NCBI GenBank assembly: GCA_040218735.1
Contig: JAVJQW010000070.1
Span: forward strand, 256,001-320,000
DNA length: 64,000 nucleotides
Reading direction: 5' to 3'
Origin: Deltaproteobacteria bacterium
GTDB taxonomy: Bacteria; Myxococcota; Kuafuiibacteriia; Kuafuiibacteriales; Kuafuiibacteriaceae
Each line of letters starts with the position of its first letter. The first letter of the stretch is position 1. The notes beneath the pieces are model-generated. The model saw only the letters and a list, made by a program, of their open reading frames with translations. It made no database searches and was not told the DNA's origin. A program made the translations under genes and the position numbers. This document shows positions 1-64,000 of the stretch, piece by piece.

Positions 1-1
1 G

Positions 2-886
2 TTGATCGCGAGCGCCTGGCTGTCGAAGAAGATCGCGGAGCCGATCGTCGACCTCTCCTCCGCGGCGCTCGACGTCGGCGCCGGTAACCTCGACGTCCGC
101 ATCGAGCCCAAGTCCGAAGACGAGGTCGGCTCGTTGGTGCGGGTGTTCAATCACATGACGGCCGAGCTGTCCGAGTCCCGCATTCGTCTTCAGCGCGCCG
201 AGCGCGTGGCGGCGTGGCAGCAGATCGCCCGGCGCGTCGCGCACGAGATCAAGAACCCGCTCTTCCCCATCCAGATGTCGATGGAGACGATCCAGAAGAG
301 CTACAAGAAACAGCACCCGAAGCTCGACGAGATCATCGAAGAGTCCACGCGGACCGTGCTCGAGGAGGTCCGCGCGCTCAACCGCATCGTGACGGAGTTC
401 TCGGACTTCGCGCGCCTCCCCGCGGTGAAGCTCGAACCCACCGCGGTGACCCAGCTGCTCGACCACGTCGCGGGCCTCTACAAACGCGATGGCGAAGTGC
501 AGCTCGTGTACGACCGCGAGACGATCCGCGGGCGCGACCTCCCGAAGATCGCCGCGGACCGTGAGCAGCTCGGGCGCGCGCTGATCAACCTCGTGAAGAA
601 CGCGTTCGAAGCGATCGAAGGCCCGGGCACCGTAACGCTGGACGCGATCGCGACGCCGGACGGCGTCGCACTGTCGATCGCCGACACGGGGCCCGGGATG
701 CCCGACGACGTCCGCGCGAAGGTCTTCACGCCCTACTTCACGACGAAGGACTCGGGCACCGGCCTCGGCCTCGCGATCGTGGAGCGCATCGTGTCGGAGC
801 ACGGCGGCACCGTCGACGTGAAGTCGACGGTCGGCGCCGGCACGACGTTTGTCCTGGAGCTGAGGCCCGCGGACGAGCCCCCTTGA
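2..886 (+). CDS. Sensor histidine kinase (HAMP-HisKA-HATPase, NtrY-like), 5'-truncated by window edge
   Basis: HAMP (EPIVDLSSAA...DEVGSL), H-box VAHEIKNPL, N-box NLVKNA, G1 DTGPG, F-box FTPYFTTK, G2 GTGLGLAIV. Confidence 0.95.
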   Translation: MIASAWLSKKIAEPIVDLSSAALDVGAGNLDVRIEPKSEDEVGSLVRVFNHMTAELSESRIRLQRAERVAAWQQIARRVAHEIKNPLFPIQMSMETIQKSYKKQHPKLDEIIEESTRTVLEEVRALNRIVTEFSDFARLPAVKLEPTAVTQLLDHVAGLYKRDGEVQLVYDRETIRGRDLPKIAADREQLGRALINLVKNAFEAIEGPGTVTLDAIATPDGVALSIADTGPGMPDDVRAKVFTPYFTTKDSGTGLGLAIVERIVSEHGGTVDVKSTVGAGTTFVLELRPADEPP

Positions 887-2068
887 TCAGGGGCAGGTGA
901 GGAGCGGGGTCGTCACCGAGGACACCACCGGAGGGGTGTCTTCGGTGTAGGTCACGCCGACCGACTGCGCCGAGGGGTGGTCGTAGCAGAAGAAGTTCGC
1001 GTTCGAGGAGGCCGTCGCGTTGCCGTAACCCTGGTTGCCCAGGAACGTCTCGAAGTCGGAGCGGTCGGTGCCGATGCCGGCCCCGCCCGCGCCGAGCCCG
1101 TAGTACGGCGTGTGGATCGTGAGGAACGCGACGCGGTCGTCACCGATGACCGCGTTGTCGACCTGGAAGATCTCGATACCGATGAACGCGTAGCTCAGCG
1201 TGTGCAGCTGCTGCCCGCTCACGGTGACGTCGCCCTCGGCGTCGGGCTCGCCGAGCCGGGTCCGCACGGTGTTGATGTTGGTGCCGCGCTGACCGAGCCC
1301 CATGAAACCTTCGAGGTCGCCGTTGGAGAGGCGCAGCCGCGAGTCATTCGGATCGATCTCGCCGTCGGGCTCGACGCGGTAGGCGCGGCAGATGGTGATC
1401 GTGCGCGTCATCCCGTTGTCGTCGAGCGCCACGAGGAGGCCGCCCGTGAAGTACTGCAGCAGCGTGCCGGTCGGGTTCGCCGTGATAGCGACCTCGTGCG
1501 GCGCGGCGCCGAACGCCGTCTCGACGTCGGTGCGCGACGCGCCGAGGCCCACGCCGTCCGGCGTCTGCCCGGTGTAGCCGCCCTGGACGGAGATCCACAG
1601 CACCGTGGCGCCCATGTCGACGGTGCCGACCGGACCGAGGCCGGTGTTCGCGAACCACACGGTGAGCACGACGCCGTCGGAGAGCATCCACTCGAAGCTG
1701 CGCGCGTTCATCGCCATGGAGCGCACGCCCGGACCGAGCTTGGTCTGCACGGTCGCAAACGTGTCGACGCCGATCTCGATCCGCCCCTCCGCGACCTGTA
1801 CGTACTGGCCGGGCATCAGCTCGGGGGTCAGCGGCTGGCCACCGTCGCGGTCGCCGCCGTCGCGGACCTCTTCACCCGCGTCACGCGGGCCGCCGTCGCG
1901 ATCGCCGTCGCCCGCGTCGCGGGTGTCGTCGCCCGCGTCGCGGACGTCGCTGGCGCCGCCGTCGCGCTCGAACGGAACGTCGTCGGTGCTGTCGTCACCG
2001 CTCGAGCAGGCGAAGACCGATCCACAGAAGAAGAGCGCCCAGGCGGCGCGTACGCGAGCAGTTCGCAT
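887..2068 (-). CDS. Hypothetical lipoprotein with RDGG/RDAG acidic linker and internally repeated beta-rich domain
   Basis: Signal peptide with lipobox VFAC; RDGG/RDAG repeats; repeated motifs GVGLGASRTDVETAFG and GAGIGTDRSDFETFLG. Confidence 0.8.
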   Translation of the reverse strand: MRTARVRAAWALFFCGSVFACSSGDDSTDDVPFERDGGASDVRDAGDDTRDAGDGDRDGGPRDAGEEVRDGGDRDGGQPLTPELMPGQYVQVAEGRIEIGVDTFATVQTKLGPGVRSMAMNARSFEWMLSDGVVLTVWFANTGLGPVGTVDMGATVLWISVQGGYTGQTPDGVGLGASRTDVETAFGAAPHEVAITANPTGTLLQYFTGGLLVALDDNGMTRTITICRAYRVEPDGEIDPNDSRLRLSNGDLEGFMGLGQRGTNINTVRTRLGEPDAEGDVTVSGQQLHTLSYAFIGIEIFQVDNAVIGDDRVAFLTIHTPYYGLGAGGAGIGTDRSDFETFLGNQGYGNATASSNANFFCYDHPSAQSVGVTYTEDTPPVVSSVTTPLLTCP

Positions 2069-2104
2069 CGCCCCCCCTATAACAACGCGACGCCCGCTCC
2101 GCCA

Positions 2105-2308
2105 TCAGCCCAAGACGAGCCGGAACCGATCCTCGCCGAGGTCGTCCTTGACGCGGCGCACCTCCAGGCGACACCCGCACCAGCTACAGAACACCTCGCT
2201 CCCGAACGTGAACCCCTCGTCCCAGGGGTTGTGGGCCGAGCACTCCGAGCAATCGAACTCGTCCCAGACGAACTTCTTGCCTGTCGTCGACTTGCCGCGC
2301 TCCGCCAC
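2105..2308 (-). CDS. Small zinc-ribbon protein (67 aa)
   Basis: CSEC...CSWC pair; GTG start 4 nt after the kinase stop; typical codon usage. Confidence 0.75.
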   Translation of the reverse strand: MAERGKSTTGKKFVWDEFDCSECSAHNPWDEGFTFGSEVFCSWCGCRLEVRRVKDDLGEDRFRLVLG

Positions 2309-2312
2309 GGAC

Positions 2313-5300
2313 TCAGCGTAGCAGCTTTGCGAACTTCGTGACGCGGCCCTTCTCGATGCGCACGTCGAAGTCGTAGCGACGGCTGTCGCTCATCACGAAC
2401 GTGATGACGTGCGTGCCGACCGGCAGCGCGTACGGCTTGCGGATCGGGGTCCGCTGCCCGGTGTCCTTGCCGTCGATCAGCACCTTCACCCCGGGCGGGC
2501 GCGTGGAGATCATCAGGCTCCCGGTGGACGGGGGCCGACGCACCTTGGGGCGCGGCGGCGGCGGAGGAGGCGGCGCGCGGACCGGGGGCGGTGGAGGTGG
2601 CTCGATGCGCGCGGTCGCGGGCGGCGCAGAGGCGCCGGTGTCCGATCCCGTGTCCGTGTCCGTGTCCGAGTCCGAGTCCGATCCCGTGTCCGAATCCGAG
2701 TCCGATCCCGTGTCCGAATCCGGGTCCGATCCCGTGTCCGAATCCGGGTCCGATCCCGTGTCCGAATCGGAGTCCGATCCCGGGTCCGAATCCGGGTCCG
2801 ATCCCGTGTCCGGGTCCGAGTCCGCCCCCGCGCCCACCTCGGGGTCCGGCGCCGGATCCGCCTCCAGCTCCGGCCCCCGGGCCACGGCGTCCGAGTCGCC
2901 CTCCGGCAGCGCCTCGCTCGGCGGCGGCGCGGCCTTCGAGGAGCGATCCCGATCCAGCGGAACCACCATGGTGTGCGGCTTCGCCTCGCCGATCTCGATC
3001 GTCTGCCGGTAGGTCCTGAAGCCGTCGGCGCGCAGCTCGACGTGGTGGGTCCCGATCGTCAGCTCGTCGATGTCGATCGGGGTCTCCTCCGCGATCACCT
3101 TCCCGTCGAGCACGACGGTCACGTGTCGGGTCGGCTCGGTGACGATCTGCAGCGACGCACCGGACGGCCCGAACGTCAGCACCAGCACCGCGAGCAGTAC
3201 CGCCGCCAGCACGCCGACGCCGCCAGCGAGGAACATCAGCATCCGCGATCGTTCGAGCGACGGCGCGGCGCGCGCGACCACCGCCGCGGAGGGCGTCGCG
3301 CGCGACGGCGACGCGACGTCCGGCGAAGCGAAACGAGGACCGACGTCCGGCGCGAACGGACGCGCGCCGTCCGACGAAGGGAACGGCCCCGCCCCGTTCG
3401 GCGGGTTCGGCGGGAACGGCGTGTCCGGGCCGAGCATCCCCGGCGGCGACGAAGGCATGCGGGGCGCGGGGCCGACGCGGATCTCGTGCGGGTCCCCGGC
3501 GGCCGTCGTCGGATCGTCCATCTCGAGGTCCGACGTCTCGTCGTTGGAGCCCGCGTACGTCGGCACGAACGCCTCGGCGTCCTCGAGCGTGCCGTCGTCC
3601 GACTCGAAGTACTCACCCGAGCGCGAGTCCGGTAGCAGCGCGACCGCGTCCTCCGGCGCCATGCCGACCACGAGCGGCGCGACGTTGGTCGCCGAGTCGT
3701 CCGGACCGTCGAGGTCGTCCGTGTCGTACCGCTCGTCGGGATCGTGGGCCGCCGGCCCGTGCATCGTCGGCGCTTCCTCCTCGGAGTTGGCCGGGTCGTA
3801 GACCTGCGGGTGGACGACCTCGACCTCCTCGGAGATGTCCGCCGAGTCGATCGTCTCCCCTTCGAGCGCACCCACCGCGCCCAAGCGGGAGATGAGCTCC
3901 GCCTGCGCCGCGCTAATCTCGTCGGCGCCGGTGTCGCCCATGACGGTGTCGTTCGCGTCGTCGTAGAGCGTGTCGTTGTCCGGGATGCCGGGGACAGCGT
4001 CGAACTGCGTCCGTTCGGCGGACTCGAAGTCGACCAACGGCGACTCCGTCGTGTCCATCGACGCTTCGATCTGCGGCTTGGGCTCGCTCCCCGCCGCGAC
4101 GACGACCATGTCGCCGTCCGTCAGCGCGGCGTCCTCCTCCGGCGTCTCGTCGAGCTCCGGCGCGCCGAACAGGTGCGCAACCGGGCTTGCGCCGGCGAGG
4201 GTCGGCTGCGCGGCGTCGGAGATCGAGCTCTCGGTCTCGTCGTCTCCGGAGAACGGAGCGGACGGGATCGCGATGCTGTCGGTCGGGCCGCCGAGGTCGT
4301 CGTCGTCGTGCGCGACCGACGCCGGATCCCACGCCGCGTTCTCCCCCTCGCGCGCGAGCGCCGCCACCACGGCCGACGGCGGCGGCGCCGGCGGCTCGGG
4401 CTCCGTCGGCGGGTCCATCTTGAGCCGCATGAACGCCTCGAGCTTCTCGTTCTCGATCTCGATGTCGCGCCCGTACGTCTCCTGCATCCCCGTGCGCAGG
4501 TGACGACCGTGGTACAGCCGGTTGTTCTGCACGAGGAAGTCGAGCAGATCCTCGTGCACCTCGGACGCCCACTGGTAGCGCTGCTTGGGATCCGCCGCGA
4601 GCAGCTTCAGCATCAGCGCCTCGAGCCCCTCCGGGATCTGCGGATTCACCTCGCGCGGCGGCGGGATGATGGCGTTGCGGACGTTCTCCAGCGTCGTGTA
4701 GTCGCTGTCCGCGAGGAAGAGCCGCTGCTGCGTGAGCATCTCGTAGAAGATGACGCCCAACGCAAACAGGTCGCTGCGCCGGTCCGTCGGCTGCCCGCGC
4801 ACCTGCTCCGGCGACATGTACGCGAACTTGCCCTTCAGCACGCCGACCTGCGTGCGCGACACGCGCGAGGCCGCCTTCGCGATGCCGAAGTCACACAGCT
4901 TCACCTCCCCTTCGAAGGAGATGATGACGTTCTGCGGCGTCACGTCGCGGTGGATGATCTTGAGGTCCCGCCCCGCCGGGTCCTTCTTCTTGTGCGCGTA
5001 CTCGAGCGCCTCACACACCCGCGAGACGATGAAACACGCCTTCGGGATCGACATCGGGACCTTCAGCTTCTTCTGGTAGTCCAGGATCTGCCGGAGGTCC
5101 TTGCCGGCGACGTACTCCATCGAGATGAAGAACGTCTCCTCGTGTTTCCCGAGCTCGTAGATCTGGACGATGTTCTGGTGCGTGAGGTGCGCCGCGATGC
5201 GCGCCTCGTCGATGAACATCGTGATGAACTCGTCGTCTTCGAGGAGCGTCGGCAGGATGCGCTTCACCGCGACGATGCGCTCGAACCCCTCGACCCCGAA

Positions 5301-5390
5301 GGCCTTGGCTTTGAAGACCTCCGCCATCCCTCCGACGTTGATGCGCTCGAGGAGGAGGTGGCGGCCGAAGGGGATGGGGTACTTCGACAC
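2313..5390 (-). CDS. Membrane Ser/Thr protein kinase (Hanks type) with acidic linker, TM helix and two extracytoplasmic PEGA domains
   Basis: GGMAEVF, VAVKRI, HRDVTPQN, DFGIAK, YMSPEQ, SDLFALG; TM LMFLAGGVGVLAAVLLAVLVL; PEGA-like ISTRPPGVKVLIDG. Confidence 0.95.
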   Translation of the reverse strand: MSKYPIPFGRHLLLERINVGGMAEVFKAKAFGVEGFERIVAVKRILPTLLEDDEFITMFIDEARIAAHLTHQNIVQIYELGKHEETFFISMEYVAGKDLRQILDYQKKLKVPMSIPKACFIVSRVCEALEYAHKKKDPAGRDLKIIHRDVTPQNVIISFEGEVKLCDFGIAKAASRVSRTQVGVLKGKFAYMSPEQVRGQPTDRRSDLFALGVIFYEMLTQQRLFLADSDYTTLENVRNAIIPPPREVNPQIPEGLEALMLKLLAADPKQRYQWASEVHEDLLDFLVQNNRLYHGRHLRTGMQETYGRDIEIENEKLEAFMRLKMDPPTEPEPPAPPPSAVVAALAREGENAAWDPASVAHDDDDLGGPTDSIAIPSAPFSGDDETESSISDAAQPTLAGASPVAHLFGAPELDETPEEDAALTDGDMVVVAAGSEPKPQIEASMDTTESPLVDFESAERTQFDAVPGIPDNDTLYDDANDTVMGDTGADEISAAQAELISRLGAVGALEGETIDSADISEEVEVVHPQVYDPANSEEEAPTMHGPAAHDPDERYDTDDLDGPDDSATNVAPLVVGMAPEDAVALLPDSRSGEYFESDDGTLEDAEAFVPTYAGSNDETSDLEMDDPTTAAGDPHEIRVGPAPRMPSSPPGMLGPDTPFPPNPPNGAGPFPSSDGARPFAPDVGPRFASPDVASPSRATPSAAVVARAAPSLERSRMLMFLAGGVGVLAAVLLAVLVLTFGPSGASLQIVTEPTRHVTVVLDGKVIAEETPIDIDELTIGTHHVELRADGFRTYRQTIEIGEAKPHTMVVPLDRDRSSKAAPPPSEALPEGDSDAVARGPELEADPAPDPEVGAGADSDPDTGSDPDSDPGSDSDSDTGSDPDSDTGSDPDSDTGSDSDSDTGSDSDSDTDTDTGSDTGASAPPATARIEPPPPPPVRAPPPPPPPRPKVRRPPSTGSLMISTRPPGVKVLIDGKDTGQRTPIRKPYALPVGTHVITFVMSDSRRYDFDVRIEKGRVTKFAKLLR
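2638..2826 (-). repeat. Coding tandem repeat (6-bp xxTCCG units in a ~24-bp higher-order unit) encoding (DSDTGSDP)n
   Basis: Repeated tccgatcccgtgtccgaatccg(g/a)g units read directly. Confidence 0.9.
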
Positions 5391-5476
5391 GACACAATCA
5401 CCGAAAAACGGTGCCAGTGCGCGAGTTTAGGAGGGGGCTTGGAGGGTGTAAAGTCTTTGGGTACCGCCGAGACGCC

Positions 5477-8395
5477 CTAGATCCCGCCGCGGCACACCGG
5501 CGGGTCGACGCTCGTGTCGCACCACTCGCCGACGTCGCACATGCAGGGGTCCTCTTCGACGCAGATGCCGTCGATGCACTCCTCGCCCTCGACGCACTGC
5601 CCTTCACACGGGTCGTCTTCCTCGCACAGGCCCGTCATCGGGTTACACGGCATGTCCTCGGGGCACCCGCCGCCGCACGTCGGGTCGATGACACACTCGT
5701 TGGTGTCCATGTCGCAGATCTGACCGTCCGGACAAATGCAGACCGGCGCGCCCGGATCCGGCGAGCCCTCCTCCCAGGTGCGGTAGCTGATCATCATGTC
5801 GCGGTCCGCGGGCGGCCGCGCCGTGCCGTAGAAGACCAGCTTGTGCTTCACGACGTTGTTCTGGACGTCGAGCTCGAACGCGTAGTCGAAGCCGTTCGCG
5901 CGCGAGCGCGGCACGTCGGCCTGCCCCACGAAGTCGCCGTTCTCGTCCGCGATCACCACGCGGATCGTCGAGCTGATCGGGGGCTTCGTCAGCTCGATCT
6001 GGGAGGCGATGCCCGCGCCGGCTCGGATGATGTCCTGCACGATCTGGCTCATGTCGCCGCAGATCGATCCGGTGCCGCCGCCCGTGGCGCCCGCGATGTC
6101 CACGTAGCCGCGCCCGTGCTGCGAGTTCCCCGTGCAGTCGCCCGAGCCCTGCTCGAAGCTGCAGAAGTCCGCGCCCGTGTTGTTCGGCTGGATGCCGTGG
6201 ATCGCAAACGTGGTCAGGCCCGCGATAGAGGTCTGCTGCGCGAACGCGAGGTACTGGCTCGTGAGCGTGTCGATGCGCGTCTGCTTGCCCGCGTTCTCGG
6301 CGCAGTTCTGATCGTTGCCGCCCGCGGCCTCCTTGATCGAGTAGTCCTCCTCGTCGGACATGTGCACGACGATCGCTGCCGCGCCCTCGCGGAACTTCGT
6401 CGGATCCTCCTGCGCCGTCGCCGGTAGCGCCGCGTTCGCCGCCGCGACGCCCACCACGAGCCCGCGCTCCTGACCGCTGCCGCCGGTGCCCAGCGCGTCG
6501 ACCGCCTGCGCCCACGCCGAAGATGCGGCCTCCGCCGCGGCCCGCGGCGACGACGGCGTGAAGCCGTTCACGCCCCGCGCGGTGATCGAGCCGTCGGCCT
6601 GGTCCGTCGTCGTCAGCGCGAGGCGCCACGACAGCTGCGTCGTCGACAGCAGCGCGACCATCTCGGCGCCCGCGTCGGCGACGGCCTGCTGCTCCTCGGA
6701 CATCGAACACGAGTTGTCGACGACCCACAGCAGGTCGATCACGTCGTTGCCCGGCGGCGTCCGGAACGCGTCGCAGCCGGTGCCGGTGAAGTCGCCGAAC
6801 TGCGAGATGCCGGTGCCGTTGGCGACGTCGGACAGCGCGATGATCTCGGCGTCGTTCGCCACGCCCGGCACCAACGCGCCGACCACGATCGCGCGCAGCG
6901 GCGTGCCCTGCGCGTCGACGCGCAGGATGGTCTCGAAGTAGACCGTGAAGTCACCCGGGTTGTTGCCGGAGCTCGGCAGCGCGCCGCTGAGCGTGCCCGC
7001 GCCCGCGACCTGCTCCGCCATCTCGGCCACCACCTCGATCGCGGTGCGGTTGTTCCGCTGCGCGCGCGCGGTCGTGAACACCGCCGGGAAGCCGTCCCAG
7101 CTGATCAGCGCGCGGTCCTGCTCGTTCGACAGGTTCGCCGCCTGGTCGAGGAGGTCCCGGTTCGCCTGCTTCTCCTGCCCGACGTTGTTGCCGCTCGGCG
7201 TCTTCGAGATCGCGAAGCCCACCACGCCGGACATCGGATCGCTGAACATGATCCCTACGCCGACGCTCGCCGCGTCGCGCAGGATCGCGATCTCCGAGTA
7301 CGACTCGGGGAGCGCCAGGTTGATGTCCGCGCTCGCGAGGCGGTGCTGCGCGATGCGCTTCAGCTGCGACTCCGCGCAGACCACCGCGATGCCTTCGTTG
7401 GCGTCGCCCACGCCGTCGCCGTCGGAGTCCGGGCTGTTCGGGTCGAGCTCCTGCGGCGGCTCGTACAGGCCGTTGTGGTTCCAGTCCTCGTCGCCGTCGA
7501 TCACGCCGTCACCGTCCGTGTCGGGGTTCAGCGGGTCGGTCGTCGTGGACGGATCCATGTCCGGGCGCCAGCGGTTGATGTCCGTCCCCTTCAGCGGGCC
7601 CTGCCCGTCGGGATCCAGAATGGGCATCGACACGCCGAGCTCGACGCCGTCCCAGATGCCGTCGTCGTCCGAGTCGAAGTCGATCGGGCTCGTCTCCCCC
7701 GCATCGACGGTGCCGTTGTGGTTGGCGTCCTCGTCACCGTCCGAGATGCCGTCGTCGTCGGTGTCGAGGTCGAGCGGGTCGGTCTCCGTCGGCTGCACGG
7801 CGCCGTCGAAGTTCGCGTCCTCGACGCCGTCGGACAGGCCGTCGCCGTCCGTGTCGGCGTTGAGCGGGTCGGTGGTCGTGGCGTTGTTCGCGTCGGGGAT
7901 GAAGACGTTGGCGTCCGTGCCCGCGATGCCGGGACGCGAGGAGGTGATCGGCGTGATCGCGCCGCGCTCCTGGCCATCCGAGAGGCCGTCGCCGTCGGTG
8001 TCGAACAGACGCGGGTCCGTTTCGTCGGGTTCGATGACGCCGTTGTGGTTGCGGTCCTCGTCGCCGTCCGAGAGGCCGTCGTCGTCGGTGTCGAGGTCGT
8101 TCGGGAAGGTCTGCAGCGTGTATTCCGCCAGGTTCGTCAGGCCGTCGCCGTCGAGGTCCTCGTTTGCGTCGTTCCGAGTCGGATCGAGCCCGAACATCCG
8201 TTCCCACTCATCATCGATGCCGTCCTGGTCGATATCGGTGGTGATGGTGCCGCCATCGCGTTCGGTGTCCGCGCCCGCGTCGCGGTCGTCGGGTCCGTCG
8301 CCGTCCCCCGCGGGGGCGTCGCCGGAGCAGCCGAACGCGAAGCCGAGCGCCAGGACGCCGAGGAGGGTCGTAAGGGAGTGAGGAGCAGCACGCAT
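5477..8395 (-). CDS. Large lipoprotein: thrombospondin type-3-like Ca-binding repeats, VWA domain, Cys-rich tail
   Basis: Lipobox AFGC; many DTDxDGLSDGxED repeats; [17 protein letters not shown] and SDEED; C-terminal Cys-rich repeats. Confidence 0.9.
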
Positions 8396-8463
8396 GGTGG
8401 TTGACCGTCCGTCATCCTGTCGACTTCCTTCAGGAGTGGCAAGGCACCGAATGTCGGATGCGC

Positions 8464-8492
8464 TTGACCTCGCCTGGGGCGATCGCTATAGC
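8464..8492 (+). promoter_or_regulatory. Putative sigma70-type promoter
   Basis: TTGACC (8464-8469), 17-nt spacer, TATAGC (8487-8492), upstream of the small ORF and lon. Confidence 0.6.
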
Positions 8493-8514
8493 CCGCCGAC
8501 GAGGAATCTGAGCC

Positions 8515-8655
8515 ATGGCATCGAACTCCCAGCAGACCGAGAAGAAGCGACTCAACCGCGACCGCAAGATGGGCAAGGCACGCAAGCGCAAGCTCGAGAA
8601 GGAAGGCTCGACGAAGTCCGAGAAGGACCTCTTCGGCAACACGCTCTCGAAGTAG
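8515..8655 (+). CDS. Small basic protein, 46 aa (not in ORF track)
   Basis: MASNSQQTEKKRLNRDRKMGKARKRKLEKEGSTKSEKDLFGNTLSK*; GAGGA RBS at 8501-8505; strong GC3 bias. Confidence 0.75.
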   Translation: MASNSQQTEKKRLNRDRKMGKARKRKLEKEGSTKSEKDLFGNTLSK

Positions 8656-8756
8656 CCGCCCCGCATCCCACCCCCTTCCCCCCCGCCCGAATCGGTGCAA
8701 CGCTTGGCGGAATCGCCGGGCGAACGCACCGGTTTGCCCCAAGGAGTAGATGAGAC

Positions 8757-11156
8757 GTGGCCGAGAACAAGTTCGGACAAGCTGAAGGCCAAGGTATCGA
8801 CATCCCGATCCTTCCCCTGAGGAACAGTGTGTTCTTCCCGGGGAGCATCATGCCGATCTCCGTCGGGCGCCCCAAGACGCTCGCGATGGTGAAGGCGGTC
8901 GAGGAGTCTGGCGAGCCCATCGGGATCGTGGCGCAAAAGGACGGGTCGGTGGACGACCCGGGCGCCGAGGACCTCTACGCGATGGGGACCACCGGTCGCA
9001 TCGTGAAGGCGCTGAAGGCCGGCGAGGAAGGGTTCCACCTGGTCCTCCAGGGCATCAAGCGCTTCCGCGTGCTGGGGCTGACCCAGACCACCCCCTATCT
9101 GAGGGCGCGCGTGGTCGAGGTCCAGGACATCAACGCAGATCCTCTCAAGATAGAGGCCCTGGTGATGAACGTGAAGAAGACCGCGCGCGAGGTCGTCGGG
9201 TTGATGCCCGAGATCCCGTCGGGCGCGGCGCAGTTCGTCGAGGGCATCGACGACCCCGGTCATCTCGCGGACCTGATCGCCGCGAACATGGACGTCTCGG
9301 TCGAGGAGAAGATGGAGGTCTTGAACCTCGTCGAGGTCTCCCAGCGGCTGGAGAACGTGCTCGAGCTGCTGCACCGCAAGCTCGAGGTCCTGAAGCTCTC
9401 GAACAAGATCGACTCGCAGGTGAAGGGCGAGATGAACAAGACGCAGCGGGAGTACTACCTGCGTCAGCAGCTCAAGGCGATCAAGGAGGAGCTGGGCGAA
9501 GCGGACGGCACCGAGGGTGACCTCGACGAGCTGGAGCAGAAGCTCAAGAACGCGAACCTCCCCGCCGAGGCCGAGAAGGTCTCGCGGAAGGAGCTCCGCC
9601 GTCTCCGTCAGATGCCTTCGAGCTCGTCCGAGTACACGGTCGGCCGCACGTACCTCGAGTGGTTCGCGGACCTGCCGTGGGACAAGTCGACGATCGACAC
9701 GCTCGACATCCAGAAGGCGCGCGAGCTCCTCGAAGAGAAGCACTACGGCCTCGAGAAGGTGAAGAAGCGCATCATCGAGTACCTCGCGGTGCGCAAGCTG
9801 AAGTCGGACATGAAGGGTCCGATCCTCTGCATGGTGGGCCCGCCCGGCGTCGGTAAGACGTCGCTCGGCGCGTCGATCGCGGAGACGCTCGGCCGCAAGT
9901 TCCACCGCATCTCGCTCGGTGGTGTGCGCGACGAGGCGGAGATCCGCGGGCACCGCCGCACGTACGTCGGCGCCCTGCCCGGTCGCATCATCCAGGGGCT
10001 GAAGAAGGCCGGGTCGAACAACCCGGTCGTCATCCTCGACGAGATCGACAAGCTCTCCTACGACTTCCGCGGGGACCCGGCGAGCGCGCTGCTCGAGGTG
10101 TTGGATCCGGAGCAGAACCACACGTTCTCGGACCACTACCTGGAGGTGCCGTTCGACCTGTCGAAGATCCTCTTCATCGCCACGGCGAACCAGATGGATC
10201 CCATCCCGCCGGCGCTGAAGGATCGCATGGAGGTCCTGGAGCTGCCCGGCTACACGCACGAGGAGAAGGGGCACATCGCGACGCGCCACCTCATCCCGCG
10301 TGTGTTGGATGCGCACGGTCTGACGGACGAGCTGTTCAAGATCGAAAAGGGCGCGCTCGACTCGTTGATCGTGGACTACACCCGGGAGGCTGGCGTTCGT
10401 AACCTCGAGCGCACCCTCACGTCGGTGGTGCGCGGGGTCGCGGTCGAGGTCGCCGAGGGCAAGACGGATCTGACGACCGTCCAGAAGGAAGACCTGACCA
10501 AGTACCTCGGGCCGGAGAAGTTCTACAACGAGATGGCGCAGCGAACGGAGCTGGCGGGTGTGGCCACGGGTCTCGCCTGGACGGCGTCGGGCGGCGACAT
10601 CCTCTTCATCGAAGCGACGAAGATGCAGGGCAAGGGCGGCCTCACGCTGACCGGCCAGCTCGGCGCGGTGATGAAGGAGTCGGCGCAGGCGGCGCAATCC
10701 TACTTGCGCGCGCGTTCGCCGGAGTTCGGTCTGCCGGAGGGCTTCTGGGAGAAGAACGACATCCACGTGCACGTCCCGGCCGGTGGCATCCCGAAGGACG
10801 GCCCCTCGGCGGGCGTGACGATGGTGTCCGCGCTGACCTCGTTGGTCACGGGCATCAAGGTGCGGAGCGACGTCGCGATGACCGGCGAGATCACGCTGCG
10901 CGGGAGTGTCCTCCCGGTCGGCGGCGTGAAGGAGAAGGTCCTCGCGGCGCTGCGCGCCGGCGTGAAGGAGATCTTGCTGCCGGAGCGCAACAAGAAGGAC
11001 CTGCACGAGGTCCCGCAGGACCTCCAGGACCAGCTCACGTTCCACTTCGTGCGCCGCATCGACGAGGTCCTCGACATCGCGCTCGAGCGCCCGCCGGAGC
11101 GCTTCCCGCCGAAGCTCGCGCCGGTCGGCCAGGAGCCCGAAGCCCCGCCGAGTTGA
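8757..11156 (+). CDS. lon: ATP-dependent Lon protease (endopeptidase La)
   Basis: LON N-domain PILPLRNSVFFP; Walker A GPPGVGKTS; Walker B LDEIDK; Ser-Lys dyad DGPSAG / GGVKEK; AGGAG RBS. Confidence 0.98.
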   Translation: MAENKFGQAEGQGIDIPILPLRNSVFFPGSIMPISVGRPKTLAMVKAVEESGEPIGIVAQKDGSVDDPGAEDLYAMGTTGRIVKALKAGEEGFHLVLQGIKRFRVLGLTQTTPYLRARVVEVQDINADPLKIEALVMNVKKTAREVVGLMPEIPSGAAQFVEGIDDPGHLADLIAANMDVSVEEKMEVLNLVEVSQRLENVLELLHRKLEVLKLSNKIDSQVKGEMNKTQREYYLRQQLKAIKEELGEADGTEGDLDELEQKLKNANLPAEAEKVSRKELRRLRQMPSSSSEYTVGRTYLEWFADLPWDKSTIDTLDIQKARELLEEKHYGLEKVKKRIIEYLAVRKLKSDMKGPILCMVGPPGVGKTSLGASIAETLGRKFHRISLGGVRDEAEIRGHRRTYVGALPGRIIQGLKKAGSNNPVVILDEIDKLSYDFRGDPASALLEVLDPEQNHTFSDHYLEVPFDLSKILFIATANQMDPIPPALKDRMEVLELPGYTHEEKGHIATRHLIPRVLDAHGLTDELFKIEKGALDSLIVDYTREAGVRNLERTLTSVVRGVAVEVAEGKTDLTTVQKEDLTKYLGPEKFYNEMAQRTELAGVATGLAWTASGGDILFIEATKMQGKGGLTLTGQLGAVMKESAQAAQSYLRARSPEFGLPEGFWEKNDIHVHVPAGGIPKDGPSAGVTMVSALTSLVTGIKVRSDVAMTGEITLRGSVLPVGGVKEKVLAALRAGVKEILLPERNKKDLHEVPQDLQDQLTFHFVRRIDEVLDIALERPPERFPPKLAPVGQEPEAPPS

Positions 11157-11167
11157 TCGGCGTCGAC

Positions 11168-11193
11168 GCGTCCGCCGAATAAAAGGCGGACGC
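11168..11193. terminator. Stem-loop after lon (possible terminator or stability hairpin)
   Basis: gcgtccgcc-gaataaaa-ggcggacgc, perfect 9-bp stem; no U-tract. Confidence 0.45.
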
Positions 11194-11211
11194 TCCCCGC
11201 ACCGACGGAGC

Positions 11212-12162
11212 ATGAGAACGCTCCGAACCCTCGCCCTCCTCACCCCGTTCCTCGCCGGCGCGCTCTACGCGACCGACGCCGCTGCGGCGTGCGCGCCGTA
11301 CGATCCGAGCGACGGCTTCGGCATGCCGGGTGCCGCGCCGGTGTCGAACCCACGCCACTACACCCTCCGCGAGATCGGCGGTTGCGACAACCTCGTGTGC
11401 TGGCTCGACAACGTGTCCGGCACCGACTACGCGAACGCGACCCTCGTCATCGACCAGGTCTGCCACCTGAAGGAGACCGTGCGACTCCCGCCGCGGTTCG
11501 TGCTGGCGGGCGTCGGCATGGACGGCGAAGGCATCCTCGGCTTCACGAACCTCACGACGGACCAGCCCGCGATCCGCGTCGCGAGCGTCGGCGGCGCGGG
11601 GAACAGCACCATCCGTGACCTGCGCATCGCGGGGCCCGGACAGCCGGCGATCTACGGGCGCGGGATCGAGCTGGTCGACGCGAGCCAAGTGATCCTGGAG
11701 CGCGTCCGCATCTCCGACTTCCGGATGGGGATCTACGGCCACAGCTCGTACTCGATCGTCGTCAGCCAGTGCAGCCTGCACGACAACCGCGTGAACATCT
11801 TCATGGACGAGCTGTCGAACTCCTGGCGCGTGCGCGACAGCATCATCAGCCGTGCCGCGACGTACGGCGTCTTCCAGACGGTCAGCGGAGGCGGCGCGAA
11901 CCAGAACGGATCCGTCTTCGCGGGGAACCGCATGGAGGCGAACCTCGGCGGCGCCATGTACATCACGTCGCTCGGCACGGTGATTCGTGACACCTACTTC
12001 GAGCTGAACGGGACGGCGGCGCCGTACGTCGCGGTGCGTACGACGCCGAGCGCGTCCGAAACGAAGATCATCGGGAACATCTTCTCGAGCGACGTGGTGA
12101 ACAACACCGGCGCGCTCACGGAGTGCGCGTTCAACATCAACCTCTTCGGCGCGTGCCCTTGA
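11212..12162 (+). CDS. Secreted right-handed parallel beta-helix protein (pectin-lyase/NosD-like fold)
   Basis: Signal peptide ending AAAA; beta-helix-like repeats (STIRDLRI, VILERVRI, IVVSQCSLHDN, VFAGNRMEAN, VIRDTYFELN). Confidence 0.75.
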   Translation: MRTLRTLALLTPFLAGALYATDAAAACAPYDPSDGFGMPGAAPVSNPRHYTLREIGGCDNLVCWLDNVSGTDYANATLVIDQVCHLKETVRLPPRFVLAGVGMDGEGILGFTNLTTDQPAIRVASVGGAGNSTIRDLRIAGPGQPAIYGRGIELVDASQVILERVRISDFRMGIYGHSSYSIVVSQCSLHDNRVNIFMDELSNSWRVRDSIISRAATYGVFQTVSGGGANQNGSVFAGNRMEANLGGAMYITSLGTVIRDTYFELNGTAAPYVAVRTTPSASETKIIGNIFSSDVVNNTGALTECAFNINLFGACP

Positions 12163-12214
12163 AGGCGACCACCGATCTGGCGATCGCGGGAGCGTTTCGC
12201 GAAGGTTGCGGCCG

Positions 12215-13501
12215 ATGAACGCGAGCCGAGACCACGCCGTCGTGATCGGCGGGAGCGTCGCCGGGTTGCTCGCGGCGGCCGCGCTGTCGCGGCACTACCG
12301 ACGTGTCACCGTCCTCGAGCGCGACGAGGATTGTTCAGCGACCGCACCCCGCCGCGGCGTGCCGCAGAGCGCGCACGTGCACGTCATCCTCGGCGCCGGT
12401 CGCAAGGCGATCGACGGCCTGCTACCCGGGCTCTTCGACGCGTTGGCCGAGGACGGCTCGGTGGTCGCCGACATCGGTCGTGACGTCCGGTGGCATCACT
12501 GGGGCGGCTTCAAGGTCGCGTTCTTCGCCGACTACCCGATGTACCTGCAGAGTCGGCCCTTCCTCGAAGGCCACATCCGTCGGCGCGTCGAGGCGATCGA
12601 CGGCGTTCAGGTTCGCTACGGCGAGAAGGGCGCCCCGGTCCACGAGGGCCGGCGCGTCGTGGGTGTCACCACCGACGACGAGACCATCGACGCCTCCTTG
12701 GTCATCGACGCCACGGGCCGCGGCTCGAAGAGCCACGCGTGGCTCGAAGACTGGGGTTACGCGGCGCCGCGCGAGGACACGGTGACGGTGAACCTCGCCT
12801 ACGCCTCGTGTTTCGTGACGCTCCCCGCGCCGGACGTGGGCGCCCTCCTCGTCTACCACCGGCCCCCGTCGACGCCGCGAGGCGGTGTCCTCTTCCCGAT
12901 CGAAGGCGACCGCTACGTCGTGTCGCTGCTCGGCTACCACGGCGACCACCCGCCCACCGACGAGGCGGAGTTTCGCGCGTACGCACGTTCGCTGCTCCAC
13001 CCGCAGCTCGCGGATCAGCTCGACCGCGCCACGCTCCTCACGCCGATCAAGCGGTTCAACTTCCCGAAGCAGCGACGCCTCCGCTACGAGCGCGTCGAGC
13101 TCCCGCGCGGCTTCGCGGTGATCGGCGACGCCGTGTGCAGCTTCGACCCGGTGTTCGGCCAAGGCATGACCGTCGCGGGGCTGACCGCCGCTGCGCTCGA
13201 CCGCCACCTCGCCGCGCGTGACTTCGACGGGCGACGATTCCAGAGCGAGGTCGCGAAGTGCGCCGACCTCCCGTGGATGCTCGCGACGAACGAAGCGTTC
13301 CGCTACCCGCAGACCGAGGGCACGGCACCGGTCGGCGGCGCGGTGTTGCGATGGTTCACGGGGCGCGTCTTCGCGCACAGCCTCCACGACGAGGTCGTCT
13401 ACCGCCGCTTCATCGACGTCCTGAACCTCGACCGAGGCCCGTCGGCGCTCATGAGCCCCGGCGTCGTCGCGCGGGTGCTTCGACCGATCCCGCGCGCGTG
13501 A
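12215..13501 (+). CDS. FAD-dependent oxidoreductase/monooxygenase
   Basis: VIGGSVAGL dinucleotide motif, VIDATGRGS, GDAVCSFDPVFGQGMT; ATG 12215 preferred over TTG 12206. Confidence 0.9.
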   Translation: MNASRDHAVVIGGSVAGLLAAAALSRHYRRVTVLERDEDCSATAPRRGVPQSAHVHVILGAGRKAIDGLLPGLFDALAEDGSVVADIGRDVRWHHWGGFKVAFFADYPMYLQSRPFLEGHIRRRVEAIDGVQVRYGEKGAPVHEGRRVVGVTTDDETIDASLVIDATGRGSKSHAWLEDWGYAAPREDTVTVNLAYASCFVTLPAPDVGALLVYHRPPSTPRGGVLFPIEGDRYVVSLLGYHGDHPPTDEAEFRAYARSLLHPQLADQLDRATLLTPIKRFNFPKQRRLRYERVELPRGFAVIGDAVCSFDPVFGQGMTVAGLTAAALDRHLAARDFDGRRFQSEVAKCADLPWMLATNEAFRYPQTEGTAPVGGAVLRWFTGRVFAHSLHDEVVYRRFIDVLNLDRGPSALMSPGVVARVLRPIPRA

Positions 13502-13549
13502 AATCGGTCGGTAACTGATCCTCGGGCTCCGGGCTCCTACCTTGGCTTC

Positions 13550-14533
13550 ATGAGCCTCCACGTCGACGTCCTCCAGGATCCCCGTCAGCTTCAGATGCTC
13601 GCCATGCTCTGGGACGGCGGCTTCGTGGCGCCCCTCCCCGGGCAGCCCTCGTCGTTCGCGCCGACGGACCTCGGTGACGACTTCGACCTGGACGCGTTCG
13701 CCCGCGAGGCCGGCATCACGCCGGACGTGCTGCAGCAGTTCCTCGGCGGCATCAACGCCGAGCTCACCAACGACCCGCAGCTCCTCGACGAGCTGAACCA
13801 GGCCCGCCAGCTCCTCGGCTTGCCGCCGCTCGACGGCGCACAGGACGCTGGGCTGCAGGATCCGAGCAGCCTCATGGGCGAGGATCTCGTCGCGCTCCTC
13901 GTGATGTGGGCGCTCCGCCAGAACAAACCGCAGCAGGGCCGGATGCACACCGGCGGGATGCCGCAGCAGAGCTTCAGCCGTGGTCAGCCGGCGAGCTGGG
14001 GCGGCGGCGGGAGCGGCGGCGGGGGCGGCGGTGGCGGTGGTCCCGCGGCGACCGGCGGCGGCGGCGGCACCGGTGCCCCGACCGGCGAGCACCCCGACCT
14101 CTCGAACCTGCCGACCGGCCAGGGGACCGTCGGTGACTTCCTCTCGGCCGCGCTCCGTCAGGACGGCGACCGCTACGTCTTCGGCGCCGAGACGAACCTC
14201 GACGACCCCGACCCCGACACGTTCGACTGCTCCGAGCTCGTCCAGTGGGCCGCGCACCAGGCCGGCATCGAGATGCCCGACGGCACGATGAACCAAGAGC
14301 CGTGGCTGCGGCAGCACGGCGCGCAGATCTCGCTCGAAGAGGCGATCAACACCCCCGGCGCGCTCCTCTACAAGGACGGCCACGTCGCCATCAGCCTCGG
14401 CGACGGACGCACCATCGAGGCGATGGGATCGAAGTACGGCGTCAAGATCGGGAACGCCCACGGGCGCTTCACGCGCGGCTACGTCGTCCCCGGCATGGAC
14501 TACTCGAACGCCGCCGAAGCCCTCGCCGCGTAA
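13550..14533 (+). CDS. NlpC/P60 family cysteine peptidase (C-terminal) with helical/low-complexity N-terminus
   Basis: YVFGA...FDCSELVQWA, GHVAISLGDG-TIEA; Gly-rich linker. Confidence 0.85.
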   Translation: MSLHVDVLQDPRQLQMLAMLWDGGFVAPLPGQPSSFAPTDLGDDFDLDAFAREAGITPDVLQQFLGGINAELTNDPQLLDELNQARQLLGLPPLDGAQDAGLQDPSSLMGEDLVALLVMWALRQNKPQQGRMHTGGMPQQSFSRGQPASWGGGGSGGGGGGGGGPAATGGGGGTGAPTGEHPDLSNLPTGQGTVGDFLSAALRQDGDRYVFGAETNLDDPDPDTFDCSELVQWAAHQAGIEMPDGTMNQEPWLRQHGAQISLEEAINTPGALLYKDGHVAISLGDGRTIEAMGSKYGVKIGNAHGRFTRGYVVPGMDYSNAAEALAA

Positions 14534-14594
14534 CCGCTGAGCGCCCGGCAACGTTTCGTTCCCTCCGAGCGGAGGTCTCGCTACCTTCCGCGCC

Positions 14595-15911
14595 GTGGCG
14601 GCTTTCTCGGACGACTTCCTCTTCGGATGCGCGACGTCCGCGTACCAGATCGAAGGCGGCATCGAGAACGACTGGGAGCAATGGGCGCGCGACGGTCGCC
14701 TCGGCCCGCGGGCACCGTGCGGGCGCGCGACCGATCACTGGAACCGCTACGAGGAGGACTTCGATCGGCTCGTCGAGCTCGGCGCCGGAGCCTACCGCTT
14801 CAGCGTGGAGTGGGCGCGCGTCGAGCCGGAGCCCGGGCGCTACGACGAAGACGCGATCCAACGCTACGCCGCGATGGTCGACGCGCTGCGTGCGCGCGGC
14901 GTCGAACCGTTCGTCACCCTCCTCCACTTCACCCACCCGACCTGGTTTCACGACCGCTGCCCCTGGCACGACCTCGGCGGTGAAGGCCCGGAGCGCTTCG
15001 GCGCGTTCGCGCGACGCATGGCGGAGGCCTTCGGCGAGCGCGTGAAGTTCTACACGGTGCTCAACGAACCCAACGTCTGGATCGAAGGCGCCTACGTCGC
15101 GGGGCTGATCCCCCCGCGCACGAAGAGCCTCCAGGCCGCGGGCGCCGCCATGGCCGGCCTCCTCGCGGGCCACGCGAAGGCGGCCGCCGCGCTGCGCTCG
15201 GTCGTACCCGGCGTGCAGATCGGCGTCGCCCACAACCACGTCCGCTTCGAGCCGTCCCGCGGCGCGCACCCCTTCGACCGCGTCGCGCGGCACTACGTCG
15301 AGCACTTCCACAACCGCGTCTTCCTCGAAGGCCTGACGACCGGCCGGCTCCGGTTCGGTCACATCCCCGGCCTGCGCATGGCGCACGACGTCCCCGAGGC
15401 CGCCGGCACCCTCGACTTCGTCGGCGTGAACTACTACGCGCGGGTGTTCGTCGAAGCGCGTCTGTCGGGATTCGAAGTCTTCTACGAGGACCGCGAAGGA
15501 CGCGGCGTGACGGACCTCGGCTGGGAGGTCCACCCCGAAGGCCTCACGCTCGCGCTCACCGAGGCGGGGCGATTCGGACTCCCGGTGTATGTCACCGAGA
15601 ACGGCCTCGACGATCGCGACGACTCACGCCGCAGCGCCTACCTGTACGATCACCTCCAGGCGGTGCTCGCCGCGCGCCGCGCCGGAACCGACGTGCGCGG
15701 CTACTTCTTCTGGTCGCTCGTCGACAACTTCGAGTGGCTGGAGGGCTTCGTCCCGTCCTTCGGGCTGTACGCAGTCGACCGCGACACCCTCGAGCGCACC
15801 CCGACGAACGCCGCCGAGCTGTTCCGCACGATCGCGAAGTCGCGCAGGCTCCCCGACGAACGTCCCGCCCAACGAACCCGGCCCGGCGACGGGCGAACGC
15901 CCGTCGGCTGA
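14595..15911 (+). CDS. Glycoside hydrolase family 1 (beta-glucosidase-like)
   Basis: FLFGCATSAYQIEG, YRFSVEWAR, acid/base NEP, nucleophile YVTENG, WSLVDNFEW. Confidence 0.95.
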   Translation: MAAFSDDFLFGCATSAYQIEGGIENDWEQWARDGRLGPRAPCGRATDHWNRYEEDFDRLVELGAGAYRFSVEWARVEPEPGRYDEDAIQRYAAMVDALRARGVEPFVTLLHFTHPTWFHDRCPWHDLGGEGPERFGAFARRMAEAFGERVKFYTVLNEPNVWIEGAYVAGLIPPRTKSLQAAGAAMAGLLAGHAKAAAALRSVVPGVQIGVAHNHVRFEPSRGAHPFDRVARHYVEHFHNRVFLEGLTTGRLRFGHIPGLRMAHDVPEAAGTLDFVGVNYYARVFVEARLSGFEVFYEDREGRGVTDLGWEVHPEGLTLALTEAGRFGLPVYVTENGLDDRDDSRRSAYLYDHLQAVLAARRAGTDVRGYFFWSLVDNFEWLEGFVPSFGLYAVDRDTLERTPTNAAELFRTIAKSRRLPDERPAQRTRPGDGRTPVG

Positions 15912-15974
15912 CGCCGCCGACTGACGTATGTGGACGCGCGCAACCCGTCCGCGCGCCGCGCCGAAACCTGAAGA

Positions 15975-16643
15975 ATGCGGGTCGTGCACGAGGCGAGGTT
16001 CGCGGCGGGAGGCGCCCGCCACCTCCGCGACGTACCGTACGTCTCGCAGCGCACGCCGGACGGCGCGCCGCCGGGTTACGACGGCGAAGCGAACTGCGGC
16101 CCGTCGTCGATGACGATGATCGCGAACCACCTCGGCCTGCGGACCGGTCGGGACGCCGCGACGGTCCTCGACCTCGCGCGCGTCGGCGGGACGACCTCCG
16201 AGCACGGCACCTCGCTGGCCGGGATGAAGAAGATCGCGAAGCACCTCGGACTCAGCTGCGAGGTCACGCCGGGCGCGGACCTGCAACGCGTCCGCCGCAC
16301 GCTCGCCGAGGGCGGGTACGTGATCGCCAATGGCGACTACTATGCGATGCCGCCGCACGAAGATCCGTCGCAGTACGAAGGCCACTACGTCCTGGTCCAC
16401 GGCGTGGACCCACGCGGTCGTTTCCTGGTCCACGACCCCTACGACCCCGCGGTCGAGACGGTCACGGCGCCGCAGCTCGGCCGGTTCCTGGCCGCGCACG
16501 ACGAAGGCGGCTACGTCCTCGCGCTCGGCGTCGCGGAGCGAGCCTCGGAGCGCGATCTGTTCGTCCGGCACGCGGTCCCGAGCCTCGTCGAGCGGCCCGG
16601 TCGCCCCGTCGCGCTCCCGACGCTGGGACGGGGCTACCGCTGA
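15975..16643 (+). CDS. Peptidase C39-like (papain-fold) protein
   Basis: VPYVSQ, NCGPSS (Cys), GHYVLV (His), VHDPY (Asp). Confidence 0.8.
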   Translation: MRVVHEARFAAGGARHLRDVPYVSQRTPDGAPPGYDGEANCGPSSMTMIANHLGLRTGRDAATVLDLARVGGTTSEHGTSLAGMKKIAKHLGLSCEVTPGADLQRVRRTLAEGGYVIANGDYYAMPPHEDPSQYEGHYVLVHGVDPRGRFLVHDPYDPAVETVTAPQLGRFLAAHDEGGYVLALGVAERASERDLFVRHAVPSLVERPGRPVALPTLGRGYR

Positions 16644-16721
16644 CCGACTTCCGTACGTGGCCCGCTGGGTGTTAACGTCCCTGACGAACCTTTTTGTCTC
16701 GCACGCAAAGAGGATTCCTCC

Positions 16722-19652
16722 TTGGAACACATCCCGACGCTTCGTCACTTCACCTTCACAACCTATCTCGTCACCGCGGCCGCCGTCGGCTGCACGTCGG
16801 ACGGGCTCGAGCTCGACCGCGCCTTCGACTTCACACCGAGCGCGATCGACTTCGGAGAGATCGCCGTGGGCGACTCCGCCGATCGCACCGTCCGCATCGT
16901 CAGCCGCACCGACCGCGAGCTAACGGTCGAGGTCGCGCTCGCCGACCCCGGCTTCACCGCCCTCGCCGAAGAGGTCTTACTCCCGGCGGGCGGCACGGCC
17001 TCCGTCGAGGTCCGCTTCGGACCCGAGGACGCCGGCACCTTCGAGGGCGGCCTCGTCATCAGCGGTGGCGGCGCCACGGGTAGCGTCGCGCTCACGGGCC
17101 GCACACCACCGCCGTGCATCCTCGACGCACTTCAGCCGCGGGAGATCGCGCTCGGCGCGACGTTGCCGTCGACCACCCGAGAGCACCGCATCCCGATCGA
17201 CAACCCGAGCACGTTCCCGCTGACCGTCGACGTCAGCGCGCAGCGCAACTTCCAACCGTGCGGCGGCGCCGGCGGCGAGGCGTTCTGCTACGCGCTCGAG
17301 CCTGGGCCCGAGCTCGCGCCCGACGGCAGCGTGGAGTTGGTGGTTCGGTTATTGCCCCTCATCCCCGGCGTCCGTGAGCGCGGCGAGCTGAGGCTTTCCA
17401 CCAGCGAGACGTGCGCGGCTGATCTCACGTTCGACAGCGTGACCGTCTCGCGCGGCATCGACTGTTCGCCGGGCGCCGTCGACTTCGACGACGTGCAGCC
17501 CGGCGACTGCGGCACCCGAACCGTCACGTGTGAAAACATCGCCAACGTCCCGTTCTCGGTGACGCGGTGGGGCCTCGCCGAAGCACCGTCCCCGAACGAC
17601 CCGGCGTTCACCGTCTCGCCGAGCCGCACCGTCGCGATGCCGGCGGGGGCCTCCGTCGACATCGACGTGACCTTCTGCCCAACGACATTCGCCCGCGCCG
17701 AGGCGGTGCTGGAGGTCGAGAGCGACCCGGCCGAATCGTGGCTGCCGAAGATCCACGTCCCGGTCGAGGGCGGCGGCTGTTCCCCGAGCGTCGAGACGGT
17801 CCCCGAGTCCCTCGACTTCGGCGAGGTCTCCGTCGTGGTCCCCGTCCGCCGTCACCTCGTGATCACCAACGTGGGCTTCGAACCGTTCGCCATCACCCAC
17901 GTCCTCGGGGACACCGCGGGCACCGGCGCGCTCACGGTCATCGGCGACGCCAATGGGATTCTGGAGCCCGGCGAGGCGAGGTTCGTCACGGTCGAGGTCG
18001 CGCCGCAGACGCCGGGTCCTGTGTCCACCGCCGTCCTCGTCGGGACGAGCGATGTGTGCGCCGCGGAGATCACGGTGCCGGTGAACATGGTCGGCGTGAA
18101 CCTCCCTTTGTGTTCGTTCAACATACCGCCGACGCTCGACTTCGGCGTCGTCCCCGTCGGCCGGCGAGTCGAGCGCAACCTCTACGTCCGCACCGGCGCG
18201 TCGGAGTGCCTCCTGTCCGCGACGCAGATCGCGGCGGGCTCGGACGTCGCGTACTCCATTTTGGATCCGGTCGTCACGAGTGAGCGCATCCCACCGAACA
18301 CCACGCGCGCGGTGCGCGTCGCGTGTCGACCCGACGACACCGGGCCGAGCACGGGCGACGTTGAGCTGAGCATCTCGAGCCCGCCCGACCCCTACCCCAC
18401 GGTCGCGCTCGCCGCGCGCGCGGAGCTGGACGCGCTCGTCGTGACCCCGCGGACGATCGACTTCGGCACCGCGGGTGTCGACTGCCGAACGCCGGCGCGA
18501 CGGATCACGATCGCGAACCCCACGGCGCAGGCCGTGACCATCGGTACCGTCGACTTCGTCCCTGCTGTCCCCGAGATTGGCCTCGTGAACCCGCCGACCC
18601 TCCCGATATCGATCGCACCGGGTCAGACCGCCTCGATCGAGGTCGACTTCTCGCTCGACCGCGCGGGGGAGATCACGACGCTGCTGGAGATCGGCGCGGC
18701 GGTGGGGGGGAGCGCGCACGTATACCGCGTGGAGCTCATCGGGCGCGCGGACGCGGCGACAACGGTCACCGAGACCTTCGAGCAGGCGCCCCCGGCACGT
18801 TCGGAGATCCTGTTCGTCCTCGAGCGCAGCATCGGCACCCGCGACGCCTTCACGGATCTCGGGAACGCGCTCCCGACGTTCCTCACGGCGGCGAACATGG
18901 CGGGGCTCGCCTGGCGCATCGGTGTCACCACCACCTCCGGCGACGAAGGCGGCCGCCTCGTCCATCCTCGGAACCCGACCAACCTCTTCGGCGGCAGCAC
19001 CTCGAACCGAATCCTCCGACCCACGAGCGCGGGCCTGTCGACCCTGTTTCAACGTAACGTCGCGGTGGGGATCGGCGGCGAGGTCCCCGCGCCCGGAATC
19101 GAGATGGCGTGGCGCGCGCTGTCCGCGCCGAACCTCGTCGGCGCCAACGTCGGCTTCGGCGACCCCGACGCGAGCCTCAGCGTGGTCTTCGCGACCAACG
19201 GGGACGACGGCTCCCCGGGTTCGGACGCCTACTACCGCGCGCTGTTCGCGAGCCTGGAGGAGGAGCGCGGCCGCGGAAGCCTCGGCGTCCACGTGGTCGG
19301 CGGCGACGCCCTCATCGGCTGCCCCGACGCCGGCGCGTCCACGCGCTATGTGAACCTGGCGGCGGACCTCGGCGGGACGTTTCACTCCATCTGCATGCCG
19401 GACTGGCCGGAGCAAATCCTCGGGGAGCTGCCGAACGCGATCGTCTTCCGCAGCCTGCTCCGTCTGAACGCCACGCCGATCCCGTCGACGCTCCGGGTGT
19501 TCGTGGACGGGGTCGAGCTCCCCAACCAGACAGCCGGGGGGACGACGAACTGGACCTACGACGCCGCGTTCGACGCGGTGCGCCTGTCGGCGTTTGCCGC
19601 GCCGCAGCTCTGGTCGACCATCCGCGTGGAGTACACGCAGATGTGTCTGTAG
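16722..19652 (+). CDS. Lipoprotein with tandem choice-of-anchor D/ASH Ig-like domains and C-terminal degenerate VWA
   Basis: Lipobox AVGC; repeated IDFG/LDFG...ITN/IAN modules; C-terminal EILFVL...WRIGVTTTS...SIC...W as in myxobacterial VWA proteins; TTG start uncertain. Confidence 0.85.
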   Translation: MEHIPTLRHFTFTTYLVTAAAVGCTSDGLELDRAFDFTPSAIDFGEIAVGDSADRTVRIVSRTDRELTVEVALADPGFTALAEEVLLPAGGTASVEVRFGPEDAGTFEGGLVISGGGATGSVALTGRTPPPCILDALQPREIALGATLPSTTREHRIPIDNPSTFPLTVDVSAQRNFQPCGGAGGEAFCYALEPGPELAPDGSVELVVRLLPLIPGVRERGELRLSTSETCAADLTFDSVTVSRGIDCSPGAVDFDDVQPGDCGTRTVTCENIANVPFSVTRWGLAEAPSPNDPAFTVSPSRTVAMPAGASVDIDVTFCPTTFARAEAVLEVESDPAESWLPKIHVPVEGGGCSPSVETVPESLDFGEVSVVVPVRRHLVITNVGFEPFAITHVLGDTAGTGALTVIGDANGILEPGEARFVTVEVAPQTPGPVSTAVLVGTSDVCAAEITVPVNMVGVNLPLCSFNIPPTLDFGVVPVGRRVERNLYVRTGASECLLSATQIAAGSDVAYSILDPVVTSERIPPNTTRAVRVACRPDDTGPSTGDVELSISSPPDPYPTVALAARAELDALVVTPRTIDFGTAGVDCRTPARRITIANPTAQAVTIGTVDFVPAVPEIGLVNPPTLPISIAPGQTASIEVDFSLDRAGEITTLLEIGAAVGGSAHVYRVELIGRADAATTVTETFEQAPPARSEILFVLERSIGTRDAFTDLGNALPTFLTAANMAGLAWRIGVTTTSGDEGGRLVHPRNPTNLFGGSTSNRILRPTSAGLSTLFQRNVAVGIGGEVPAPGIEMAWRALSAPNLVGANVGFGDPDASLSVVFATNGDDGSPGSDAYYRALFASLEEERGRGSLGVHVVGGDALIGCPDAGASTRYVNLAADLGGTFHSICMPDWPEQILGELPNAIVFRSLLRLNATPIPSTLRVFVDGVELPNQTAGGTTNWTYDAAFDAVRLSAFAAPQLWSTIRVEYTQMCL

Positions 19653-19653
19653 C

Positions 19654-20760
19654 TCAGGAGACGCCGCGCAAGACGCGGGTGCGGTCGCTCGGCGGGGTGA
19701 AGAAGCTCTTCACCTTGCCGATCTCCGCGATGCGCCGCAGCGCGAGGTTGTCCGCCGCCTTGTGCGTGGGGATGTCCTCGCGGCGGGCGATCTCGAAGAC
19801 GCGCATCATGATGTCGTAGATGCCGTCGGCCTGCTTGAGCGCGCGCTCCTGGTTGTAACCTTCGAGCTCGTTCGCGACGTTGATGAGGCCGCCCGCGTTG
19901 ATGACGTAGTCGGGGGCGTACAGCATCCCGCGCTCGAGGAGGCCGCGACCGTGGCGGCGCTCGTCGTGAAGCACGTTGTTCGCGGAGCCGGCGACGATCT
20001 CCACCTTCAGGCGCGGGAGTGTGTCGTCGTTGACGACCGCGCCGAGCGCGCACGGTGCGAAGATGTCGGCCTGCACGTCGAAGATCTTGTCGGTGTCGAC
20101 GACCTCGGCGTTGAACTCCGCGACGGCGCGCCGCAGGTTCTCGTCGTACAGGTCGCAGACGGTCAGCCGCGCGCCCGCGCGGTGCAGCAGCTTCGCGAGG
20201 TGGTAGCCGACCGCGCCGACGCCCTGGATGGTGACGTGTTTGCCGTCCAGGCTGTCCGTGCCCCAGCGCTCCTTCGCGCAGGCCTGCATCCCCGCGAAGG
20301 TGCCCTGCGCCGTGACGGGGGAGGGATCGCCCGACCCCCCGAGCGCCCGGGAGATCCCGGTGACCCAGTTGGTCTCCATCCGCACCCACTCCATGCACCG
20401 CACGTCCGTGCCGGAGTCCTCCGCGGTGATGTACCGGCCGCCCAGGCCCTCGACGAACCGCCCAAACGCCCTAAAGAGCGTCTCCGAGCGCGTCCCCTTG
20501 GGGTCGCCGATGATGACGGCCTTGCCGCCGCCCAGGTTCAGGCCGGCCGCGGCGCTCTTGAACGTCATGCCCCGCGCGAGGCGCAGAACGTCCGTCAGGG
20601 CGTCTTCCGTGCTCTTGTACGGCCACATCCGGGTGCCGCCGAGCGCCGGCCCCAGCGTCGTGTCGTGGATGGCGATGATCGCCTTGAGGCCCGAGACCTC
20701 GTCGTAGCAGAAGGTGACCTGCTCATGATTCTTGCTGGCGACTGCTTCGAAGACGTCCAT
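19654..20760 (-). CDS. Leu/Phe/Val dehydrogenase
   Basis: [56 protein letters not shown]. Confidence 0.96.
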
Positions 20761-20984
20761 CGGCGAGCGGGACGCTATGGGTGCGAAGAAGGCGCGTCAA
20801 CGACATTCAACCCCCCGAAAACAATCCGTTTTCATGCCGCAGTGCGGCGTCGCCCCACCGTCGCGCGTTTGCAACAGGCGTGGCGAAGGGGATACGTGTC
20901 ACCGTCGCTTCGCACCAAGCGACCCGAGCGTCGAATTCAAGTAATTTCAAGCACTTGGACATCAATGCGGCGGTCCGCCCCACC

Positions 20985-21001
20985 TTGGCACGCCGCCTGC
21001 T
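20985..21001 (+). promoter_or_regulatory. Sigma54 (-24/-12) promoter, with upstream IHF-like site
   Basis: TTGGCACGCCGCCTGCT, GG(20987-8)-N10-GC(20999-21000); AT-rich TTTCAAGCACTTG at 20945-20957 resembles WATCAAN4TTR. Confidence 0.7.
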
Positions 21002-21013
21002 TTATCCCCAGGC

Positions 21014-21211
21014 ATGACGATGACGGCGACCAACAGCAACACCCTCGACAGCTGGCTCAAGGCGGTGAACTCGCACCTCGCGGTCCGACGCCTCGAGACC
21101 CAGGCCACCCCGCGCCCCAAGCGCAACCGCGAGCGCGAGCGCGCCCGCCGCGAGGCACGTCAGCTGTTCGCCCAGTACTACCAGGAGCGCGCGATCGCGC
21201 TGGCCTCCTGA
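21014..21211 (+). CDS. Small hypothetical Arg-rich helical protein (65 aa)
   Basis: ORF with high GC3 directly downstream of the sigma54 motif. Confidence 0.65.
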   Translation: MTMTATNSNTLDSWLKAVNSHLAVRRLETQATPRPKRNRERERARREARQLFAQYYQERAIALAS

Positions 21212-21315
21212 AGAATCTTCGAATGCGGGGGCCGCACACTCCGTCAGACGTATCGAGGACGCGCCGTGGCGACGGCTGCGGCGCGCCCCAGCGAAACCGA
21301 CAAACGAAGACTCCG

Positions 21316-21346
21316 AGCCCGTGGCGCGTGCGCCGCGGGCTTTTTT
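21316..21346 (+). terminator. Rho-independent terminator
   Basis: agcccgtggcgc-gt-gcgccgcgggct GC hairpin running into a T6 tract. Confidence 0.8.
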
Positions 21347-21361
21347 ACGTCCGCGCCGGCC

Positions 21362-24300
21362 TCAGTACCGCGCGGTGACGCGCAGGAAGGGCCCACGCGC
21401 GTCCTGCGACAGCAGCGTCAGCACATCGTCCGAAAAGCGCGTGAAGTTGTACCCCGCCCCGATGCGGATGTGCTCGCTGGGCAGGTAGCCGACCTCCAGC
21501 AAGAAGCCGCGCTCGCTCGTGTTCGTGTCGAGGTCCACGAGCATCCGGTACTCCACGCCGCCCTCGACCTGCTGAATCGGCCGCGCGTTCACGCGGTTGA
21601 TCCACAGGACGTTCACGCCGTTCGCCGTCCCGAGGTCGCTCGACGACTCGCTCGACACCAGCGCGAAGCGCTCCACCAGCTGCACGTTCCAGGGTGTGTC
21701 GACGATCGGCTCCACCGACAGCGCGTCCCGCGTCTCACTCACGCGCCGGTCGTCCTCGAGGCTGCGCGGGCGCTGCTGGTCGAGGCGCGTGTACCGCACG
21801 ATCAGCGTGAACCAGTCCTCGGCGCGCGGCCGGAACATCGCCCCCACCGACCCCTCCAGCGCCTTCGCGTAGGTCACGTTCGCGTTGGTGTCCGTGACGT
21901 GCTGCCCCGTCAGGCGTGCGAGCGCCGAGACGTCGCGCGTGATCGACCACAGCGCCACCAGGTGCCCGCCGACGACGCGGAAGTCGCGCCCCCCGACCGC
22001 CTGGTCACCGTTGTCGATCCGCAGCTCACCCCGCGCCGACAGCTTCAGGTTCGGCACGCGCGTCAACACGATCCCCGTCGCGAGCGCGTCGCGCGACACC
22101 GCGCCCGGGAGGATCTGCGCCGGCCGCCCGAACCCGCCGAGCGCCGCCGACAGCCCACCGAACGGCGCCGTGAAGGCCGACGCCTGCGCGTTCGCGTTCG
22201 GCTGCACGTTGCTCGCGAGCAGGTGCGCGCGCTCGTACGCCAACAGGAGGTCCACGCCCTCCCCGACCCGCCAGCGGTTGTCCATGCCGATCACCGCCCG
22301 GCTCGCGGTCGGATCGAAGGCGCCGCCCATCTGCAGCTCGCCGTATGTGCGGCTCCCCTCCGCCACGATGTCCTCGGCGCCGATCACCGTCGTCAGCGCC
22401 GGGACGCCGCCGGTGCTCGTGAACCGCTCCGCGACGTAGCTCGACAGCCCGCCCTCGTTCCGCACGCGCACGCCGAGCTGCGTGGCGTTGTCGCCGTTCC
22501 ACCGCACCGTCTCGAACAGCGCGATCTCCATCGACTCCGTGAGGCGGTACGTCGCCCCGGCCGTCGTCGCGAGCACGCCGATGTTCGAGCTCGTGTACAG
22601 GTCGGTGTCGACGAGCGCGGACTGCCCGATCGTCAGCGTCAGGTCGTCCGAGTACTTGTGGTCGTACCGCCCCGACATCCCCGTCGTGGAGTCGTTCCCG
22701 CCGTCGTCCAGCATCAGGTGCTGCAGCTCGAACCCGAGCCCGTGGCGTCCGGAGCGGTACGTCACGCCGGCGGTCGCGAGCCCCCGGAACAGCCCCTCGG
22801 GCGCGTTGGTCGTCGCGAGCTGCTCGGGCCGTACGTAGGACGCCGCGTCGAACGAAGCCCGCGCCGTCACCTCGGGCGTGAAGTCGTAGCTCGCGGCGAC
22901 GCCGCCCTCCAACCGCCCCGACTGACGCGCCGAACCGAGCGACGAGAACCGAAGCCCCGCCTTCCGGCCGTACGCCCGCACGTAGCCGGTGGGCCGCGCC
23001 TCGAGCGGCTCGTCCGCGAACAGGTCACCGATCGACAGCTGCCCCGACAGCCGGAACGCGTTCGAGTCGAGCGCGCCGAAGAACGGCCCGGTGCGCTCGG
23101 CGAAGTCGGCCTCGTCGAGGCGCGAGGACAGGTCGAGATCGATGAACGAGAGCCCGCCGTCCGTCGACAAGCGCCCCGCCGTCGTCTCTCCCGAAGACCC
23201 CGCGTACTCGAACTCGAGGAACGACGCCTGCGTCGGCCGGTACGCCAGCCCGAAGCCGTAGATGCGGTGCCGCGTCCCGTCGAGGTTCTCGCCCGCGACC
23301 GCACCGAACACCTCGAACTGCTCGGCGATCGTCTCACGCGCCTCGACGCCGAACGTCAGATCCCCCGCGCCGGACGCGAGGTACGTGTAGTCGACCACGA
23401 TGTAGATCGGGTGCCCCGACAGCGCGACGCTGCGGTTGATCCCCGTCTGCGCCATCGACACCGCGTGCGCGACCGGCTCGCGGAACACGATGCGCCCCTC
23501 GTGCGGTCGAATCTCGTAGTCGACGCCGCGCTGCTTCTCGACGCGCTCCAAAACGAACCCCGTGTCGCGGTCGCGCACGACCAGCGCGATGCGCTCCGAG
23601 CCCTCCACGAGGTCGCGGTTCGACAGCCAATACATCGTGCCGCCGGTCCCGCCGATCTCGTCGTGGCCGCGCCGCGTCCCGTCGTTCTCGAGGCCGACCA
23701 TGCCCCGGATCTCGGTCTCGTCGAGCTCGCCGAAGCGCTCGTCGAAGTCGACGTGAACCCCGAAGCCCGCCCGGCGGAACGCGAAGTAGCCGTCCTCCGA
23801 GAGCCCCTCGAGCGTCGTCGTCCGGTTGCCCACGGCGAGCGTGGACTCGTCCGCCTTCACGGTGACGTCGACCTTGTAACGCGACGAGGTCTCCTGAACC
23901 TCCAACCCCGCGTCGCCGAACGCCGGCAACATCCGCAGCGGGTCGTCCTCGAGCCGACGCACCGTCGCATCCTCGAGCGCGCCGGTGTCGATGCGCCCCA
24001 CGACCTCGACCTGCTCGAAGGGCCCCTCGTCCAGCGTCGTCCGCGCGCGACCGTAGGCCACCGCGCGACCGTCGAGCGACAGCGGCCCGGCGTCCACGTG
24101 GGTGTGGCGATTCGAGCCCGCGAGGCGCGCGTTCCCGAGCGAGACCTGCGCGTCCCCCATCGCGAGCAGGAACCACGACGTCGAAGCCGCGACGACGGTA
24201 CGCTCGAACACCGCGCGGTTGCCGTCGACGTCCTCGGTCTCGACACGCACGACGTTCTCACCCGGTTTCAGCGGAACGACCGCCGAGAACGAACCGGACG

Positions 24301-27214
24301 GCGCCACCGCCACGCGCTCGCCCGCGACCCGCACCACGTTCGTCGGCACCGTCGTCCCGACGATCGGGTAGAACAGCCGCGCCTGCGTCTGACCGGCCTG
24401 CGCGACGCGCATCGTGACGTCCGACGCGGGTGTACGCTCCGGCGCCTCCATCGCGGTCGGCGACTTCGCGCGGTCGAGGTTCTCGAGCCCCACGATGGGC
24501 ACCGCGTACACGCTCGACCCGGCGACGAGGATCGTGCGGTCCACCGGATCGATCGGGTCGCTCAGGAGGCGTCGCGCCCCCGGCACCACCAGCACCGGCG
24601 CACGCTCCGCTTCAGCCGCGAGCACCCGGTCGCCCTCGCCCAACGCCTCGATCGTACGCACCCGCGTGACGCGAAGCCCGCCCGGGAACGTCGCGGACCA
24701 CGCGAGGGTGGTCGGCCGCGCGAACACCACCGTCGACGTGACGGTGAGCGCCGTGCCCGGGAGCGGATCGGCGAGCCCGGAGCGCTCCGCGAGGATCGAA
24801 CGCTCACCTCGGGTGTCGAACAGCGCGAGGCTCCACTGCTCGGGGCGCGTCGCCACGCCAAGCTCGGGGGTGATCGTCACCCCGCCGTCCTCCGCCTTGA
24901 CCCGCACCGCGCCCAACGTCAGCGCGTACGGCGCGAGGTTGATCGCGACGTCGCCGATGGTCAGCGCGCTTCCGTCCGTCGATAGCGGCTGTGCGACGCG
25001 CTCGCCCGTGCGGGTCACCCAGTCGACCGTCACCACGCGCCGGAGGATCGCCACGTCACCGTTCGGTCCGCGCAAGGTAGCTTGCAGCGTCGCCGGCGCC
25101 TCGACGTCGATCGTCACGTCGACGTCCGACCATCGCTCCAGCGGCACCTCCCCCGACTTGTTGTCGACGTCCAGGCGCAGGCTCGCGGACCGAACCTCGC
25201 GCGCAGGCACCTTCGGTCGCGGCGCCGCGGCCGGCGGCGCCGCCCCGACGCGCACGTCGACGCGCCGATTCTTCACCCTGAGACGCGCCGAGATGTTCGG
25301 CACGATCGGGACCTCCGCGCCGCGCGAGCCCACGAAGATCCGCCCGGGCGCCACCCCGCGCTCCACGAGCATGGCCTGCACCGACTCCGCCAGCGCGAGC
25401 GCACGCGCGGCCGGGTCTTCGTCCGCCGCGTCCCAGTGCCCGACGATCCCGACGGCCACCCCGTCGGCCAGGCGCCCCTCGAGCGCGGACCACGCGGCGT
25501 CGACGTTCACGACGTCCTCCGAGGCGTCGATGGTGGCGACGGTCTCGAACGCCTCGAGGTCCGGCGCGGACGGGGGCGCAGGGGGCGGGACACCGAAGTC
25601 GACGTCCGCCGACGTGGCCTCGTCGGACTCGTCCGCGAGCAACACCAGCCGCGCCCGGTACACCGCGCTCGGCGGCCGGTCCCAGAACCAGTCCACGAAC
25701 AGCGGCGGTGGCCCGCGACCGGTGAGGGATTCGGCGCGTACCGTGCGGGCGACCTGCCCCGCCGAATCGACGTCGTCGATCTCGATCCGCCACCGCGTCG
25801 GCGTGAACGGCGCGACGTCGAGCGGGAAGAAGCGCACGCCGTTCGGCTTGTCGACCGCGCGCAGCTCTGCGCGCATGAACTGATAGGCGCGCCCCGCGAT
25901 CGACAGCCGACGCTCCGCCGCCGTCAGCGACACCTCCACCGTCCGCGCGCCGCCCGCCAGCGGCGTGCTCACCGTCGTCGTGTGCACCCGCTCGGCGGTG
26001 TTCCAGTCCTCGAGCCGACACGCCACGCCGAACCGCACCTTCCCGGGGGTGCCCGGCGACAGATACAGCTGCGCGCGAATCGGCGTGGTCGGCTCACTCG
26101 GCGGCGGCAGGCTCGCGTCGTCCAGCTTCACGAGGTGCGTCCCCGGCGGGACCCCCGAGAAGTGGAACAGCCCGTTCTCGTCCGTCTGTGCGTAGAAGCC
26201 TGTGTCGAGGTAGACACGTACGCCGAACAGCCCCGGCTCCCCCTCGTCCTGCCAGCCGACCCGGCCGTCCTCGCCGTCGCAGAACACCCGGCCGAAGATC
26301 GTGCTGGTGTCGAGCGTCGGGTCGCCTTCGATCGCGAGCGTCAACGCAGCTTGCTGCGTGACGAGGATGCCGCCCGGCCGCTCGAGCCACGCACGCACGC
26401 GCGGGCGGTTACGATCCGGGACCTGCACGGCGCGCGCGATCGCCCGCACCGCGACGGTTTCGTTGGGCGCGATGGAGATCGGCAGCCGCCAGAGCAAGTC
26501 CGCTTGCGTCGCGTTCACCGTCGCGACGTTGGTCGTGCTCGAAGTCCGCGACGTGCGAACGACCCGCACCGAGTCCTCGAGCAAGCGCAGCTCGGGCGGC
26601 AACGACAGCACCGCTTCGAAGTCGTCGATCGGCGTCGTCTGCCGCGAAGTGAACCGTGCCTCGAACAACACGTGCTGCCCGCGCCGCACCCGTCGCCGGT
26701 CGGCGTCGAGCGTCGCGGTGATCAGCCGGTCGAGCTTGTCGACGGGGACGTGGTTGTTCCGCGCCGAGCCCGGCGTGTTCGTCGAAAACCGCAGCGCGTA
26801 GGTGCCGCTCTCGGTCGGGGCCGTGGACGGATCCACCTCCCCGTTCGGACAGGAGATCGTCGAGCACGCCACGCCCCCCAGCGGCCCGTCGCCCGCCGGC
26901 GGCCGCTCCGCGCTCGGGAAGACAAAACGCAGGTCCTGGCGGTCCAGGCTCAACCGAACCCGGCGGACCGTCTGCACCTCGAACAGGTAGCGCCCGTCCT
27001 CACCGGTGACGCGGCCCTGCTGGGACGGATCCGTCAGCTCGCCGGGCGAGACGACGTCGCCCGTATCGTCGTCCACGAGGAACACCGCGACGCCGCTCAC
27101 CGGCGCGAGGGTGTCGCTCTCGTGAACGACGCCCTCGATGACGAACTGCGCGAAGCTGATCCGCGGGAGGATCAACGCGACGGCGACGAGGACGAACAGC
27201 CTGAGAGCGCGCAT
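21362..27214 (-). CDS. Very large exported/outer-membrane protein: DUF11/SdrD-B-like Ig domains, OmpA-like domain, C-terminal beta-barrel
   Basis: Signal peptide; IFGRVFCD...EGEPGLFGVRVYLDTG...TDENGLFHF; OmpA-like IVGHWD...SRGAEVPIVPN...NRRVDV; amphipathic strands ending FLRVTARY; ATG 27214 chosen. Confidence 0.85.
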   Translation of the reverse strand: MRALRLFVLVAVALILPRISFAQFVIEGVVHESDTLAPVSGVAVFLVDDDTGDVVSPGELTDPSQQGRVTGEDGRYLFEVQTVRRVRLSLDRQDLRFVFPSAERPPAGDGPLGGVACSTISCPNGEVDPSTAPTESGTYALRFSTNTPGSARNNHVPVDKLDRLITATLDADRRRVRRGQHVLFEARFTSRQTTPIDDFEAVLSLPPELRLLEDSVRVVRTSRTSSTTNVATVNATQADLLWRLPISIAPNETVAVRAIARAVQVPDRNRPRVRAWLERPGGILVTQQAALTLAIEGDPTLDTSTIFGRVFCDGEDGRVGWQDEGEPGLFGVRVYLDTGFYAQTDENGLFHFSGVPPGTHLVKLDDASLPPPSEPTTPIRAQLYLSPGTPGKVRFGVACRLEDWNTAERVHTTTVSTPLAGGARTVEVSLTAAERRLSIAGRAYQFMRAELRAVDKPNGVRFFPLDVAPFTPTRWRIEIDDVDSAGQVARTVRAESLTGRGPPPLFVDWFWDRPPSAVYRARLVLLADESDEATSADVDFGVPPPAPPSAPDLEAFETVATIDASEDVVNVDAAWSALEGRLADGVAVGIVGHWDAADEDPAARALALAESVQAMLVERGVAPGRIFVGSRGAEVPIVPNISARLRVKNRRVDVRVGAAPPAAAPRPKVPAREVRSASLRLDVDNKSGEVPLERWSDVDVTIDVEAPATLQATLRGPNGDVAILRRVVTVDWVTRTGERVAQPLSTDGSALTIGDVAINLAPYALTLGAVRVKAEDGGVTITPELGVATRPEQWSLALFDTRGERSILAERSGLADPLPGTALTVTSTVVFARPTTLAWSATFPGGLRVTRVRTIEALGEGDRVLAAEAERAPVLVVPGARRLLSDPIDPVDRTILVAGSSVYAVPIVGLENLDRAKSPTAMEAPERTPASDVTMRVAQAGQTQARLFYPIVGTTVPTNVVRVAGERVAVAPSGSFSAVVPLKPGENVVRVETEDVDGNRAVFERTVVAASTSWFLLAMGDAQVSLGNARLAGSNRHTHVDAGPLSLDGRAVAYGRARTTLDEGPFEQVEVVGRIDTGALEDATVRRLEDDPLRMLPAFGDAGLEVQETSSRYKVDVTVKADESTLAVGNRTTTLEGLSEDGYFAFRRAGFGVHVDFDERFGELDETEIRGMVGLENDGTRRGHDEIGGTGGTMYWLSNRDLVEGSERIALVVRDRDTGFVLERVEKQRGVDYEIRPHEGRIVFREPVAHAVSMAQTGINRSVALSGHPIYIVVDYTYLASGAGDLTFGVEARETIAEQFEVFGAVAGENLDGTRHRIYGFGLAYRPTQASFLEFEYAGSSGETTAGRLSTDGGLSFIDLDLSSRLDEADFAERTGPFFGALDSNAFRLSGQLSIGDLFADEPLEARPTGYVRAYGRKAGLRFSSLGSARQSGRLEGGVAASYDFTPEVTARASFDAASYVRPEQLATTNAPEGLFRGLATAGVTYRSGRHGLGFELQHLMLDDGGNDSTTGMSGRYDHKYSDDLTLTIGQSALVDTDLYTSSNIGVLATTAGATYRLTESMEIALFETVRWNGDNATQLGVRVRNEGGLSSYVAERFTSTGGVPALTTVIGAEDIVAEGSRTYGELQMGGAFDPTASRAVIGMDNRWRVGEGVDLLLAYERAHLLASNVQPNANAQASAFTAPFGGLSAALGGFGRPAQILPGAVSRDALATGIVLTRVPNLKLSARGELRIDNGDQAVGGRDFRVVGGHLVALWSITRDVSALARLTGQHVTDTNANVTYAKALEGSVGAMFRPRAEDWFTLIVRYTRLDQQRPRSLEDDRRVSETRDALSVEPIVDTPWNVQLVERFALVSSESSSDLGTANGVNVLWINRVNARPIQQVEGGVEYRMLVDLDTNTSERGFLLEVGYLPSEHIRIGAGYNFTRFSDDVLTLLSQDARGPFLRVTARY

Positions 27215-27302
27215 CGCGAACACGCCGCCGTCGGCGGCGCGAGAACGTTTAACAGATGTGATGCAGGGTGCGGAAGATGCGCCAGGTCACGCCGCCGCCG
27301 CT

Positions 27303-28922
27303 CTAGAAGCTACGGCGCGGCGAGTAGACCTCGGCCGACTTGAGCGAGCGGCCGAAGACGTCGCCCATGTTCTGCTGCAGGCCACCGACGACCAGGATCT
27401 CGCCGGACGTCTCGATCTTGGTGATCGCATGCCCGAAGCGCGGCGAATCCATCTCGACCTCCGTCGGCGCACGCGCGAAGCACGAGCCGCCGGTGGTGAG
27501 CGTCGCGACCTCGCCGACGCCGAGCGGAACCCCCGTCTGATCGCGGCCGCCCACGAAGACGGCGTCCTTGCCGGACATCGTCACCGCGTGGTGGCCGCGC
27601 GGCCGGTTGAGCGCCGCGGAGCACGTGCGCGCGACGCGGCCGTTCACGAACGCCCACATCTCGACCGAGCCCGTCGGGTTCTGCGGCGCCATCCCGCTCG
27701 GCTCGGCGTCCTCGATGCGGTTGTAGCCGCCCGAGAGGAGCACTTCGCCGTTCTGCGCGAGCGCCGCCGAGTGAAAGATCGGACCCACGCCGGTGATCGC
27801 GCTGGGCTGCGCCGTCACGGTCGACGTCTCGCCGAGGGTGATCACCTCGACCTCGCCGACCACGCCCTGATCGTTCATGCCGCCGGCCACGAGGATGTCC
27901 TGCCCGCTCTCCAGCAGCGTCGCGCTGTGGCCGAAGCGCCGCTTGCTCATGCGCAGCGCGTTCGAAGCCGGATCGTTCGGGAGCGTGAACAGCTGGTTCG
28001 TCGGCTCGTAGACCTCGACCGAGTCGAGGTACGCGTGGTCGCGCGGATCGATCGCGCTCGCGACGAGCTCCCGCCCGCCGATCAACGCCACCCGGCCATC
28101 CTTCAGGCGCACCGCCCGGTGACCCGTGCGCGCCTCGCGCATCGCCAGACCGCTCTCCGCGATCCGCACCGATAGCGGGTCCGTCGCGTCGATGATGAAC
28201 GCGGTCCTCAGCGCCGTCGTCGTCCCGTTGATGATCGTGTCGCCGCCCGCGATGAGGACCCGCCCGCCGTCGAGCAGCGTCGCCGTGTGGCCCTTGCGCG
28301 CGCCACCGACCCGCAGCTCCGCGACGACCTGGAACGTCCCCGTCGCCGGGTCGTACAGCTCGACGCCGCGCGGGTAACGCACCTCGGGCGGCGTGCCGGG
28401 GATGATCTGGGCGCCGCCCACGATCAACACGCGGCCGCTGTTCGGCAGGAAGGTCGCCGTCGCACCGAAGCGATCCACCGCGAGCTCCGTGCACGTCGGC
28501 TCGCCGTCGAGGCTCGTCGTCCGGTAGAAGCTGTCGACCAGCGCAAACGGCACCTTGATCGAGACGGCGCCGGGCGCGCTCGTCAGGTCGTACTCGGCGC
28601 TCACGCCGATCGCCCGCGTCTCGCGGAAGTCGGGCAGCCCGTCGGCGCCGGTGTTGTGGCCCGTCGCGACGATCGAGAAGTCCGACGCGAGCGGCACCGT
28701 GATGGGCTCGATGCCCGAGTCGTTGATCCCGTACGTCGTCGAGAACCCTTCGTCGATCCCGTCGCCGCGCGGCGTGAACTTCAGGAACTCGACGGACGCC
28801 ACGGCCGCCTGGTTGCACGGGTCGACGATCTCCACGTCGAGCTCGACCGGGCCGCCGCACGCCGCGACCGAGCACGCCCCGATGACGGGCACCGTGAGCA
28901 GCATCTTCTTCATCGTCGTCAT
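27303..28922 (-). CDS. Kelch-repeat beta-propeller lipoprotein
   Basis: Lipobox VAAC; repeats R-x-GHTATLLxGGRVLIAGG...VELYDP; ATG 28922 overlaps the upstream stop. Confidence 0.9.
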   Translation of the reverse strand: MTTMKKMLLTVPVIGACSVAACGGPVELDVEIVDPCNQAAVASVEFLKFTPRGDGIDEGFSTTYGINDSGIEPITVPLASDFSIVATGHNTGADGLPDFRETRAIGVSAEYDLTSAPGAVSIKVPFALVDSFYRTTSLDGEPTCTELAVDRFGATATFLPNSGRVLIVGGAQIIPGTPPEVRYPRGVELYDPATGTFQVVAELRVGGARKGHTATLLDGGRVLIAGGDTIINGTTTALRTAFIIDATDPLSVRIAESGLAMREARTGHRAVRLKDGRVALIGGRELVASAIDPRDHAYLDSVEVYEPTNQLFTLPNDPASNALRMSKRRFGHSATLLESGQDILVAGGMNDQGVVGEVEVITLGETSTVTAQPSAITGVGPIFHSAALAQNGEVLLSGGYNRIEDAEPSGMAPQNPTGSVEMWAFVNGRVARTCSAALNRPRGHHAVTMSGKDAVFVGGRDQTGVPLGVGEVATLTTGGSCFARAPTEVEMDSPRFGHAITKIETSGEILVVGGLQQNMGDVFGRSLKSAEVYSPRRSF

Positions 28923-30496
28923 CACCAGGTGATCCTCAGGCTCGCCTCGTCGCTCCCGCCGCCGCTGACCAGCAGGTAACCACCCGCCCCCGCGGCGCCC
29001 GCCGCCGCGACGCCGACCAGCACCCAGACCCACCAGGCACCGCCGTCGTCATCGTCGTCGAGCTCGTCCTTGGGCACGAGCGTGGTCGTGGTCGCCGCCG
29101 CCGGCGCAGTCTTCGCCTTCGAGGACTTCATCTCGTCCTTCGGCACCACGCCAGGCTTGCTGACCGGTGCGGGCGTGGCCTTCGCGATCGGCCCCGGCGG
29201 CGGATCGGGCGGCGCGTCCGCGTACAGCGACTTGGGCGCCTTCAACGGCGGCGGCGCGGCGCGCACGCTCGGCATGCGCGTCTCCTTCGCCCCGGCGGCC
29301 ACCGTCCTGCGACGCGCGCGGCCCGGCTTCTTCGGGGCGATCTTGAACTTCGACTCGGTGACGGGGTTCGTGAAGGCCGACGCCTTCGCCTCATTTCGCG
29401 CGGCCTCGGCGAGTTTGTACACCTCGATCTCCGCGGTGAGCATGTCGAGGTCGAACGCGATGTCGACCAGCCGGCCGACGTCGCCCGACGCCACCTTCAC
29501 CGCGATCGTGCGGATCCGGAACGCCGTATCCGTGCTGTAGATGCCGCCGACCATGACCATGTCGGCGCCCGCGCGCTTGCCGGCCTTCACCAGCTGCTTG
29601 ACGTGGTCCGCGTTCAGCTCGTTCGCCGCGACCGCGCCCAGGACCCCGCCCGCCGCGGGCTCGGGGGCCGCGCCGCCCTCGTCGAAGTCGACGACGGTGG
29701 TCTTCTTGGAGCTGATCCGCAGCTTCTTCACCTTCGGCGCCTCACCCGGGCGTTCGACGCGAATCCAGTGCGTCCCGGGGAGCGCATCGGTCAGCACCAG
29801 CGGCGCCTTGCCCATGTTGCGGCCGTCGAACAGCACCTGCGATCCCGACGCGGCCCGCACCTCGACCCGTGCGCGCGGACGACGCAGCACGTTGAACCGT
29901 GCGCGGTCGAAGACGCGGATGAAGATCGGCGGGTAGTCCGCCGCGTTCAGCGTACGGTCGGGATCGTAGTGGACGGCGCGGTTGAGCATGTCGTCGCCCT
30001 CGTCCTCCATGCCGTCGCGGAAGTACGCGACGCCCATCTGCAGATAGGTCTCCGGCAGCATCCGGAGATCGGGGACGGCGTCGCCGTTGTCCTCGAGGAG
30101 CTTCGCAGCCTTGTCGAGCAGCTTCACCGCGCGCTCGAACTCCGACTCCTCCATGGCCTCCTTCGCCTCGCTGATCAGCTGTTCGGCCCGCTTGCCCGCC
30201 TTGGGATCGCCCTGCGGCGCGTCGGAGCTCTTCGCGCTCGACGCGGATCCGCCGCCGCTGCTCAGGCCTGAAAGATCCTCGGCGCGGATGATCGCAACCT
30301 CGTCGCCGTGCGCCATCTCGCGGGTGACGACCACGGTCGTCTGCTCGCCGATGTCGTCCTGCATCTTCGGATCGAGGTTTTGGTACGGGAGCACCAGGAC
30401 CTTCGGCTTGGCGTAGCCGTCCGACGGTACGGCGAGTACGGCCGCGGCGAGGAACCCTCCAAGAACAGTGAGGAATGCGCGACGTGCAGACGTCAT
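28922..30496 (-). CDS. Exported TPR + PEGA domain protein with C-terminal TM
   Basis: Signal peptide; TPR-like helices; PEGA QVLFDGRNMGKAPL...PGTHWIRVE; WWVWVLVGVAAAG TM; ATG 30496 chosen. Confidence 0.8.
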   Translation of the reverse strand: MTSARRAFLTVLGGFLAAAVLAVPSDGYAKPKVLVLPYQNLDPKMQDDIGEQTTVVVTREMAHGDEVAIIRAEDLSGLSSGGGSASSAKSSDAPQGDPKAGKRAEQLISEAKEAMEESEFERAVKLLDKAAKLLEDNGDAVPDLRMLPETYLQMGVAYFRDGMEDEGDDMLNRAVHYDPDRTLNAADYPPIFIRVFDRARFNVLRRPRARVEVRAASGSQVLFDGRNMGKAPLVLTDALPGTHWIRVERPGEAPKVKKLRISSKKTTVVDFDEGGAAPEPAAGGVLGAVAANELNADHVKQLVKAGKRAGADMVMVGGIYSTDTAFRIRTIAVKVASGDVGRLVDIAFDLDMLTAEIEVYKLAEAARNEAKASAFTNPVTESKFKIAPKKPGRARRRTVAAGAKETRMPSVRAAPPPLKAPKSLYADAPPDPPPGPIAKATPAPVSKPGVVPKDEMKSSKAKTAPAAATTTTLVPKDELDDDDDGGAWWVWVLVGVAAAGAAGAGGYLLVSGGGSDEASLRITW

Positions 30497-30530
30497 CACG
30501 CCAGGGTCTACAGAGGCCCCACCAAGGCGG

Positions 30531-31118
30531 TCAATCGGTCTTCGATACGTCGAGGATCCGATCCCACAGCGCATCCACGCCGTCACGGCTGCTCGCGCTG
30601 GTTCCGACCACCGACCGCGGCGGCAGCCCGAAGGCGGCGCCGATCGCGTTGTAGGCCGGTTTTCGCTTCGCCTTGGGCAGTTTGTCCGCCTTCGTGGCGA
30701 CCACCCACACCTCCCCCTTCGCGACCTCGGACAGGAACGTGAACAGCGCGACGTCGTCCGGCTGCACCTCGCGGCGCACGTCGATCAGCAGCAGCGTGGC
30801 CCGGATCGTCTCGCGGGCCTCCAGGTAGGTCTCGATGAGCGGGGCCCAAGTGCGCACGACGTGCTTGGGCACCTTCGCGTAGCCATACCCGGGCAGGTCC
30901 GCGAGCGCGACGGTCTGGTCCGCCGTCGCGACCTCGAAGAAGTTCACGAGCTGCGTCCGCCCCGGGGTTCTGGACGTGCGGGCAATTTTCGCGTTGGCCA
31001 GGACGTTCAGGAGGCTGCTCTTCCCCACGTTGGAGCGCCCGACGAACGCAATCTCGGGCGAACCCAGGTCGGGGAACTGTGCGCGTTGGGCGGCGGAAGT
31101 GATGAATCGGGTCCTCAT
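30531..31118 (-). CDS. engB: Ribosome biogenesis GTP-binding protein YihA/YsxC
   Basis: GRSNVGKSSLLN, SRTPGRTQ, DLPGYGYA, TKADK. Confidence 0.97.
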   Translation of the reverse strand: MRTRFITSAAQRAQFPDLGSPEIAFVGRSNVGKSSLLNVLANAKIARTSRTPGRTQLVNFFEVATADQTVALADLPGYGYAKVPKHVVRTWAPLIETYLEARETIRATLLLIDVRREVQPDDVALFTFLSEVAKGEVWVVATKADKLPKAKRKPAYNAIGAAFGLPPRSVVGTSASSRDGVDALWDRILDVSKTD

Positions 31119-31293
31119 GGTGGCGACTTCAGTCCTGAGCGATTTCGACCGGATCGGAAGGGCGTTCGGGCTCGACGCGCCGCTCGGCGTGGGTTATCCG
31201 TCCAATGGTTCGACGTTGGCAATCCATTCGGAGCCAGGCAACATGTCAACCATCGCCGCTGGCGTGAACCTTGCGGCTCTATAGGATCGAACC

Positions 31294-31740
31294 ATGGCTA
31301 GTCTTCCTCTCAAGATCGCTGCCTCCCTCATCGTCGTCGGAGGCCCGTTGTACATGGCGGCCGACATGCTCCAGGCCGACCCCGAGTCGCTGACCTACTT
31401 CCACGGCGCGGACGTGGTGATGGCGAAGCAAGGTGAGTTCGTCGGCAAGCGGATCAAGATGGGCGGGCACGTCGCCAAGGGCACCATCTTCCAGAAGGGC
31501 GGCACGCTCGAATACCAGTTCGACGTGCAGCCCGTGCCGCAGATGCTCAAACACCCCGAGCAGATGGGGAAGACGATCACCGTCCGCTACACGGGCGTCG
31601 TGCCCGACACGTTCAAGGACGACGCCGAGGTCATCGTCACCGGATCGCTCGCCCGCGACGGCGTCTTCGAAGCCCAAGAGCTGCTCGCCAAGTGCCCGTC
31701 GAAGTACGAGGCGGCCGAGAAGAACAAGGGCACCTACTGA
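31294..31740 (+). CDS. ccmE: Heme chaperone CcmE (CxxxY variant)
   Basis: N-terminal TM; YTGVVPDTFK; LLAKCPSKY. Confidence 0.95.
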   Translation: MASLPLKIAASLIVVGGPLYMAADMLQADPESLTYFHGADVVMAKQGEFVGKRIKMGGHVAKGTIFQKGGTLEYQFDVQPVPQMLKHPEQMGKTITVRYTGVVPDTFKDDAEVIVTGSLARDGVFEAQELLAKCPSKYEAAEKNKGTY

Positions 31741-31783
31741 CCACGACCCACCGCATCGGTCTGCCCCGACGCGAAGGTAATCC

Positions 31784-33835
31784 ATGGCGCAATTTGGCTA
31801 CTACGTCCTCCTCGCGACCCTGATCGTCGCCACCTATACGGCGGCGGCCTCCGTGGTCGGGCACCACAACAAGTCGCGCCGGCTCGCGGTGAGCGCGCAG
31901 TACGGCGGCTTCGCGACGTTCGGGCTGCTGACGCTCGCGTCGATGGCGCTGATCTACCTGTTCGTCACGAACGACTACTCGGTGAAGTACGTCCAGCACT
32001 ACTCCGACCGGTCGATGCCGCTGTTCTACAAGGCGACGGCGTTCTGGGGCGGCCAGGACGGATCGCTGTTGTTCTGGGTCTGGGTGATGTCGATCTGGGG
32101 GGCCATCGCGGTCTACCAGAACCGCGAGAAGCACAAGGACCTGATGCCGTACACGATCGTCACGCTGATGGCGGTCACCGTGTTCTTCGTCGCGCTGATG
32201 ATCTTCGGCGACGCCAACCCCTTCGAGACGTACCTCGCCGGCGCACCGACCGACGGCCAGGGCCTCAACCCCCTCCTTCAGAACCCGTACATGGTGACGC
32301 ACCCGCCGTCGCTGTACCTGGGCTACATCGGCTGGACGATCCCGTTCTGCTTCGCCATCGGCGCGCTCGCGCACGGCAAGCTCGACTACGGGTGGATCGG
32401 CGCGATGCGCCGCTGGTGCCTCGTCGCTTGGGTGTTCCTCACCGTCGGCCTCACGCTCGGCGGTCTGTGGGCCTACGAGGAGCTCGGCTGGGGCGGCTAC
32501 TGGGCGTGGGACCCGGTCGAGAACGCAGCGTTCATGCCGTGGCTCACCGGCACCGCGTTCATCCACAGCATCCAGGTCCAAGAGCGCCGCCAGATGTACA
32601 AGCTCTGGAACATGGTGCTGATCATCCTGACGTTCCTGCTGACGTTGCTCGGCACCATGATGACCCGCTCCGGCGTCGTGCAGAGCGTCCACGCGTTCGC
32701 GCAGTCGAACATCGGCGGCTGGTTCTTCGCGTTCATCATCCTGACGCTCGTGGTTTCGGTGGGGCTGCTGCTCTACCGCGCCAAGGAGCTCGCGCCCGAG
32801 CACGGCCTGGAGTCGGTGCTGTCGCGTGAGTTTGCGTTCCTCATCAACAACTGGGTCCTCCTCGCCGCGGCGTTCTTCGTGACGTTCGCGACGCTCCTCC
32901 CCTCCATCTGGAAGTTCTTCTTCGAGGAGGAGGTCAACGTCGGGCCCGCGTTCTTCAACAAGTGGATGATCCCGATCGGCCTCATCCTGCTGTTCCTCAC
33001 CGGCGTCGGTCCGCTGCTGTCGTGGCGCAAGTCCACGGTGTCGACCGTCCAGCAGCAGTTCCTGTGGCCGGCGGTGGTGTCGGCGCTCGCGGCGGTCGGC
33101 CTGTACTTCGGCTACGGGATGGAGAACTGGAAGCCGCTCGCGACGTTCGTGCTGTGCCTGTTCGTCCTCCTGACGATCGGCCAGGAGTTCTTCCGCGGGA
33201 CGCGGCACCGGATGCAGACGAGCAAGGAGAACCCGCTCGATGCGCTCGTCACGCTGATGACGCGCGCGAAGCGGCGCTACGGCGGCTACGTGGTGCACTT
33301 CGGCGTGCTGGTGATGTTCTTCGGGTTCGCGGGTGAGTCCTTCAAGATCGAGGAGGACGTCAACTTCACGCCCGGCAAGCAGGTGAAGATCGGCCCGTAC
33401 GAAGTGCGGTACGACGACCTGCGGTTCGAGGACGACGGCCAGAAGAACATGATCACCGCGCAGGTGACGGTGTTCGACGCCGGCAGCGGCAAGGAGATCT
33501 CGAAGCTCTATCCGGCGAAGTGGTTCTACCGGAAGCCGGAGGATCAGCCCTCCTCGGAGATCGCGAAGGAGATGAGCTTCCGGGACGACCTGTACGTGGT
33601 GCTCGGCGGCTACGACGTCGAGGGCAAGACGGCGGCGCTCCAGCTGAAGGTCAACCCGCTGGTCAACTTCGTGTGGCTGGGGTGTGCGTTCCTGATGCTC
33701 GGCTTCGGGATCGCGGTGTGGCCGGACAAGAAGAAGGCGACGCGCGCGGTGCGGGTGCGGCGGTTCGCGCCGGCGTTCGCGGGGACCGCATCCTTCCTGT
33801 TGGCCGTCCTCGCTGTCGTGCTCGCGTTCGTCTGA
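31784..33835 (+). CDS. ccmF: Cytochrome c heme lyase CcmF
   Basis: WGGQDGSLLFW, GLNPLLQ, HPPSLYLGY, WAYEELGWGGYWAWDPVEN, SVHAF. Confidence 0.98.
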   Translation: MAQFGYYVLLATLIVATYTAAASVVGHHNKSRRLAVSAQYGGFATFGLLTLASMALIYLFVTNDYSVKYVQHYSDRSMPLFYKATAFWGGQDGSLLFWVWVMSIWGAIAVYQNREKHKDLMPYTIVTLMAVTVFFVALMIFGDANPFETYLAGAPTDGQGLNPLLQNPYMVTHPPSLYLGYIGWTIPFCFAIGALAHGKLDYGWIGAMRRWCLVAWVFLTVGLTLGGLWAYEELGWGGYWAWDPVENAAFMPWLTGTAFIHSIQVQERRQMYKLWNMVLIILTFLLTLLGTMMTRSGVVQSVHAFAQSNIGGWFFAFIILTLVVSVGLLLYRAKELAPEHGLESVLSREFAFLINNWVLLAAAFFVTFATLLPSIWKFFFEEEVNVGPAFFNKWMIPIGLILLFLTGVGPLLSWRKSTVSTVQQQFLWPAVVSALAAVGLYFGYGMENWKPLATFVLCLFVLLTIGQEFFRGTRHRMQTSKENPLDALVTLMTRAKRRYGGYVVHFGVLVMFFGFAGESFKIEEDVNFTPGKQVKIGPYEVRYDDLRFEDDGQKNMITAQVTVFDAGSGKEISKLYPAKWFYRKPEDQPSSEIAKEMSFRDDLYVVLGGYDVEGKTAALQLKVNPLVNFVWLGCAFLMLGFGIAVWPDKKKATRAVRVRRFAPAFAGTASFLLAVLAVVLAFV

Positions 33836-33842
33836 ACGTGGT

Positions 33843-34409
33843 ATGAGGCTGGCCGTGCGGACCTTCTTCGCGATCGTCGCGATGCTCCTGGTGTCGAGCA
33901 GCGCCTTCGCTGCCGCCGATGGGGATCCGTCCGATCTCGCGCGCCGCGAGCTCGGCGTGTCGATCGACAACCTCCCGAACCTCAGCCCCGAACAGGACGA
34001 CTACGCCAAGGCGATCGGCCAGGACGTCGTCTGCCTTTGCGGGACGTGCCCGCGCCACACGATCACCAACTGCCAGTGCGGGTGGGCGCACGAGAACAAG
34101 AAGGTCATCCGCGCTGCGCTGGTCGCGGGGAAGACGAAGGAGCAGATCATCGCCGCGTACGAGAAGGCGTACGGGCTGAAGGTCCGCCCCACCCCGCCGG
34201 ACGAAGGTTTCGGCAAGCTCTCCTACATGCTGCCGTACGCGGCGATCGTCTTCGGGCTCGGGCTGGTGCTCGTGCTCGGTCTGAAGATGCGCAAGCGCGG
34301 CGCCTCGTCGGAGGCCGTCGCGACGGCCGCGGTGAACGCGCCGACGGAAGAAGTCGACGACGAAGCCCGCTCGATCCTCGAGCAGGAGCTGGACGACCTG
34401 GATCGCTGA
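33843..34409 (+). CDS. ccmH: CcmH-like cytochrome c biogenesis protein
   Basis: Signal peptide, CLCGTC...CQC, GKTKEQII...YG...PP, C-terminal TM; follows ccmF. Confidence 0.85.
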   Translation: MRLAVRTFFAIVAMLLVSSSAFAAADGDPSDLARRELGVSIDNLPNLSPEQDDYAKAIGQDVVCLCGTCPRHTITNCQCGWAHENKKVIRAALVAGKTKEQIIAAYEKAYGLKVRPTPPDEGFGKLSYMLPYAAIVFGLGLVLVLGLKMRKRGASSEAVATAAVNAPTEEVDDEARSILEQELDDLDR

Positions 34410-34410
34410 C

Positions 34411-35085
34411 GTGACGACGACGACCAAACCGAGCCGAATCGCCGACCGTGCGTTGATCGCGGTGGAGGCGTTGGTAGGGATCGCGGTGGTGGCCGCGATC
34501 GTCGGCAAGAGCTACGGCGCAGCGCCCACGGTGGTGTTCGTGATCTGCGGCGGCGCGGCGGCGTTCACGGCGTACTCCGTGATTCGGATGCTCGGCTCGC
34601 TGTCGGACCGCACGTTGGACGTGTCGGGTCGCGTGGAAGACGAGCGGCGCGCGGCGCTCGAGCACGAGAAGCTCTTGCTGTTGCAGGGCATCAAGGAGCT
34701 GGAGGCGGACTACGCGATCGGCAAGGTCGCGCCGGAGGACTACCAGCACCTTCGGTCGTCGGCGGAGAAGCGCGCGCTGGCGATCATCGATCAGCTCCGC
34801 GACGAGGACGCCGTGTGGCACGAGCAGGCGCAGCGGCTCGTCGAGAAGCGGGTCGGCAAGGTGCGGGCGGTGGTCCCGGAGGGGGCGGCGGCGCCGGAGG
34901 CTTCGACCGAGGCGTGGCTCCTCGAGGACCGCGCGACGCGCGACGCGCGCGAGGCGTTGCGGGCGCTCTTCGACGACACTCCCAGCGCGTTCGCAAACGA
35001 CGTGTGCGGCGCGTGTGAAACCGAGAACGACGCGGACGCGAAGTTCTGCGTGGGCTGTGGGCGCCCGAAGCAGGAGGCAGCGTGA
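34411..35085 (+). CDS. Membrane protein with CcmI-like helical motif and C-terminal zinc ribbon
   Basis: 2 TM; IKELEADYAIGKVAPEDY; CGAC...FCVGCG; coupled within the ccm operon. Confidence 0.7.
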   Translation: MTTTTKPSRIADRALIAVEALVGIAVVAAIVGKSYGAAPTVVFVICGGAAAFTAYSVIRMLGSLSDRTLDVSGRVEDERRAALEHEKLLLLQGIKELEADYAIGKVAPEDYQHLRSSAEKRALAIIDQLRDEDAVWHEQAQRLVEKRVGKVRAVVPEGAAAPEASTEAWLLEDRATRDAREALRALFDDTPSAFANDVCGACETENDADAKFCVGCGRPKQEAA

Positions 35086-35954
35086 GTCTCTCCCTCGTCT
35101 TGCTCGCGGTGATGGCGCAGCCGGCTTCGCAACCTGCGGCGCCGTCCTCGCAGCCGGCACGTAAAGCGTTGAAGACCGGCGGCACCGGTGCGGACGTCAA
35201 AGCCGACGCGATCATCATGGTCGACGTCGAGGAGTCCTCGCTCAACTGGCAGGAGAGCTGGACGCTGACGAACGAGAGCGGCAAGGCGATCGGCGCGAAC
35301 CACCTGCGCATCCCGGTGGGGGTGGCGCGGTTGCTGCGCGTCGACGAGGACGTGCCGGGCTTCGCGGCGGAGGCGGACTCGTCGGCGGTGTACGCGACGA
35401 GCGGCATGGGTGAAGGCGCGAAGTCGGTCGCGTTTGCGTACCTGACGGACACGTCGGGGACGGGCCTCACGGTGCGGCGGCGCATCCCGGTGAACGTCAC
35501 GAAGGGGACGCTGATCTTCCCGCTGATCGACGGGCTGTCGGTCGCGTCGAACCACCCGCTCAACGAGCGCACGGCGGACATGAACGGCCGGCGCTTCTTG
35601 ATCTACGACATCGCGAACATCCCGGCGGGGCTGGACCTGGAGCTGACGGTCAGCGGCCTGCCCTCGCACTCGCGGAACCCCCGCCTGATCGCGGGTGCGC
35701 TCGCGATCTTCGTGTTGGTGTGGATGGCGTGGGCGTTGGTCGAGGGGAAGAAGAAACGTGGCGAGGTGGTCCTCGGCGCGTTGTCCCCGGTGGCGCGGCG
35801 CGATCGGATCGTGAAGGCGATCGAGCTGCTCGAGCGCGACTTCGACAACGACGTCATCAAGGAGAAGCGCTACCGGCGGCGCCACGAGGAGCTGATGGCA
35901 GAGCTGGCGGCGGTGCTCCGGGAGATCGACCTGGCCGGCGCGGAAGCGCGATGA
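35082..35954 (+). CDS. Hypothetical ccm-operon membrane protein (exported beta domain, TM, helical tail)
   Basis: Overlaps both neighbours by 4 nt; TM LIAGALAIFVLVWMAWAL; tail IELLERDFDNDVIKEKRY. Confidence 0.7.
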   Translation: MSLSLVLLAVMAQPASQPAAPSSQPARKALKTGGTGADVKADAIIMVDVEESSLNWQESWTLTNESGKAIGANHLRIPVGVARLLRVDEDVPGFAAEADSSAVYATSGMGEGAKSVAFAYLTDTSGTGLTVRRRIPVNVTKGTLIFPLIDGLSVASNHPLNERTADMNGRRFLIYDIANIPAGLDLELTVSGLPSHSRNPRLIAGALAIFVLVWMAWALVEGKKKRGEVVLGALSPVARRDRIVKAIELLERDFDNDVIKEKRYRRRHEELMAELAAVLREIDLAGAEAR

Positions 35955-36655
35955 ACCGCGCCGAGGCTCGGAACGTCACGAAGGTCTACGGAGCGCACCG
36001 GGCGCTCCACAAGGTGTCGCTGTCGCTGACGCCGGGGTGTGTCACGGCGCTGATGGGCCCGAACGGCGCGGGCAAGACCACCCTCCTCTGGCTGTTCTCG
36101 ACGCTGTCGCGACCGACGTCCGGGACGATGCACTTCGGGGCGCTCCCGCCGGAGCGCGCGAAGGAAGCGCGTGGTTGGATCGGCCTGCTGTCGCACGCGT
36201 CGCTCACGTACGGAGACCTGTCGGGGCTCGAGAACGTGGTGTTCTTCGGGAAGCTCTACGGCGCGGAGGCGCCGGAGCGCGAGGCGCGCGCGTTGCTCAC
36301 GGAGTTCGGCCTCGAGGACGCGATGCACCGGCCCGCGAAGACGTACTCGCGCGGCATGACGCAGCGGTTGGGGTTGGCGCGTGCGCTGATCGGGCGGCCG
36401 AAGCTGGTGCTGCTCGACGAGCCGTTCACGGGGTTGGACCGCGCGTCGACGCGGACGGTGATCGAGCGGATCGGTCTGCTGCGGGATCAGGGCGCAATGG
36501 TGTTGATGATCTCGCACGACGTCGAGACGACGGCGGAGCTCGCGGACGAGTTCGCGATCCTGGTGCGCGGGAAGCTGAAACACACGCACGAGGGCCGCCT
36601 CGACGCGGCGGCGCTGCGCGACGAGTACGCGCGGGTCGCGGAGGGGGCGGCGTGA
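35951..36655 (+). CDS. ccmA: Heme export ABC ATPase CcmA
   Basis: GPNGAGKTT, YSRGMTQR, LLDEPFTGLD; true start ATG 35951. Confidence 0.93.
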   Translation: MNRAEARNVTKVYGAHRALHKVSLSLTPGCVTALMGPNGAGKTTLLWLFSTLSRPTSGTMHFGALPPERAKEARGWIGLLSHASLTYGDLSGLENVVFFGKLYGAEAPEREARALLTEFGLEDAMHRPAKTYSRGMTQRLGLARALIGRPKLVLLDEPFTGLDRASTRTVIERIGLLRDQGAMVLMISHDVETTAELADEFAILVRGKLKHTHEGRLDAAALRDEYARVAEGAA

Positions 36656-37383
36656 CGGAGGACGCGGCGGTGGCGGTGCCCGAGAAGCAGGAGCCGGGGA
36701 TCTTCGCCGTGCTCCGGGGTGCGCTGTTCGTCGCGAAGAAGGACCTCCGCGTGGAGTGGCGCAGCAAGGAGATCCTGCTGACGACGGGGTACTTCGGGCT
36801 GTTCGTGGTGCTGGTCTTCTCGTTCTCGTTCGTGGCGGGCGCAGAGAAGGAGAGCGTGGTCCCCGGGATCTTGTGGGTGGCGATCGCGTTCTCGGGGGCG
36901 TTGGGGCTCGGGCGGGTGTTCGAGCGCGAGCGCGAGGGGGACTGCATCCGGGCGCTGTTGTTGTCCCCGATCGCCCGGACGTCGATCTACCTGGGCAAGG
37001 TGCTCGGGGTGTTGGTGTTCATGGTCGGCGTGCAGGCGGTGGTGCTGCCGGCGGTGTGGTTCTTCTTCAACCTGCGCCTGTCGATGACGAACGTCGCCTA
37101 CTTGTTGGGGATCGTCACGCTGGGGACACTCGGCTACGCGATCGTGGGGACGCTGCTGGCGTCGATGTTGATCCGCGCGCGCAGCAAGGACGTGCTGCTC
37201 GCGATCGTGCTCTACCCGCTGATCCTGCCGATGTTGATCATCGGCGTGCAGGCGACCGGGCTGTTGTTCGCGCCGGAGCTGAACCTGACGGAGCTGAAGG
37301 TGTACCTTCGTGTGCTGGGGCTGTACGACGCAGTGTTCCTGGTCGCGAACCTGTGGATCTTCGAGCCGCTGCTGATGGACTGA
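36652..37383 (+). CDS. ccmB: Heme export permease CcmB
   Basis: KDLRVEWRSKE, PGILWVA, FEREREGD, YLGK, LYPLILP; GTG 36652 overlaps the ccmA stop. Confidence 0.93.
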   Translation: MTEDAAVAVPEKQEPGIFAVLRGALFVAKKDLRVEWRSKEILLTTGYFGLFVVLVFSFSFVAGAEKESVVPGILWVAIAFSGALGLGRVFEREREGDCIRALLLSPIARTSIYLGKVLGVLVFMVGVQAVVLPAVWFFFNLRLSMTNVAYLLGIVTLGTLGYAIVGTLLASMLIRARSKDVLLAIVLYPLILPMLIIGVQATGLLFAPELNLTELKVYLRVLGLYDAVFLVANLWIFEPLLMD

Positions 37384-37397
37384 AAGGAATATACTCG

Positions 37398-38120
37398 ATG
37401 GAACAAGCGATTCGCGCCGAGCTATTCGATTCGAAGAAGGGTCTCCCGACACCCCCGGTGTTGGTGTTGCTGTCACTCGCGGCCGCGGGGGTGATCGCCG
37501 CGGCGGCGTGGATGGTGTTCTTCTACGCGCCCATCGAGAAGGAGATGGGCTTCGTGCAGAAGATCTTCTACTTCCACGTACCGTCGGCGTGGCTGATGTT
37601 GTGGTCGGCGCCGCTGATGGCGGTGGGGTCGATCGGGTACCTCGTCACGAAGAAGGACAAGTGGGACCGCCTCTCGGACGCGGGGGTGGAGCTCGCGATC
37701 GTCTTCGGTGCGCTGGTGATGATCACCGGCCCGCTGTGGGGCCGAAAGGCGTGGGGCGCGTACTGGGTCTGGGACGTGCGCCTCACGTCGACGCTCGTGT
37801 TGGTGCTGACGTTGGTGGCCTGCAAGATCGTCCGCGGCTACGCGGGCTCTTCGGCGAAGCAGATCGCGGCGGGGCTCTCGATCCTCGCGGTGCTGAACGC
37901 GATCTTCGTCTGGGTCTCGGTGGACCTGTGGCAGGGCTCGCACCCGCCCAAGCTGGTGCAGACGTTGTCGGCGGAGATGAAGTCGACGTTCTGGCTCTCG
38001 GTGCTCGGCTTCCACCTCGCCTACGGCGCGCTGTTGTGGTCGCGCTTGAGGATGGGCAAGCTCCGGACCGCGCTCGACCGGCTGCAGATGAAGGCCGTCG
38101 AAGCGGGTTACGACGATTGA
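37398..38120 (+). CDS. ccmC: Heme delivery protein CcmC
   Basis: IFYFHVPSAW, WWD motif TGPLWGRKAWGAYWVWDVRLT, second His SHP; AAGGA RBS. Confidence 0.95.
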   Translation: MEQAIRAELFDSKKGLPTPPVLVLLSLAAAGVIAAAAWMVFFYAPIEKEMGFVQKIFYFHVPSAWLMLWSAPLMAVGSIGYLVTKKDKWDRLSDAGVELAIVFGALVMITGPLWGRKAWGAYWVWDVRLTSTLVLVLTLVACKIVRGYAGSSAKQIAAGLSILAVLNAIFVWVSVDLWQGSHPPKLVQTLSAEMKSTFWLSVLGFHLAYGALLWSRLRMGKLRTALDRLQMKAVEAGYDD

Positions 38121-38142
38121 GGCTTTGGGAAGGGGATCGGTG

Positions 38143-38463
38143 ATGCGGAGGATCGGGAAGAAGACCGTACTGGCGGCGCTGGCGATGTTCGGCGTGCTCA
38201 CGTTCGCGCCACTCGGGGTCGCGCTCGCGCAGACGTCCACGACGGGCGCCGTGGCCCCGGCCAAGAGCCCCCCGCCCGGCTTCGAGAAGGTCGCAGGCGC
38301 CCCGGACACCGAGAAGATCGACGCGAGCCGCCTGGTGGTCGCCGCGTACATCGCGATCTTCGTGGGCGTGTTCGGGTACGTGGTCTACGTCGCAAGGAGC
38401 CAGGCCGCGATGGCGAAGGAGATGGAGTCGCTCGCGAGCCGCATCGACAAGGGCGCGTCATGA
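38143..38463 (+). CDS. ccmD: CcmD-like small membrane protein with N-terminal extension
   Basis: LVVAAYIAIFVGVFGYVVYV followed by a charged helix; immediately after ccmC. Confidence 0.7.
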   Translation: MRRIGKKTVLAALAMFGVLTFAPLGVALAQTSTTGAVAPAKSPPPGFEKVAGAPDTEKIDASRLVVAAYIAIFVGVFGYVVYVARSQAAMAKEMESLASRIDKGAS

Positions 38464-38609
38464 ACCTCATCCCGCCGATCAACCACGTGATCTTCATCCC
38501 GCTCGTCATCGCGATCGGGTTCTTCATGGGGTGGCGGCTGGGCACGAGCAACGTGCAGAACGCGTGGGATCGCGCGGAGGCGAAGCGGCGGGAGGAGGAG
38601 GAGGGGTGA
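38460..38609 (+). CDS. Small single-TM protein, 49 aa (not in ORF track)
   Basis: MNLIPPINHVIFIPLVIAIGFFMGWRLGTSNVQNAWDRAEAKRREEEEG*; ATGA overlap with ccmD. Confidence 0.75.
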   Translation: MNLIPPINHVIFIPLVIAIGFFMGWRLGTSNVQNAWDRAEAKRREEEEG

Positions 38610-38660
38610 CGCCTCAGAGCCGCCCCCCGACCAGGTAGGCGAGCGACACCGCGTACGGCA

Positions 38661-39284
38661 TCAGGTCGTCGACGCAGCGTCCAGGAACCCCCGCGCGATC
38701 CGACGAATCTTGTGCTGCCAGTTGTAGACGACCTGCACGTTGACCCCCAGGAGCCGCGCAACCTCCGGCGGCGTGCGGCCGTCGGTGAATGCATGTCGGA
38801 ACACGAGTTGGCCGCGGGCGGGGAGCTGCTCGTCGAGGTGGGCCCCGAGTCGCGCGACGAGATCCTGCGTCACGATGCCCTCCTCCGGAGACGAAGCACC
38901 CGCCACGACATCGTCCAGCGCCTCGGGTTCGACCGGACGAAGGTGACCGCCTCGCTTCATCGACATCGCGCGGGCACGCAGTCGGTTGAACTCGCTCTCC
39001 GCCAGCATCCCCGCGAACCCTTCGAGGGTCGCACCGCGCGCGGGATCCCATGCGCGGAGCTTCTTTCCGTCGTCCGCGCTCAAAGCGATCCAAGCGTCAT
39101 TGAGAAGGTCGGCCGCGGTTCGTCCCGCGAACCCATCGGGATGGCGCTTGAAGGCACGACGCGCGCGCGCACGGAGGGTCGGAATCAGGCGACGGACGAG
39201 CGCCTCCGCGGCGTCCTCCTGCCCGGCGAGCGCACGCCGCACCAGCAGGGTGTCGGCGTGGACGACTTCGGCCTCCTTCGTCAC
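38661..39284 (-). CDS. ECF-type RNA polymerase sigma factor
   Basis: Region 2 LVRRALAGQEDAAEALV...AADLLNDAWIAL...WDPARG; region 4 GQLVFRHAFTDGRTPPEVARLLGVNVQVVYNW; GTG 39284 overlaps the S8 stop. Confidence 0.88.
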   Translation of the reverse strand: MTKEAEVVHADTLLVRRALAGQEDAAEALVRRLIPTLRARARRAFKRHPDGFAGRTAADLLNDAWIALSADDGKKLRAWDPARGATLEGFAGMLAESEFNRLRARAMSMKRGGHLRPVEPEALDDVVAGASSPEEGIVTQDLVARLGAHLDEQLPARGQLVFRHAFTDGRTPPEVARLLGVNVQVVYNWQHKIRRIARGFLDAASTT

Positions 39285-41554
39285 TGCAGGTCGATGACCG
39301 AGAAGTCCGTCACCGTCGTCGCCCCGGGCTCCGTGACGTTCACGACCAGACCGAGCGAGACCTTTCGGGGGTCCGAGAAGTCGACGGAGGCGTTGTCGAG
39401 CGGAACCTTGATGTCGAGGTGGTTGCCGAGCACCCAGTCGTCGACGTGCGGATCGTCCGGGAGCGGGATGAACTCCGTCATCGATTGAACCGGCGAAGTG
39501 TTCGTGGGGCCCTTCACGACGAGGTACGGGTTCTCGATGACCGCGTTCGGCTCTCCGTCCGAGGTGAGCTCCAGCATCAACACGAGCGTCTTCGATCCCG
39601 ACATCACCGCGGGACAGTCGGGACAGATCGGCCCCGTCGGCTGCGGTCCGTTGGAGCCGACATTCCGCCGCTCGGCGAGCGCCTCGTACGGGCACACGCC
39701 GCCGCAAGACGTCGCGGACGACCACGTCGCGGTGGCGACCGGCGAAGCGCACACGCTGCGTTGAGCCAGGTACGTCGTCGACCACGCGACCGGGCCGACC
39801 GGCGTAGCGGGCGCTGCGGTCAAGCCACACGCGGCCACGGCGGATGCACACGTCGCCAGCGTGCTCGGCGGAATTGGCTCCCGGCCGACGACGCTCATCG
39901 CGCACTGGATCAACGTCGGGCATGCGGCGAGCGCATGCCCGAGCCGGTCGATCGCCAAGACTCGGACATCGACGCCGTTCTGCGTCGTCCGCCCGAGCGG
40001 CCGCCCCGTGAGGTACAAGAGCCGCGCGATCGACTGGCGATCGAGGGCGTCTCTTCCCGCGGCGAGCTGCGCAGCCTGAACCCGCGCCGCAGCGCCGGCG
40101 ACCAGTGCGGAGCTGACGGAGCTCCCGGTGAACGCACGCGGGAGGCTTTCCAAGTGGCTCGACGTCGGCCCCTGGCCGCACACCGGGTGTACCGGCATCG
40201 CGCCCGCCGCGGCGTGCGAGGCGTACACGTGCTGTCCGGGCGCGACCAACGGCGTCTCGGCGTCGGGGATCTGCATCCCCGTCGGCCGGAGTCGATCGTC
40301 CACGGCGCCCACCGCGAGCACGAGGTTCGCGGTGCTCGGATCACCGCCGCGACACGAAGGCGCTCGGCTCCATTCCCCGGGGTAGAACAGCTCGGGGCCG
40401 GCCGGCGTCGCCTCGCACTCGAGGTCGTGCACGGTTGGGTCCAGCGTGATCGGGAAGGTCTCGGGCGGGGGCGCGAGCGGACGATTTCCGGACGCCGCGC
40501 TGACGAACGTCCGACGGTGCCCGTCGCGATCCATGCGCGCCGCGACGTCGAGGACGTACCGCACCACTTCGCCCGCAGCGTTCTCGTGGCTCGAACACGC
40601 CGTCCCTTCGATCGCCGCCGGACGCCCGAGCTCCGGCGGAAAGCCGAGGCTCAAGTTGAGCACGATCGGTCGAGCGGGGTTGCCGGCGCTCGCTCCGAGG
40701 AGCGCGTCGTCGATCGACACGCCGATCTGCGCCATCGTACCGGTCCCGTCCGGACCGAGCGCTCGATAGTCGACGACGCTCATCGCTCCGCCCGTCTGCT
40801 TTGCGAAGATGGCCATCGCCGTGCCGTGCACGTGGTACGTGCTCGAGGTGTGCTGCGACGTCGCAGCGACGACGCCGATACTCGACGCGACCGACGGGAT
40901 GACCCCCGCATCGATCAACCCCAGATCCACGAACGACTCACCGCCTGGCGGAAGCTCCGTCGTCGCGCCCTCCATACCGAGCTGACTCAGGTGCCACGTG
41001 AGCATCTCGGAGGTGGGGACGGCCTGAGCGCTGGAGACCGACGCATCACACTCACGGCCGACATAGATCTCGCTCGACGCGAGCGCGCTGTAGTCGCCGA
41101 ACGTCGTTCGGAGCGTATGAACCGCTTCACACTGGTACTGCGGACGCACCGACCGGACGACATCGTCGGACACAAAACGAACACGAAGGAATCGTAGGTG
41201 GCCGTCGGCGCGCGACGGCGGCCAAGACCGCTGCGGGAGCACGGACTGCACGTCCACCGTGACCGCGTTCGCCAAACACGCGCGGTCCCAACGCTCACAG
41301 AACCAGCGGTTGTCGGTGCTCGCGATCGTCTGCTCGAGCGCGGCGACGACCGTCGGAACGAACGTCAGGTCCGGCCACACGGCGACCTGCTGCAGGGGCA
41401 CGTCGACGAAGAAAGCATCCGCGCGACACGGACGAGCAACGACGACTTCCCCTTCTCTCACGTTCGACACCCGAGAGGTCTCCTCGGACTCCCCCGCCAG
41501 GCATCCGCTACTCAGTAGAATCAGGCACCATGTCGCCTGCGTTCGCTCGTTCAT
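39281..41554 (-). CDS. S8 (subtilisin-like) serine peptidase lipoprotein, Cys-rich
   Basis: Lipobox SSGC; Asp LIDAGV, His HVHGTAMA, VLNLSLG, oxyanion AASGN, LVAPG, Ser FTGSSVSSALVAG; PQP...CPDC tail. Confidence 0.88.
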   Translation of the reverse strand: MNERTQATWCLILLSSGCLAGESEETSRVSNVREGEVVVARPCRADAFFVDVPLQQVAVWPDLTFVPTVVAALEQTIASTDNRWFCERWDRACLANAVTVDVQSVLPQRSWPPSRADGHLRFLRVRFVSDDVVRSVRPQYQCEAVHTLRTTFGDYSALASSEIYVGRECDASVSSAQAVPTSEMLTWHLSQLGMEGATTELPPGGESFVDLGLIDAGVIPSVASSIGVVAATSQHTSSTYHVHGTAMAIFAKQTGGAMSVVDYRALGPDGTGTMAQIGVSIDDALLGASAGNPARPIVLNLSLGFPPELGRPAAIEGTACSSHENAAGEVVRYVLDVAARMDRDGHRRTFVSAASGNRPLAPPPETFPITLDPTVHDLECEATPAGPELFYPGEWSRAPSCRGGDPSTANLVLAVGAVDDRLRPTGMQIPDAETPLVAPGQHVYASHAAAGAMPVHPVCGQGPTSSHLESLPRAFTGSSVSSALVAGAAARVQAAQLAAGRDALDRQSIARLLYLTGRPLGRTTQNGVDVRVLAIDRLGHALAACPTLIQCAMSVVGREPIPPSTLATCASAVAACGLTAAPATPVGPVAWSTTYLAQRSVCASPVATATWSSATSCGGVCPYEALAERRNVGSNGPQPTGPICPDCPAVMSGSKTLVLMLELTSDGEPNAVIENPYLVVKGPTNTSPVQSMTEFIPLPDDPHVDDWVLGNHLDIKVPLDNASVDFSDPRKVSLGLVVNVTEPGATTVTDFSVIDLQ

Positions 41555-41558
41555 GTCT

Positions 41559-42317
41559 TCATTCCTCCCAGGGGCTCTTGGAGCGGTAGTCGATGGTCCA
41601 CGTCATCCAGCGGTGTGGCCCCAAGGCGCGCTCGACCTCGTCGCGGCTCCCGCTCGGCGTCGGACGTGGCGCCTCGTCGGCCGTCGTCAGAACGAGGTGG
41701 ATGGTGCGTGGGCCGAACGCACGCCCCAGCAGCGCCTCGGCTCGAACCTCGTATCGGATCACGCCCGACGGACCCGTTTCGATCGTCGGCGTCGGTCCCG
41801 CGCGGAGCACACCGGGCGCATCCGATGTCTCCACGAAGACCAGGAGCGCGACGTCTGACGTCGGGGTCTCGGGGCGAAGCAGCCAGCGGAGGTGGCTCGA
41901 CGGCACGAAGAGGGTGTTCGTCGGTTCCTCGCCGCGCACCCGCGCGACGCCGCCGAGCGGCCCTTCGGCGGAGAACGCCGGCAGCTCGCGTTTCGGGAGC
42001 AAGGCGACGACGGTGACGGCCGCCGCGACCAGTGTCGCAGCCACCGCGGTGCGCCGACGACGCCGGCTTCGCGGCTGCGGCAACTTGTCTTGCGCGAGCT
42101 CGACCTCCGCGGCCGTCACGTTCGGATCGTAGTCGGCGAGGAGCTGTCGGCACTCCGAGCAGGCGACCAGATGCCGTTCGATCGACTCACGCTCTTCGCC
42201 GGTGACCTCGCCTCGGCCGTAGGCCGCGAGGCGTCCGTCATCCGCATGATCGTCGGGCGCCGGCCCCTGCGAGACTCTGCGCAAGACGGCGTCGACATCC
42301 GCTTCGTCGTCGTTCAT
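41559..42317 (-). CDS. zf-HC2 (ZAS) membrane anti-sigma factor
   Basis: H...LAAY...IERHLVACSEC; single TM AVAATLVAAAVTVVALL; C-terminal extracytoplasmic beta domain. Confidence 0.9.
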   Translation of the reverse strand: MNDDEADVDAVLRRVSQGPAPDDHADDGRLAAYGRGEVTGEERESIERHLVACSECRQLLADYDPNVTAAEVELAQDKLPQPRSRRRRRTAVAATLVAAAVTVVALLPKRELPAFSAEGPLGGVARVRGEEPTNTLFVPSSHLRWLLRPETPTSDVALLVFVETSDAPGVLRAGPTPTIETGPSGVIRYEVRAEALLGRAFGPRTIHLVLTTADEAPRPTPSGSRDEVERALGPHRWMTWTIDYRSKSPWEE

Positions 42318-44935
42318 CGACCTCCTCCAACCACGAAGAAGGATGCCCAGTCATCGCCGCTCGCCTGGAGTGCCGCGGTTCGCAGCGCCCGCACGGGCAC
42401 GGTGGCGCCTCCGGCGGCGTAGAAGCGCTCGACGAAGGCCCTCGCCGTGCCGTCGACGACGTCCCGCGTCGTCGCGACAACCGCACGGGCTCCGCTCGCG
42501 AGGAAGGCGTCGGCCAGCCCGATTCGAAACGTGCGACCGATGCGCGCAGCGACGCCCGTCGCACAACCGCTGAGCACCACGGTCGTGGCGCGGGGGCGGG
42601 TTGCAAACAGGTCCTCCACCGTGAGCCGCTGCTGCTTCGCGAGGACCAGATGCACACTCCACGGATCCTCGGCGTTCAGAGTGCCGTGCCCCGCGAAGTG
42701 GAAGTGGCGGGTGTCGGCGATCGCGTCGAGGACCCCGTCGCGCGTGGCTGCTTCGTCCGTCAGCAGTACCGCGTCGCCGAGTCGCTCGGCGACCATCGCC
42801 CCCTCGGATCTCGCGCCCGGCAGCGTCGCGGTCGCGTCGGCGACCACGACGGGCGGCGCGTCCGAGGCGACGCGCGGCGACACGAGGAGGCTCGGGTACG
42901 GAATGAACGCCACGGGGAGACGCTCGAGCCAGGCCCGCGCCTCGGCCCGGGTCCCGAGCACCGACCAGGGGTCCGCGGCGCCCATCGTCGCGACGTAGAC
43001 GATCCCGGCCCCGTTCCACCACGGCGCGGTCGGACGTGAATCGAAGACACGCGCCCCCGCCCGCGTGAGCCCGAACCACAGGGGCCTCGCGCCGTCGGTC
43101 CACGGGACGAGGAGCCCATCGTCGGGCCCGAGCGCAGCGACGATACGGTCGAGCTCGGCCGGCGACGGAATCAGTCGTTGCTCGATCGCAGCGAAGGCGT
43201 CGGAGAACGTCGCCTCCAGCGCAGCGCGCTGACGACGTGTCTCGGCGACGAAGCGCTCGCGCTCATCCGCCCCGAGCAGCTCCGCTTCACGTGCACGACG
43301 CTCGAACGTGGCCCGCGCGGCCTGGTACCGGTCGAGGGTTCGGCGCCACTCCAGGCGCGTCGACTCGTCCAGCGCATCGAGCGCGACGCGATCATAGAGC
43401 GACCGAAAGGCGAGCGCGCGGGAGCGGTCGGCGGTGACCAACGCGAGGTCGGACCTCCCCGCGGCGACCAGGGCGTCGACAGCATCGACGAAGAGCTGGC
43501 GACGATCGTCGAGGAAACGAGCCCGATCTCGCGTCAGCTCGGTCTGCCGCGTCACCGACTCGAGGTGCGCCATCGCCGCGGTGTAGTGCCGAGCCACGGC
43601 GTCCCCCTCGAGCACGCGCGCCAGTCCGTAGTGCGCTCGCCACGTGAGGTCCGACGGGGCGCCTCCGGATTCCGCGAGCGCGCGGCGAAGGGCAACACGA
43701 TAGTGTTCGGCGGCGGCCCGCCTCCCCGCGAGGCGGTCCAGGTGCCCACGCATCAGTCGGACGAAGATCTCGACGTGCCCCGGCAATCGACCGGCCGCCA
43801 TCGACGAGAGGAGCGCGCGGCAGGTTTCGTAGTCGCCCGTGAGGTAGCGAACGTAGAGGAGGTTGGTCTGCGCAATCTGGAGCAGATGGCCTTGCTTCGC
43901 GATGCGCGCGAGCTCGAGCGCCGACTCGAGCTCGCGCTCCACCCGAGACCAGTCGCGTTCGAACGCGCCGGCGTTCATCCCACGGGCGAGGACCCAGCTC
44001 CTGTCGACGGCCAACCCGGCACGCTCGAAGTCGGGCATCTCGGCGGCGTCGTCCGCGATCTGTTCGAGCCGGGCCCACGCGTCTTCGTAGCGCCCGACCT
44101 CGAGCAGCGACGCGACCTGCGCCTTCGCGAGCCAGCGCGCTTCGGCCTCGAAGCCCCCCGCCTCGGCGACCACGATGGCCTCGTCCGTCTCGCGTAGCGC
44201 GCGGCGATACTGCCCCAGCTCCGCCCAGACGAGCGCACGGTAGTAGGCGACCATGACCCGACCCTGGTCGTCGTCGACCGAGGCCGTCAGCTCCGCGGAC
44301 TTCGACAACAGCGCGTTCGCCTGCGAGAAGCGCCGTGCCTCGAACTCCTGGAAGGCCGCCGATCGCAGCGCGCGCGCCTGCTCCGTCACGACACCGGTCC
44401 GCTCGGCGGCTTGGGCCCAGGCGTGCGTCGCGCGGAGGCGGCTGGCCGCGTCCCCGAGGAGTCGAAAGGTCGCGCACCTCAACACGTGCGCCTCCAGGAG
44501 CGGCCAGCCACGGAGCTCGGCGATACGTGCTTCGAGCGCCTCGAGCGCGACGTACGGATCGAGTCGCGCGCGGGTGCGGAGATCGTCGAGCACGGTAGCC
44601 CGCGCGGGGACCACGCGAAACCGCCATCGGCGGGCGCCGACCTCGATGAAGCCCTGTTCGACGGCCGGCAACTCGACGTGCGCGATGACACCCGCCGCCC
44701 GCGTCGTCGTGGAGGTGAGCCTCGCGCCCTGCCCCGCTACGGTCACGTCCGGCAGCGGCGCCGTCGCCGTGAAGTAGGGGGGATGCTCCTCGTCGAAGAC
44801 GTAGACGCGCTCCTCGCCCTCGAACGCGATGCCGCGCGCACCACGGAGCGCGATCTCCGCGGGGACGGAAACGCCGACACGCGAGCAGGCAGCGAAGAGG
44901 AGTAACACGGGCCAGAGTCTTACTCGGTCGCGCAC
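42314..44935 (-). CDS. TPR-CHAT (caspase/separase-like) protease, probable lipoprotein
   Basis: Catalytic His FHFAGHG and Cys VVLSGCATG, GLADAFLASGARAVVAT, DWASF; long TPR-like helical region; LLLFAAC lipobox after GTG 44935 (start inferred). Confidence 0.9.
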   Translation of the reverse strand: MRDRVRLWPVLLLFAACSRVGVSVPAEIALRGARGIAFEGEERVYVFDEEHPPYFTATAPLPDVTVAGQGARLTSTTTRAAGVIAHVELPAVEQGFIEVGARRWRFRVVPARATVLDDLRTRARLDPYVALEALEARIAELRGWPLLEAHVLRCATFRLLGDAASRLRATHAWAQAAERTGVVTEQARALRSAAFQEFEARRFSQANALLSKSAELTASVDDDQGRVMVAYYRALVWAELGQYRRALRETDEAIVVAEAGGFEAEARWLAKAQVASLLEVGRYEDAWARLEQIADDAAEMPDFERAGLAVDRSWVLARGMNAGAFERDWSRVERELESALELARIAKQGHLLQIAQTNLLYVRYLTGDYETCRALLSSMAAGRLPGHVEIFVRLMRGHLDRLAGRRAAAEHYRVALRRALAESGGAPSDLTWRAHYGLARVLEGDAVARHYTAAMAHLESVTRQTELTRDRARFLDDRRQLFVDAVDALVAAGRSDLALVTADRSRALAFRSLYDRVALDALDESTRLEWRRTLDRYQAARATFERRAREAELLGADERERFVAETRRQRAALEATFSDAFAAIEQRLIPSPAELDRIVAALGPDDGLLVPWTDGARPLWFGLTRAGARVFDSRPTAPWWNGAGIVYVATMGAADPWSVLGTRAEARAWLERLPVAFIPYPSLLVSPRVASDAPPVVVADATATLPGARSEGAMVAERLGDAVLLTDEAATRDGVLDAIADTRHFHFAGHGTLNAEDPWSVHLVLAKQQRLTVEDLFATRPRATTVVLSGCATGVAARIGRTFRIGLADAFLASGARAVVATTRDVVDGTARAFVERFYAAGGATVPVRALRTAALQASGDDWASFFVVGGGR

Positions 44936-44992
44936 CCGCCCCACCCCCAGCGGGACTACCCGAAGGGGACGCCGGAGGTAAGCGCAACCGTC

Positions 44993-45029
44993 GATGATCG
45001 TCGTCGGTTCAAGGCGCGTTCCTTTTCTT
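44993..45029 (-). promoter_or_regulatory. Putative ECF promoter for the CHAT operon
   Basis: Minus strand AAGAAAAGGAacgcgccttgaaccGACGACgaTCAtC; matches the plus-strand copy at 25/37 nt. Confidence 0.5.
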
Positions 45030-45138
45030 GGCTCCGCTTTTTTTTCGACACGGCCGACGCCGAGCGCTCGTGAGTTGCAACATCTGTATGTCGCCACCCC
45101 TATGTCGAGGGAGACCCCATCGAGCGAAGACGAGGAAG

Positions 45139-45175
45139 AAGAAAAGGACCGAGCGTCGCGGTGACTACCGTCAGC
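45139..45175 (+). promoter_or_regulatory. Putative ECF promoter for the M4 peptidase gene
   Basis: AAGAAAAGGAccgagcgtcgcggtGACTACcgTCAgC directly before ATG 45176; AGAAAA-N17-GACTAC. Confidence 0.55.
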
Positions 45176-48100
45176 ATGAAGAAGACACGTCGCTCCCTCC
45201 CACCCTTCGTTCCCCCATCGACCGTCGTCGTCGGGCTCCTCCTGTCGACGTCGGCGTCCGCGGCGCTCCCGCCCGACGCCCCGGGCTGGGTCCACGCCGA
45301 AGAGGTGGCCATCGTCCCCGGTGAGAGCGTCGAGGCGTTCCTCGCGCGCGCCCCAGAAGCTCTGTCGTTGTCCGAAGACAGTGAGCTCGTCGCCACCCCC
45401 GAGGTCGCGTCGCTGTACGGCGGCCTCTCGATCGTCCGCGTTCGTCACCTCTACCAAGGCGTGGCCGTCGTCGACGACTCTCTGGTCTTGAGGGTCGACG
45501 ACGGCGTCGTCAGGTCCGCCCTCGCCCGCGTGGTGCCCAACCTCGTCGCGTCCCTCAGCCGTTTGGCTCCGCACGAGGAGGCGGAGAGTACGGCCACCCA
45601 TGCGTTCGTGGAGCTCGGTCTCGTCGTCCCCTCGCCGATCTGCACGACCCAGCTCGCGCGCCCGCCGGGTCACCCCGACGAGCTCCCCTCCGCCGTCTGG
45701 TCGTGCGTCGCCTACGACGCGACCGGCGTCTTCGCCGGTGAGGTCGTCCTCGACGCCTACTCGCTCGAGACTCGACTCATGCACGATGGCCACGCGCACT
45801 GGACTCCGACGACCGCCGTAGGCCCCACGGTCTACGACTCGGTCCAGAGCTTCTCCGCCGAGTCGCAAGCGACCTCGTCGCCAGCGCAGTGGCGGATGTC
45901 GGGCCCGAACATTCGGACGCTGACGATCAACTACACGGGTGATGCGTCCCTCTGGTACCCCTTCGCCGACACCGACATCACCACCTCGAACGCCCCGACC
46001 TTCCCGATGAGCGCGGCTCCCGAGGCCTCGCTCCACTGGGGCGGCGAACAAGCGCTGGCGATGCAGAACGCGTGGCTCGGGATCGACACGCGCGCTGCGA
46101 TGACGGCGCGCCTCGGGCAACCGCAGTTCATCAACCTCATGGTGCGAGGCCAGGACATCGCGGAGCAGGCCCGCAACGTCCTGCGTTTCGGCGAGTCGAA
46201 CGGACACCCGATCGGGACGCTCGACGTCGTCGGACACGAGTACGGGCACGCCGCGGTCGGATATCAGCAGACCATCGCGGCAGCGGACACGTCGTACCTC
46301 TACTCGGAGTGGGGATCGATGGAGGAGTCCCTCGCGGACATCCTCGGCTCGATGACCGAACTCAGGACCCGCACCACGACGGATTGGATCGTCGGGGGTG
46401 ACCTCCCGGCCAGCGTTGGCTTCAGCCGCCACATGATCGACCCCGCGCTGAGCGTGCCCCCTCAACCCGACGTGTACGGCGGTCAGTACTTCGTCCCCTC
46501 GCCGCTGCTACCGGACGGTTGGCCGCACCCCAACAGCTCGATCTACTCCTTGTGGTTCACCCGGATGGCGCTCGGTGCGACCGGCACCAACAGCGCGATG
46601 GTCGCCTACGACGTGGAGGGGATCGGCGCCGTCCCGGCGCAGAAGATCGCCTTCGGAACGTACATCGAGGAGCTGCCGACCCTCGGCACGTACTACGCCG
46701 CGACCAAGGCGTCGCAGGTCTTCATCCGTGACCACTGCGGTGACTTCTCTCGAGAGGCCCGCGCCTCCCACAACGCTTGGCACTCCGTCGGACTGCAGAC
46801 ATCGCCGGTGACGGGGAACGAATTCCTGGTCCCCGCAGACCAAGCGACCGCGGTCTCGCCGTGGCCCACGAAGCTGAAGTGGCAGGCCGCGATCAACGGG
46901 CCGGCGGAGACGACGTGGGAGATCGAGATCAGCACCGACGCCAACTTCGCGTCGGCGGCGACCCACAGCTACGTCTCGACGCAGTCCGAGGTCGACGGCG
47001 GCATCGGCGTCGGCATCATGGAGACCGACCTCGAGCCCGACACCATGTATTACTGGCGTGTCCGCAAGACCCCCTTCGCCGCGGACTTCGAGTGCTGGCG
47101 CCCGACGCGCAGCTTCACCACCTCCGACGCCGCGCCGACCCCGTTCTACCCGTCCGGCGGGACGATTCACCCCTGGGCGATCCCGTTCGCGTGGTCGCAG
47201 GTCGAAGGCGCGACGTTCTACGAGGTCGAGGTCTCGGACGGTGAGAAGGTGCTCTTCGAGAACCGTCAGGTCTTCGCAGCGGATCCCGAGGAGCCCGATC
47301 CCTCGGAGGCGATCACGGTGCCGAAGCTCGCCGAGTTGGTGTGGCGGGTGCGTGCGATCCGGCAGCCCCCGCCCCCGGCGCAGGGCGAGGTCTTCGGTGC
47401 GTGGAGCTCGCCGGTCTCCTTCATGACCGACGAGCCGCAAGCGATGCTCGTGAGCCCTCCGAACGGGAGCTATCAGTATCCGTGGCCCTTGGAGTTCGTC
47501 TGGCAGCCGCTGCGCGGCGCGACGTTCGACCTGTCGGCGGTGGGCGTGGGCCCGAAGAAGAGTCGGATGACGCCGATCCGCAACCTCGAGACAAAGGACA
47601 CCTTCGCGCTCGTCAGCGTGAACGCCGAAGCCGAACCGGCCGACAACACCGGTCTGGAGTGGGAGATCGCGACGCTCGGCCCGCCCCTCGGGAGCGAGTC
47701 GCTACCGGACGACGAGACCACCCGGGAGTCGGGGAAGATCTCGAGCGCTTGGACCGTGTACATCGACGGCCGCAACACGGAGGTCCATTCGGCGACGGCA
47801 CCGCTCGGCTGCCTGCCCTACAACTCCACGTTCACGTTCAGTTGGGCGCCCGTCGACGGAGCGAGCACTTACAGTGTCAGCGCGTACGGTCCAGCGACCG
47901 TCACGGAAGGCACCTCCGCGACGTTCGCGGCGAAGGCGCCGCAGGGCTACGGGGGCTTCCTCATCAGTATGGACGCCGAGACGACCAAGAACCTGGGACC
48001 GGGTTTCCTCCGCGCGAGCAACTTCGGCTCCACGTTCGAGCGGTACGAAGTCGCGCCGACCAAGCCGATCATCACCGCGATCTATCCGGACGCGTTCGAA

Positions 48101-48748
48101 CCGAAGGAGATGGACTACGACTGGTACAGCGAGTTCGCGAACAGCGACTACTGGGACGTCGAGCTGTACGAGGGCACGACGTGCTCGGGGAGCCTGGTCG
48201 CAGGCGGGACACACCGCTACCCGCCCGACGTCGAGGAGGGTCACAACTTCGGCGCGCGCTGGAACAACGTCCAACCGGGCGCCCACAGCATGAGGATCCG
48301 CAACGCCGCCAACAGCCTGTGCGCGCCCTCGCCGTGGTCCGACTGCGTCGCGTTCGACGGACCGAGACCGCCCGAGCCGGCCCCGCCGCCGAACGCCGCG
48401 ACGTGCGGGCAGCAGGTGGTGAACGGCGGCAACCTCGGCGCCTACTTCGCCGTGCAGCTACCGTCGACCGGCACGGGCCAGGTTCAACTGCAGTACGATC
48501 ACATCTGCGTTCCGGACCGCACGATCGTCCGCGATCCGTACGGCATCATCCTGCACGATACGGGCTGCGTCGCGACGCGAACTCCAGCGTCCCTCCCCGA
48601 AGGTTGCGAGGGGCCGGCCGTCTTCGTCGACGCGGGGTGGGCGCCATTCCTGACCTCGTCGTACGTGACAGTCCAGGTCATCCCGGACTGCATGCTCGCG
48701 AACAACACGGAGTGGGCGGTGAAGGTCGACTGCCAGATGGATCCGTAG
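45176..48748 (+). CDS. Secreted M4 (thermolysin-like) zinc metallopeptidase with C-terminal Fn3/Ig-like repeats
   Basis: Signal peptide; propeptide HLYQGVAV; LDVVGHEYGH; GSMEESLADI; GWPHPNSSI; repeated PWP..F/L.W modules. Confidence 0.9.
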   Translation: MKKTRRSLPPFVPPSTVVVGLLLSTSASAALPPDAPGWVHAEEVAIVPGESVEAFLARAPEALSLSEDSELVATPEVASLYGGLSIVRVRHLYQGVAVVDDSLVLRVDDGVVRSALARVVPNLVASLSRLAPHEEAESTATHAFVELGLVVPSPICTTQLARPPGHPDELPSAVWSCVAYDATGVFAGEVVLDAYSLETRLMHDGHAHWTPTTAVGPTVYDSVQSFSAESQATSSPAQWRMSGPNIRTLTINYTGDASLWYPFADTDITTSNAPTFPMSAAPEASLHWGGEQALAMQNAWLGIDTRAAMTARLGQPQFINLMVRGQDIAEQARNVLRFGESNGHPIGTLDVVGHEYGHAAVGYQQTIAAADTSYLYSEWGSMEESLADILGSMTELRTRTTTDWIVGGDLPASVGFSRHMIDPALSVPPQPDVYGGQYFVPSPLLPDGWPHPNSSIYSLWFTRMALGATGTNSAMVAYDVEGIGAVPAQKIAFGTYIEELPTLGTYYAATKASQVFIRDHCGDFSREARASHNAWHSVGLQTSPVTGNEFLVPADQATAVSPWPTKLKWQAAINGPAETTWEIEISTDANFASAATHSYVSTQSEVDGGIGVGIMETDLEPDTMYYWRVRKTPFAADFECWRPTRSFTTSDAAPTPFYPSGGTIHPWAIPFAWSQVEGATFYEVEVSDGEKVLFENRQVFAADPEEPDPSEAITVPKLAELVWRVRAIRQPPPPAQGEVFGAWSSPVSFMTDEPQAMLVSPPNGSYQYPWPLEFVWQPLRGATFDLSAVGVGPKKSRMTPIRNLETKDTFALVSVNAEAEPADNTGLEWEIATLGPPLGSESLPDDETTRESGKISSAWTVYIDGRNTEVHSATAPLGCLPYNSTFTFSWAPVDGASTYSVSAYGPATVTEGTSATFAAKAPQGYGGFLISMDAETTKNLGPGFLRASNFGSTFERYEVAPTKPIITAIYPDAFEPKEMDYDWYSEFANSDYWDVELYEGTTCSGSLVAGGTHRYPPDVEEGHNFGARWNNVQPGAHSMRIRNAANSLCAPSPWSDCVAFDGPRPPEPAPPPNAATCGQQVVNGGNLGAYFAVQLPSTGTGQVQLQYDHICVPDRTIVRDPYGIILHDTGCVATRTPASLPEGCEGPAVFVDAGWAPFLTSSYVTVQVIPDCMLANNTEWAVKVDCQMDP

Positions 48749-48775
48749 GGGCCCTCTGACAGGAACCTGAACGGG

Positions 48776-49867
48776 CTACGCGCTCAGCGCGGCGCGTGCG
48801 AGTAGCGACCAGCGCGAGAACGCGCCCGCGAAGGCCCTGTCGCCGGAGCGCGCGGGGACGCCGATCAAACGAACCTTGTCGCCGTCGACGTCGATCCACA
48901 GGCGACCGTCCGCCTTCGAGCCCGTCGCAAGGCCGATCATCAGCAGCCCCAAACCCGCGAGCAGCAACAGCCCCGCGGAGGACTGCGACAGGCCCTTCCC
49001 TGGCGTCGGCTTGCGCCCCATCGAGCGCGCCTTCACGGCGACGAAGCCCTGGCGGTGTTTCTCGTCGAAGCCCTCCGGCGCGTTCAGGTAGACCCAGAAC
49101 TCGTCGATGCGCTTCGTGTCGTCGATGACCTTCTCGATGCGGACCGCCGGGCCCATGCCGTCCTTCGTCGCCGCGTAGTTCCGGAGGAAGTAACGCGGAC
49201 GCCACTGGAAGAACTGGCGGCTCTCGTCCTCCACCATGTCGAACAGGCCGACCGTCTGCGTGCGGCTGTCCTTCACCTCGAGCACCGCGCTCACCATCGT
49301 GTTCACGAGCGGCACCGGCTGCGCCGCGAGGCCCGCTCCGACCACCAGCGCGATCAAACCGAGGTGGGCGAGGAGCGGCGCCATGTCCGCCGACGGGCTC
49401 GTCTGAAACGACATCGTGACCCGAGCGCCCTCGACACGCTCGTCCGTCGGCGCCGATCCCAACACCGCGCGGAACGACTCACGCAGCTGCTCCACCGCGA
49501 GCTCGGGCGTCGTCGACGCCAGCTCCACCGTGTGCGGCGCACCCGCCGGCGCCACGCCGAAGTCCTGGTCCACGCGGTCGCGCTTCAACACCCGAACCGT
49601 CACCGCGAGGACGTTCGCGAGGATCAACACCCCGAGCGCACGCACCCACGCCGTCTCGAAGAGATCCGTCAGCCCCCACGCGGCGAGCTCCTGAAGCTGC
49701 TCGGTGTGTGGCAAGCGCATCAGCGCCATCGCCTCGCGGCCCTGCGGCACGACGGCCGCGACCCCCGCCAGCAACGCCAAGAGGATCGCCAACACGGCCG
49801 TCGTCCGCATGGACGACAGCACGAGCCAGAACCGGTCCACGAGGTTCAGCTCGTCACGCGCGCTCAT
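48776..49867 (-). CDS. resB: ResB/CcsB-like cytochrome c biogenesis protein
   Basis: LSSMRTTAVLAILLALLAGVAAVVPQG, GLTDLFETAW, LLAHLGLI; shorter than typical. Confidence 0.7.
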   Translation of the reverse strand: MSARDELNLVDRFWLVLSSMRTTAVLAILLALLAGVAAVVPQGREAMALMRLPHTEQLQELAAWGLTDLFETAWVRALGVLILANVLAVTVRVLKRDRVDQDFGVAPAGAPHTVELASTTPELAVEQLRESFRAVLGSAPTDERVEGARVTMSFQTSPSADMAPLLAHLGLIALVVGAGLAAQPVPLVNTMVSAVLEVKDSRTQTVGLFDMVEDESRQFFQWRPRYFLRNYAATKDGMGPAVRIEKVIDDTKRIDEFWVYLNAPEGFDEKHRQGFVAVKARSMGRKPTPGKGLSQSSAGLLLLAGLGLLMIGLATGSKADGRLWIDVDGDKVRLIGVPARSGDRAFAGAFSRWSLLARAALSA

Positions 49868-50340
49868 GGCGACCCTGCTTCTACCTCAGGCTCCGCCTCC
49901 GCGGAACGCAGGCGGCTGTGGTTCACCAGCTTCACCGCCTCGGCGTACACAAACGACGCGACGTTCGGCGTGTCCTGCGCGTGACAGGGGCGGCACGTCT
50001 GCTCGTCGACCTTCTCCAGGCCGAGGAGCTTCGAGAGGCGCTCGTCGCGCATCACGTTGTCCGGCGCGTACAGGCTCCCCGCCCCGTGGCAGGACTCACA
50101 CTGCACCCCCGCCAACCGCGGATCGCGGCTCTCCGGCGCAGTGGTGTGGCAACCGCGGCACGCGGCGTCGTCCGCCTGGCGCTTCGTGAGATGCGCGAGC
50201 GCCGTGGCGTGCCCCGACTTCTTCCAGTCGGCGTACTCCTTCTCGTGGCAGGTGCCGCACTGTTCGGCGCCGATGAAGTCGGCCGCGACCGCCGGTCCGG
50301 CGACCAGCAGCGTGCCCAGGGCGATGACGAGCCTGCGCAT
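49864..50340 (-). CDS. Tetraheme cytochrome c (c554-like)
   Basis: Signal peptide; CGTCH, CRGCH, CESCH, CRPCH; WKKSGHA; ATG 50340. Confidence 0.9.
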   Translation of the reverse strand: MRRLVIALGTLLVAGPAVAADFIGAEQCGTCHEKEYADWKKSGHATALAHLTKRQADDAACRGCHTTAPESRDPRLAGVQCESCHGAGSLYAPDNVMRDERLSKLLGLEKVDEQTCRPCHAQDTPNVASFVYAEAVKLVNHSRLRSAEAEPEVEAGSP

Positions 50341-50426
50341 GTCGGGCGGGAGCCTACTGAGGCGCGTGGCCCGTGTCCAAGCAACAATGCACGCCGTCGT
50401 CGCCAATGCCTGCTAGGGTCGCCCCC

Positions 50427-51026
50427 GTGCGGGTGGTGGGCCTGACGGGCGGAATCGGCTCGGGCAAGTCGACCGTGGCGCGGATGCTCGCCGCGCGCGG
50501 CGCGACGATCGTCGACGCGGATCGGATCGCCAAGGCGGTCGTAGAGCCGGGGACGGACGGCCTCGCCGCCATCGCCGCGCGCTGGCCCGAGGTCGTGGTG
50601 GACGGCGCCCTGGATCGCCGCGCGCTCGGGCGGATCGTCTTCGGCGACGACGAAGCCCGCGCCGCCCTGAACGCCATCGTCCACCCCCGTGTCGCCGCGA
50701 GGACCGCGCAGGCCATCGCCGCCGCCGCCGAGGCCGGGGCGCCGCTGATCGTCTACGACGTCCCCCTCCTCTACGAGAACGGCCTGGAGGCGCAGGTCGC
50801 CGAGGTCATCGTGGTCTTCACCTCCGACGCCCAACGCCGCGAACGCATCCGCGCACGCGACGACCTGTCCGACGAAGAGATCGAAGGCCGCATCGCGGCC
50901 CAGCTCCCGCTCGAAGAGAAGGTCCGCCGCGCGGACCACGTCATCGACAACGACGGCACGCTCGAAGCGACCGAACACCAGGTCGATGCCCTCTACGCCC
51001 AGCTCACCCGCGAGGACGCGAAATGA
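50427..51026 (+). CDS. coaE: Dephospho-CoA kinase
   Basis: VGLTGGIGSGKSTV, VDADRIA, LNAIVHPRV, DVPLLYE, ADHVIDN; start approximate. Confidence 0.97.
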   Translation: MRVVGLTGGIGSGKSTVARMLAARGATIVDADRIAKAVVEPGTDGLAAIAARWPEVVVDGALDRRALGRIVFGDDEARAALNAIVHPRVAARTAQAIAAAAEAGAPLIVYDVPLLYENGLEAQVAEVIVVFTSDAQRRERIRARDDLSDEEIEGRIAAQLPLEEKVRRADHVIDNDGTLEATEHQVDALYAQLTREDAK

Positions 51027-52102
51027 CTCGACACGTTTTCATCACCGGCTTCCCGGGGTTCATCGCGCGCAACCTGCTGAAGAAGCTCCTCGCGGTGGAC
51101 CCGGAGGTCACCGTCACGGCGCTGGTCGAAGCCGGCCGCGAGCAGGAGGCGAAGGAGGCGCTCTACGGCGTCGACCAACACGACACCGGCGACCTCGCCG
51201 CGAGCGTCCGCGTCGCGACGGTGGTCGGCGACGTCACCGCGATGGACCTCGGCCTCGCCGGCGCGGAGTTCCGGGCCATCACCTCGCGCACGACCGAGAT
51301 CTACCACCTGGCCGCCGTGCACGCGGTCGCCGCGGATCGGTCCATCGCCGAGCGCGTCAACGTGCGGGGGACGGCGAGTGTCCTCGCGATCGCCGAAGCC
51401 ACGACGAACCTCGAACGCTTCGTGCACTTCTCCAGCGCCTACGTCAGCGGCGACCGGACCGGCGTCATCCTCGAAGACGAGCTCGAGGAGGGCCAGAGCT
51501 TCAAGAACGCGTACGAGGCCACGAAGTACCAGGCGGAGGTGCTCGTCGAACGCGCGAAGAAGCGGCTGCCGTGCACGGTGATCCGGCCCGGAGCCGTCGT
51601 CGGCGACTCACGCACCGGCGCGATCGATCGCTTCGACAGCGTCTACCAGCTCGCGATGATGCTGGTCGCGTCGCCGGTGTCCGTGCCGATCCCCCTGAAG
51701 GGCGACGGCCGCGCGCCGATGAACCTCGTCCCCGTCGACTACGTCGTGGACGCCGTGCACGCGATCGTGAGCTCGCCGGCGAGCATCGGGCACACCTATC
51801 ACGTCGTGGACCCGAACCCCCTCCCCGCGCGGCGCGTCTACGAGCTGGTCGCCGAGCGCGCCGGCAAACCGCTGCCCAAGCGCACCGTGTCGCCGAACCT
51901 GACCAAGGCGCTGCTCAAGATCCCGGGGCTCGAGAAGCTCGCGTCACTCCAGGGCGAAGCGATCGACTACCTGAACCAGATGGCCTTCTACAACTCGACG
52001 CAGACCGCGGAGCTGCTCGTGGGCACCGGCATCCGGTGCCCGCCGTTTTCGGACTACCTCGAAAACCTCATGAGCTACGCGCGCGAGCGCACCACGCGTT
52101 GA
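51023..52102 (+). CDS. Extended SDR / NAD-binding (male-sterility-type) oxidoreductase
   Basis: FITGFPGFIA, YHLAA, NVRGT, YEATK, RPGAVVGDS. Confidence 0.9.
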   Translation: MTRHVFITGFPGFIARNLLKKLLAVDPEVTVTALVEAGREQEAKEALYGVDQHDTGDLAASVRVATVVGDVTAMDLGLAGAEFRAITSRTTEIYHLAAVHAVAADRSIAERVNVRGTASVLAIAEATTNLERFVHFSSAYVSGDRTGVILEDELEEGQSFKNAYEATKYQAEVLVERAKKRLPCTVIRPGAVVGDSRTGAIDRFDSVYQLAMMLVASPVSVPIPLKGDGRAPMNLVPVDYVVDAVHAIVSSPASIGHTYHVVDPNPLPARRVYELVAERAGKPLPKRTVSPNLTKALLKIPGLEKLASLQGEAIDYLNQMAFYNSTQTAELLVGTGIRCPPFSDYLENLMSYARERTTR

Positions 52103-52105
52103 TCG

Positions 52106-53317
52106 CTACGGGGCGCACGGCGCTCCGCACGACACACTCGCGGTCACGGTGCCGCTGAAGTCGCAGGTCACGATCGAACCGCGCACGCAGACCGTCGCCC
52201 CCGGGACACACCGATAGCGCGCCTCGACGTCGCGGATGTCGTGCAGCTCGGGGACCGAGCCGCAGCCAAAGCCACCGGTCTCGATGCACTCCACGTGCGC
52301 GGTCGCCTGTTGCGTGGTGCTCTCGAACTGGGCGTCGCCGAACCCGCTGCTGAACGGGATGGGGAGACAATCGAGCGACAGCAACGTGAGGTCGAGCTGC
52401 GTCCCGGTCGTCGTCCGGCCGGTCTCGCCGTAGTACGCGTTCGTCAGCGGCGCCACACGCAGGCGCAGCGACCCGGACGATCCCACCTGGGTCACCTCGA
52501 GGCCTCCGACGTAGGGCGTCGTCGTGCAGTTCGCGTCCGGGACGCAGTTGTACAGAGCGCTCGTCGTGCACCAGCGCTGCACGACCGTCCCTTCGTAGAA
52601 GCCAACGGGGTACGGCGCGCTCGGCGTCGCGCAGAAGCCCGCGTCGGGCGCGACCCCCGCGTCGAGGCCGGCGTCGAGGCCCGCATCGACGCCGGCGTCG
52701 AGCGCGAAGCCGCCGTCGTAGACCGCGCCTCCGTCGCGAAGAAACCCGCCGTCTCTCAGCGTGCCGCCGTCGCCGGGGCCGCCGTCGTACGCGACGCCGC
52801 CGTCCCGGAGCGGGCCGCCGTCGTACGCGACGCCGCCGTCCCGGAGCGGGCCGCCGTCGTAGAGGACGCCGCCGTCGCGTAGGGGGCCGCCGTCGTAGAA
52901 GACGCCGCCGTCCCGGAGCGGGCCGCCGTCGTGCGCGACGCCTCCGTCCCGGAGCGGGCCGCCGTCCCGGAGCGGGCCGCCGTCGTAGGCGACGCCACCG
53001 TCGCGCGCGGTGCCACCGTCGCGGGCGCCGCCGTCCCCGAGGCCTCCGTCACGCCCCCCACCGTCACGGGCGCCGCCGTCGCGGGCACCGCCGTCCTCGC
53101 GCCCGCCGTCACGGAGGCCACCGTCCACCGTCCCCGCGTCGTCGGCCCCGCCGTCCCGGGTCGCGCCCGCGTCCGCCGCACCCGCGTCGCGGTCGCCCGG
53201 CCCGGCGTCGAACGCGCTGGCGTCGCCTCCGCCACCATCACGAACCGGCGTGGTGGCCCCGCCGGTGCAGGCCATCAGCGCCACCGTCAACGCGGCGACG
53301 GCGCTCCGTCCCCACAC
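52106..53317 (-). CDS. Hypothetical lipoprotein with long DGG-repeat stalk and Cys-rich C-terminal domain
   Basis: Lipobox LMAC after GTG 53317 (inferred); many xDGG/xDAG repeats. Confidence 0.75.
   Translation of the reverse strand: MWGRSAVAALTVALMACTGGATTPVRDGGGGDASAFDAGPGDRDAGAADAGATRDGGADDAGTVDGGLRDGGREDGGARDGGARDGGGRDGGLGDGGARDGGTARDGGVAYDGGPLRDGGPLRDGGVAHDGGPLRDGGVFYDGGPLRDGGVLYDGGPLRDGGVAYDGGPLRDGGVAYDGGPGDGGTLRDGGFLRDGGAVYDGGFALDAGVDAGLDAGLDAGVAPDAGFCATPSAPYPVGFYEGTVVQRWCTTSALYNCVPDANCTTTPYVGGLEVTQVGSSGSLRLRVAPLTNAYYGETGRTTTGTQLDLTLLSLDCLPIPFSSGFGDAQFESTTQQATAHVECIETGGFGCGSVPELHDIRDVEARYRCVPGATVCVRGSIVTCDFSGTVTASVSCGAPCAP
52640..53230 (-). repeat. Coding tandem repeat, 15/18/36-bp units encoding RDGGA and RDGGVxYDGGPL
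   Basis: Repeated gccgccgtcccggagcgggccgccgtcgta units read directly. Confidence 0.9.
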
Positions 53318-53441
53318 GTCCCCATCGATCCGGTGCCTCACGCGAATCCCCCCAAAGGATACAGTGCCGCTCTTCGCCGGATCGTTCGAGCCCCGGAGTC
53401 TTCGACGCAACGTCCCAGGATGTAAGTCGATAACCCACCCC

Positions 53442-53846
53442 ATGATCGGCTCGATGCCTCCCAAGCCCCTGAGCTCCGCCCTCGACTGGGCCCTGCACGG
53501 CGTCAAAGACGGACGCGGCGCGGTGAACCGCACCAGCAACGACCGTGAAGGCGTCGTCGTGCTCGACGGCGGCGAGGCGCGCGGCCTGATCGACAAGATG
53601 CGCGGCTTCACCCGCTCCAGCGACGCCACGCAGGTCGCGCGCGGCGCGGACAGCATGAAGGACCTCTACCAGCGCATCCAGCGCGGTCAGGTGAACCTCA
53701 CCGGCGACGCTCCGCAGGTCCTCAACCGCTACGCGTTCATGGCGGAGCTGCCGTTCATGAGCTTCACGGCCGCCGAGCTCGGCGCCGCGGTGGGCCGCAT
53801 CAACCCCGGCTTCCGCGCCGTCCAGCGCGCCTTCGACGGCGAATAG
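53442..53846 (+). CDS. Hypothetical protein (134 aa)
   Basis: High-GC3 frame from ATG 53442, convergent with rhomboid. Confidence 0.7.
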   Translation: MIGSMPPKPLSSALDWALHGVKDGRGAVNRTSNDREGVVVLDGGEARGLIDKMRGFTRSSDATQVARGADSMKDLYQRIQRGQVNLTGDAPQVLNRYAFMAELPFMSFTAAELGAAVGRINPGFRAVQRAFDGE

Positions 53847-53847
53847 A

Positions 53848-54552
53848 TCAGCTCTTCCGCCGGCGGCGGCGCACGCTTCGCGTGACGCGCACCGCCACGC
53901 CCACGCCCAACCCGAACGCAAACCCGCCGAGGTGCGCGAACCACGCGACGCCGCCCTCCGCCTGGAGGCCGTCGGCGATCGTGAGGTAGCCGTTCAACAG
54001 CTGCTGCAGCGCCCAGATCCCCAAGAAGACAAACGCCGGCACCTCGATGAAGGTGAGGAAGATGAAGATCGGGAACAGCGTCACCACGCGCGCCGCCGGG
54101 AACAGCACGATATAGGCGCCCAGCACCCCCGCGATCGCCCCCGACGCGCCGATCAACGGCACCGTGGACTGCGGATCCGCGACGTACTGCCCGAACGTCC
54201 CCGCGAGCCCCGCGAGTACGTAGAACCCCAGGTACAGCGCGTGCCCGAAGCGGTCCTCGACGTTGTCCCCGAACGCACGCAGGTAGAGCAGGTTGCCGAT
54301 GATGTGGAACCACCCGGCGTGCAGGACCATCGAGGCCAGCGCCGCCTGCAAACAAAGCAGGAGCGCGTCGCCGTCCTGCTGCGCCCAAGCCGCGTGAAGA
54401 TCGGCGGGCACGAACGCGAGCTGGTCGACCAACCCGGCCGCCTGCTGGCCCAGGCTCGCCTGGAACAGAAACGCTGCCCCGGTCAGCGCCAGCAGCCCAT
54501 AGTTCACGACCGGAACCCGCACCCGCGGATTGATGTCCCGGATGGGAAGCAA
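53848..54552 (-). CDS. Rhomboid family intramembrane serine protease
   Basis: LHAGWFHIIGNLLYL, GASGAI (Ser), WFAHLGGF (His); TTG 54552 with AGGAG RBS. Confidence 0.95.
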   Translation of the reverse strand: MLPIRDINPRVRVPVVNYGLLALTGAAFLFQASLGQQAAGLVDQLAFVPADLHAAWAQQDGDALLLCLQAALASMVLHAGWFHIIGNLLYLRAFGDNVEDRFGHALYLGFYVLAGLAGTFGQYVADPQSTVPLIGASGAIAGVLGAYIVLFPAARVVTLFPIFIFLTFIEVPAFVFLGIWALQQLLNGYLTIADGLQAEGGVAWFAHLGGFAFGLGVGVAVRVTRSVRRRRRKS

Positions 54553-54623
54553 CGGAATCGAAGCTCCTAGCACGGACGCATACCGCTTGCGAACGGCGTC
54601 GAACGGGTGTTACCGGACGTCCC

Positions 54624-56129
54624 GTGCGGCGGGCGGCGGGTGCGGTCGGTTGGGCAGCATTCGCCCTGCTCGTGGTGTCAGCGCCGGCGGCGTTCGGCCA
54701 AGGCGTCAACCTCACCGCGCGCAACGTCTATCACGCGTACGAGCTGCAGCTCGATCCGGGCGGCAACCGCGACCGGATCCGCGACATCAATCGCTTCTAC
54801 CAAACGCTCGAAGCGAGCGGCTGGGGCCTCGTCCCCGGACAACGTGTCAACGCGGTCCTGTCGATGCGCTACCGCACCGACTTCGGCACCGGCTTCAACC
54901 GCGACACCCCGAACGGACGCGGCATCCCTGCGGTGGACGACCGCAACGATCTGCAGATGCTCTACGCGTACGTCGAATGGACGGACGCGTTCGACCTCCT
55001 CGACCTCCGCCTCGGTCGCCAGGTCCGCATCGACGACCTCGCGTGGGCGTCCTTCGACGGCGTCGAGGTGACCGGCCACCTCTACAAGGACGGCGACGAC
55101 TACCTCGACGTGTCGCTGTTCGCCGGCGTGCCCGTGCAGATCGACGTGCTGTTCACGTCGGAGACGTTCCTCGGCGACGGCATCGAGGTCTACGACGGCT
55201 CCGGCTTCCTCTCCGGGCTCACCTTCGGCGGCAACACCGCGCTGAAGCTGATGTCGAACTTCACGGCCTCCGCGGCCTACCGCCAGACGGTGGTGTTCCG
55301 CGACGACGCCATCGAGTCCTTCGCGGGGGACGACGCCGCGGCCGCCGCGTCCAACGGGAAGATCGGCCTGCAGGAGTCCCTGCTCGGCGCGTCGATCGGC
55401 TACACGATCCGCCCGATCGACGTGAACCTCTACGGTCACTTCAATTGGGACCTGCTCATCGGCTCGCTCGAGCAAGCGCGCGCCGGCGGCGCCTACCACC
55501 CCATGCGCGGCTTCACGGTGCGCGCCGAGTACCTGCGCTCGCGCCCGCGCTTCGCGGGTGACTCGATTTTCAACTACTTCAACCTTTTCGCCTACGACCG
55601 CGCGCGCACCGAGGCGAGCTGGCAGATCCTCGAGAGCCTCACGCTCGACGCCGGCTACTTCTTCCAGAAGTTCAACGGCGGCGCGAAGGGCCCGAAGAGT
55701 GTCGACGACGCGGGCAACGAGGGCGCCGAGTTCCCCGGCTCCGACGCGGTGCACGGACCGAGCGCCGCGATCCGCTACCGACACCCGCGCTTCACCGTCG
55801 GTGGGTCGTTCGAAGCCTCGACGAACTTTGGCGGCGACTACGCGTACGGCGGCAACTACCGGCTACTCCAGCTCTTCGGTGACGTCCGCTTCCTCGGCGG
55901 ACGGTTCGTCACCGACGCGCGCCTCTCCGTGACGACGTTCCAGAACGACTGGATCGAGGACATCGACAACGGCGTCGTCGACGAGGTGCGCACCAGCCTG
56001 ATCGGGAGCATCGGCGCACGCGCGCAGATCCTCGACTTCCTGTCCTGGCGCGTGCTCCTCGCGCGCAACATCAACTCGTACGTCGCGGGCAGCTACCGCG
56101 TCTTCTCCGAGCTGGCGGTGAGGTACTGA
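54624..56129 (+). CDS. Outer-membrane beta-barrel protein (putative cytochrome-associated porin)
   Basis: Signal peptide; alternating amphipathic strands, LRLGRQ...FDG, C-terminal SELAVRY; stop overlaps the cytochrome start. Confidence 0.75.
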   Translation: MRRAAGAVGWAAFALLVVSAPAAFGQGVNLTARNVYHAYELQLDPGGNRDRIRDINRFYQTLEASGWGLVPGQRVNAVLSMRYRTDFGTGFNRDTPNGRGIPAVDDRNDLQMLYAYVEWTDAFDLLDLRLGRQVRIDDLAWASFDGVEVTGHLYKDGDDYLDVSLFAGVPVQIDVLFTSETFLGDGIEVYDGSGFLSGLTFGGNTALKLMSNFTASAAYRQTVVFRDDAIESFAGDDAAAAASNGKIGLQESLLGASIGYTIRPIDVNLYGHFNWDLLIGSLEQARAGGAYHPMRGFTVRAEYLRSRPRFAGDSIFNYFNLFAYDRARTEASWQILESLTLDAGYFFQKFNGGAKGPKSVDDAGNEGAEFPGSDAVHGPSAAIRYRHPRFTVGGSFEASTNFGGDYAYGGNYRLLQLFGDVRFLGGRFVTDARLSVTTFQNDWIEDIDNGVVDEVRTSLIGSIGARAQILDFLSWRVLLARNINSYVAGSYRVFSELAVRY

Positions 56130-57370
56130 TGCGACGCTCGACGCCCCTCCTCGGACTCCTCGTCACGGCCGCGGTGTCGCTGGTGACGCTGACGTCGGCC
56201 GTGTTCTTCGAGCGCGGGCCGGACCCGGTCGTCTTCCCGCCGCAGCAGATCCCGATCTACTTCCCGCACAACTACCACGTGCGTGCGCCGGACGAGGCGA
56301 AGGGCACGACCGGCGAAGGACTGTCGTGCACGTTCTGCCACGAGAACATCGAGGAGTCGGCGAAGTCCTCCGACGAGGACATCCCGGGCCACGGCACGTG
56401 CGACACCTGCCACGACGAGTGGATCGGCGACGAGGACGAGCCGGCCCCGATCGAAAAGTGCGGCCTGTGCCACACCGACCTCGACGCGCGGAAGGGCACC
56501 GTCACCTCGTCGGTCGCGAAGCGGATGATCGTGCCGAAGCCAAACATCATCTTCCCGCACGCGGCGCACACCGAGGCCGAGGTCGCGTGCGTGGAGTGCC
56601 ACGACCGCGTCCCGACGAAGACCGTCGCCACGCGCGACGACTACCCGACGATGGATCGCTGCATCGCATGCCACGAGGACCGCGGCGTCTCGACCGCGTG
56701 CACGACGTGCCACCTGCAGACGGTGAGCGGGCGCATCCAGACGAAGTACAGCTCGGGCGAGCTGAAGCCGAACCGCTTCCACCTCGCCGCGATCCACGAG
56801 GGTGATTTCCTCCGCACACACGCGGTGCCGGCGCAGCGCGATCAGAAGTACTGCGACAACTGCCACACGAAGAGTGAGTGCCTCGAGTGCCACGACGGCA
56901 TCGGCCGCGACGTGCGCTACCACCCGGGCGACTGGATCAGCACCCACTACCTGCGCGCGCGGAAGGACGACATGCGGTGCCAGAGCTGCCACCGCTTCCA
57001 GACGTTCTGCCTGAACTGCCACGTGCGTTCCGGCGTCGCGTCGGTGACGACGCCGGACAACGTCGCGCAGCGGCGCACGATCCGCGGCAACGGGACGATC
57101 GCACCGGGGCCGCACCCGATGGGCCCGGAGTGGACCGGCGTCGCGGGTAACCTCGGCCAGAACTTCCACGGCTTCCACGCGCAGCGGAACATCCGCGCGT
57201 GTGTCTCGTGCCACCAGGAGCAGTACTGCCTGCAGTGCCACACGACCGGCGGGCTCGGCGGCAACCCGCACGGACCGAACCCTCAGCGCCTGAAGGGGAG
57301 CACGGCGTCGAAGCGCAACGCGCGCGCGTGCCTGAAGTGCCACGACCCGGCGGACAACAGCTGGCGCTGA
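56129..57370 (+). CDS. Multiheme cytochrome c, 13 CxxCH motifs
   Basis: CTFCH, CDTCH, CGLCH, CVECH, CIACH, CTTCH, CDNCH, CLECH, CQSCH, CLNCH, CVSCH, CLQCH, CLKCH; c3/c7-like FPH motifs. Confidence 0.95.
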   Translation: MRRSTPLLGLLVTAAVSLVTLTSAVFFERGPDPVVFPPQQIPIYFPHNYHVRAPDEAKGTTGEGLSCTFCHENIEESAKSSDEDIPGHGTCDTCHDEWIGDEDEPAPIEKCGLCHTDLDARKGTVTSSVAKRMIVPKPNIIFPHAAHTEAEVACVECHDRVPTKTVATRDDYPTMDRCIACHEDRGVSTACTTCHLQTVSGRIQTKYSSGELKPNRFHLAAIHEGDFLRTHAVPAQRDQKYCDNCHTKSECLECHDGIGRDVRYHPGDWISTHYLRARKDDMRCQSCHRFQTFCLNCHVRSGVASVTTPDNVAQRRTIRGNGTIAPGPHPMGPEWTGVAGNLGQNFHGFHAQRNIRACVSCHQEQYCLQCHTTGGLGGNPHGPNPQRLKGSTASKRNARACLKCHDPADNSWR

Positions 57371-57386
57371 AGAGGACCTCTCGACC

Positions 57387-59132
57387 ATGGCCAAGGAAGA
57401 CACGAACGAACGCCTGAAGGCGGTACGGCGACAGATGGATCGGATGGGGGTCGACGTCGCGATCGTCCGCTCCACCGACCGCTACCTCAACGAGTACGTG
57501 CCGACGGACGAGTCGGCGCGGGTGTGGATCAGCGCGTTCACCGGGTCAATGGGTGAAGTCGTCGTGACAAAGTCCGACGCGTACCTCGCGGTCGATGGCC
57601 GGTACTGGATCCAAGCGAAGAAGGAGATCGACCTCGCCTGCTTCACGATCATCGAGGTGCAGCTCGGGAGCGGCATCGACGGCGCGATCGCGGAGCTCAT
57701 CCAACAGCTCGCCGAGAAGGCCGGACCGAAGAAGAAGCTGCGCATCGGCTACGAGCCGGAGCGGGTCACACCGAACGTGCTGAAGCGGCTGCAGGCTGCG
57801 GTCGGCGAGGGGGTGACGTGGAAGCCGACGTTCCCGTCGCCGGTCGAGCAGGCGCGCGGCGCGAACCGGCCGGCGCCACGCGAAGCGAAGATCCGCGCGG
57901 TCGACGAAAAACGCGTAGGGCGCACCGTGGGCGAGAAGCTCGACGCGCTCGGCGCGCGGATGGAGACGCTCGGCGTCGAAGCGGTGCTCGTGCAGCGCCT
58001 CGACGAGATCGCGTACCTGTCGAACCTGCGCGGCGACGAGCTGCCCTACCAGGCGACCTTCAAGGCGATCGCGCTCGCGACCCAGGACAACCTGTTCATC
58101 GGGATGGACCCGTCGAAGGCGCCGAAGTCGGTGCGTGTCGCGCGGGACCGAATCCTGTTCGTGCCGGAGTCCGAGTTCTGGACGTTGATGGGCAAGAAGG
58201 CGAAGCGCAGCCGCATCGCCTACGACCCGGACGGCAACTCGGAGTGGGGACGCCAGCAGATCGAGTCGACGGGCGCGGAGGCGATCGCCCTGCCCTCGCC
58301 GATCCAGCAGATGAAGGCGAGGAAGAACCCGGCGGAGCTGAAGGCGATGCAGGACGCCTTCGCGCGCGCGGACGGTGTGGTCGAGGCGGCGATCCAGTGG
58401 GTCTGCTCCGAGGTCGTCGCGGGCAAGAAGGTCTCCGAGAAGGACTTCGCCAACAAGGTGCAGGAGCTGTTCTTCGCGCGTGAGGCGACGGGGCTGTCGT
58501 TCAAGATCATCAGCGCGGCCGGGAAGAACGGCGCGATCATCCACTACAGCGATCCGTCGGCGCGCCGCGCGCTGAAGCGCGGCGAGCTGATGCTGCTCGA
58601 CACCGGCGCGTACTTCGCCGAGGGCTACGCGACGGATCTCACGCGGACGTTCCTCGTCGACGACAAGAAGGCGAAGGGCAACGCGGAGCAGCGCCGCCTC
58701 TACACGTTGGTGCTGAAGGCTGCGGTCGCCGGGATGCGCGCGACGTTCCCGCGCGGCACGACGGGCGCGGCGCTCGACGCGATCGTCCGCGCGCCGCTGT
58801 GGGCCGAGGGCCTGAACTACAACCACGGCACGGGTCACGGGGTGGGGATCAACGTGCACGAGTTCCCGCCGCGCATCGCGCCGGGCACGAACGTCGCCCT
58901 CGAGGAGGGCCACGTGTTCTCGATCGAGCCGGGGGTGTACCTGCCGAAGTTCGGCGGCATCCGGATCGAGAACCTCTGCACGGTGGAAGCGGTGCCGAAG
59001 TCGAACGACTTCCTGCGCGTGAAGCCGCTGACGTTCTCGCCCCTCGACAAACGCCTCATCGAGACGAAGATGCTGAGCGCGGACGAGAAGGCGTGGCTCG
59101 GCGCGTACGCGAAGCGCGCGAACGGTCGCTGA
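57387..59132 (+). CDS. Xaa-Pro aminopeptidase (M24B, aminopeptidase P)
   Basis: FTGS, DGRY, LDTGA, TDLTRT, HGTGHGVG..VHE, SIEPG, GIRIEN. Confidence 0.95.
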   Translation: MAKEDTNERLKAVRRQMDRMGVDVAIVRSTDRYLNEYVPTDESARVWISAFTGSMGEVVVTKSDAYLAVDGRYWIQAKKEIDLACFTIIEVQLGSGIDGAIAELIQQLAEKAGPKKKLRIGYEPERVTPNVLKRLQAAVGEGVTWKPTFPSPVEQARGANRPAPREAKIRAVDEKRVGRTVGEKLDALGARMETLGVEAVLVQRLDEIAYLSNLRGDELPYQATFKAIALATQDNLFIGMDPSKAPKSVRVARDRILFVPESEFWTLMGKKAKRSRIAYDPDGNSEWGRQQIESTGAEAIALPSPIQQMKARKNPAELKAMQDAFARADGVVEAAIQWVCSEVVAGKKVSEKDFANKVQELFFAREATGLSFKIISAAGKNGAIIHYSDPSARRALKRGELMLLDTGAYFAEGYATDLTRTFLVDDKKAKGNAEQRRLYTLVLKAAVAGMRATFPRGTTGAALDAIVRAPLWAEGLNYNHGTGHGVGINVHEFPPRIAPGTNVALEEGHVFSIEPGVYLPKFGGIRIENLCTVEAVPKSNDFLRVKPLTFSPLDKRLIETKMLSADEKAWLGAYAKRANGR

Positions 59133-59391
59133 GTCCCCCGTCATCGGCCAGCGAACGAACTAACCTCGGAATCGGGGCGATTCTCACACGCCTCTCATAC
59201 CGGTGACCGTAGCCTCGTACGATGGGGAACGCACGGATGTGACCGCGAGCGCGACGCGGCCAAGTCTTTGTCACATTCGCTTGATCTATCCGGGCAAAGC
59301 GCCGACGTTCCCACCAGCCCCGGCCCTCGCGCTTGTCATCTGAGTACGCGAATGCGGCCGTGCACGCCCCCCAGGAGGGGCCCAGGAAACC

Positions 59392-60600
59392 ATGACCGAC
59401 GTGTCCTTCTCCGAGCTCTCGCTCATCCCCCCGCTTCTGCGCGCGCTCGACGCCAAGGGTTACGAGACCCCCACGCCCATCCAGGCGCAGGCCATCCCGC
59501 CGCTCCTCGAGGGCGTCGATCTCCTCGGCGTCGCCCAGACCGGCACCGGCAAGACCGCGGCGTTCTCGCTGCCGCTGCTCCAACACCTCGCCGAGCGACC
59601 GGCGCCGCGCGGGCGGCCGATCCGGGCGCTGGTGCTCACTCCAACGCGCGAGCTCGCCGCGCAGATCGGCGACAACCTCGCCGCCTACGGTAAACGCCTC
59701 GGGCAGAAACACATCGTCATCTTCGGCGGCGTCGGGCAGCGCCCGCAGGTCGACGCGCTGAAGCGCGGTGTCCCGATCGTCGTCGCGACGCCCGGGCGGC
59801 TCCTCGACCTCATGGGTCAGGGCTACGTCGATCTCGCGCGGGTCGAGTACTTCGTCCTCGACGAGGCGGATCGCATGCTCGACATGGGTTTCATCCACGA
59901 CGTCCGCAAGGTGATCGACGCCCTCCCCGATCGCCGCCAGTCGGCGCTGTTCTCGGCGACGATGCCCAACGACATCGTCAAGCTCGCGGAGCGCCTGTTG
60001 AACAAACCGCGCCGCGTCGAGGTTACGCCGCCGGCGACCACGGTCGAGCGGATCGAGCAGGGGGTGCTGTTCGTGGAGAAGGAGGACAAACGGGCGCTGC
60101 TCGCGGAGATCCTCGCGAACCCCGAGCTGCGCCGCACGCTCGTCTTCACGCGCACCAAACACGGCGCGAACCGCGCCGCGAAGCACCTGCAGAAGTGCAA
60201 CGTCCCGGCGGACGCGATTCACGGCAACAAGTCGCAGTCGGCGCGCGAGCGCGCGCTCGAGAAGTTCCGCAAGGGTGAGATCCGCGTGCTCGTCGCGACG
60301 GACATCGCGGCGCGCGGCATCGACGTCGCCGGGATCACCCACGTGATCAACTTCGACCTGCCGAACATCCCCGAGAGCTACGTGCACCGGATCGGCCGGA
60401 CTGCGCGCGCCGGTAACGAAGGCGTCGCGCTGTCGTTCTGTGACGTGGACGAGCGCGCCTACCTAAAGGACATCGAGAAGACGATCCGGCAGCGCGTGCG
60501 GGTGATCGACAACCACCCCTACAAGTCGAACGTGCCGATGAACGTGCAGCCGCCGCCCGCCGCGAAGTCGAGCGGCCGGCGGCGTCGACGTCGGCGCTGA
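59392..60600 (+). CDS. rhlE: DEAD-box RNA helicase (RhlE-like)
   Basis: Q motif [45 protein letters not shown]. Confidence 0.93.
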
Positions 60601-60603
60601 GGC

Positions 60604-62583
60604 TCAGACCCAGGCCGCGATCTTCTCGGCGATGTTCTCGGGCGTCAGCCCGAAGTGCGCGTAGACCTCTTCGTACGGCGCGCTCTCGCCGAACGAGTCG
60701 ACGCCGAACTCCAGGCCGTCGAGGCCCGTGAGGATCTTCCAGGGCGTCGAGCGGCCCGCCTCGACCGCGGCGCGCTTCATCCCGGGCGGGAGGACGCTGG
60801 CCTGGTAGGCGGCGTCCTGCTCCAGGAAGCGCTCGACACACGGCATCGACACCACGCGCACCGGGACGCCCTTCGCCTCCAGGGCGTTCGCGGCGTCGAC
60901 CGCGAGACCGACCTCGCTGCCGGTCGCGATGATCGCCGCCTTGGCGCCCTCGCGGTCCTTCAGGACGTAGCCGCCCTTGTGCACGTCGGTCGTGGAGAAG
61001 CCGTCGGCGCGGTCGAGCTTCGCGACGCTCTGGCGCGTGAACACCAGCGCGTGCGGCGCGGGCTCACCGCCCTGAACGGCGTAGGTCCAGGCCATCGCGG
61101 TCTCGACGCCGTCGGCCGGGCGCCAGACGTACAGGCCGGGGATCATGCGCAGCGCCCACAGGTGCTCGACCGCCTGGTGCGTCGGGCCGTCCTCGCCGAG
61201 GCCGATCGAGTCGTGGGTGAAGACCTGCAGCGCGCGGATCTTCATCAGCGCCGACAGCCGCACCGCCGGACGCATGTAGTCCGAGAAGGTCAGGAACGTC
61301 GCCCCGAACGGGACGAAGCCGCCGTAGAGCGCGAGGCCGTTGGTGATGGCCGCCATCGCGTGCTCGCGGACGCCGAAGCTGATGTTCCGCCCCGCGAAGT
61401 CGTTCGTGGCGATCATCGTGGTGTCCTTGATCAGCGACTTGTTCGAACCCGCGAGGTCCGCGGAGCCGCCGACGAGCCCGGCGACCTTCGGCGCGATCGC
61501 GTTGATCGCCTGGCCGCTCATCGCACGCGTGGCGCCCTTCGCGTCGGCGAGGGCCGCGGCGACCGCTTCGTCGAGATCCGCGACCGCACCACCGTCCCAC
61601 GCCGCGGCGAGGTCTTCGTGCTCACCGCGCCACTTCGACATGCGCTCGTCCCAACGCTCGCGATCGCCGGTGCCGAGCGCAGCCGCGTCGGCGAAGAACT
61701 TCCGCACGTCGTCCGGCACCTCGAAGAGCCCGCCGGTCCAGCCGAGCTTCTCCTTGGTGAGGCGCCCCTCCTCGTCCCCGAGCGGCTCGCCGTGGGCCTT
61801 CGCCTTGTCCTGGCGGTTCGGGCTGCCGTAGCCGATGTGCGTCTTCGCGAGGATGAGGGACGGTTTGTCCTCGACCTTCTGCGCGGCTTCGATGGCGTCC
61901 TTGATCGCGGCTTGGTCGTGCCCGTCGACGCGCAGCGTGTGCCAGCCGTAGGCCTGGTAGCGGGCCTCGACGTCCTCGGTGAAGGTGATGTCCGTGCTGC
62001 CGTCGATCGTGATCTGGTTGTCGTCGTAGATCGCGATCAGCTCGCCGAGCCCGAGGTGCCCCGCCATCGACGCGGCCTCGCTCGTGATGCCCTCCATCAT
62101 GCAGCCGTCGCCCATGATGCAGTAGACGCGATGGGAGATCGGATCGAAGCCGCCCTTGCCGTTGTAGCGGGCCTTCGCCATGCGCGTCGCGAGCGCGAAC
62201 CCGACGGCGTTCGCGAAGCCCTGCCCGAGCGGACCCGTCGTCGTCTCGACGCCGGGCGTGAGGCCGTACTCGGGGTGGCCGGGGGTCTTCGAGCCGAGCT
62301 GCCGGAAGTCCTTCAGCTGTTGGAGCGGGAGGTCGTAGCCGGTCAGGTGCAGGACCGAGTACACGAGCATCGACGCGTGACCGTTGGAGAGGACGAAGCG
62401 ATCGCGATCCGCCCAGTCGGGGTTCTTCGGATCGAAGCGCAGGATGTCCTTCCACAGGACCGTCGCGATGTCGGCGAGGCCCATGGGGGCTCCGGGGTGC
62501 CCGCTGTTGGCGGCGTTCACGCCGTCGATCGAAAGGGCGCGGATCGTATGGGCGGCGAGGGTCCTGAGGTCGGCGTCGGTCAT
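60604..62583 (-). CDS. tkt: Transketolase
   Basis: SGHPGAPMG, DRFVLSNGH, GHPE, GDGCMMEG, FGVREH, THDSIGLGEDGPTHQ; true start ATG 62583. Confidence 0.98.
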   Translation of the reverse strand: MTDADLRTLAAHTIRALSIDGVNAANSGHPGAPMGLADIATVLWKDILRFDPKNPDWADRDRFVLSNGHASMLVYSVLHLTGYDLPLQQLKDFRQLGSKTPGHPEYGLTPGVETTTGPLGQGFANAVGFALATRMAKARYNGKGGFDPISHRVYCIMGDGCMMEGITSEAASMAGHLGLGELIAIYDDNQITIDGSTDITFTEDVEARYQAYGWHTLRVDGHDQAAIKDAIEAAQKVEDKPSLILAKTHIGYGSPNRQDKAKAHGEPLGDEEGRLTKEKLGWTGGLFEVPDDVRKFFADAAALGTGDRERWDERMSKWRGEHEDLAAAWDGGAVADLDEAVAAALADAKGATRAMSGQAINAIAPKVAGLVGGSADLAGSNKSLIKDTTMIATNDFAGRNISFGVREHAMAAITNGLALYGGFVPFGATFLTFSDYMRPAVRLSALMKIRALQVFTHDSIGLGEDGPTHQAVEHLWALRMIPGLYVWRPADGVETAMAWTYAVQGGEPAPHALVFTRQSVAKLDRADGFSTTDVHKGGYVLKDREGAKAAIIATGSEVGLAVDAANALEAKGVPVRVVSMPCVERFLEQDAAYQASVLPPGMKRAAVEAGRSTPWKILTGLDGLEFGVDSFGESAPYEEVYAHFGLTPENIAEKIAAWV

Positions 62584-62650
62584 AGGCCGGCCTGTTAAGA
62601 CGGAACGCGACGTTTGGCTAGTCCGAAGCCTCGGTGGCATGCTCCGCGCC

Positions 62651-63388
62651 ATGAACGTACGTGGATTCGTCGTATCGCTGGGCGTGGTCTGCGGGATCGC
62701 CGCGTGCAAAGCGCCGGCGAAGGAGGATGCGAAGCCCAAGGAGGCCGCGCCGCAGGTCAACACGACCCCCGCCGAGTTGAAACCCACCGGGTGCGACCCG
62801 GCGCCGAAGTGGGTCGGGCTCGACGCGTGCCACGAAGACGGCTGGGTGTACGCCGTCGGCCGCAAGAAGATCACGTCCTCGAAGCCGCTCGCGAAGGCGG
62901 TCGTCGCCGCGAAGGCGCGCGCCGCCGTCGCACGCGCAGCGCGTGTCATGGACGTGAACGAGCGCTACATCCTCGAAGACAGCGAGGTGCTCTACGCACA
63001 CATGTGCAACGACGAGTGGGTCGCGATCGGCCGCATGAAGAAGCAGCCACCGCCCGCCCTCCCCGCGTGTCCCGCCAAGCTCTTCGAGCAAGCACCGCCG
63101 GTCCCGGAGCACTGCCCCGACTGGACGACGCGCATCGGGTGGAAGGAAGGCGACACCTACGTGGGCGTCGGCATGTCCCAGAACACGCACAACCCGACCC
63201 AGGCCCCCGCCGAGGCGAAGGCGCGCGCCCTCGCGCAGGCGCAAGCTGTGTTGCGCTCCGTCGTAGGGGTCGATGGGGACTCCGCGACCATCCCCCATGA
63301 CAGCGGTCAGCTCGCGGAGGGCAAGCTGCTCATGGCCGCGTGCGGCGACATCGCCTACGCGCAGGTCTCGACGACCCTGAAGAAGTAA
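62651..63388 (+). CDS. Hypothetical lipoprotein with two internal repeats (LPP20-like)
   Basis: Lipobox IAAC; duplicated C..P.W...Y.VG...AKARA motif. Confidence 0.7.
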   Translation: MNVRGFVVSLGVVCGIAACKAPAKEDAKPKEAAPQVNTTPAELKPTGCDPAPKWVGLDACHEDGWVYAVGRKKITSSKPLAKAVVAAKARAAVARAARVMDVNERYILEDSEVLYAHMCNDEWVAIGRMKKQPPPALPACPAKLFEQAPPVPEHCPDWTTRIGWKEGDTYVGVGMSQNTHNPTQAPAEAKARALAQAQAVLRSVVGVDGDSATIPHDSGQLAEGKLLMAACGDIAYAQVSTTLKK

Positions 63389-63392
63389 CACC

Positions 63393-64000
63393 GTGCGCGC
63401 CGCGCTCGAACGCCACTTCTCGATTCGTGGCGCCGGCAGTGACGTACGGACCGAGGTCATCGCGGGTGCGACGACCTTCCTCACGATGGCGTACATCGTC
63501 GTCGTCAACCCGGCGATCCTGAAGGCGGCCGGGATGCCGGTCGGCGCGGTGATCACGGCGACGTGTCTGTCCGCCGCCTTCGCGTCGTTCCTGATGGGGT
63601 GGTACGGGCGGCTCCCGATCGGCGTCGCGCCGGGCATGGGCACGAACGCCTACTTCGCGTTCACCGTGTGCGGGACGCTCGGGCACAGCTGGCAGACCGC
63701 GCTCGGCGCGGTGTTCATCTCCGGCGTGCTGTTCTTGGTGCTCAGCGTGACGGGGGTGCGCGAGCGCATCATCGAGGCCATCCCCGACTCGATGAAACAC
63801 GCGATCGCCGCCGGCATCGGGATCTTCATCGCGTTCGTCGGGCTCATCAACGCGAAGATCATCGTCGACCGGCCCACGGTGCTGGTCGGGCTCGGTGACG
63901 TCACGAGCTACGAGGCGCTCGTGACGTTCGTGGGCCTCGTAGCCTGCGGCGTCCTGCTCGCGCGCGGCGTGCGCGGCGCACTGCTCTACGGCATCGCGAT
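63393..64000 (+). CDS. NCS2/AzgA family purine permease, 3'-truncated (not in ORF track)
   Basis: TEVIAGATTFLTMAYIVVVNPAIL, APGMGTNAYF, ALGAVFISG, IAAGIGIFIAF. Confidence 0.93.
   Translation, partial: MRAALERHFSIRGAGSDVRTEVIAGATTFLTMAYIVVVNPAILKAAGMPVGAVITATCLSAAFASFLMGWYGRLPIGVAPGMGTNAYFAFTVCGTLGHSWQTALGAVFISGVLFLVLSVTGVRERIIEAIPDSMKHAIAAGIGIFIAFVGLINAKIIVDRPTVLVGLGDVTSYEALVTFVGLVACGVLLARGVRGALLYGIA

Follow-up and report, generated by a model that had tools for sequence, protein, structure and literature searches.

Gene content and organization of the locus

The 64,000-nucleotide stretch analysed here (hereafter the window) includes four genes on the minus strand that diverge from a fifth on the plus strand. 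In order of transcription, the four encode a putatively exported TPR-CHAT protease (873 aa; 42314..44935), an anti-sigma factor (252 aa; 41559..42317), a putatively exported subtilase of family S8 (757 aa; 39281..41554), and an ECF-type sigma factor (207 aa; 38661..39284), and the fifth encodes a secreted thermolysin-like M4 metalloprotease with fibronectin-III-like repeats (1190 aa; 45176..48748). All five reading frames are open, with a coding-type GC3 of 0.80–0.89, and the tight coupling of the four genes claimed in the initial annotation was recovered, with an ATGA overlap at 42314–42317, a 4-nt gap at 41555–41558, and a GTGA overlap at 39281–39284. In a second, independent public assembly, a single contig spans positions 39411–50000 (95 differences, 1 gap) and an overlapping contig spans 38709–39439, so that the arrangement is no assembly artefact.

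The sigma factor matched Sigma70_r4_2 (Pfam, E 1.5e-5) and TIGR02937 sigma70-ECF (E 1.7e-10), each just under its cut-off; a conserved region-4 motif marks its myxobacterial subfamily, and its nearest clusters are mostly Myxococcota. The anti-sigma factor combines a zf-HC2 domain (Pfam, E 8e-7; zinc-binding residues His24, His49, Cys53, and Cys56), a single hydrophobic segment (residues 90–108), and a predicted periplasmic beta-sandwich (~110–250; TM 0.56–0.65 to predicted models of beta-sandwich domains). Its HxxxCxxC motif is retained in only 86 of 150 relatives, and in a profile search of the PDB it matched ChrR and a mycobacterial anti-sigma chain rather than Csx30. The subtilase (Peptidase_S8, E 2e-8) has an apparent signal ending in Cys18, read by eye, followed by a prodomain (~41–175), a catalytic domain, a Cys-rich linker, and a C-terminal beta-sandwich; its model (pLDDT 81) found pro-subtilisins as best fold matches. 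Besides the prodomain, it has the Asp/His/Ser triad and oxyanion Asn of its family, and Asp215, His243, Asn357, and Ser479 are invariant in 23/23 homologues. The metalloprotease matched Peptidase_M4_C (E 3e-12) and retains HEYGH (354), EESLAD (383), and His451, i.e. the HExxH motif, third-ligand Glu, and catalytic His. As to an FTP/PepSY propeptide, residues 30–210 gave no Pfam match at E 0.01, and an N-terminal region of fitting length exists.

The TPR-CHAT protein matched the CHAT domain at E 4e-27, and its catalytic His750/Cys791 dyad, together with Asp828, is invariant in 16/16 aligned homologues. The five genes, the catalytic residues of the proteases, and the one membrane segment in the anti-sigma factor are present as initially described. 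Translation most likely starts at GTG 44935, which would provide a lipoprotein-type signal (LLLFAAC, read by eye), and a hydrophobic leader ends in Cys in 14 of the 16 CHAT proteins with a visible N-terminus, the other 2 having a leader without Cys. These leaders predict export, in line with the extracytoplasmic location proposed at the outset. In the predicted structure (pLDDT 89), the signal ending in Cys17 precedes a small beta-sandwich (28–108), a TPR superhelix (114–514), a long helical hairpin (524–585), and a separase-like protease domain. A single-sequence search of the PDB returned no match at E 1; with a profile, DdvA was the sole CHAT protein matched (E 7.6e-9), and DdvA was also the top Foldseek match. 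Superposition of the protease domain on fungal separase gave 2.6–3.0 Å over 256–266 residues. As to the three-helix active-site motif that is missing from the DdvA CHAT, helices 516–585 precede the protease core in the model, and the alignment to the separase protease domain spans 488–873. The fold comparison to Csx29 gave Z 29.1 with an rmsd of 7.3 Å over 455 residues.

A conserved four-gene cassette with variable cargo

The four-gene cassette occurs four times in this genome, as paralogues in identical order. In a subtilase-anchored survey, 11 of 17 loci from other genomes had all four genes, in three arrangements, and the remaining 6 reach contig ends, 5 of them with at least one partner. 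These counts leave out L021 and L022, and include as complete L039, whose split CHAT and sigma frames were excluded from the corresponding alignments. A sigma-anchored survey yielded 12 matches, of which 10 lie in such cassettes, 1 is accompanied by the anti-sigma and CHAT genes only, and 1 is an orphan. The set had been proposed as a conserved unit, and we consider it almost certain that the four genes function together.

The metalloprotease is not part of this core. Homologues were found at 1/17 other cassette loci, which argues against the original framing of three protease classes around one sigma/anti-sigma pair as the defining unit, and in none of 19 other genomes of the class. In the metagenome locus L047, a homologue with the complete architecture (27% over 964 columns) adjoins the same cassette. 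The M4 protease is a variable, replaceable cargo.

Shared promoter-like sites

A similar promoter-like site faces each of the two transcription directions. The one facing the CHAT operon (45000..45029, minus strand) consists of an A-rich -35 element ending in GGA, a 14-nt spacer, and GACGAC; the one facing M4 (45139..45168, plus strand) has the same 10-nt -35 word, 14 nt, and GACTAC. The most likely M4 start, ATG 45176, lies 7 nt behind the latter, and the message is probably leaderless or nearly so. Among 24 upstream regions taken from other genomes, 19 have the family motif, compared to 94 of 7200 random windows (1.3%), with 0–1 matches at wrong spacings, the pattern having been defined by eye on the same regions as counted and the loci being related (three from one family). 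A matrix built from other genomes alone ranks the M4-side site first in the 64-kb window and the operon-side site, a poor match to the family -10 element, ninth; the L001 paralogue has no clean match. Where genes neighbouring the cassettes have the motif, their products are secreted M4, astacin-like, or Rhs-like proteins. As the operon and M4 share this promoter-like motif, the sigma factor probably drives both, as the initial annotation had it.

A third genome-wide match to the motif of this sigma factor (C55:368662, before a Lon-like gene) was treated as probable chance because control spacings yield 0–3 intergenic matches. The A-tracts were also considered as CarD–CarG sites and set aside: they lie at the -35 position, and the genome has only 161-aa and 1212-aa CarD/TRCF-domain frames, no long CarD being found, which also sets it apart from DdvS/DdvA. 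A scan for sigma-70 promoters and terminators returned 0 promoters, and 3 terminators against 3.3 by chance.

A predicted protease–anti-sigma complex

One anti-sigma position was picked out by conservation before any complex model existed. Arg128 (codon 41934..41936, minus strand), 20 residues outside the membrane helix, is Arg in 144/150 relatives, in 17/17 cassette homologues, and in 11 of 11+1 aligned distant anti-sigmas, the lone exception having Met. Modelling of CHAT with the anti-sigma factor, a co-folding check suggested at the start, predicted a complex with a score of 0.68 (best control 0.01), with at least 98% of contacts shared by three runs and partner pLDDT of at least 85. Of 157 solved complexes, 116 attain the mark applied to this score, compared to 2 of 215 mismatched pairs; the score, obtained with our own alignments, may in part stem from solved CHAT- or separase-substrate structures that the predictor had learned. 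The modelled interface joins anti-sigma residues 122–130 to CHAT residues 702–709, 749–752, 789–792, and 825–829, which would place the Arg128-bearing loop on the His/Cys site. Separase uses an Asp to bind the P1 Arg, a position described as Lys in craspase (PMC9729208), and Asp828 would be its counterpart by spacing alone. The correspondence is not strict among paralogues: the L019 anti-sigma has Met at the Arg position, yet its CHAT retains the Asp, and the L018 CHAT has Ser at the Asp828 position, though its anti-sigma retains Arg. From the model, binding of CHAT to the anti-sigma factor appears highly likely; with Arg128 as candidate P1, cleavage there is, by a slim balance, the outcome we would expect.

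Relation to known systems

The initial annotation had considered the system undescribed and type III-E craspase its nearest analogue. Neither view held, since DdvS/DdvA of Myxococcus xanthus (PMC11506125, and as described in PMC6061681; PDB 8rot, 8rw5) is a published extracytoplasmic TPR-CHAT anti-sigma switch and a closer relative; the craspase analogy was therefore rejected in favour of DdvA. Both systems have an anti-sigma part with a zinc-binding domain and a single membrane helix, an adjoining ECF sigma factor, a TPR-CHAT with a His/Cys dyad on the periplasmic side (here judged from the leader), and an operon that controls itself (predicted here) with another exported peptidase gene close by (C25 for DdvS/DdvA), and for both a CHAT first cut followed by RseP is proposed, here by analogy. 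In contrast, the anti-sigma and TPR-CHAT moieties fused in DdvA are separate genes with an ATGA overlap here, as they are split in all aligned cassettes, and the CHAT has a predicted export signal of its own. This genome also has, at L015, a locus in which a TPR-CHAT is naturally fused to an anti-sigma of the present type (E 5.5e-33), in line with a split relative of DdvA. Where DdvA has a helical scaffold between membrane helix and TPR, a small beta-sandwich ends this anti-sigma, the profile of which gave no match to DdvA. The subtilase is a standing partner only here, the A-rich -35 and -10 elements differ from the GTAA-n16-CGT promoters described for DdvS (PMC6061681), and the predicted targets are secreted hydrolases rather than CBASS and CRISPR.

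Craspase (Csx29/Csx30/CASP-sigma), as outlined in PMC10028731 and PMC9729208, shares the TPR-CHAT fold, own-locus targets, and cleavage of a sigma inhibitor in trans, the last conjectural here. Unlike craspase as presented there, this locus has no Cas7-11 or RNA trigger (no Cas family among the 28 window proteins scanned), its CHAT is predicted to be extracytoplasmic with Asp instead of Lys at the presumed S1 position, and its inhibitor is a membrane-bound class I zf-HC2 anti-sigma rather than the soluble Csx30. CHAT and subtilase genes also belong to the conserved context of ECF54 in Actinobacteria, for which proteolytic control has been proposed (PMC8999054; PMC7826278), so that this association is already known; ECF54 is described there as actinobacterial and without an anti-sigma factor, whereas a membrane anti-sigma is core here, in Myxococcota hosts. 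In Myxococcus and other Deltaproteobacteria, sigma-70/metacaspase operons (PMC3501461) similarly pair a clan CD protease with a sigma factor and are repeated within genomes, but those proteases are peptidase C14 metacaspases, and the available portion of the description mentions no anti-sigma, subtilase, or mechanism. Our literature search did not find the four-gene split unit described, although the ECF54 source paper or ECF group descriptions may include such a context.

A putative proteolytic switch and its alternatives

Taken together, the locus may well encode a split DdvA/DdvS-like switch operating through regulated proteolysis, a reading we hold to be fairly likely. In RseA/DegS/RseP regulated intramembrane proteolysis (summarised in PMC10028731), two-step cleavage frees an ECF sigma factor. 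By the same logic, the sigma factor would be held at the inner membrane at rest by the anti-sigma factor, as suggested by its zinc anti-sigma family, on whose periplasmic domain the exported TPR-CHAT would dock, placing the hairpin tip against the beta-sandwich and the Arg128 loop within the active site. A signal in the periplasm (most likely the binding of a protein or peptide to the TPR superhelix) would align the His/Cys dyad, and CHAT would then cut after Arg128 to leave a 20-residue stub, cleavable, by analogy to DdvA, by an RseP-type membrane protease; RseP-family genes are present in this genome. Given the shared motif, the released sigma factor would transcribe its own operon and the neighbouring secreted hydrolase, here M4. 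The subtilase would be a co-induced exported partner rather than the first-cut enzyme, its likeliest task being feedback on the switch or maturation of the cargo. The first-cut enzyme here would differ from DegS in being a separase-like cysteine protease dedicated to one anti-sigma. A role in feeding or predation, i.e. sensing and digesting external protein or prey material, is the likeliest purpose, at slightly less than even odds.

We considered that CHAT might instead be a guard or sensor, its Arg loop acting as a pseudo-substrate (cf. securin/separase), with the subtilase or another protease making the first cut once the complex is disturbed. The docking model cannot separate substrate from inhibitor, DdvA autoproteolysis is proposed but itself not shown (PMC11506125), and, of the 14 sigma-linked TPR-CHAT loci in this genome, 10 include the subtilase, which is predicted to be exported and has an invariant triad. 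This explanation nonetheless seems unlikely, as the sigma/anti-sigma/CHAT trio occurs without a subtilase (L006, L008, L012, L019, L078), and wherever S8 and the anti-sigma are transcribed separately (5/5 loci: L039, L042, L060–62), S8 has a promoter copy of its own, as for an output. The CHAT dyad is moreover intact in all 16 aligned homologues, and the residue after Arg is small in 137 of 150 relatives, as at a scissile bond.

The same switch could also serve anti-phage or envelope defence: the one relative studied so far, DdvS/DdvA, regulates a CBASS/CRISPR island and is able to confer protection against phage Mx4 (PMC11506125), and craspase, as reported in PMC10028731, likewise ties a CHAT to a sigma factor in defence. 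We judge this job rather improbable, since PADLOC gave only a weak CHAT-domain match on 11 window proteins, no Cas family was found among 28 window proteins scanned and no Rfam match in the window, and the motif-bearing genes encode secreted hydrolases or Rhs-like proteins. That M4 is a chance neighbour of a real cassette, under separate control, would fit its rarity at other cassettes and the fact that, of 708 divergent intergenic regions in this genome, 43 contain some 10-mer shared between opposite strands. It is nevertheless very improbable: the shared word is AT-rich in only 3 of the 708, this locus among them, 3 of the 5 genomic occurrences of the present 10-mer lie at cassette promoters, the M4 site is the best in the window, and the one other full-length homologue found, at L047, also adjoins a cassette, the family motif lying 8 nt ahead of its ATG.

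Implications

TPR-CHAT proteases are widespread and their known substrates few, and the first cut proposed for DdvA could not be put to the test, its signal being unknown (PMC11506125). The split switch favoured here makes that question testable, with a small soluble substrate domain, a near-invariant Arg in the modelled site, and two predicted promoters; it would connect the Arg specificity known from separase with bacterial CHATs, and would suggest that such switches govern secreted hydrolases beyond defence. Paralogues with different -10 elements are potential orthogonal protease-gated switches. More speculatively, and with considerable doubt, the cassettes could form a family of orthogonal two-protease trans-envelope sensors, in which an Arg-specific exported CHAT cleaves the anti-sigma of its cassette in trans, at a fixed Arg next to the membrane, the subtilase makes or destroys the TPR-sensed peptide, and each sigma factor reads its own -10 variant to produce a different secreted weapon or digestive enzyme. 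Sigma region 2.4 and the -10 element appeared to covary, but as this rests on two related sigma factors and has an exception, it was set aside as evidence. If true, the sensor family would include a separase-like protease of bacteria that acts outside the cytoplasm on a defined substrate with Arg at P1, and would amount to a modular network for sensing prey or food, with one genome having about fourteen such channels.

Gene content and conservation of the cassette

The five genes proposed in the initial annotation, along with their overlaps, were all recovered at their places and have coding-type GC3 values of 0.80-0.89: a cassette of TPR-CHAT, anti-sigma, S8 (subtilase) and ECF sigma genes (38661..44935, minus strand) and a divergent M4 protease gene (45176..48748, plus strand). 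Pfam and NCBIfam recognised CHAT, zf-HC2, Peptidase_S8 and Peptidase_M4_C in the cassette and M4 proteins, and the sigma factor as an ECF-type match with scores slightly below the curated cut-offs. We place the start of CHAT at GTG 44935, giving it a leader of lipoprotein type, and that of M4 at ATG 45176. The catalytic residues are in place in CHAT (His750/Cys791) and S8 (Asp215/His243/Asn357/Ser479), and M4 keeps HEYGH, Glu and His. The region from S8 to M4 lies on one contig of an independent public assembly at ~99% identity, and more than 40% of the stretch was found in sponge, aquaculture and biofloc metagenome runs from three studies after a possible source was left out. The genome measures 11.6 Mb, and the closest protein clusters are mainly from Myxococcota. 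Cytochrome c maturation-like genes, named by eye, lie left of the cassette (31294-38463) and ResB-like and multihaem cytochrome genes to its right (48776-57370), an arrangement consistent with an inserted module.

Taken in the initial annotation for a single system, the four cassette genes do recur together. An S8-anchored neighbourhood survey of other genomes and metagenomes found all four at 11 of 17 loci (the surveyed loci are related, so that these and the following counts are not independent trials); six of the 11 share the window's gene order, two run anti-sigma, sigma, CHAT and then S8, and at three S8 is divergent from anti-sigma, sigma and CHAT. The six incomplete loci all reach contig ends, five with one to three partners and one with none. 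Anchoring on sigma gave 12 matches, 10 in cassettes (four in this genome), one without S8 and one orphan. Survival of the unit through gene rearrangement argues for functional coupling of its genes. Within this genome, which has 21 CHAT matches, the order CHAT, anti-sigma, S8, sigma occurs at four loci including that of the window (35-58% identity), and related sigma and anti-sigma genes are linked to TPR-CHAT at 14; a subtilase lies beside 10 of these 14, a trypsin-like gene instead at one, and neither at three. The S8 subfamily itself is uncommon, with 23 members among 8000 candidates. Of the other genomes in the family, 7 out of 19 had it, as did at least three more out of 301 from the phylum, for which three candidates were scored per genome. 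At one collected locus (L039:4685-8097), sigma and CHAT are each broken over two frames, through decay or sequencing error. Two loci of this genome carry peptidase C14 caspase-domain genes, one adjoining TPR-CHAT and a trypsin gene (L014:12532-14115) and one behind a sigma/anti-sigma-like pair (L020:9445-12109).

Predicted docking of CHAT on the anti-sigma factor

The anti-sigma factor combines a zinc-finger domain related to ChrR, a single membrane helix (residues 90-108) and a periplasmic domain resembling beta-sandwiches. Just 86 of 150 family representatives (P0027-P0176) keep HxxxCxxC. Zinc-free forms of this anti-sigma are frequent in the family, which also takes in loci L042, L045, L046 and L060-L062. 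The CHAT model (pLDDT 89) comprises a small beta domain, a TPR superhelix, a long hairpin and the protease domain. Its top Foldseek match was DdvA, the fused anti-sigma-TPR-CHAT of Myxococcus xanthus; Csx29 and separases scored highest in a second structural alignment, and the predicted protease domain is 2.6-3.0 A from fungal separase. The S8 model (pLDDT 81) matches pro-subtilisins. The TPR part of CHAT (residues 108-465) aligns at Z 23-25 with the peptide-binding receptors Rap and NprR, and with further TPR proteins too; it may plausibly bind a peptide, though the match could be generic.

Arg128, the most conserved non-glycine residue of the periplasmic domain, was picked as candidate P1 of a CHAT cut from conservation, ahead of the complex model result. 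Arg occupies this position in 17/17 cassette homologues and in 144 of the 150 representatives (Lys in four), with Gly, Ser or Ala directly after it in 137, and it is kept in 10 of 11 more distant aligned anti-sigmas (10 from this genome, one from another), the exception being Met. Cleavage of the anti-sigma by CHAT had been suggested at the outset, and co-folding predicts the pairing: CHAT 20-873 with anti-sigma 108-250 scored 0.68, against 0.01 for the best control, and at least 98% of contacts were shared among three runs, with partner pLDDT of at least 85. Of 157 solved complexes, 116 attain the mark for this score, as do 2 of 215 mismatched pairs; these figures are only rough here as our own alignments were used as input, and the score may partly stem from likeness to solved protease-substrate complexes. 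Anti-sigma residues 122-130 are modelled against the CHAT segments bearing His750, Cys791 and Asp828, and the tip of the CHAT hairpin (552-556) against anti-sigma 180-188. Asp828 is invariant in 16/16 CHATs aligned; in one paralogous CHAT it is replaced by Ser. According to PMC9729208, separase recognises P1 Arg through Asp2151, where craspase (Csx29/Csx30/CASP-sigma of type III-E CRISPR) has Lys instead; from the similar distance to the catalytic Cys, we infer that Asp828 is the equivalent of Asp2151. CHAT is predicted to dock on the Arg128 loop, a modelled docking that is not proof of binding and in which substrate and inhibitor look alike.

Promoter-like sites and cargo

CHAT and M4 are separated by 240 nt, in which one 10-nt A-rich word appears on each strand. 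Both copies face a gene and are followed after 14 nt by GAC(G/T)AC, in promoter-like sites before the operon (45000..45029, minus strand) and M4 (45139..45168, plus strand). Of the five occurrences of the word in the genome, three are at cassette promoters. In other genomes, 19 of 24 upstream regions have a related motif (A-run, G, 15-17 nt, (A/C)GTA); random windows matched in 94 of 7200 cases, and clearly wrong spacings gave 0-1 regions. This enrichment is overstated, since the pattern was derived from the very regions counted. When the window was scored with a matrix built from other genomes only, the M4 site came out top and the operon site ninth. With just three genome-wide matches to the local variant, two of them here, the regulon of this sigma factor looks local.

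The only full-length M4 relative among 7999 candidates was its own near-identical copy, and the 19 other class genomes had none. At a metagenome locus (L047), a homologue of full architecture (27% over 964 columns) is divergent from an astacin-like gene and a cassette, each with the promoter motif in front. An astacin-like protease with the motif adjoins the cassette of locus L003, Rhs-like proteins those of L001 and L036, and other cassettes have no recognisable cargo neighbour. The rarity of M4 and these differing neighbours point to M4 being cargo of the switch. The Rhs/FG-GAP proteins of L001:1-5305 and L036:1-3646, from two genomes, lie immediately downstream of the cassette sigma, show weak Pfam matches to SpvB and TcdB-middle, and are possibly toxin-like cargo.

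Family sites often end 7-10 nt before the start codon (L039, L042, L047, L001, L036 and window 45163-45176), suggesting leaderless or nearly leaderless messages. The AERE motif of region 2.4, with Ser for the usual Arg, is shared by the window's sigma (38664-39284) and that of L036:3918-4538, both of which adjoin a C(T/G)AC-type -10 rather than GTA; four paralogues of this genome seemingly each have a different -10 variant, and L001 gives no clean fit. The sigma factor may also have a distant target in the gene of a secreted beta-helix protein (11212-12162): 5 nt ahead of its ATG, a site at 11176-11214 (plus strand) resembles the promoter of this sigma, with an A-rich -35, a spacing shorter by one base and CCGAC.

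Proposed mechanism and relation to known systems

We propose that the sigma factor is sequestered by the anti-sigma, that the TPR part of CHAT would bind a signal and CHAT cut the anti-sigma after Arg128, that RseP, whose family is represented in the genome, would make a second cut, and that the sigma would then transcribe the operon and its cargo. In the main rival scheme, S8 rather than CHAT would make the first cut. Of 16 CHAT homologues whose N-terminus is visible, 14 have a leader ending in Cys and the other two a hydrophobic leader without Cys, and S8 homologues also start with export-type leaders (all judged by eye); with the anti-sigma topology, these would place both proteases on the same side of the membrane as the C-terminal domain of the anti-sigma. 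The loop docking concerns CHAT, and S8 has its own motif copy in 5/5 cases where it is transcribed apart from the anti-sigma. S8 thus resembles a co-induced partner, and the leading guesses for its role are that it feeds back on the switch or matures the cargo. As for the purpose of the switch, its apparent targets are secreted hydrolases and the window proteins scanned gave no defence genes, which weakly favours feeding or predation over the less likely anti-phage defence.

The system proposed in the initial annotation appears real and coherent; its novelty falls below the original estimate, as it works like DdvS/DdvA. PMC11506125 describes DdvA as a fusion of zinc anti-sigma, membrane helix and periplasmic TPR-CHAT and proposes CHAT self-cleavage followed by RseP, with the RseP cut demonstrated for truncated DdvA and the signal noted as unknown there; two further DdvA-type anti-sigmas exist in M. 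xanthus, and the DdvS promoter pattern is published (PMC6061681). The locus differs from DdvS/DdvA in lacking its fusion, scaffold, promoter and regulon, and is thus a variant rather than a member. Other papers describe ECF54 sigmas surrounded by CHAT, subtilase and carboxypeptidase genes without an anti-sigma (PMC8999054; absence confirmed in PMC7826278), myxobacterial sigma-metacaspase operons (PMC3501461) and Csx29/Csx30/CASP-sigma (PMC10028731). No description of the split four-gene unit was found in the literature searched, which takes in few subscription journals and not the ECF group descriptions, and the cassette gives a sharp testable prediction. At one of the 14 sigma-linked TPR-CHAT loci of this genome (L015:6965-10135, G000:C23), the same anti-sigma type is naturally fused to TPR-CHAT with the conserved Arg kept and a subtilase downstream, a DdvA-like architecture made from the split parts.
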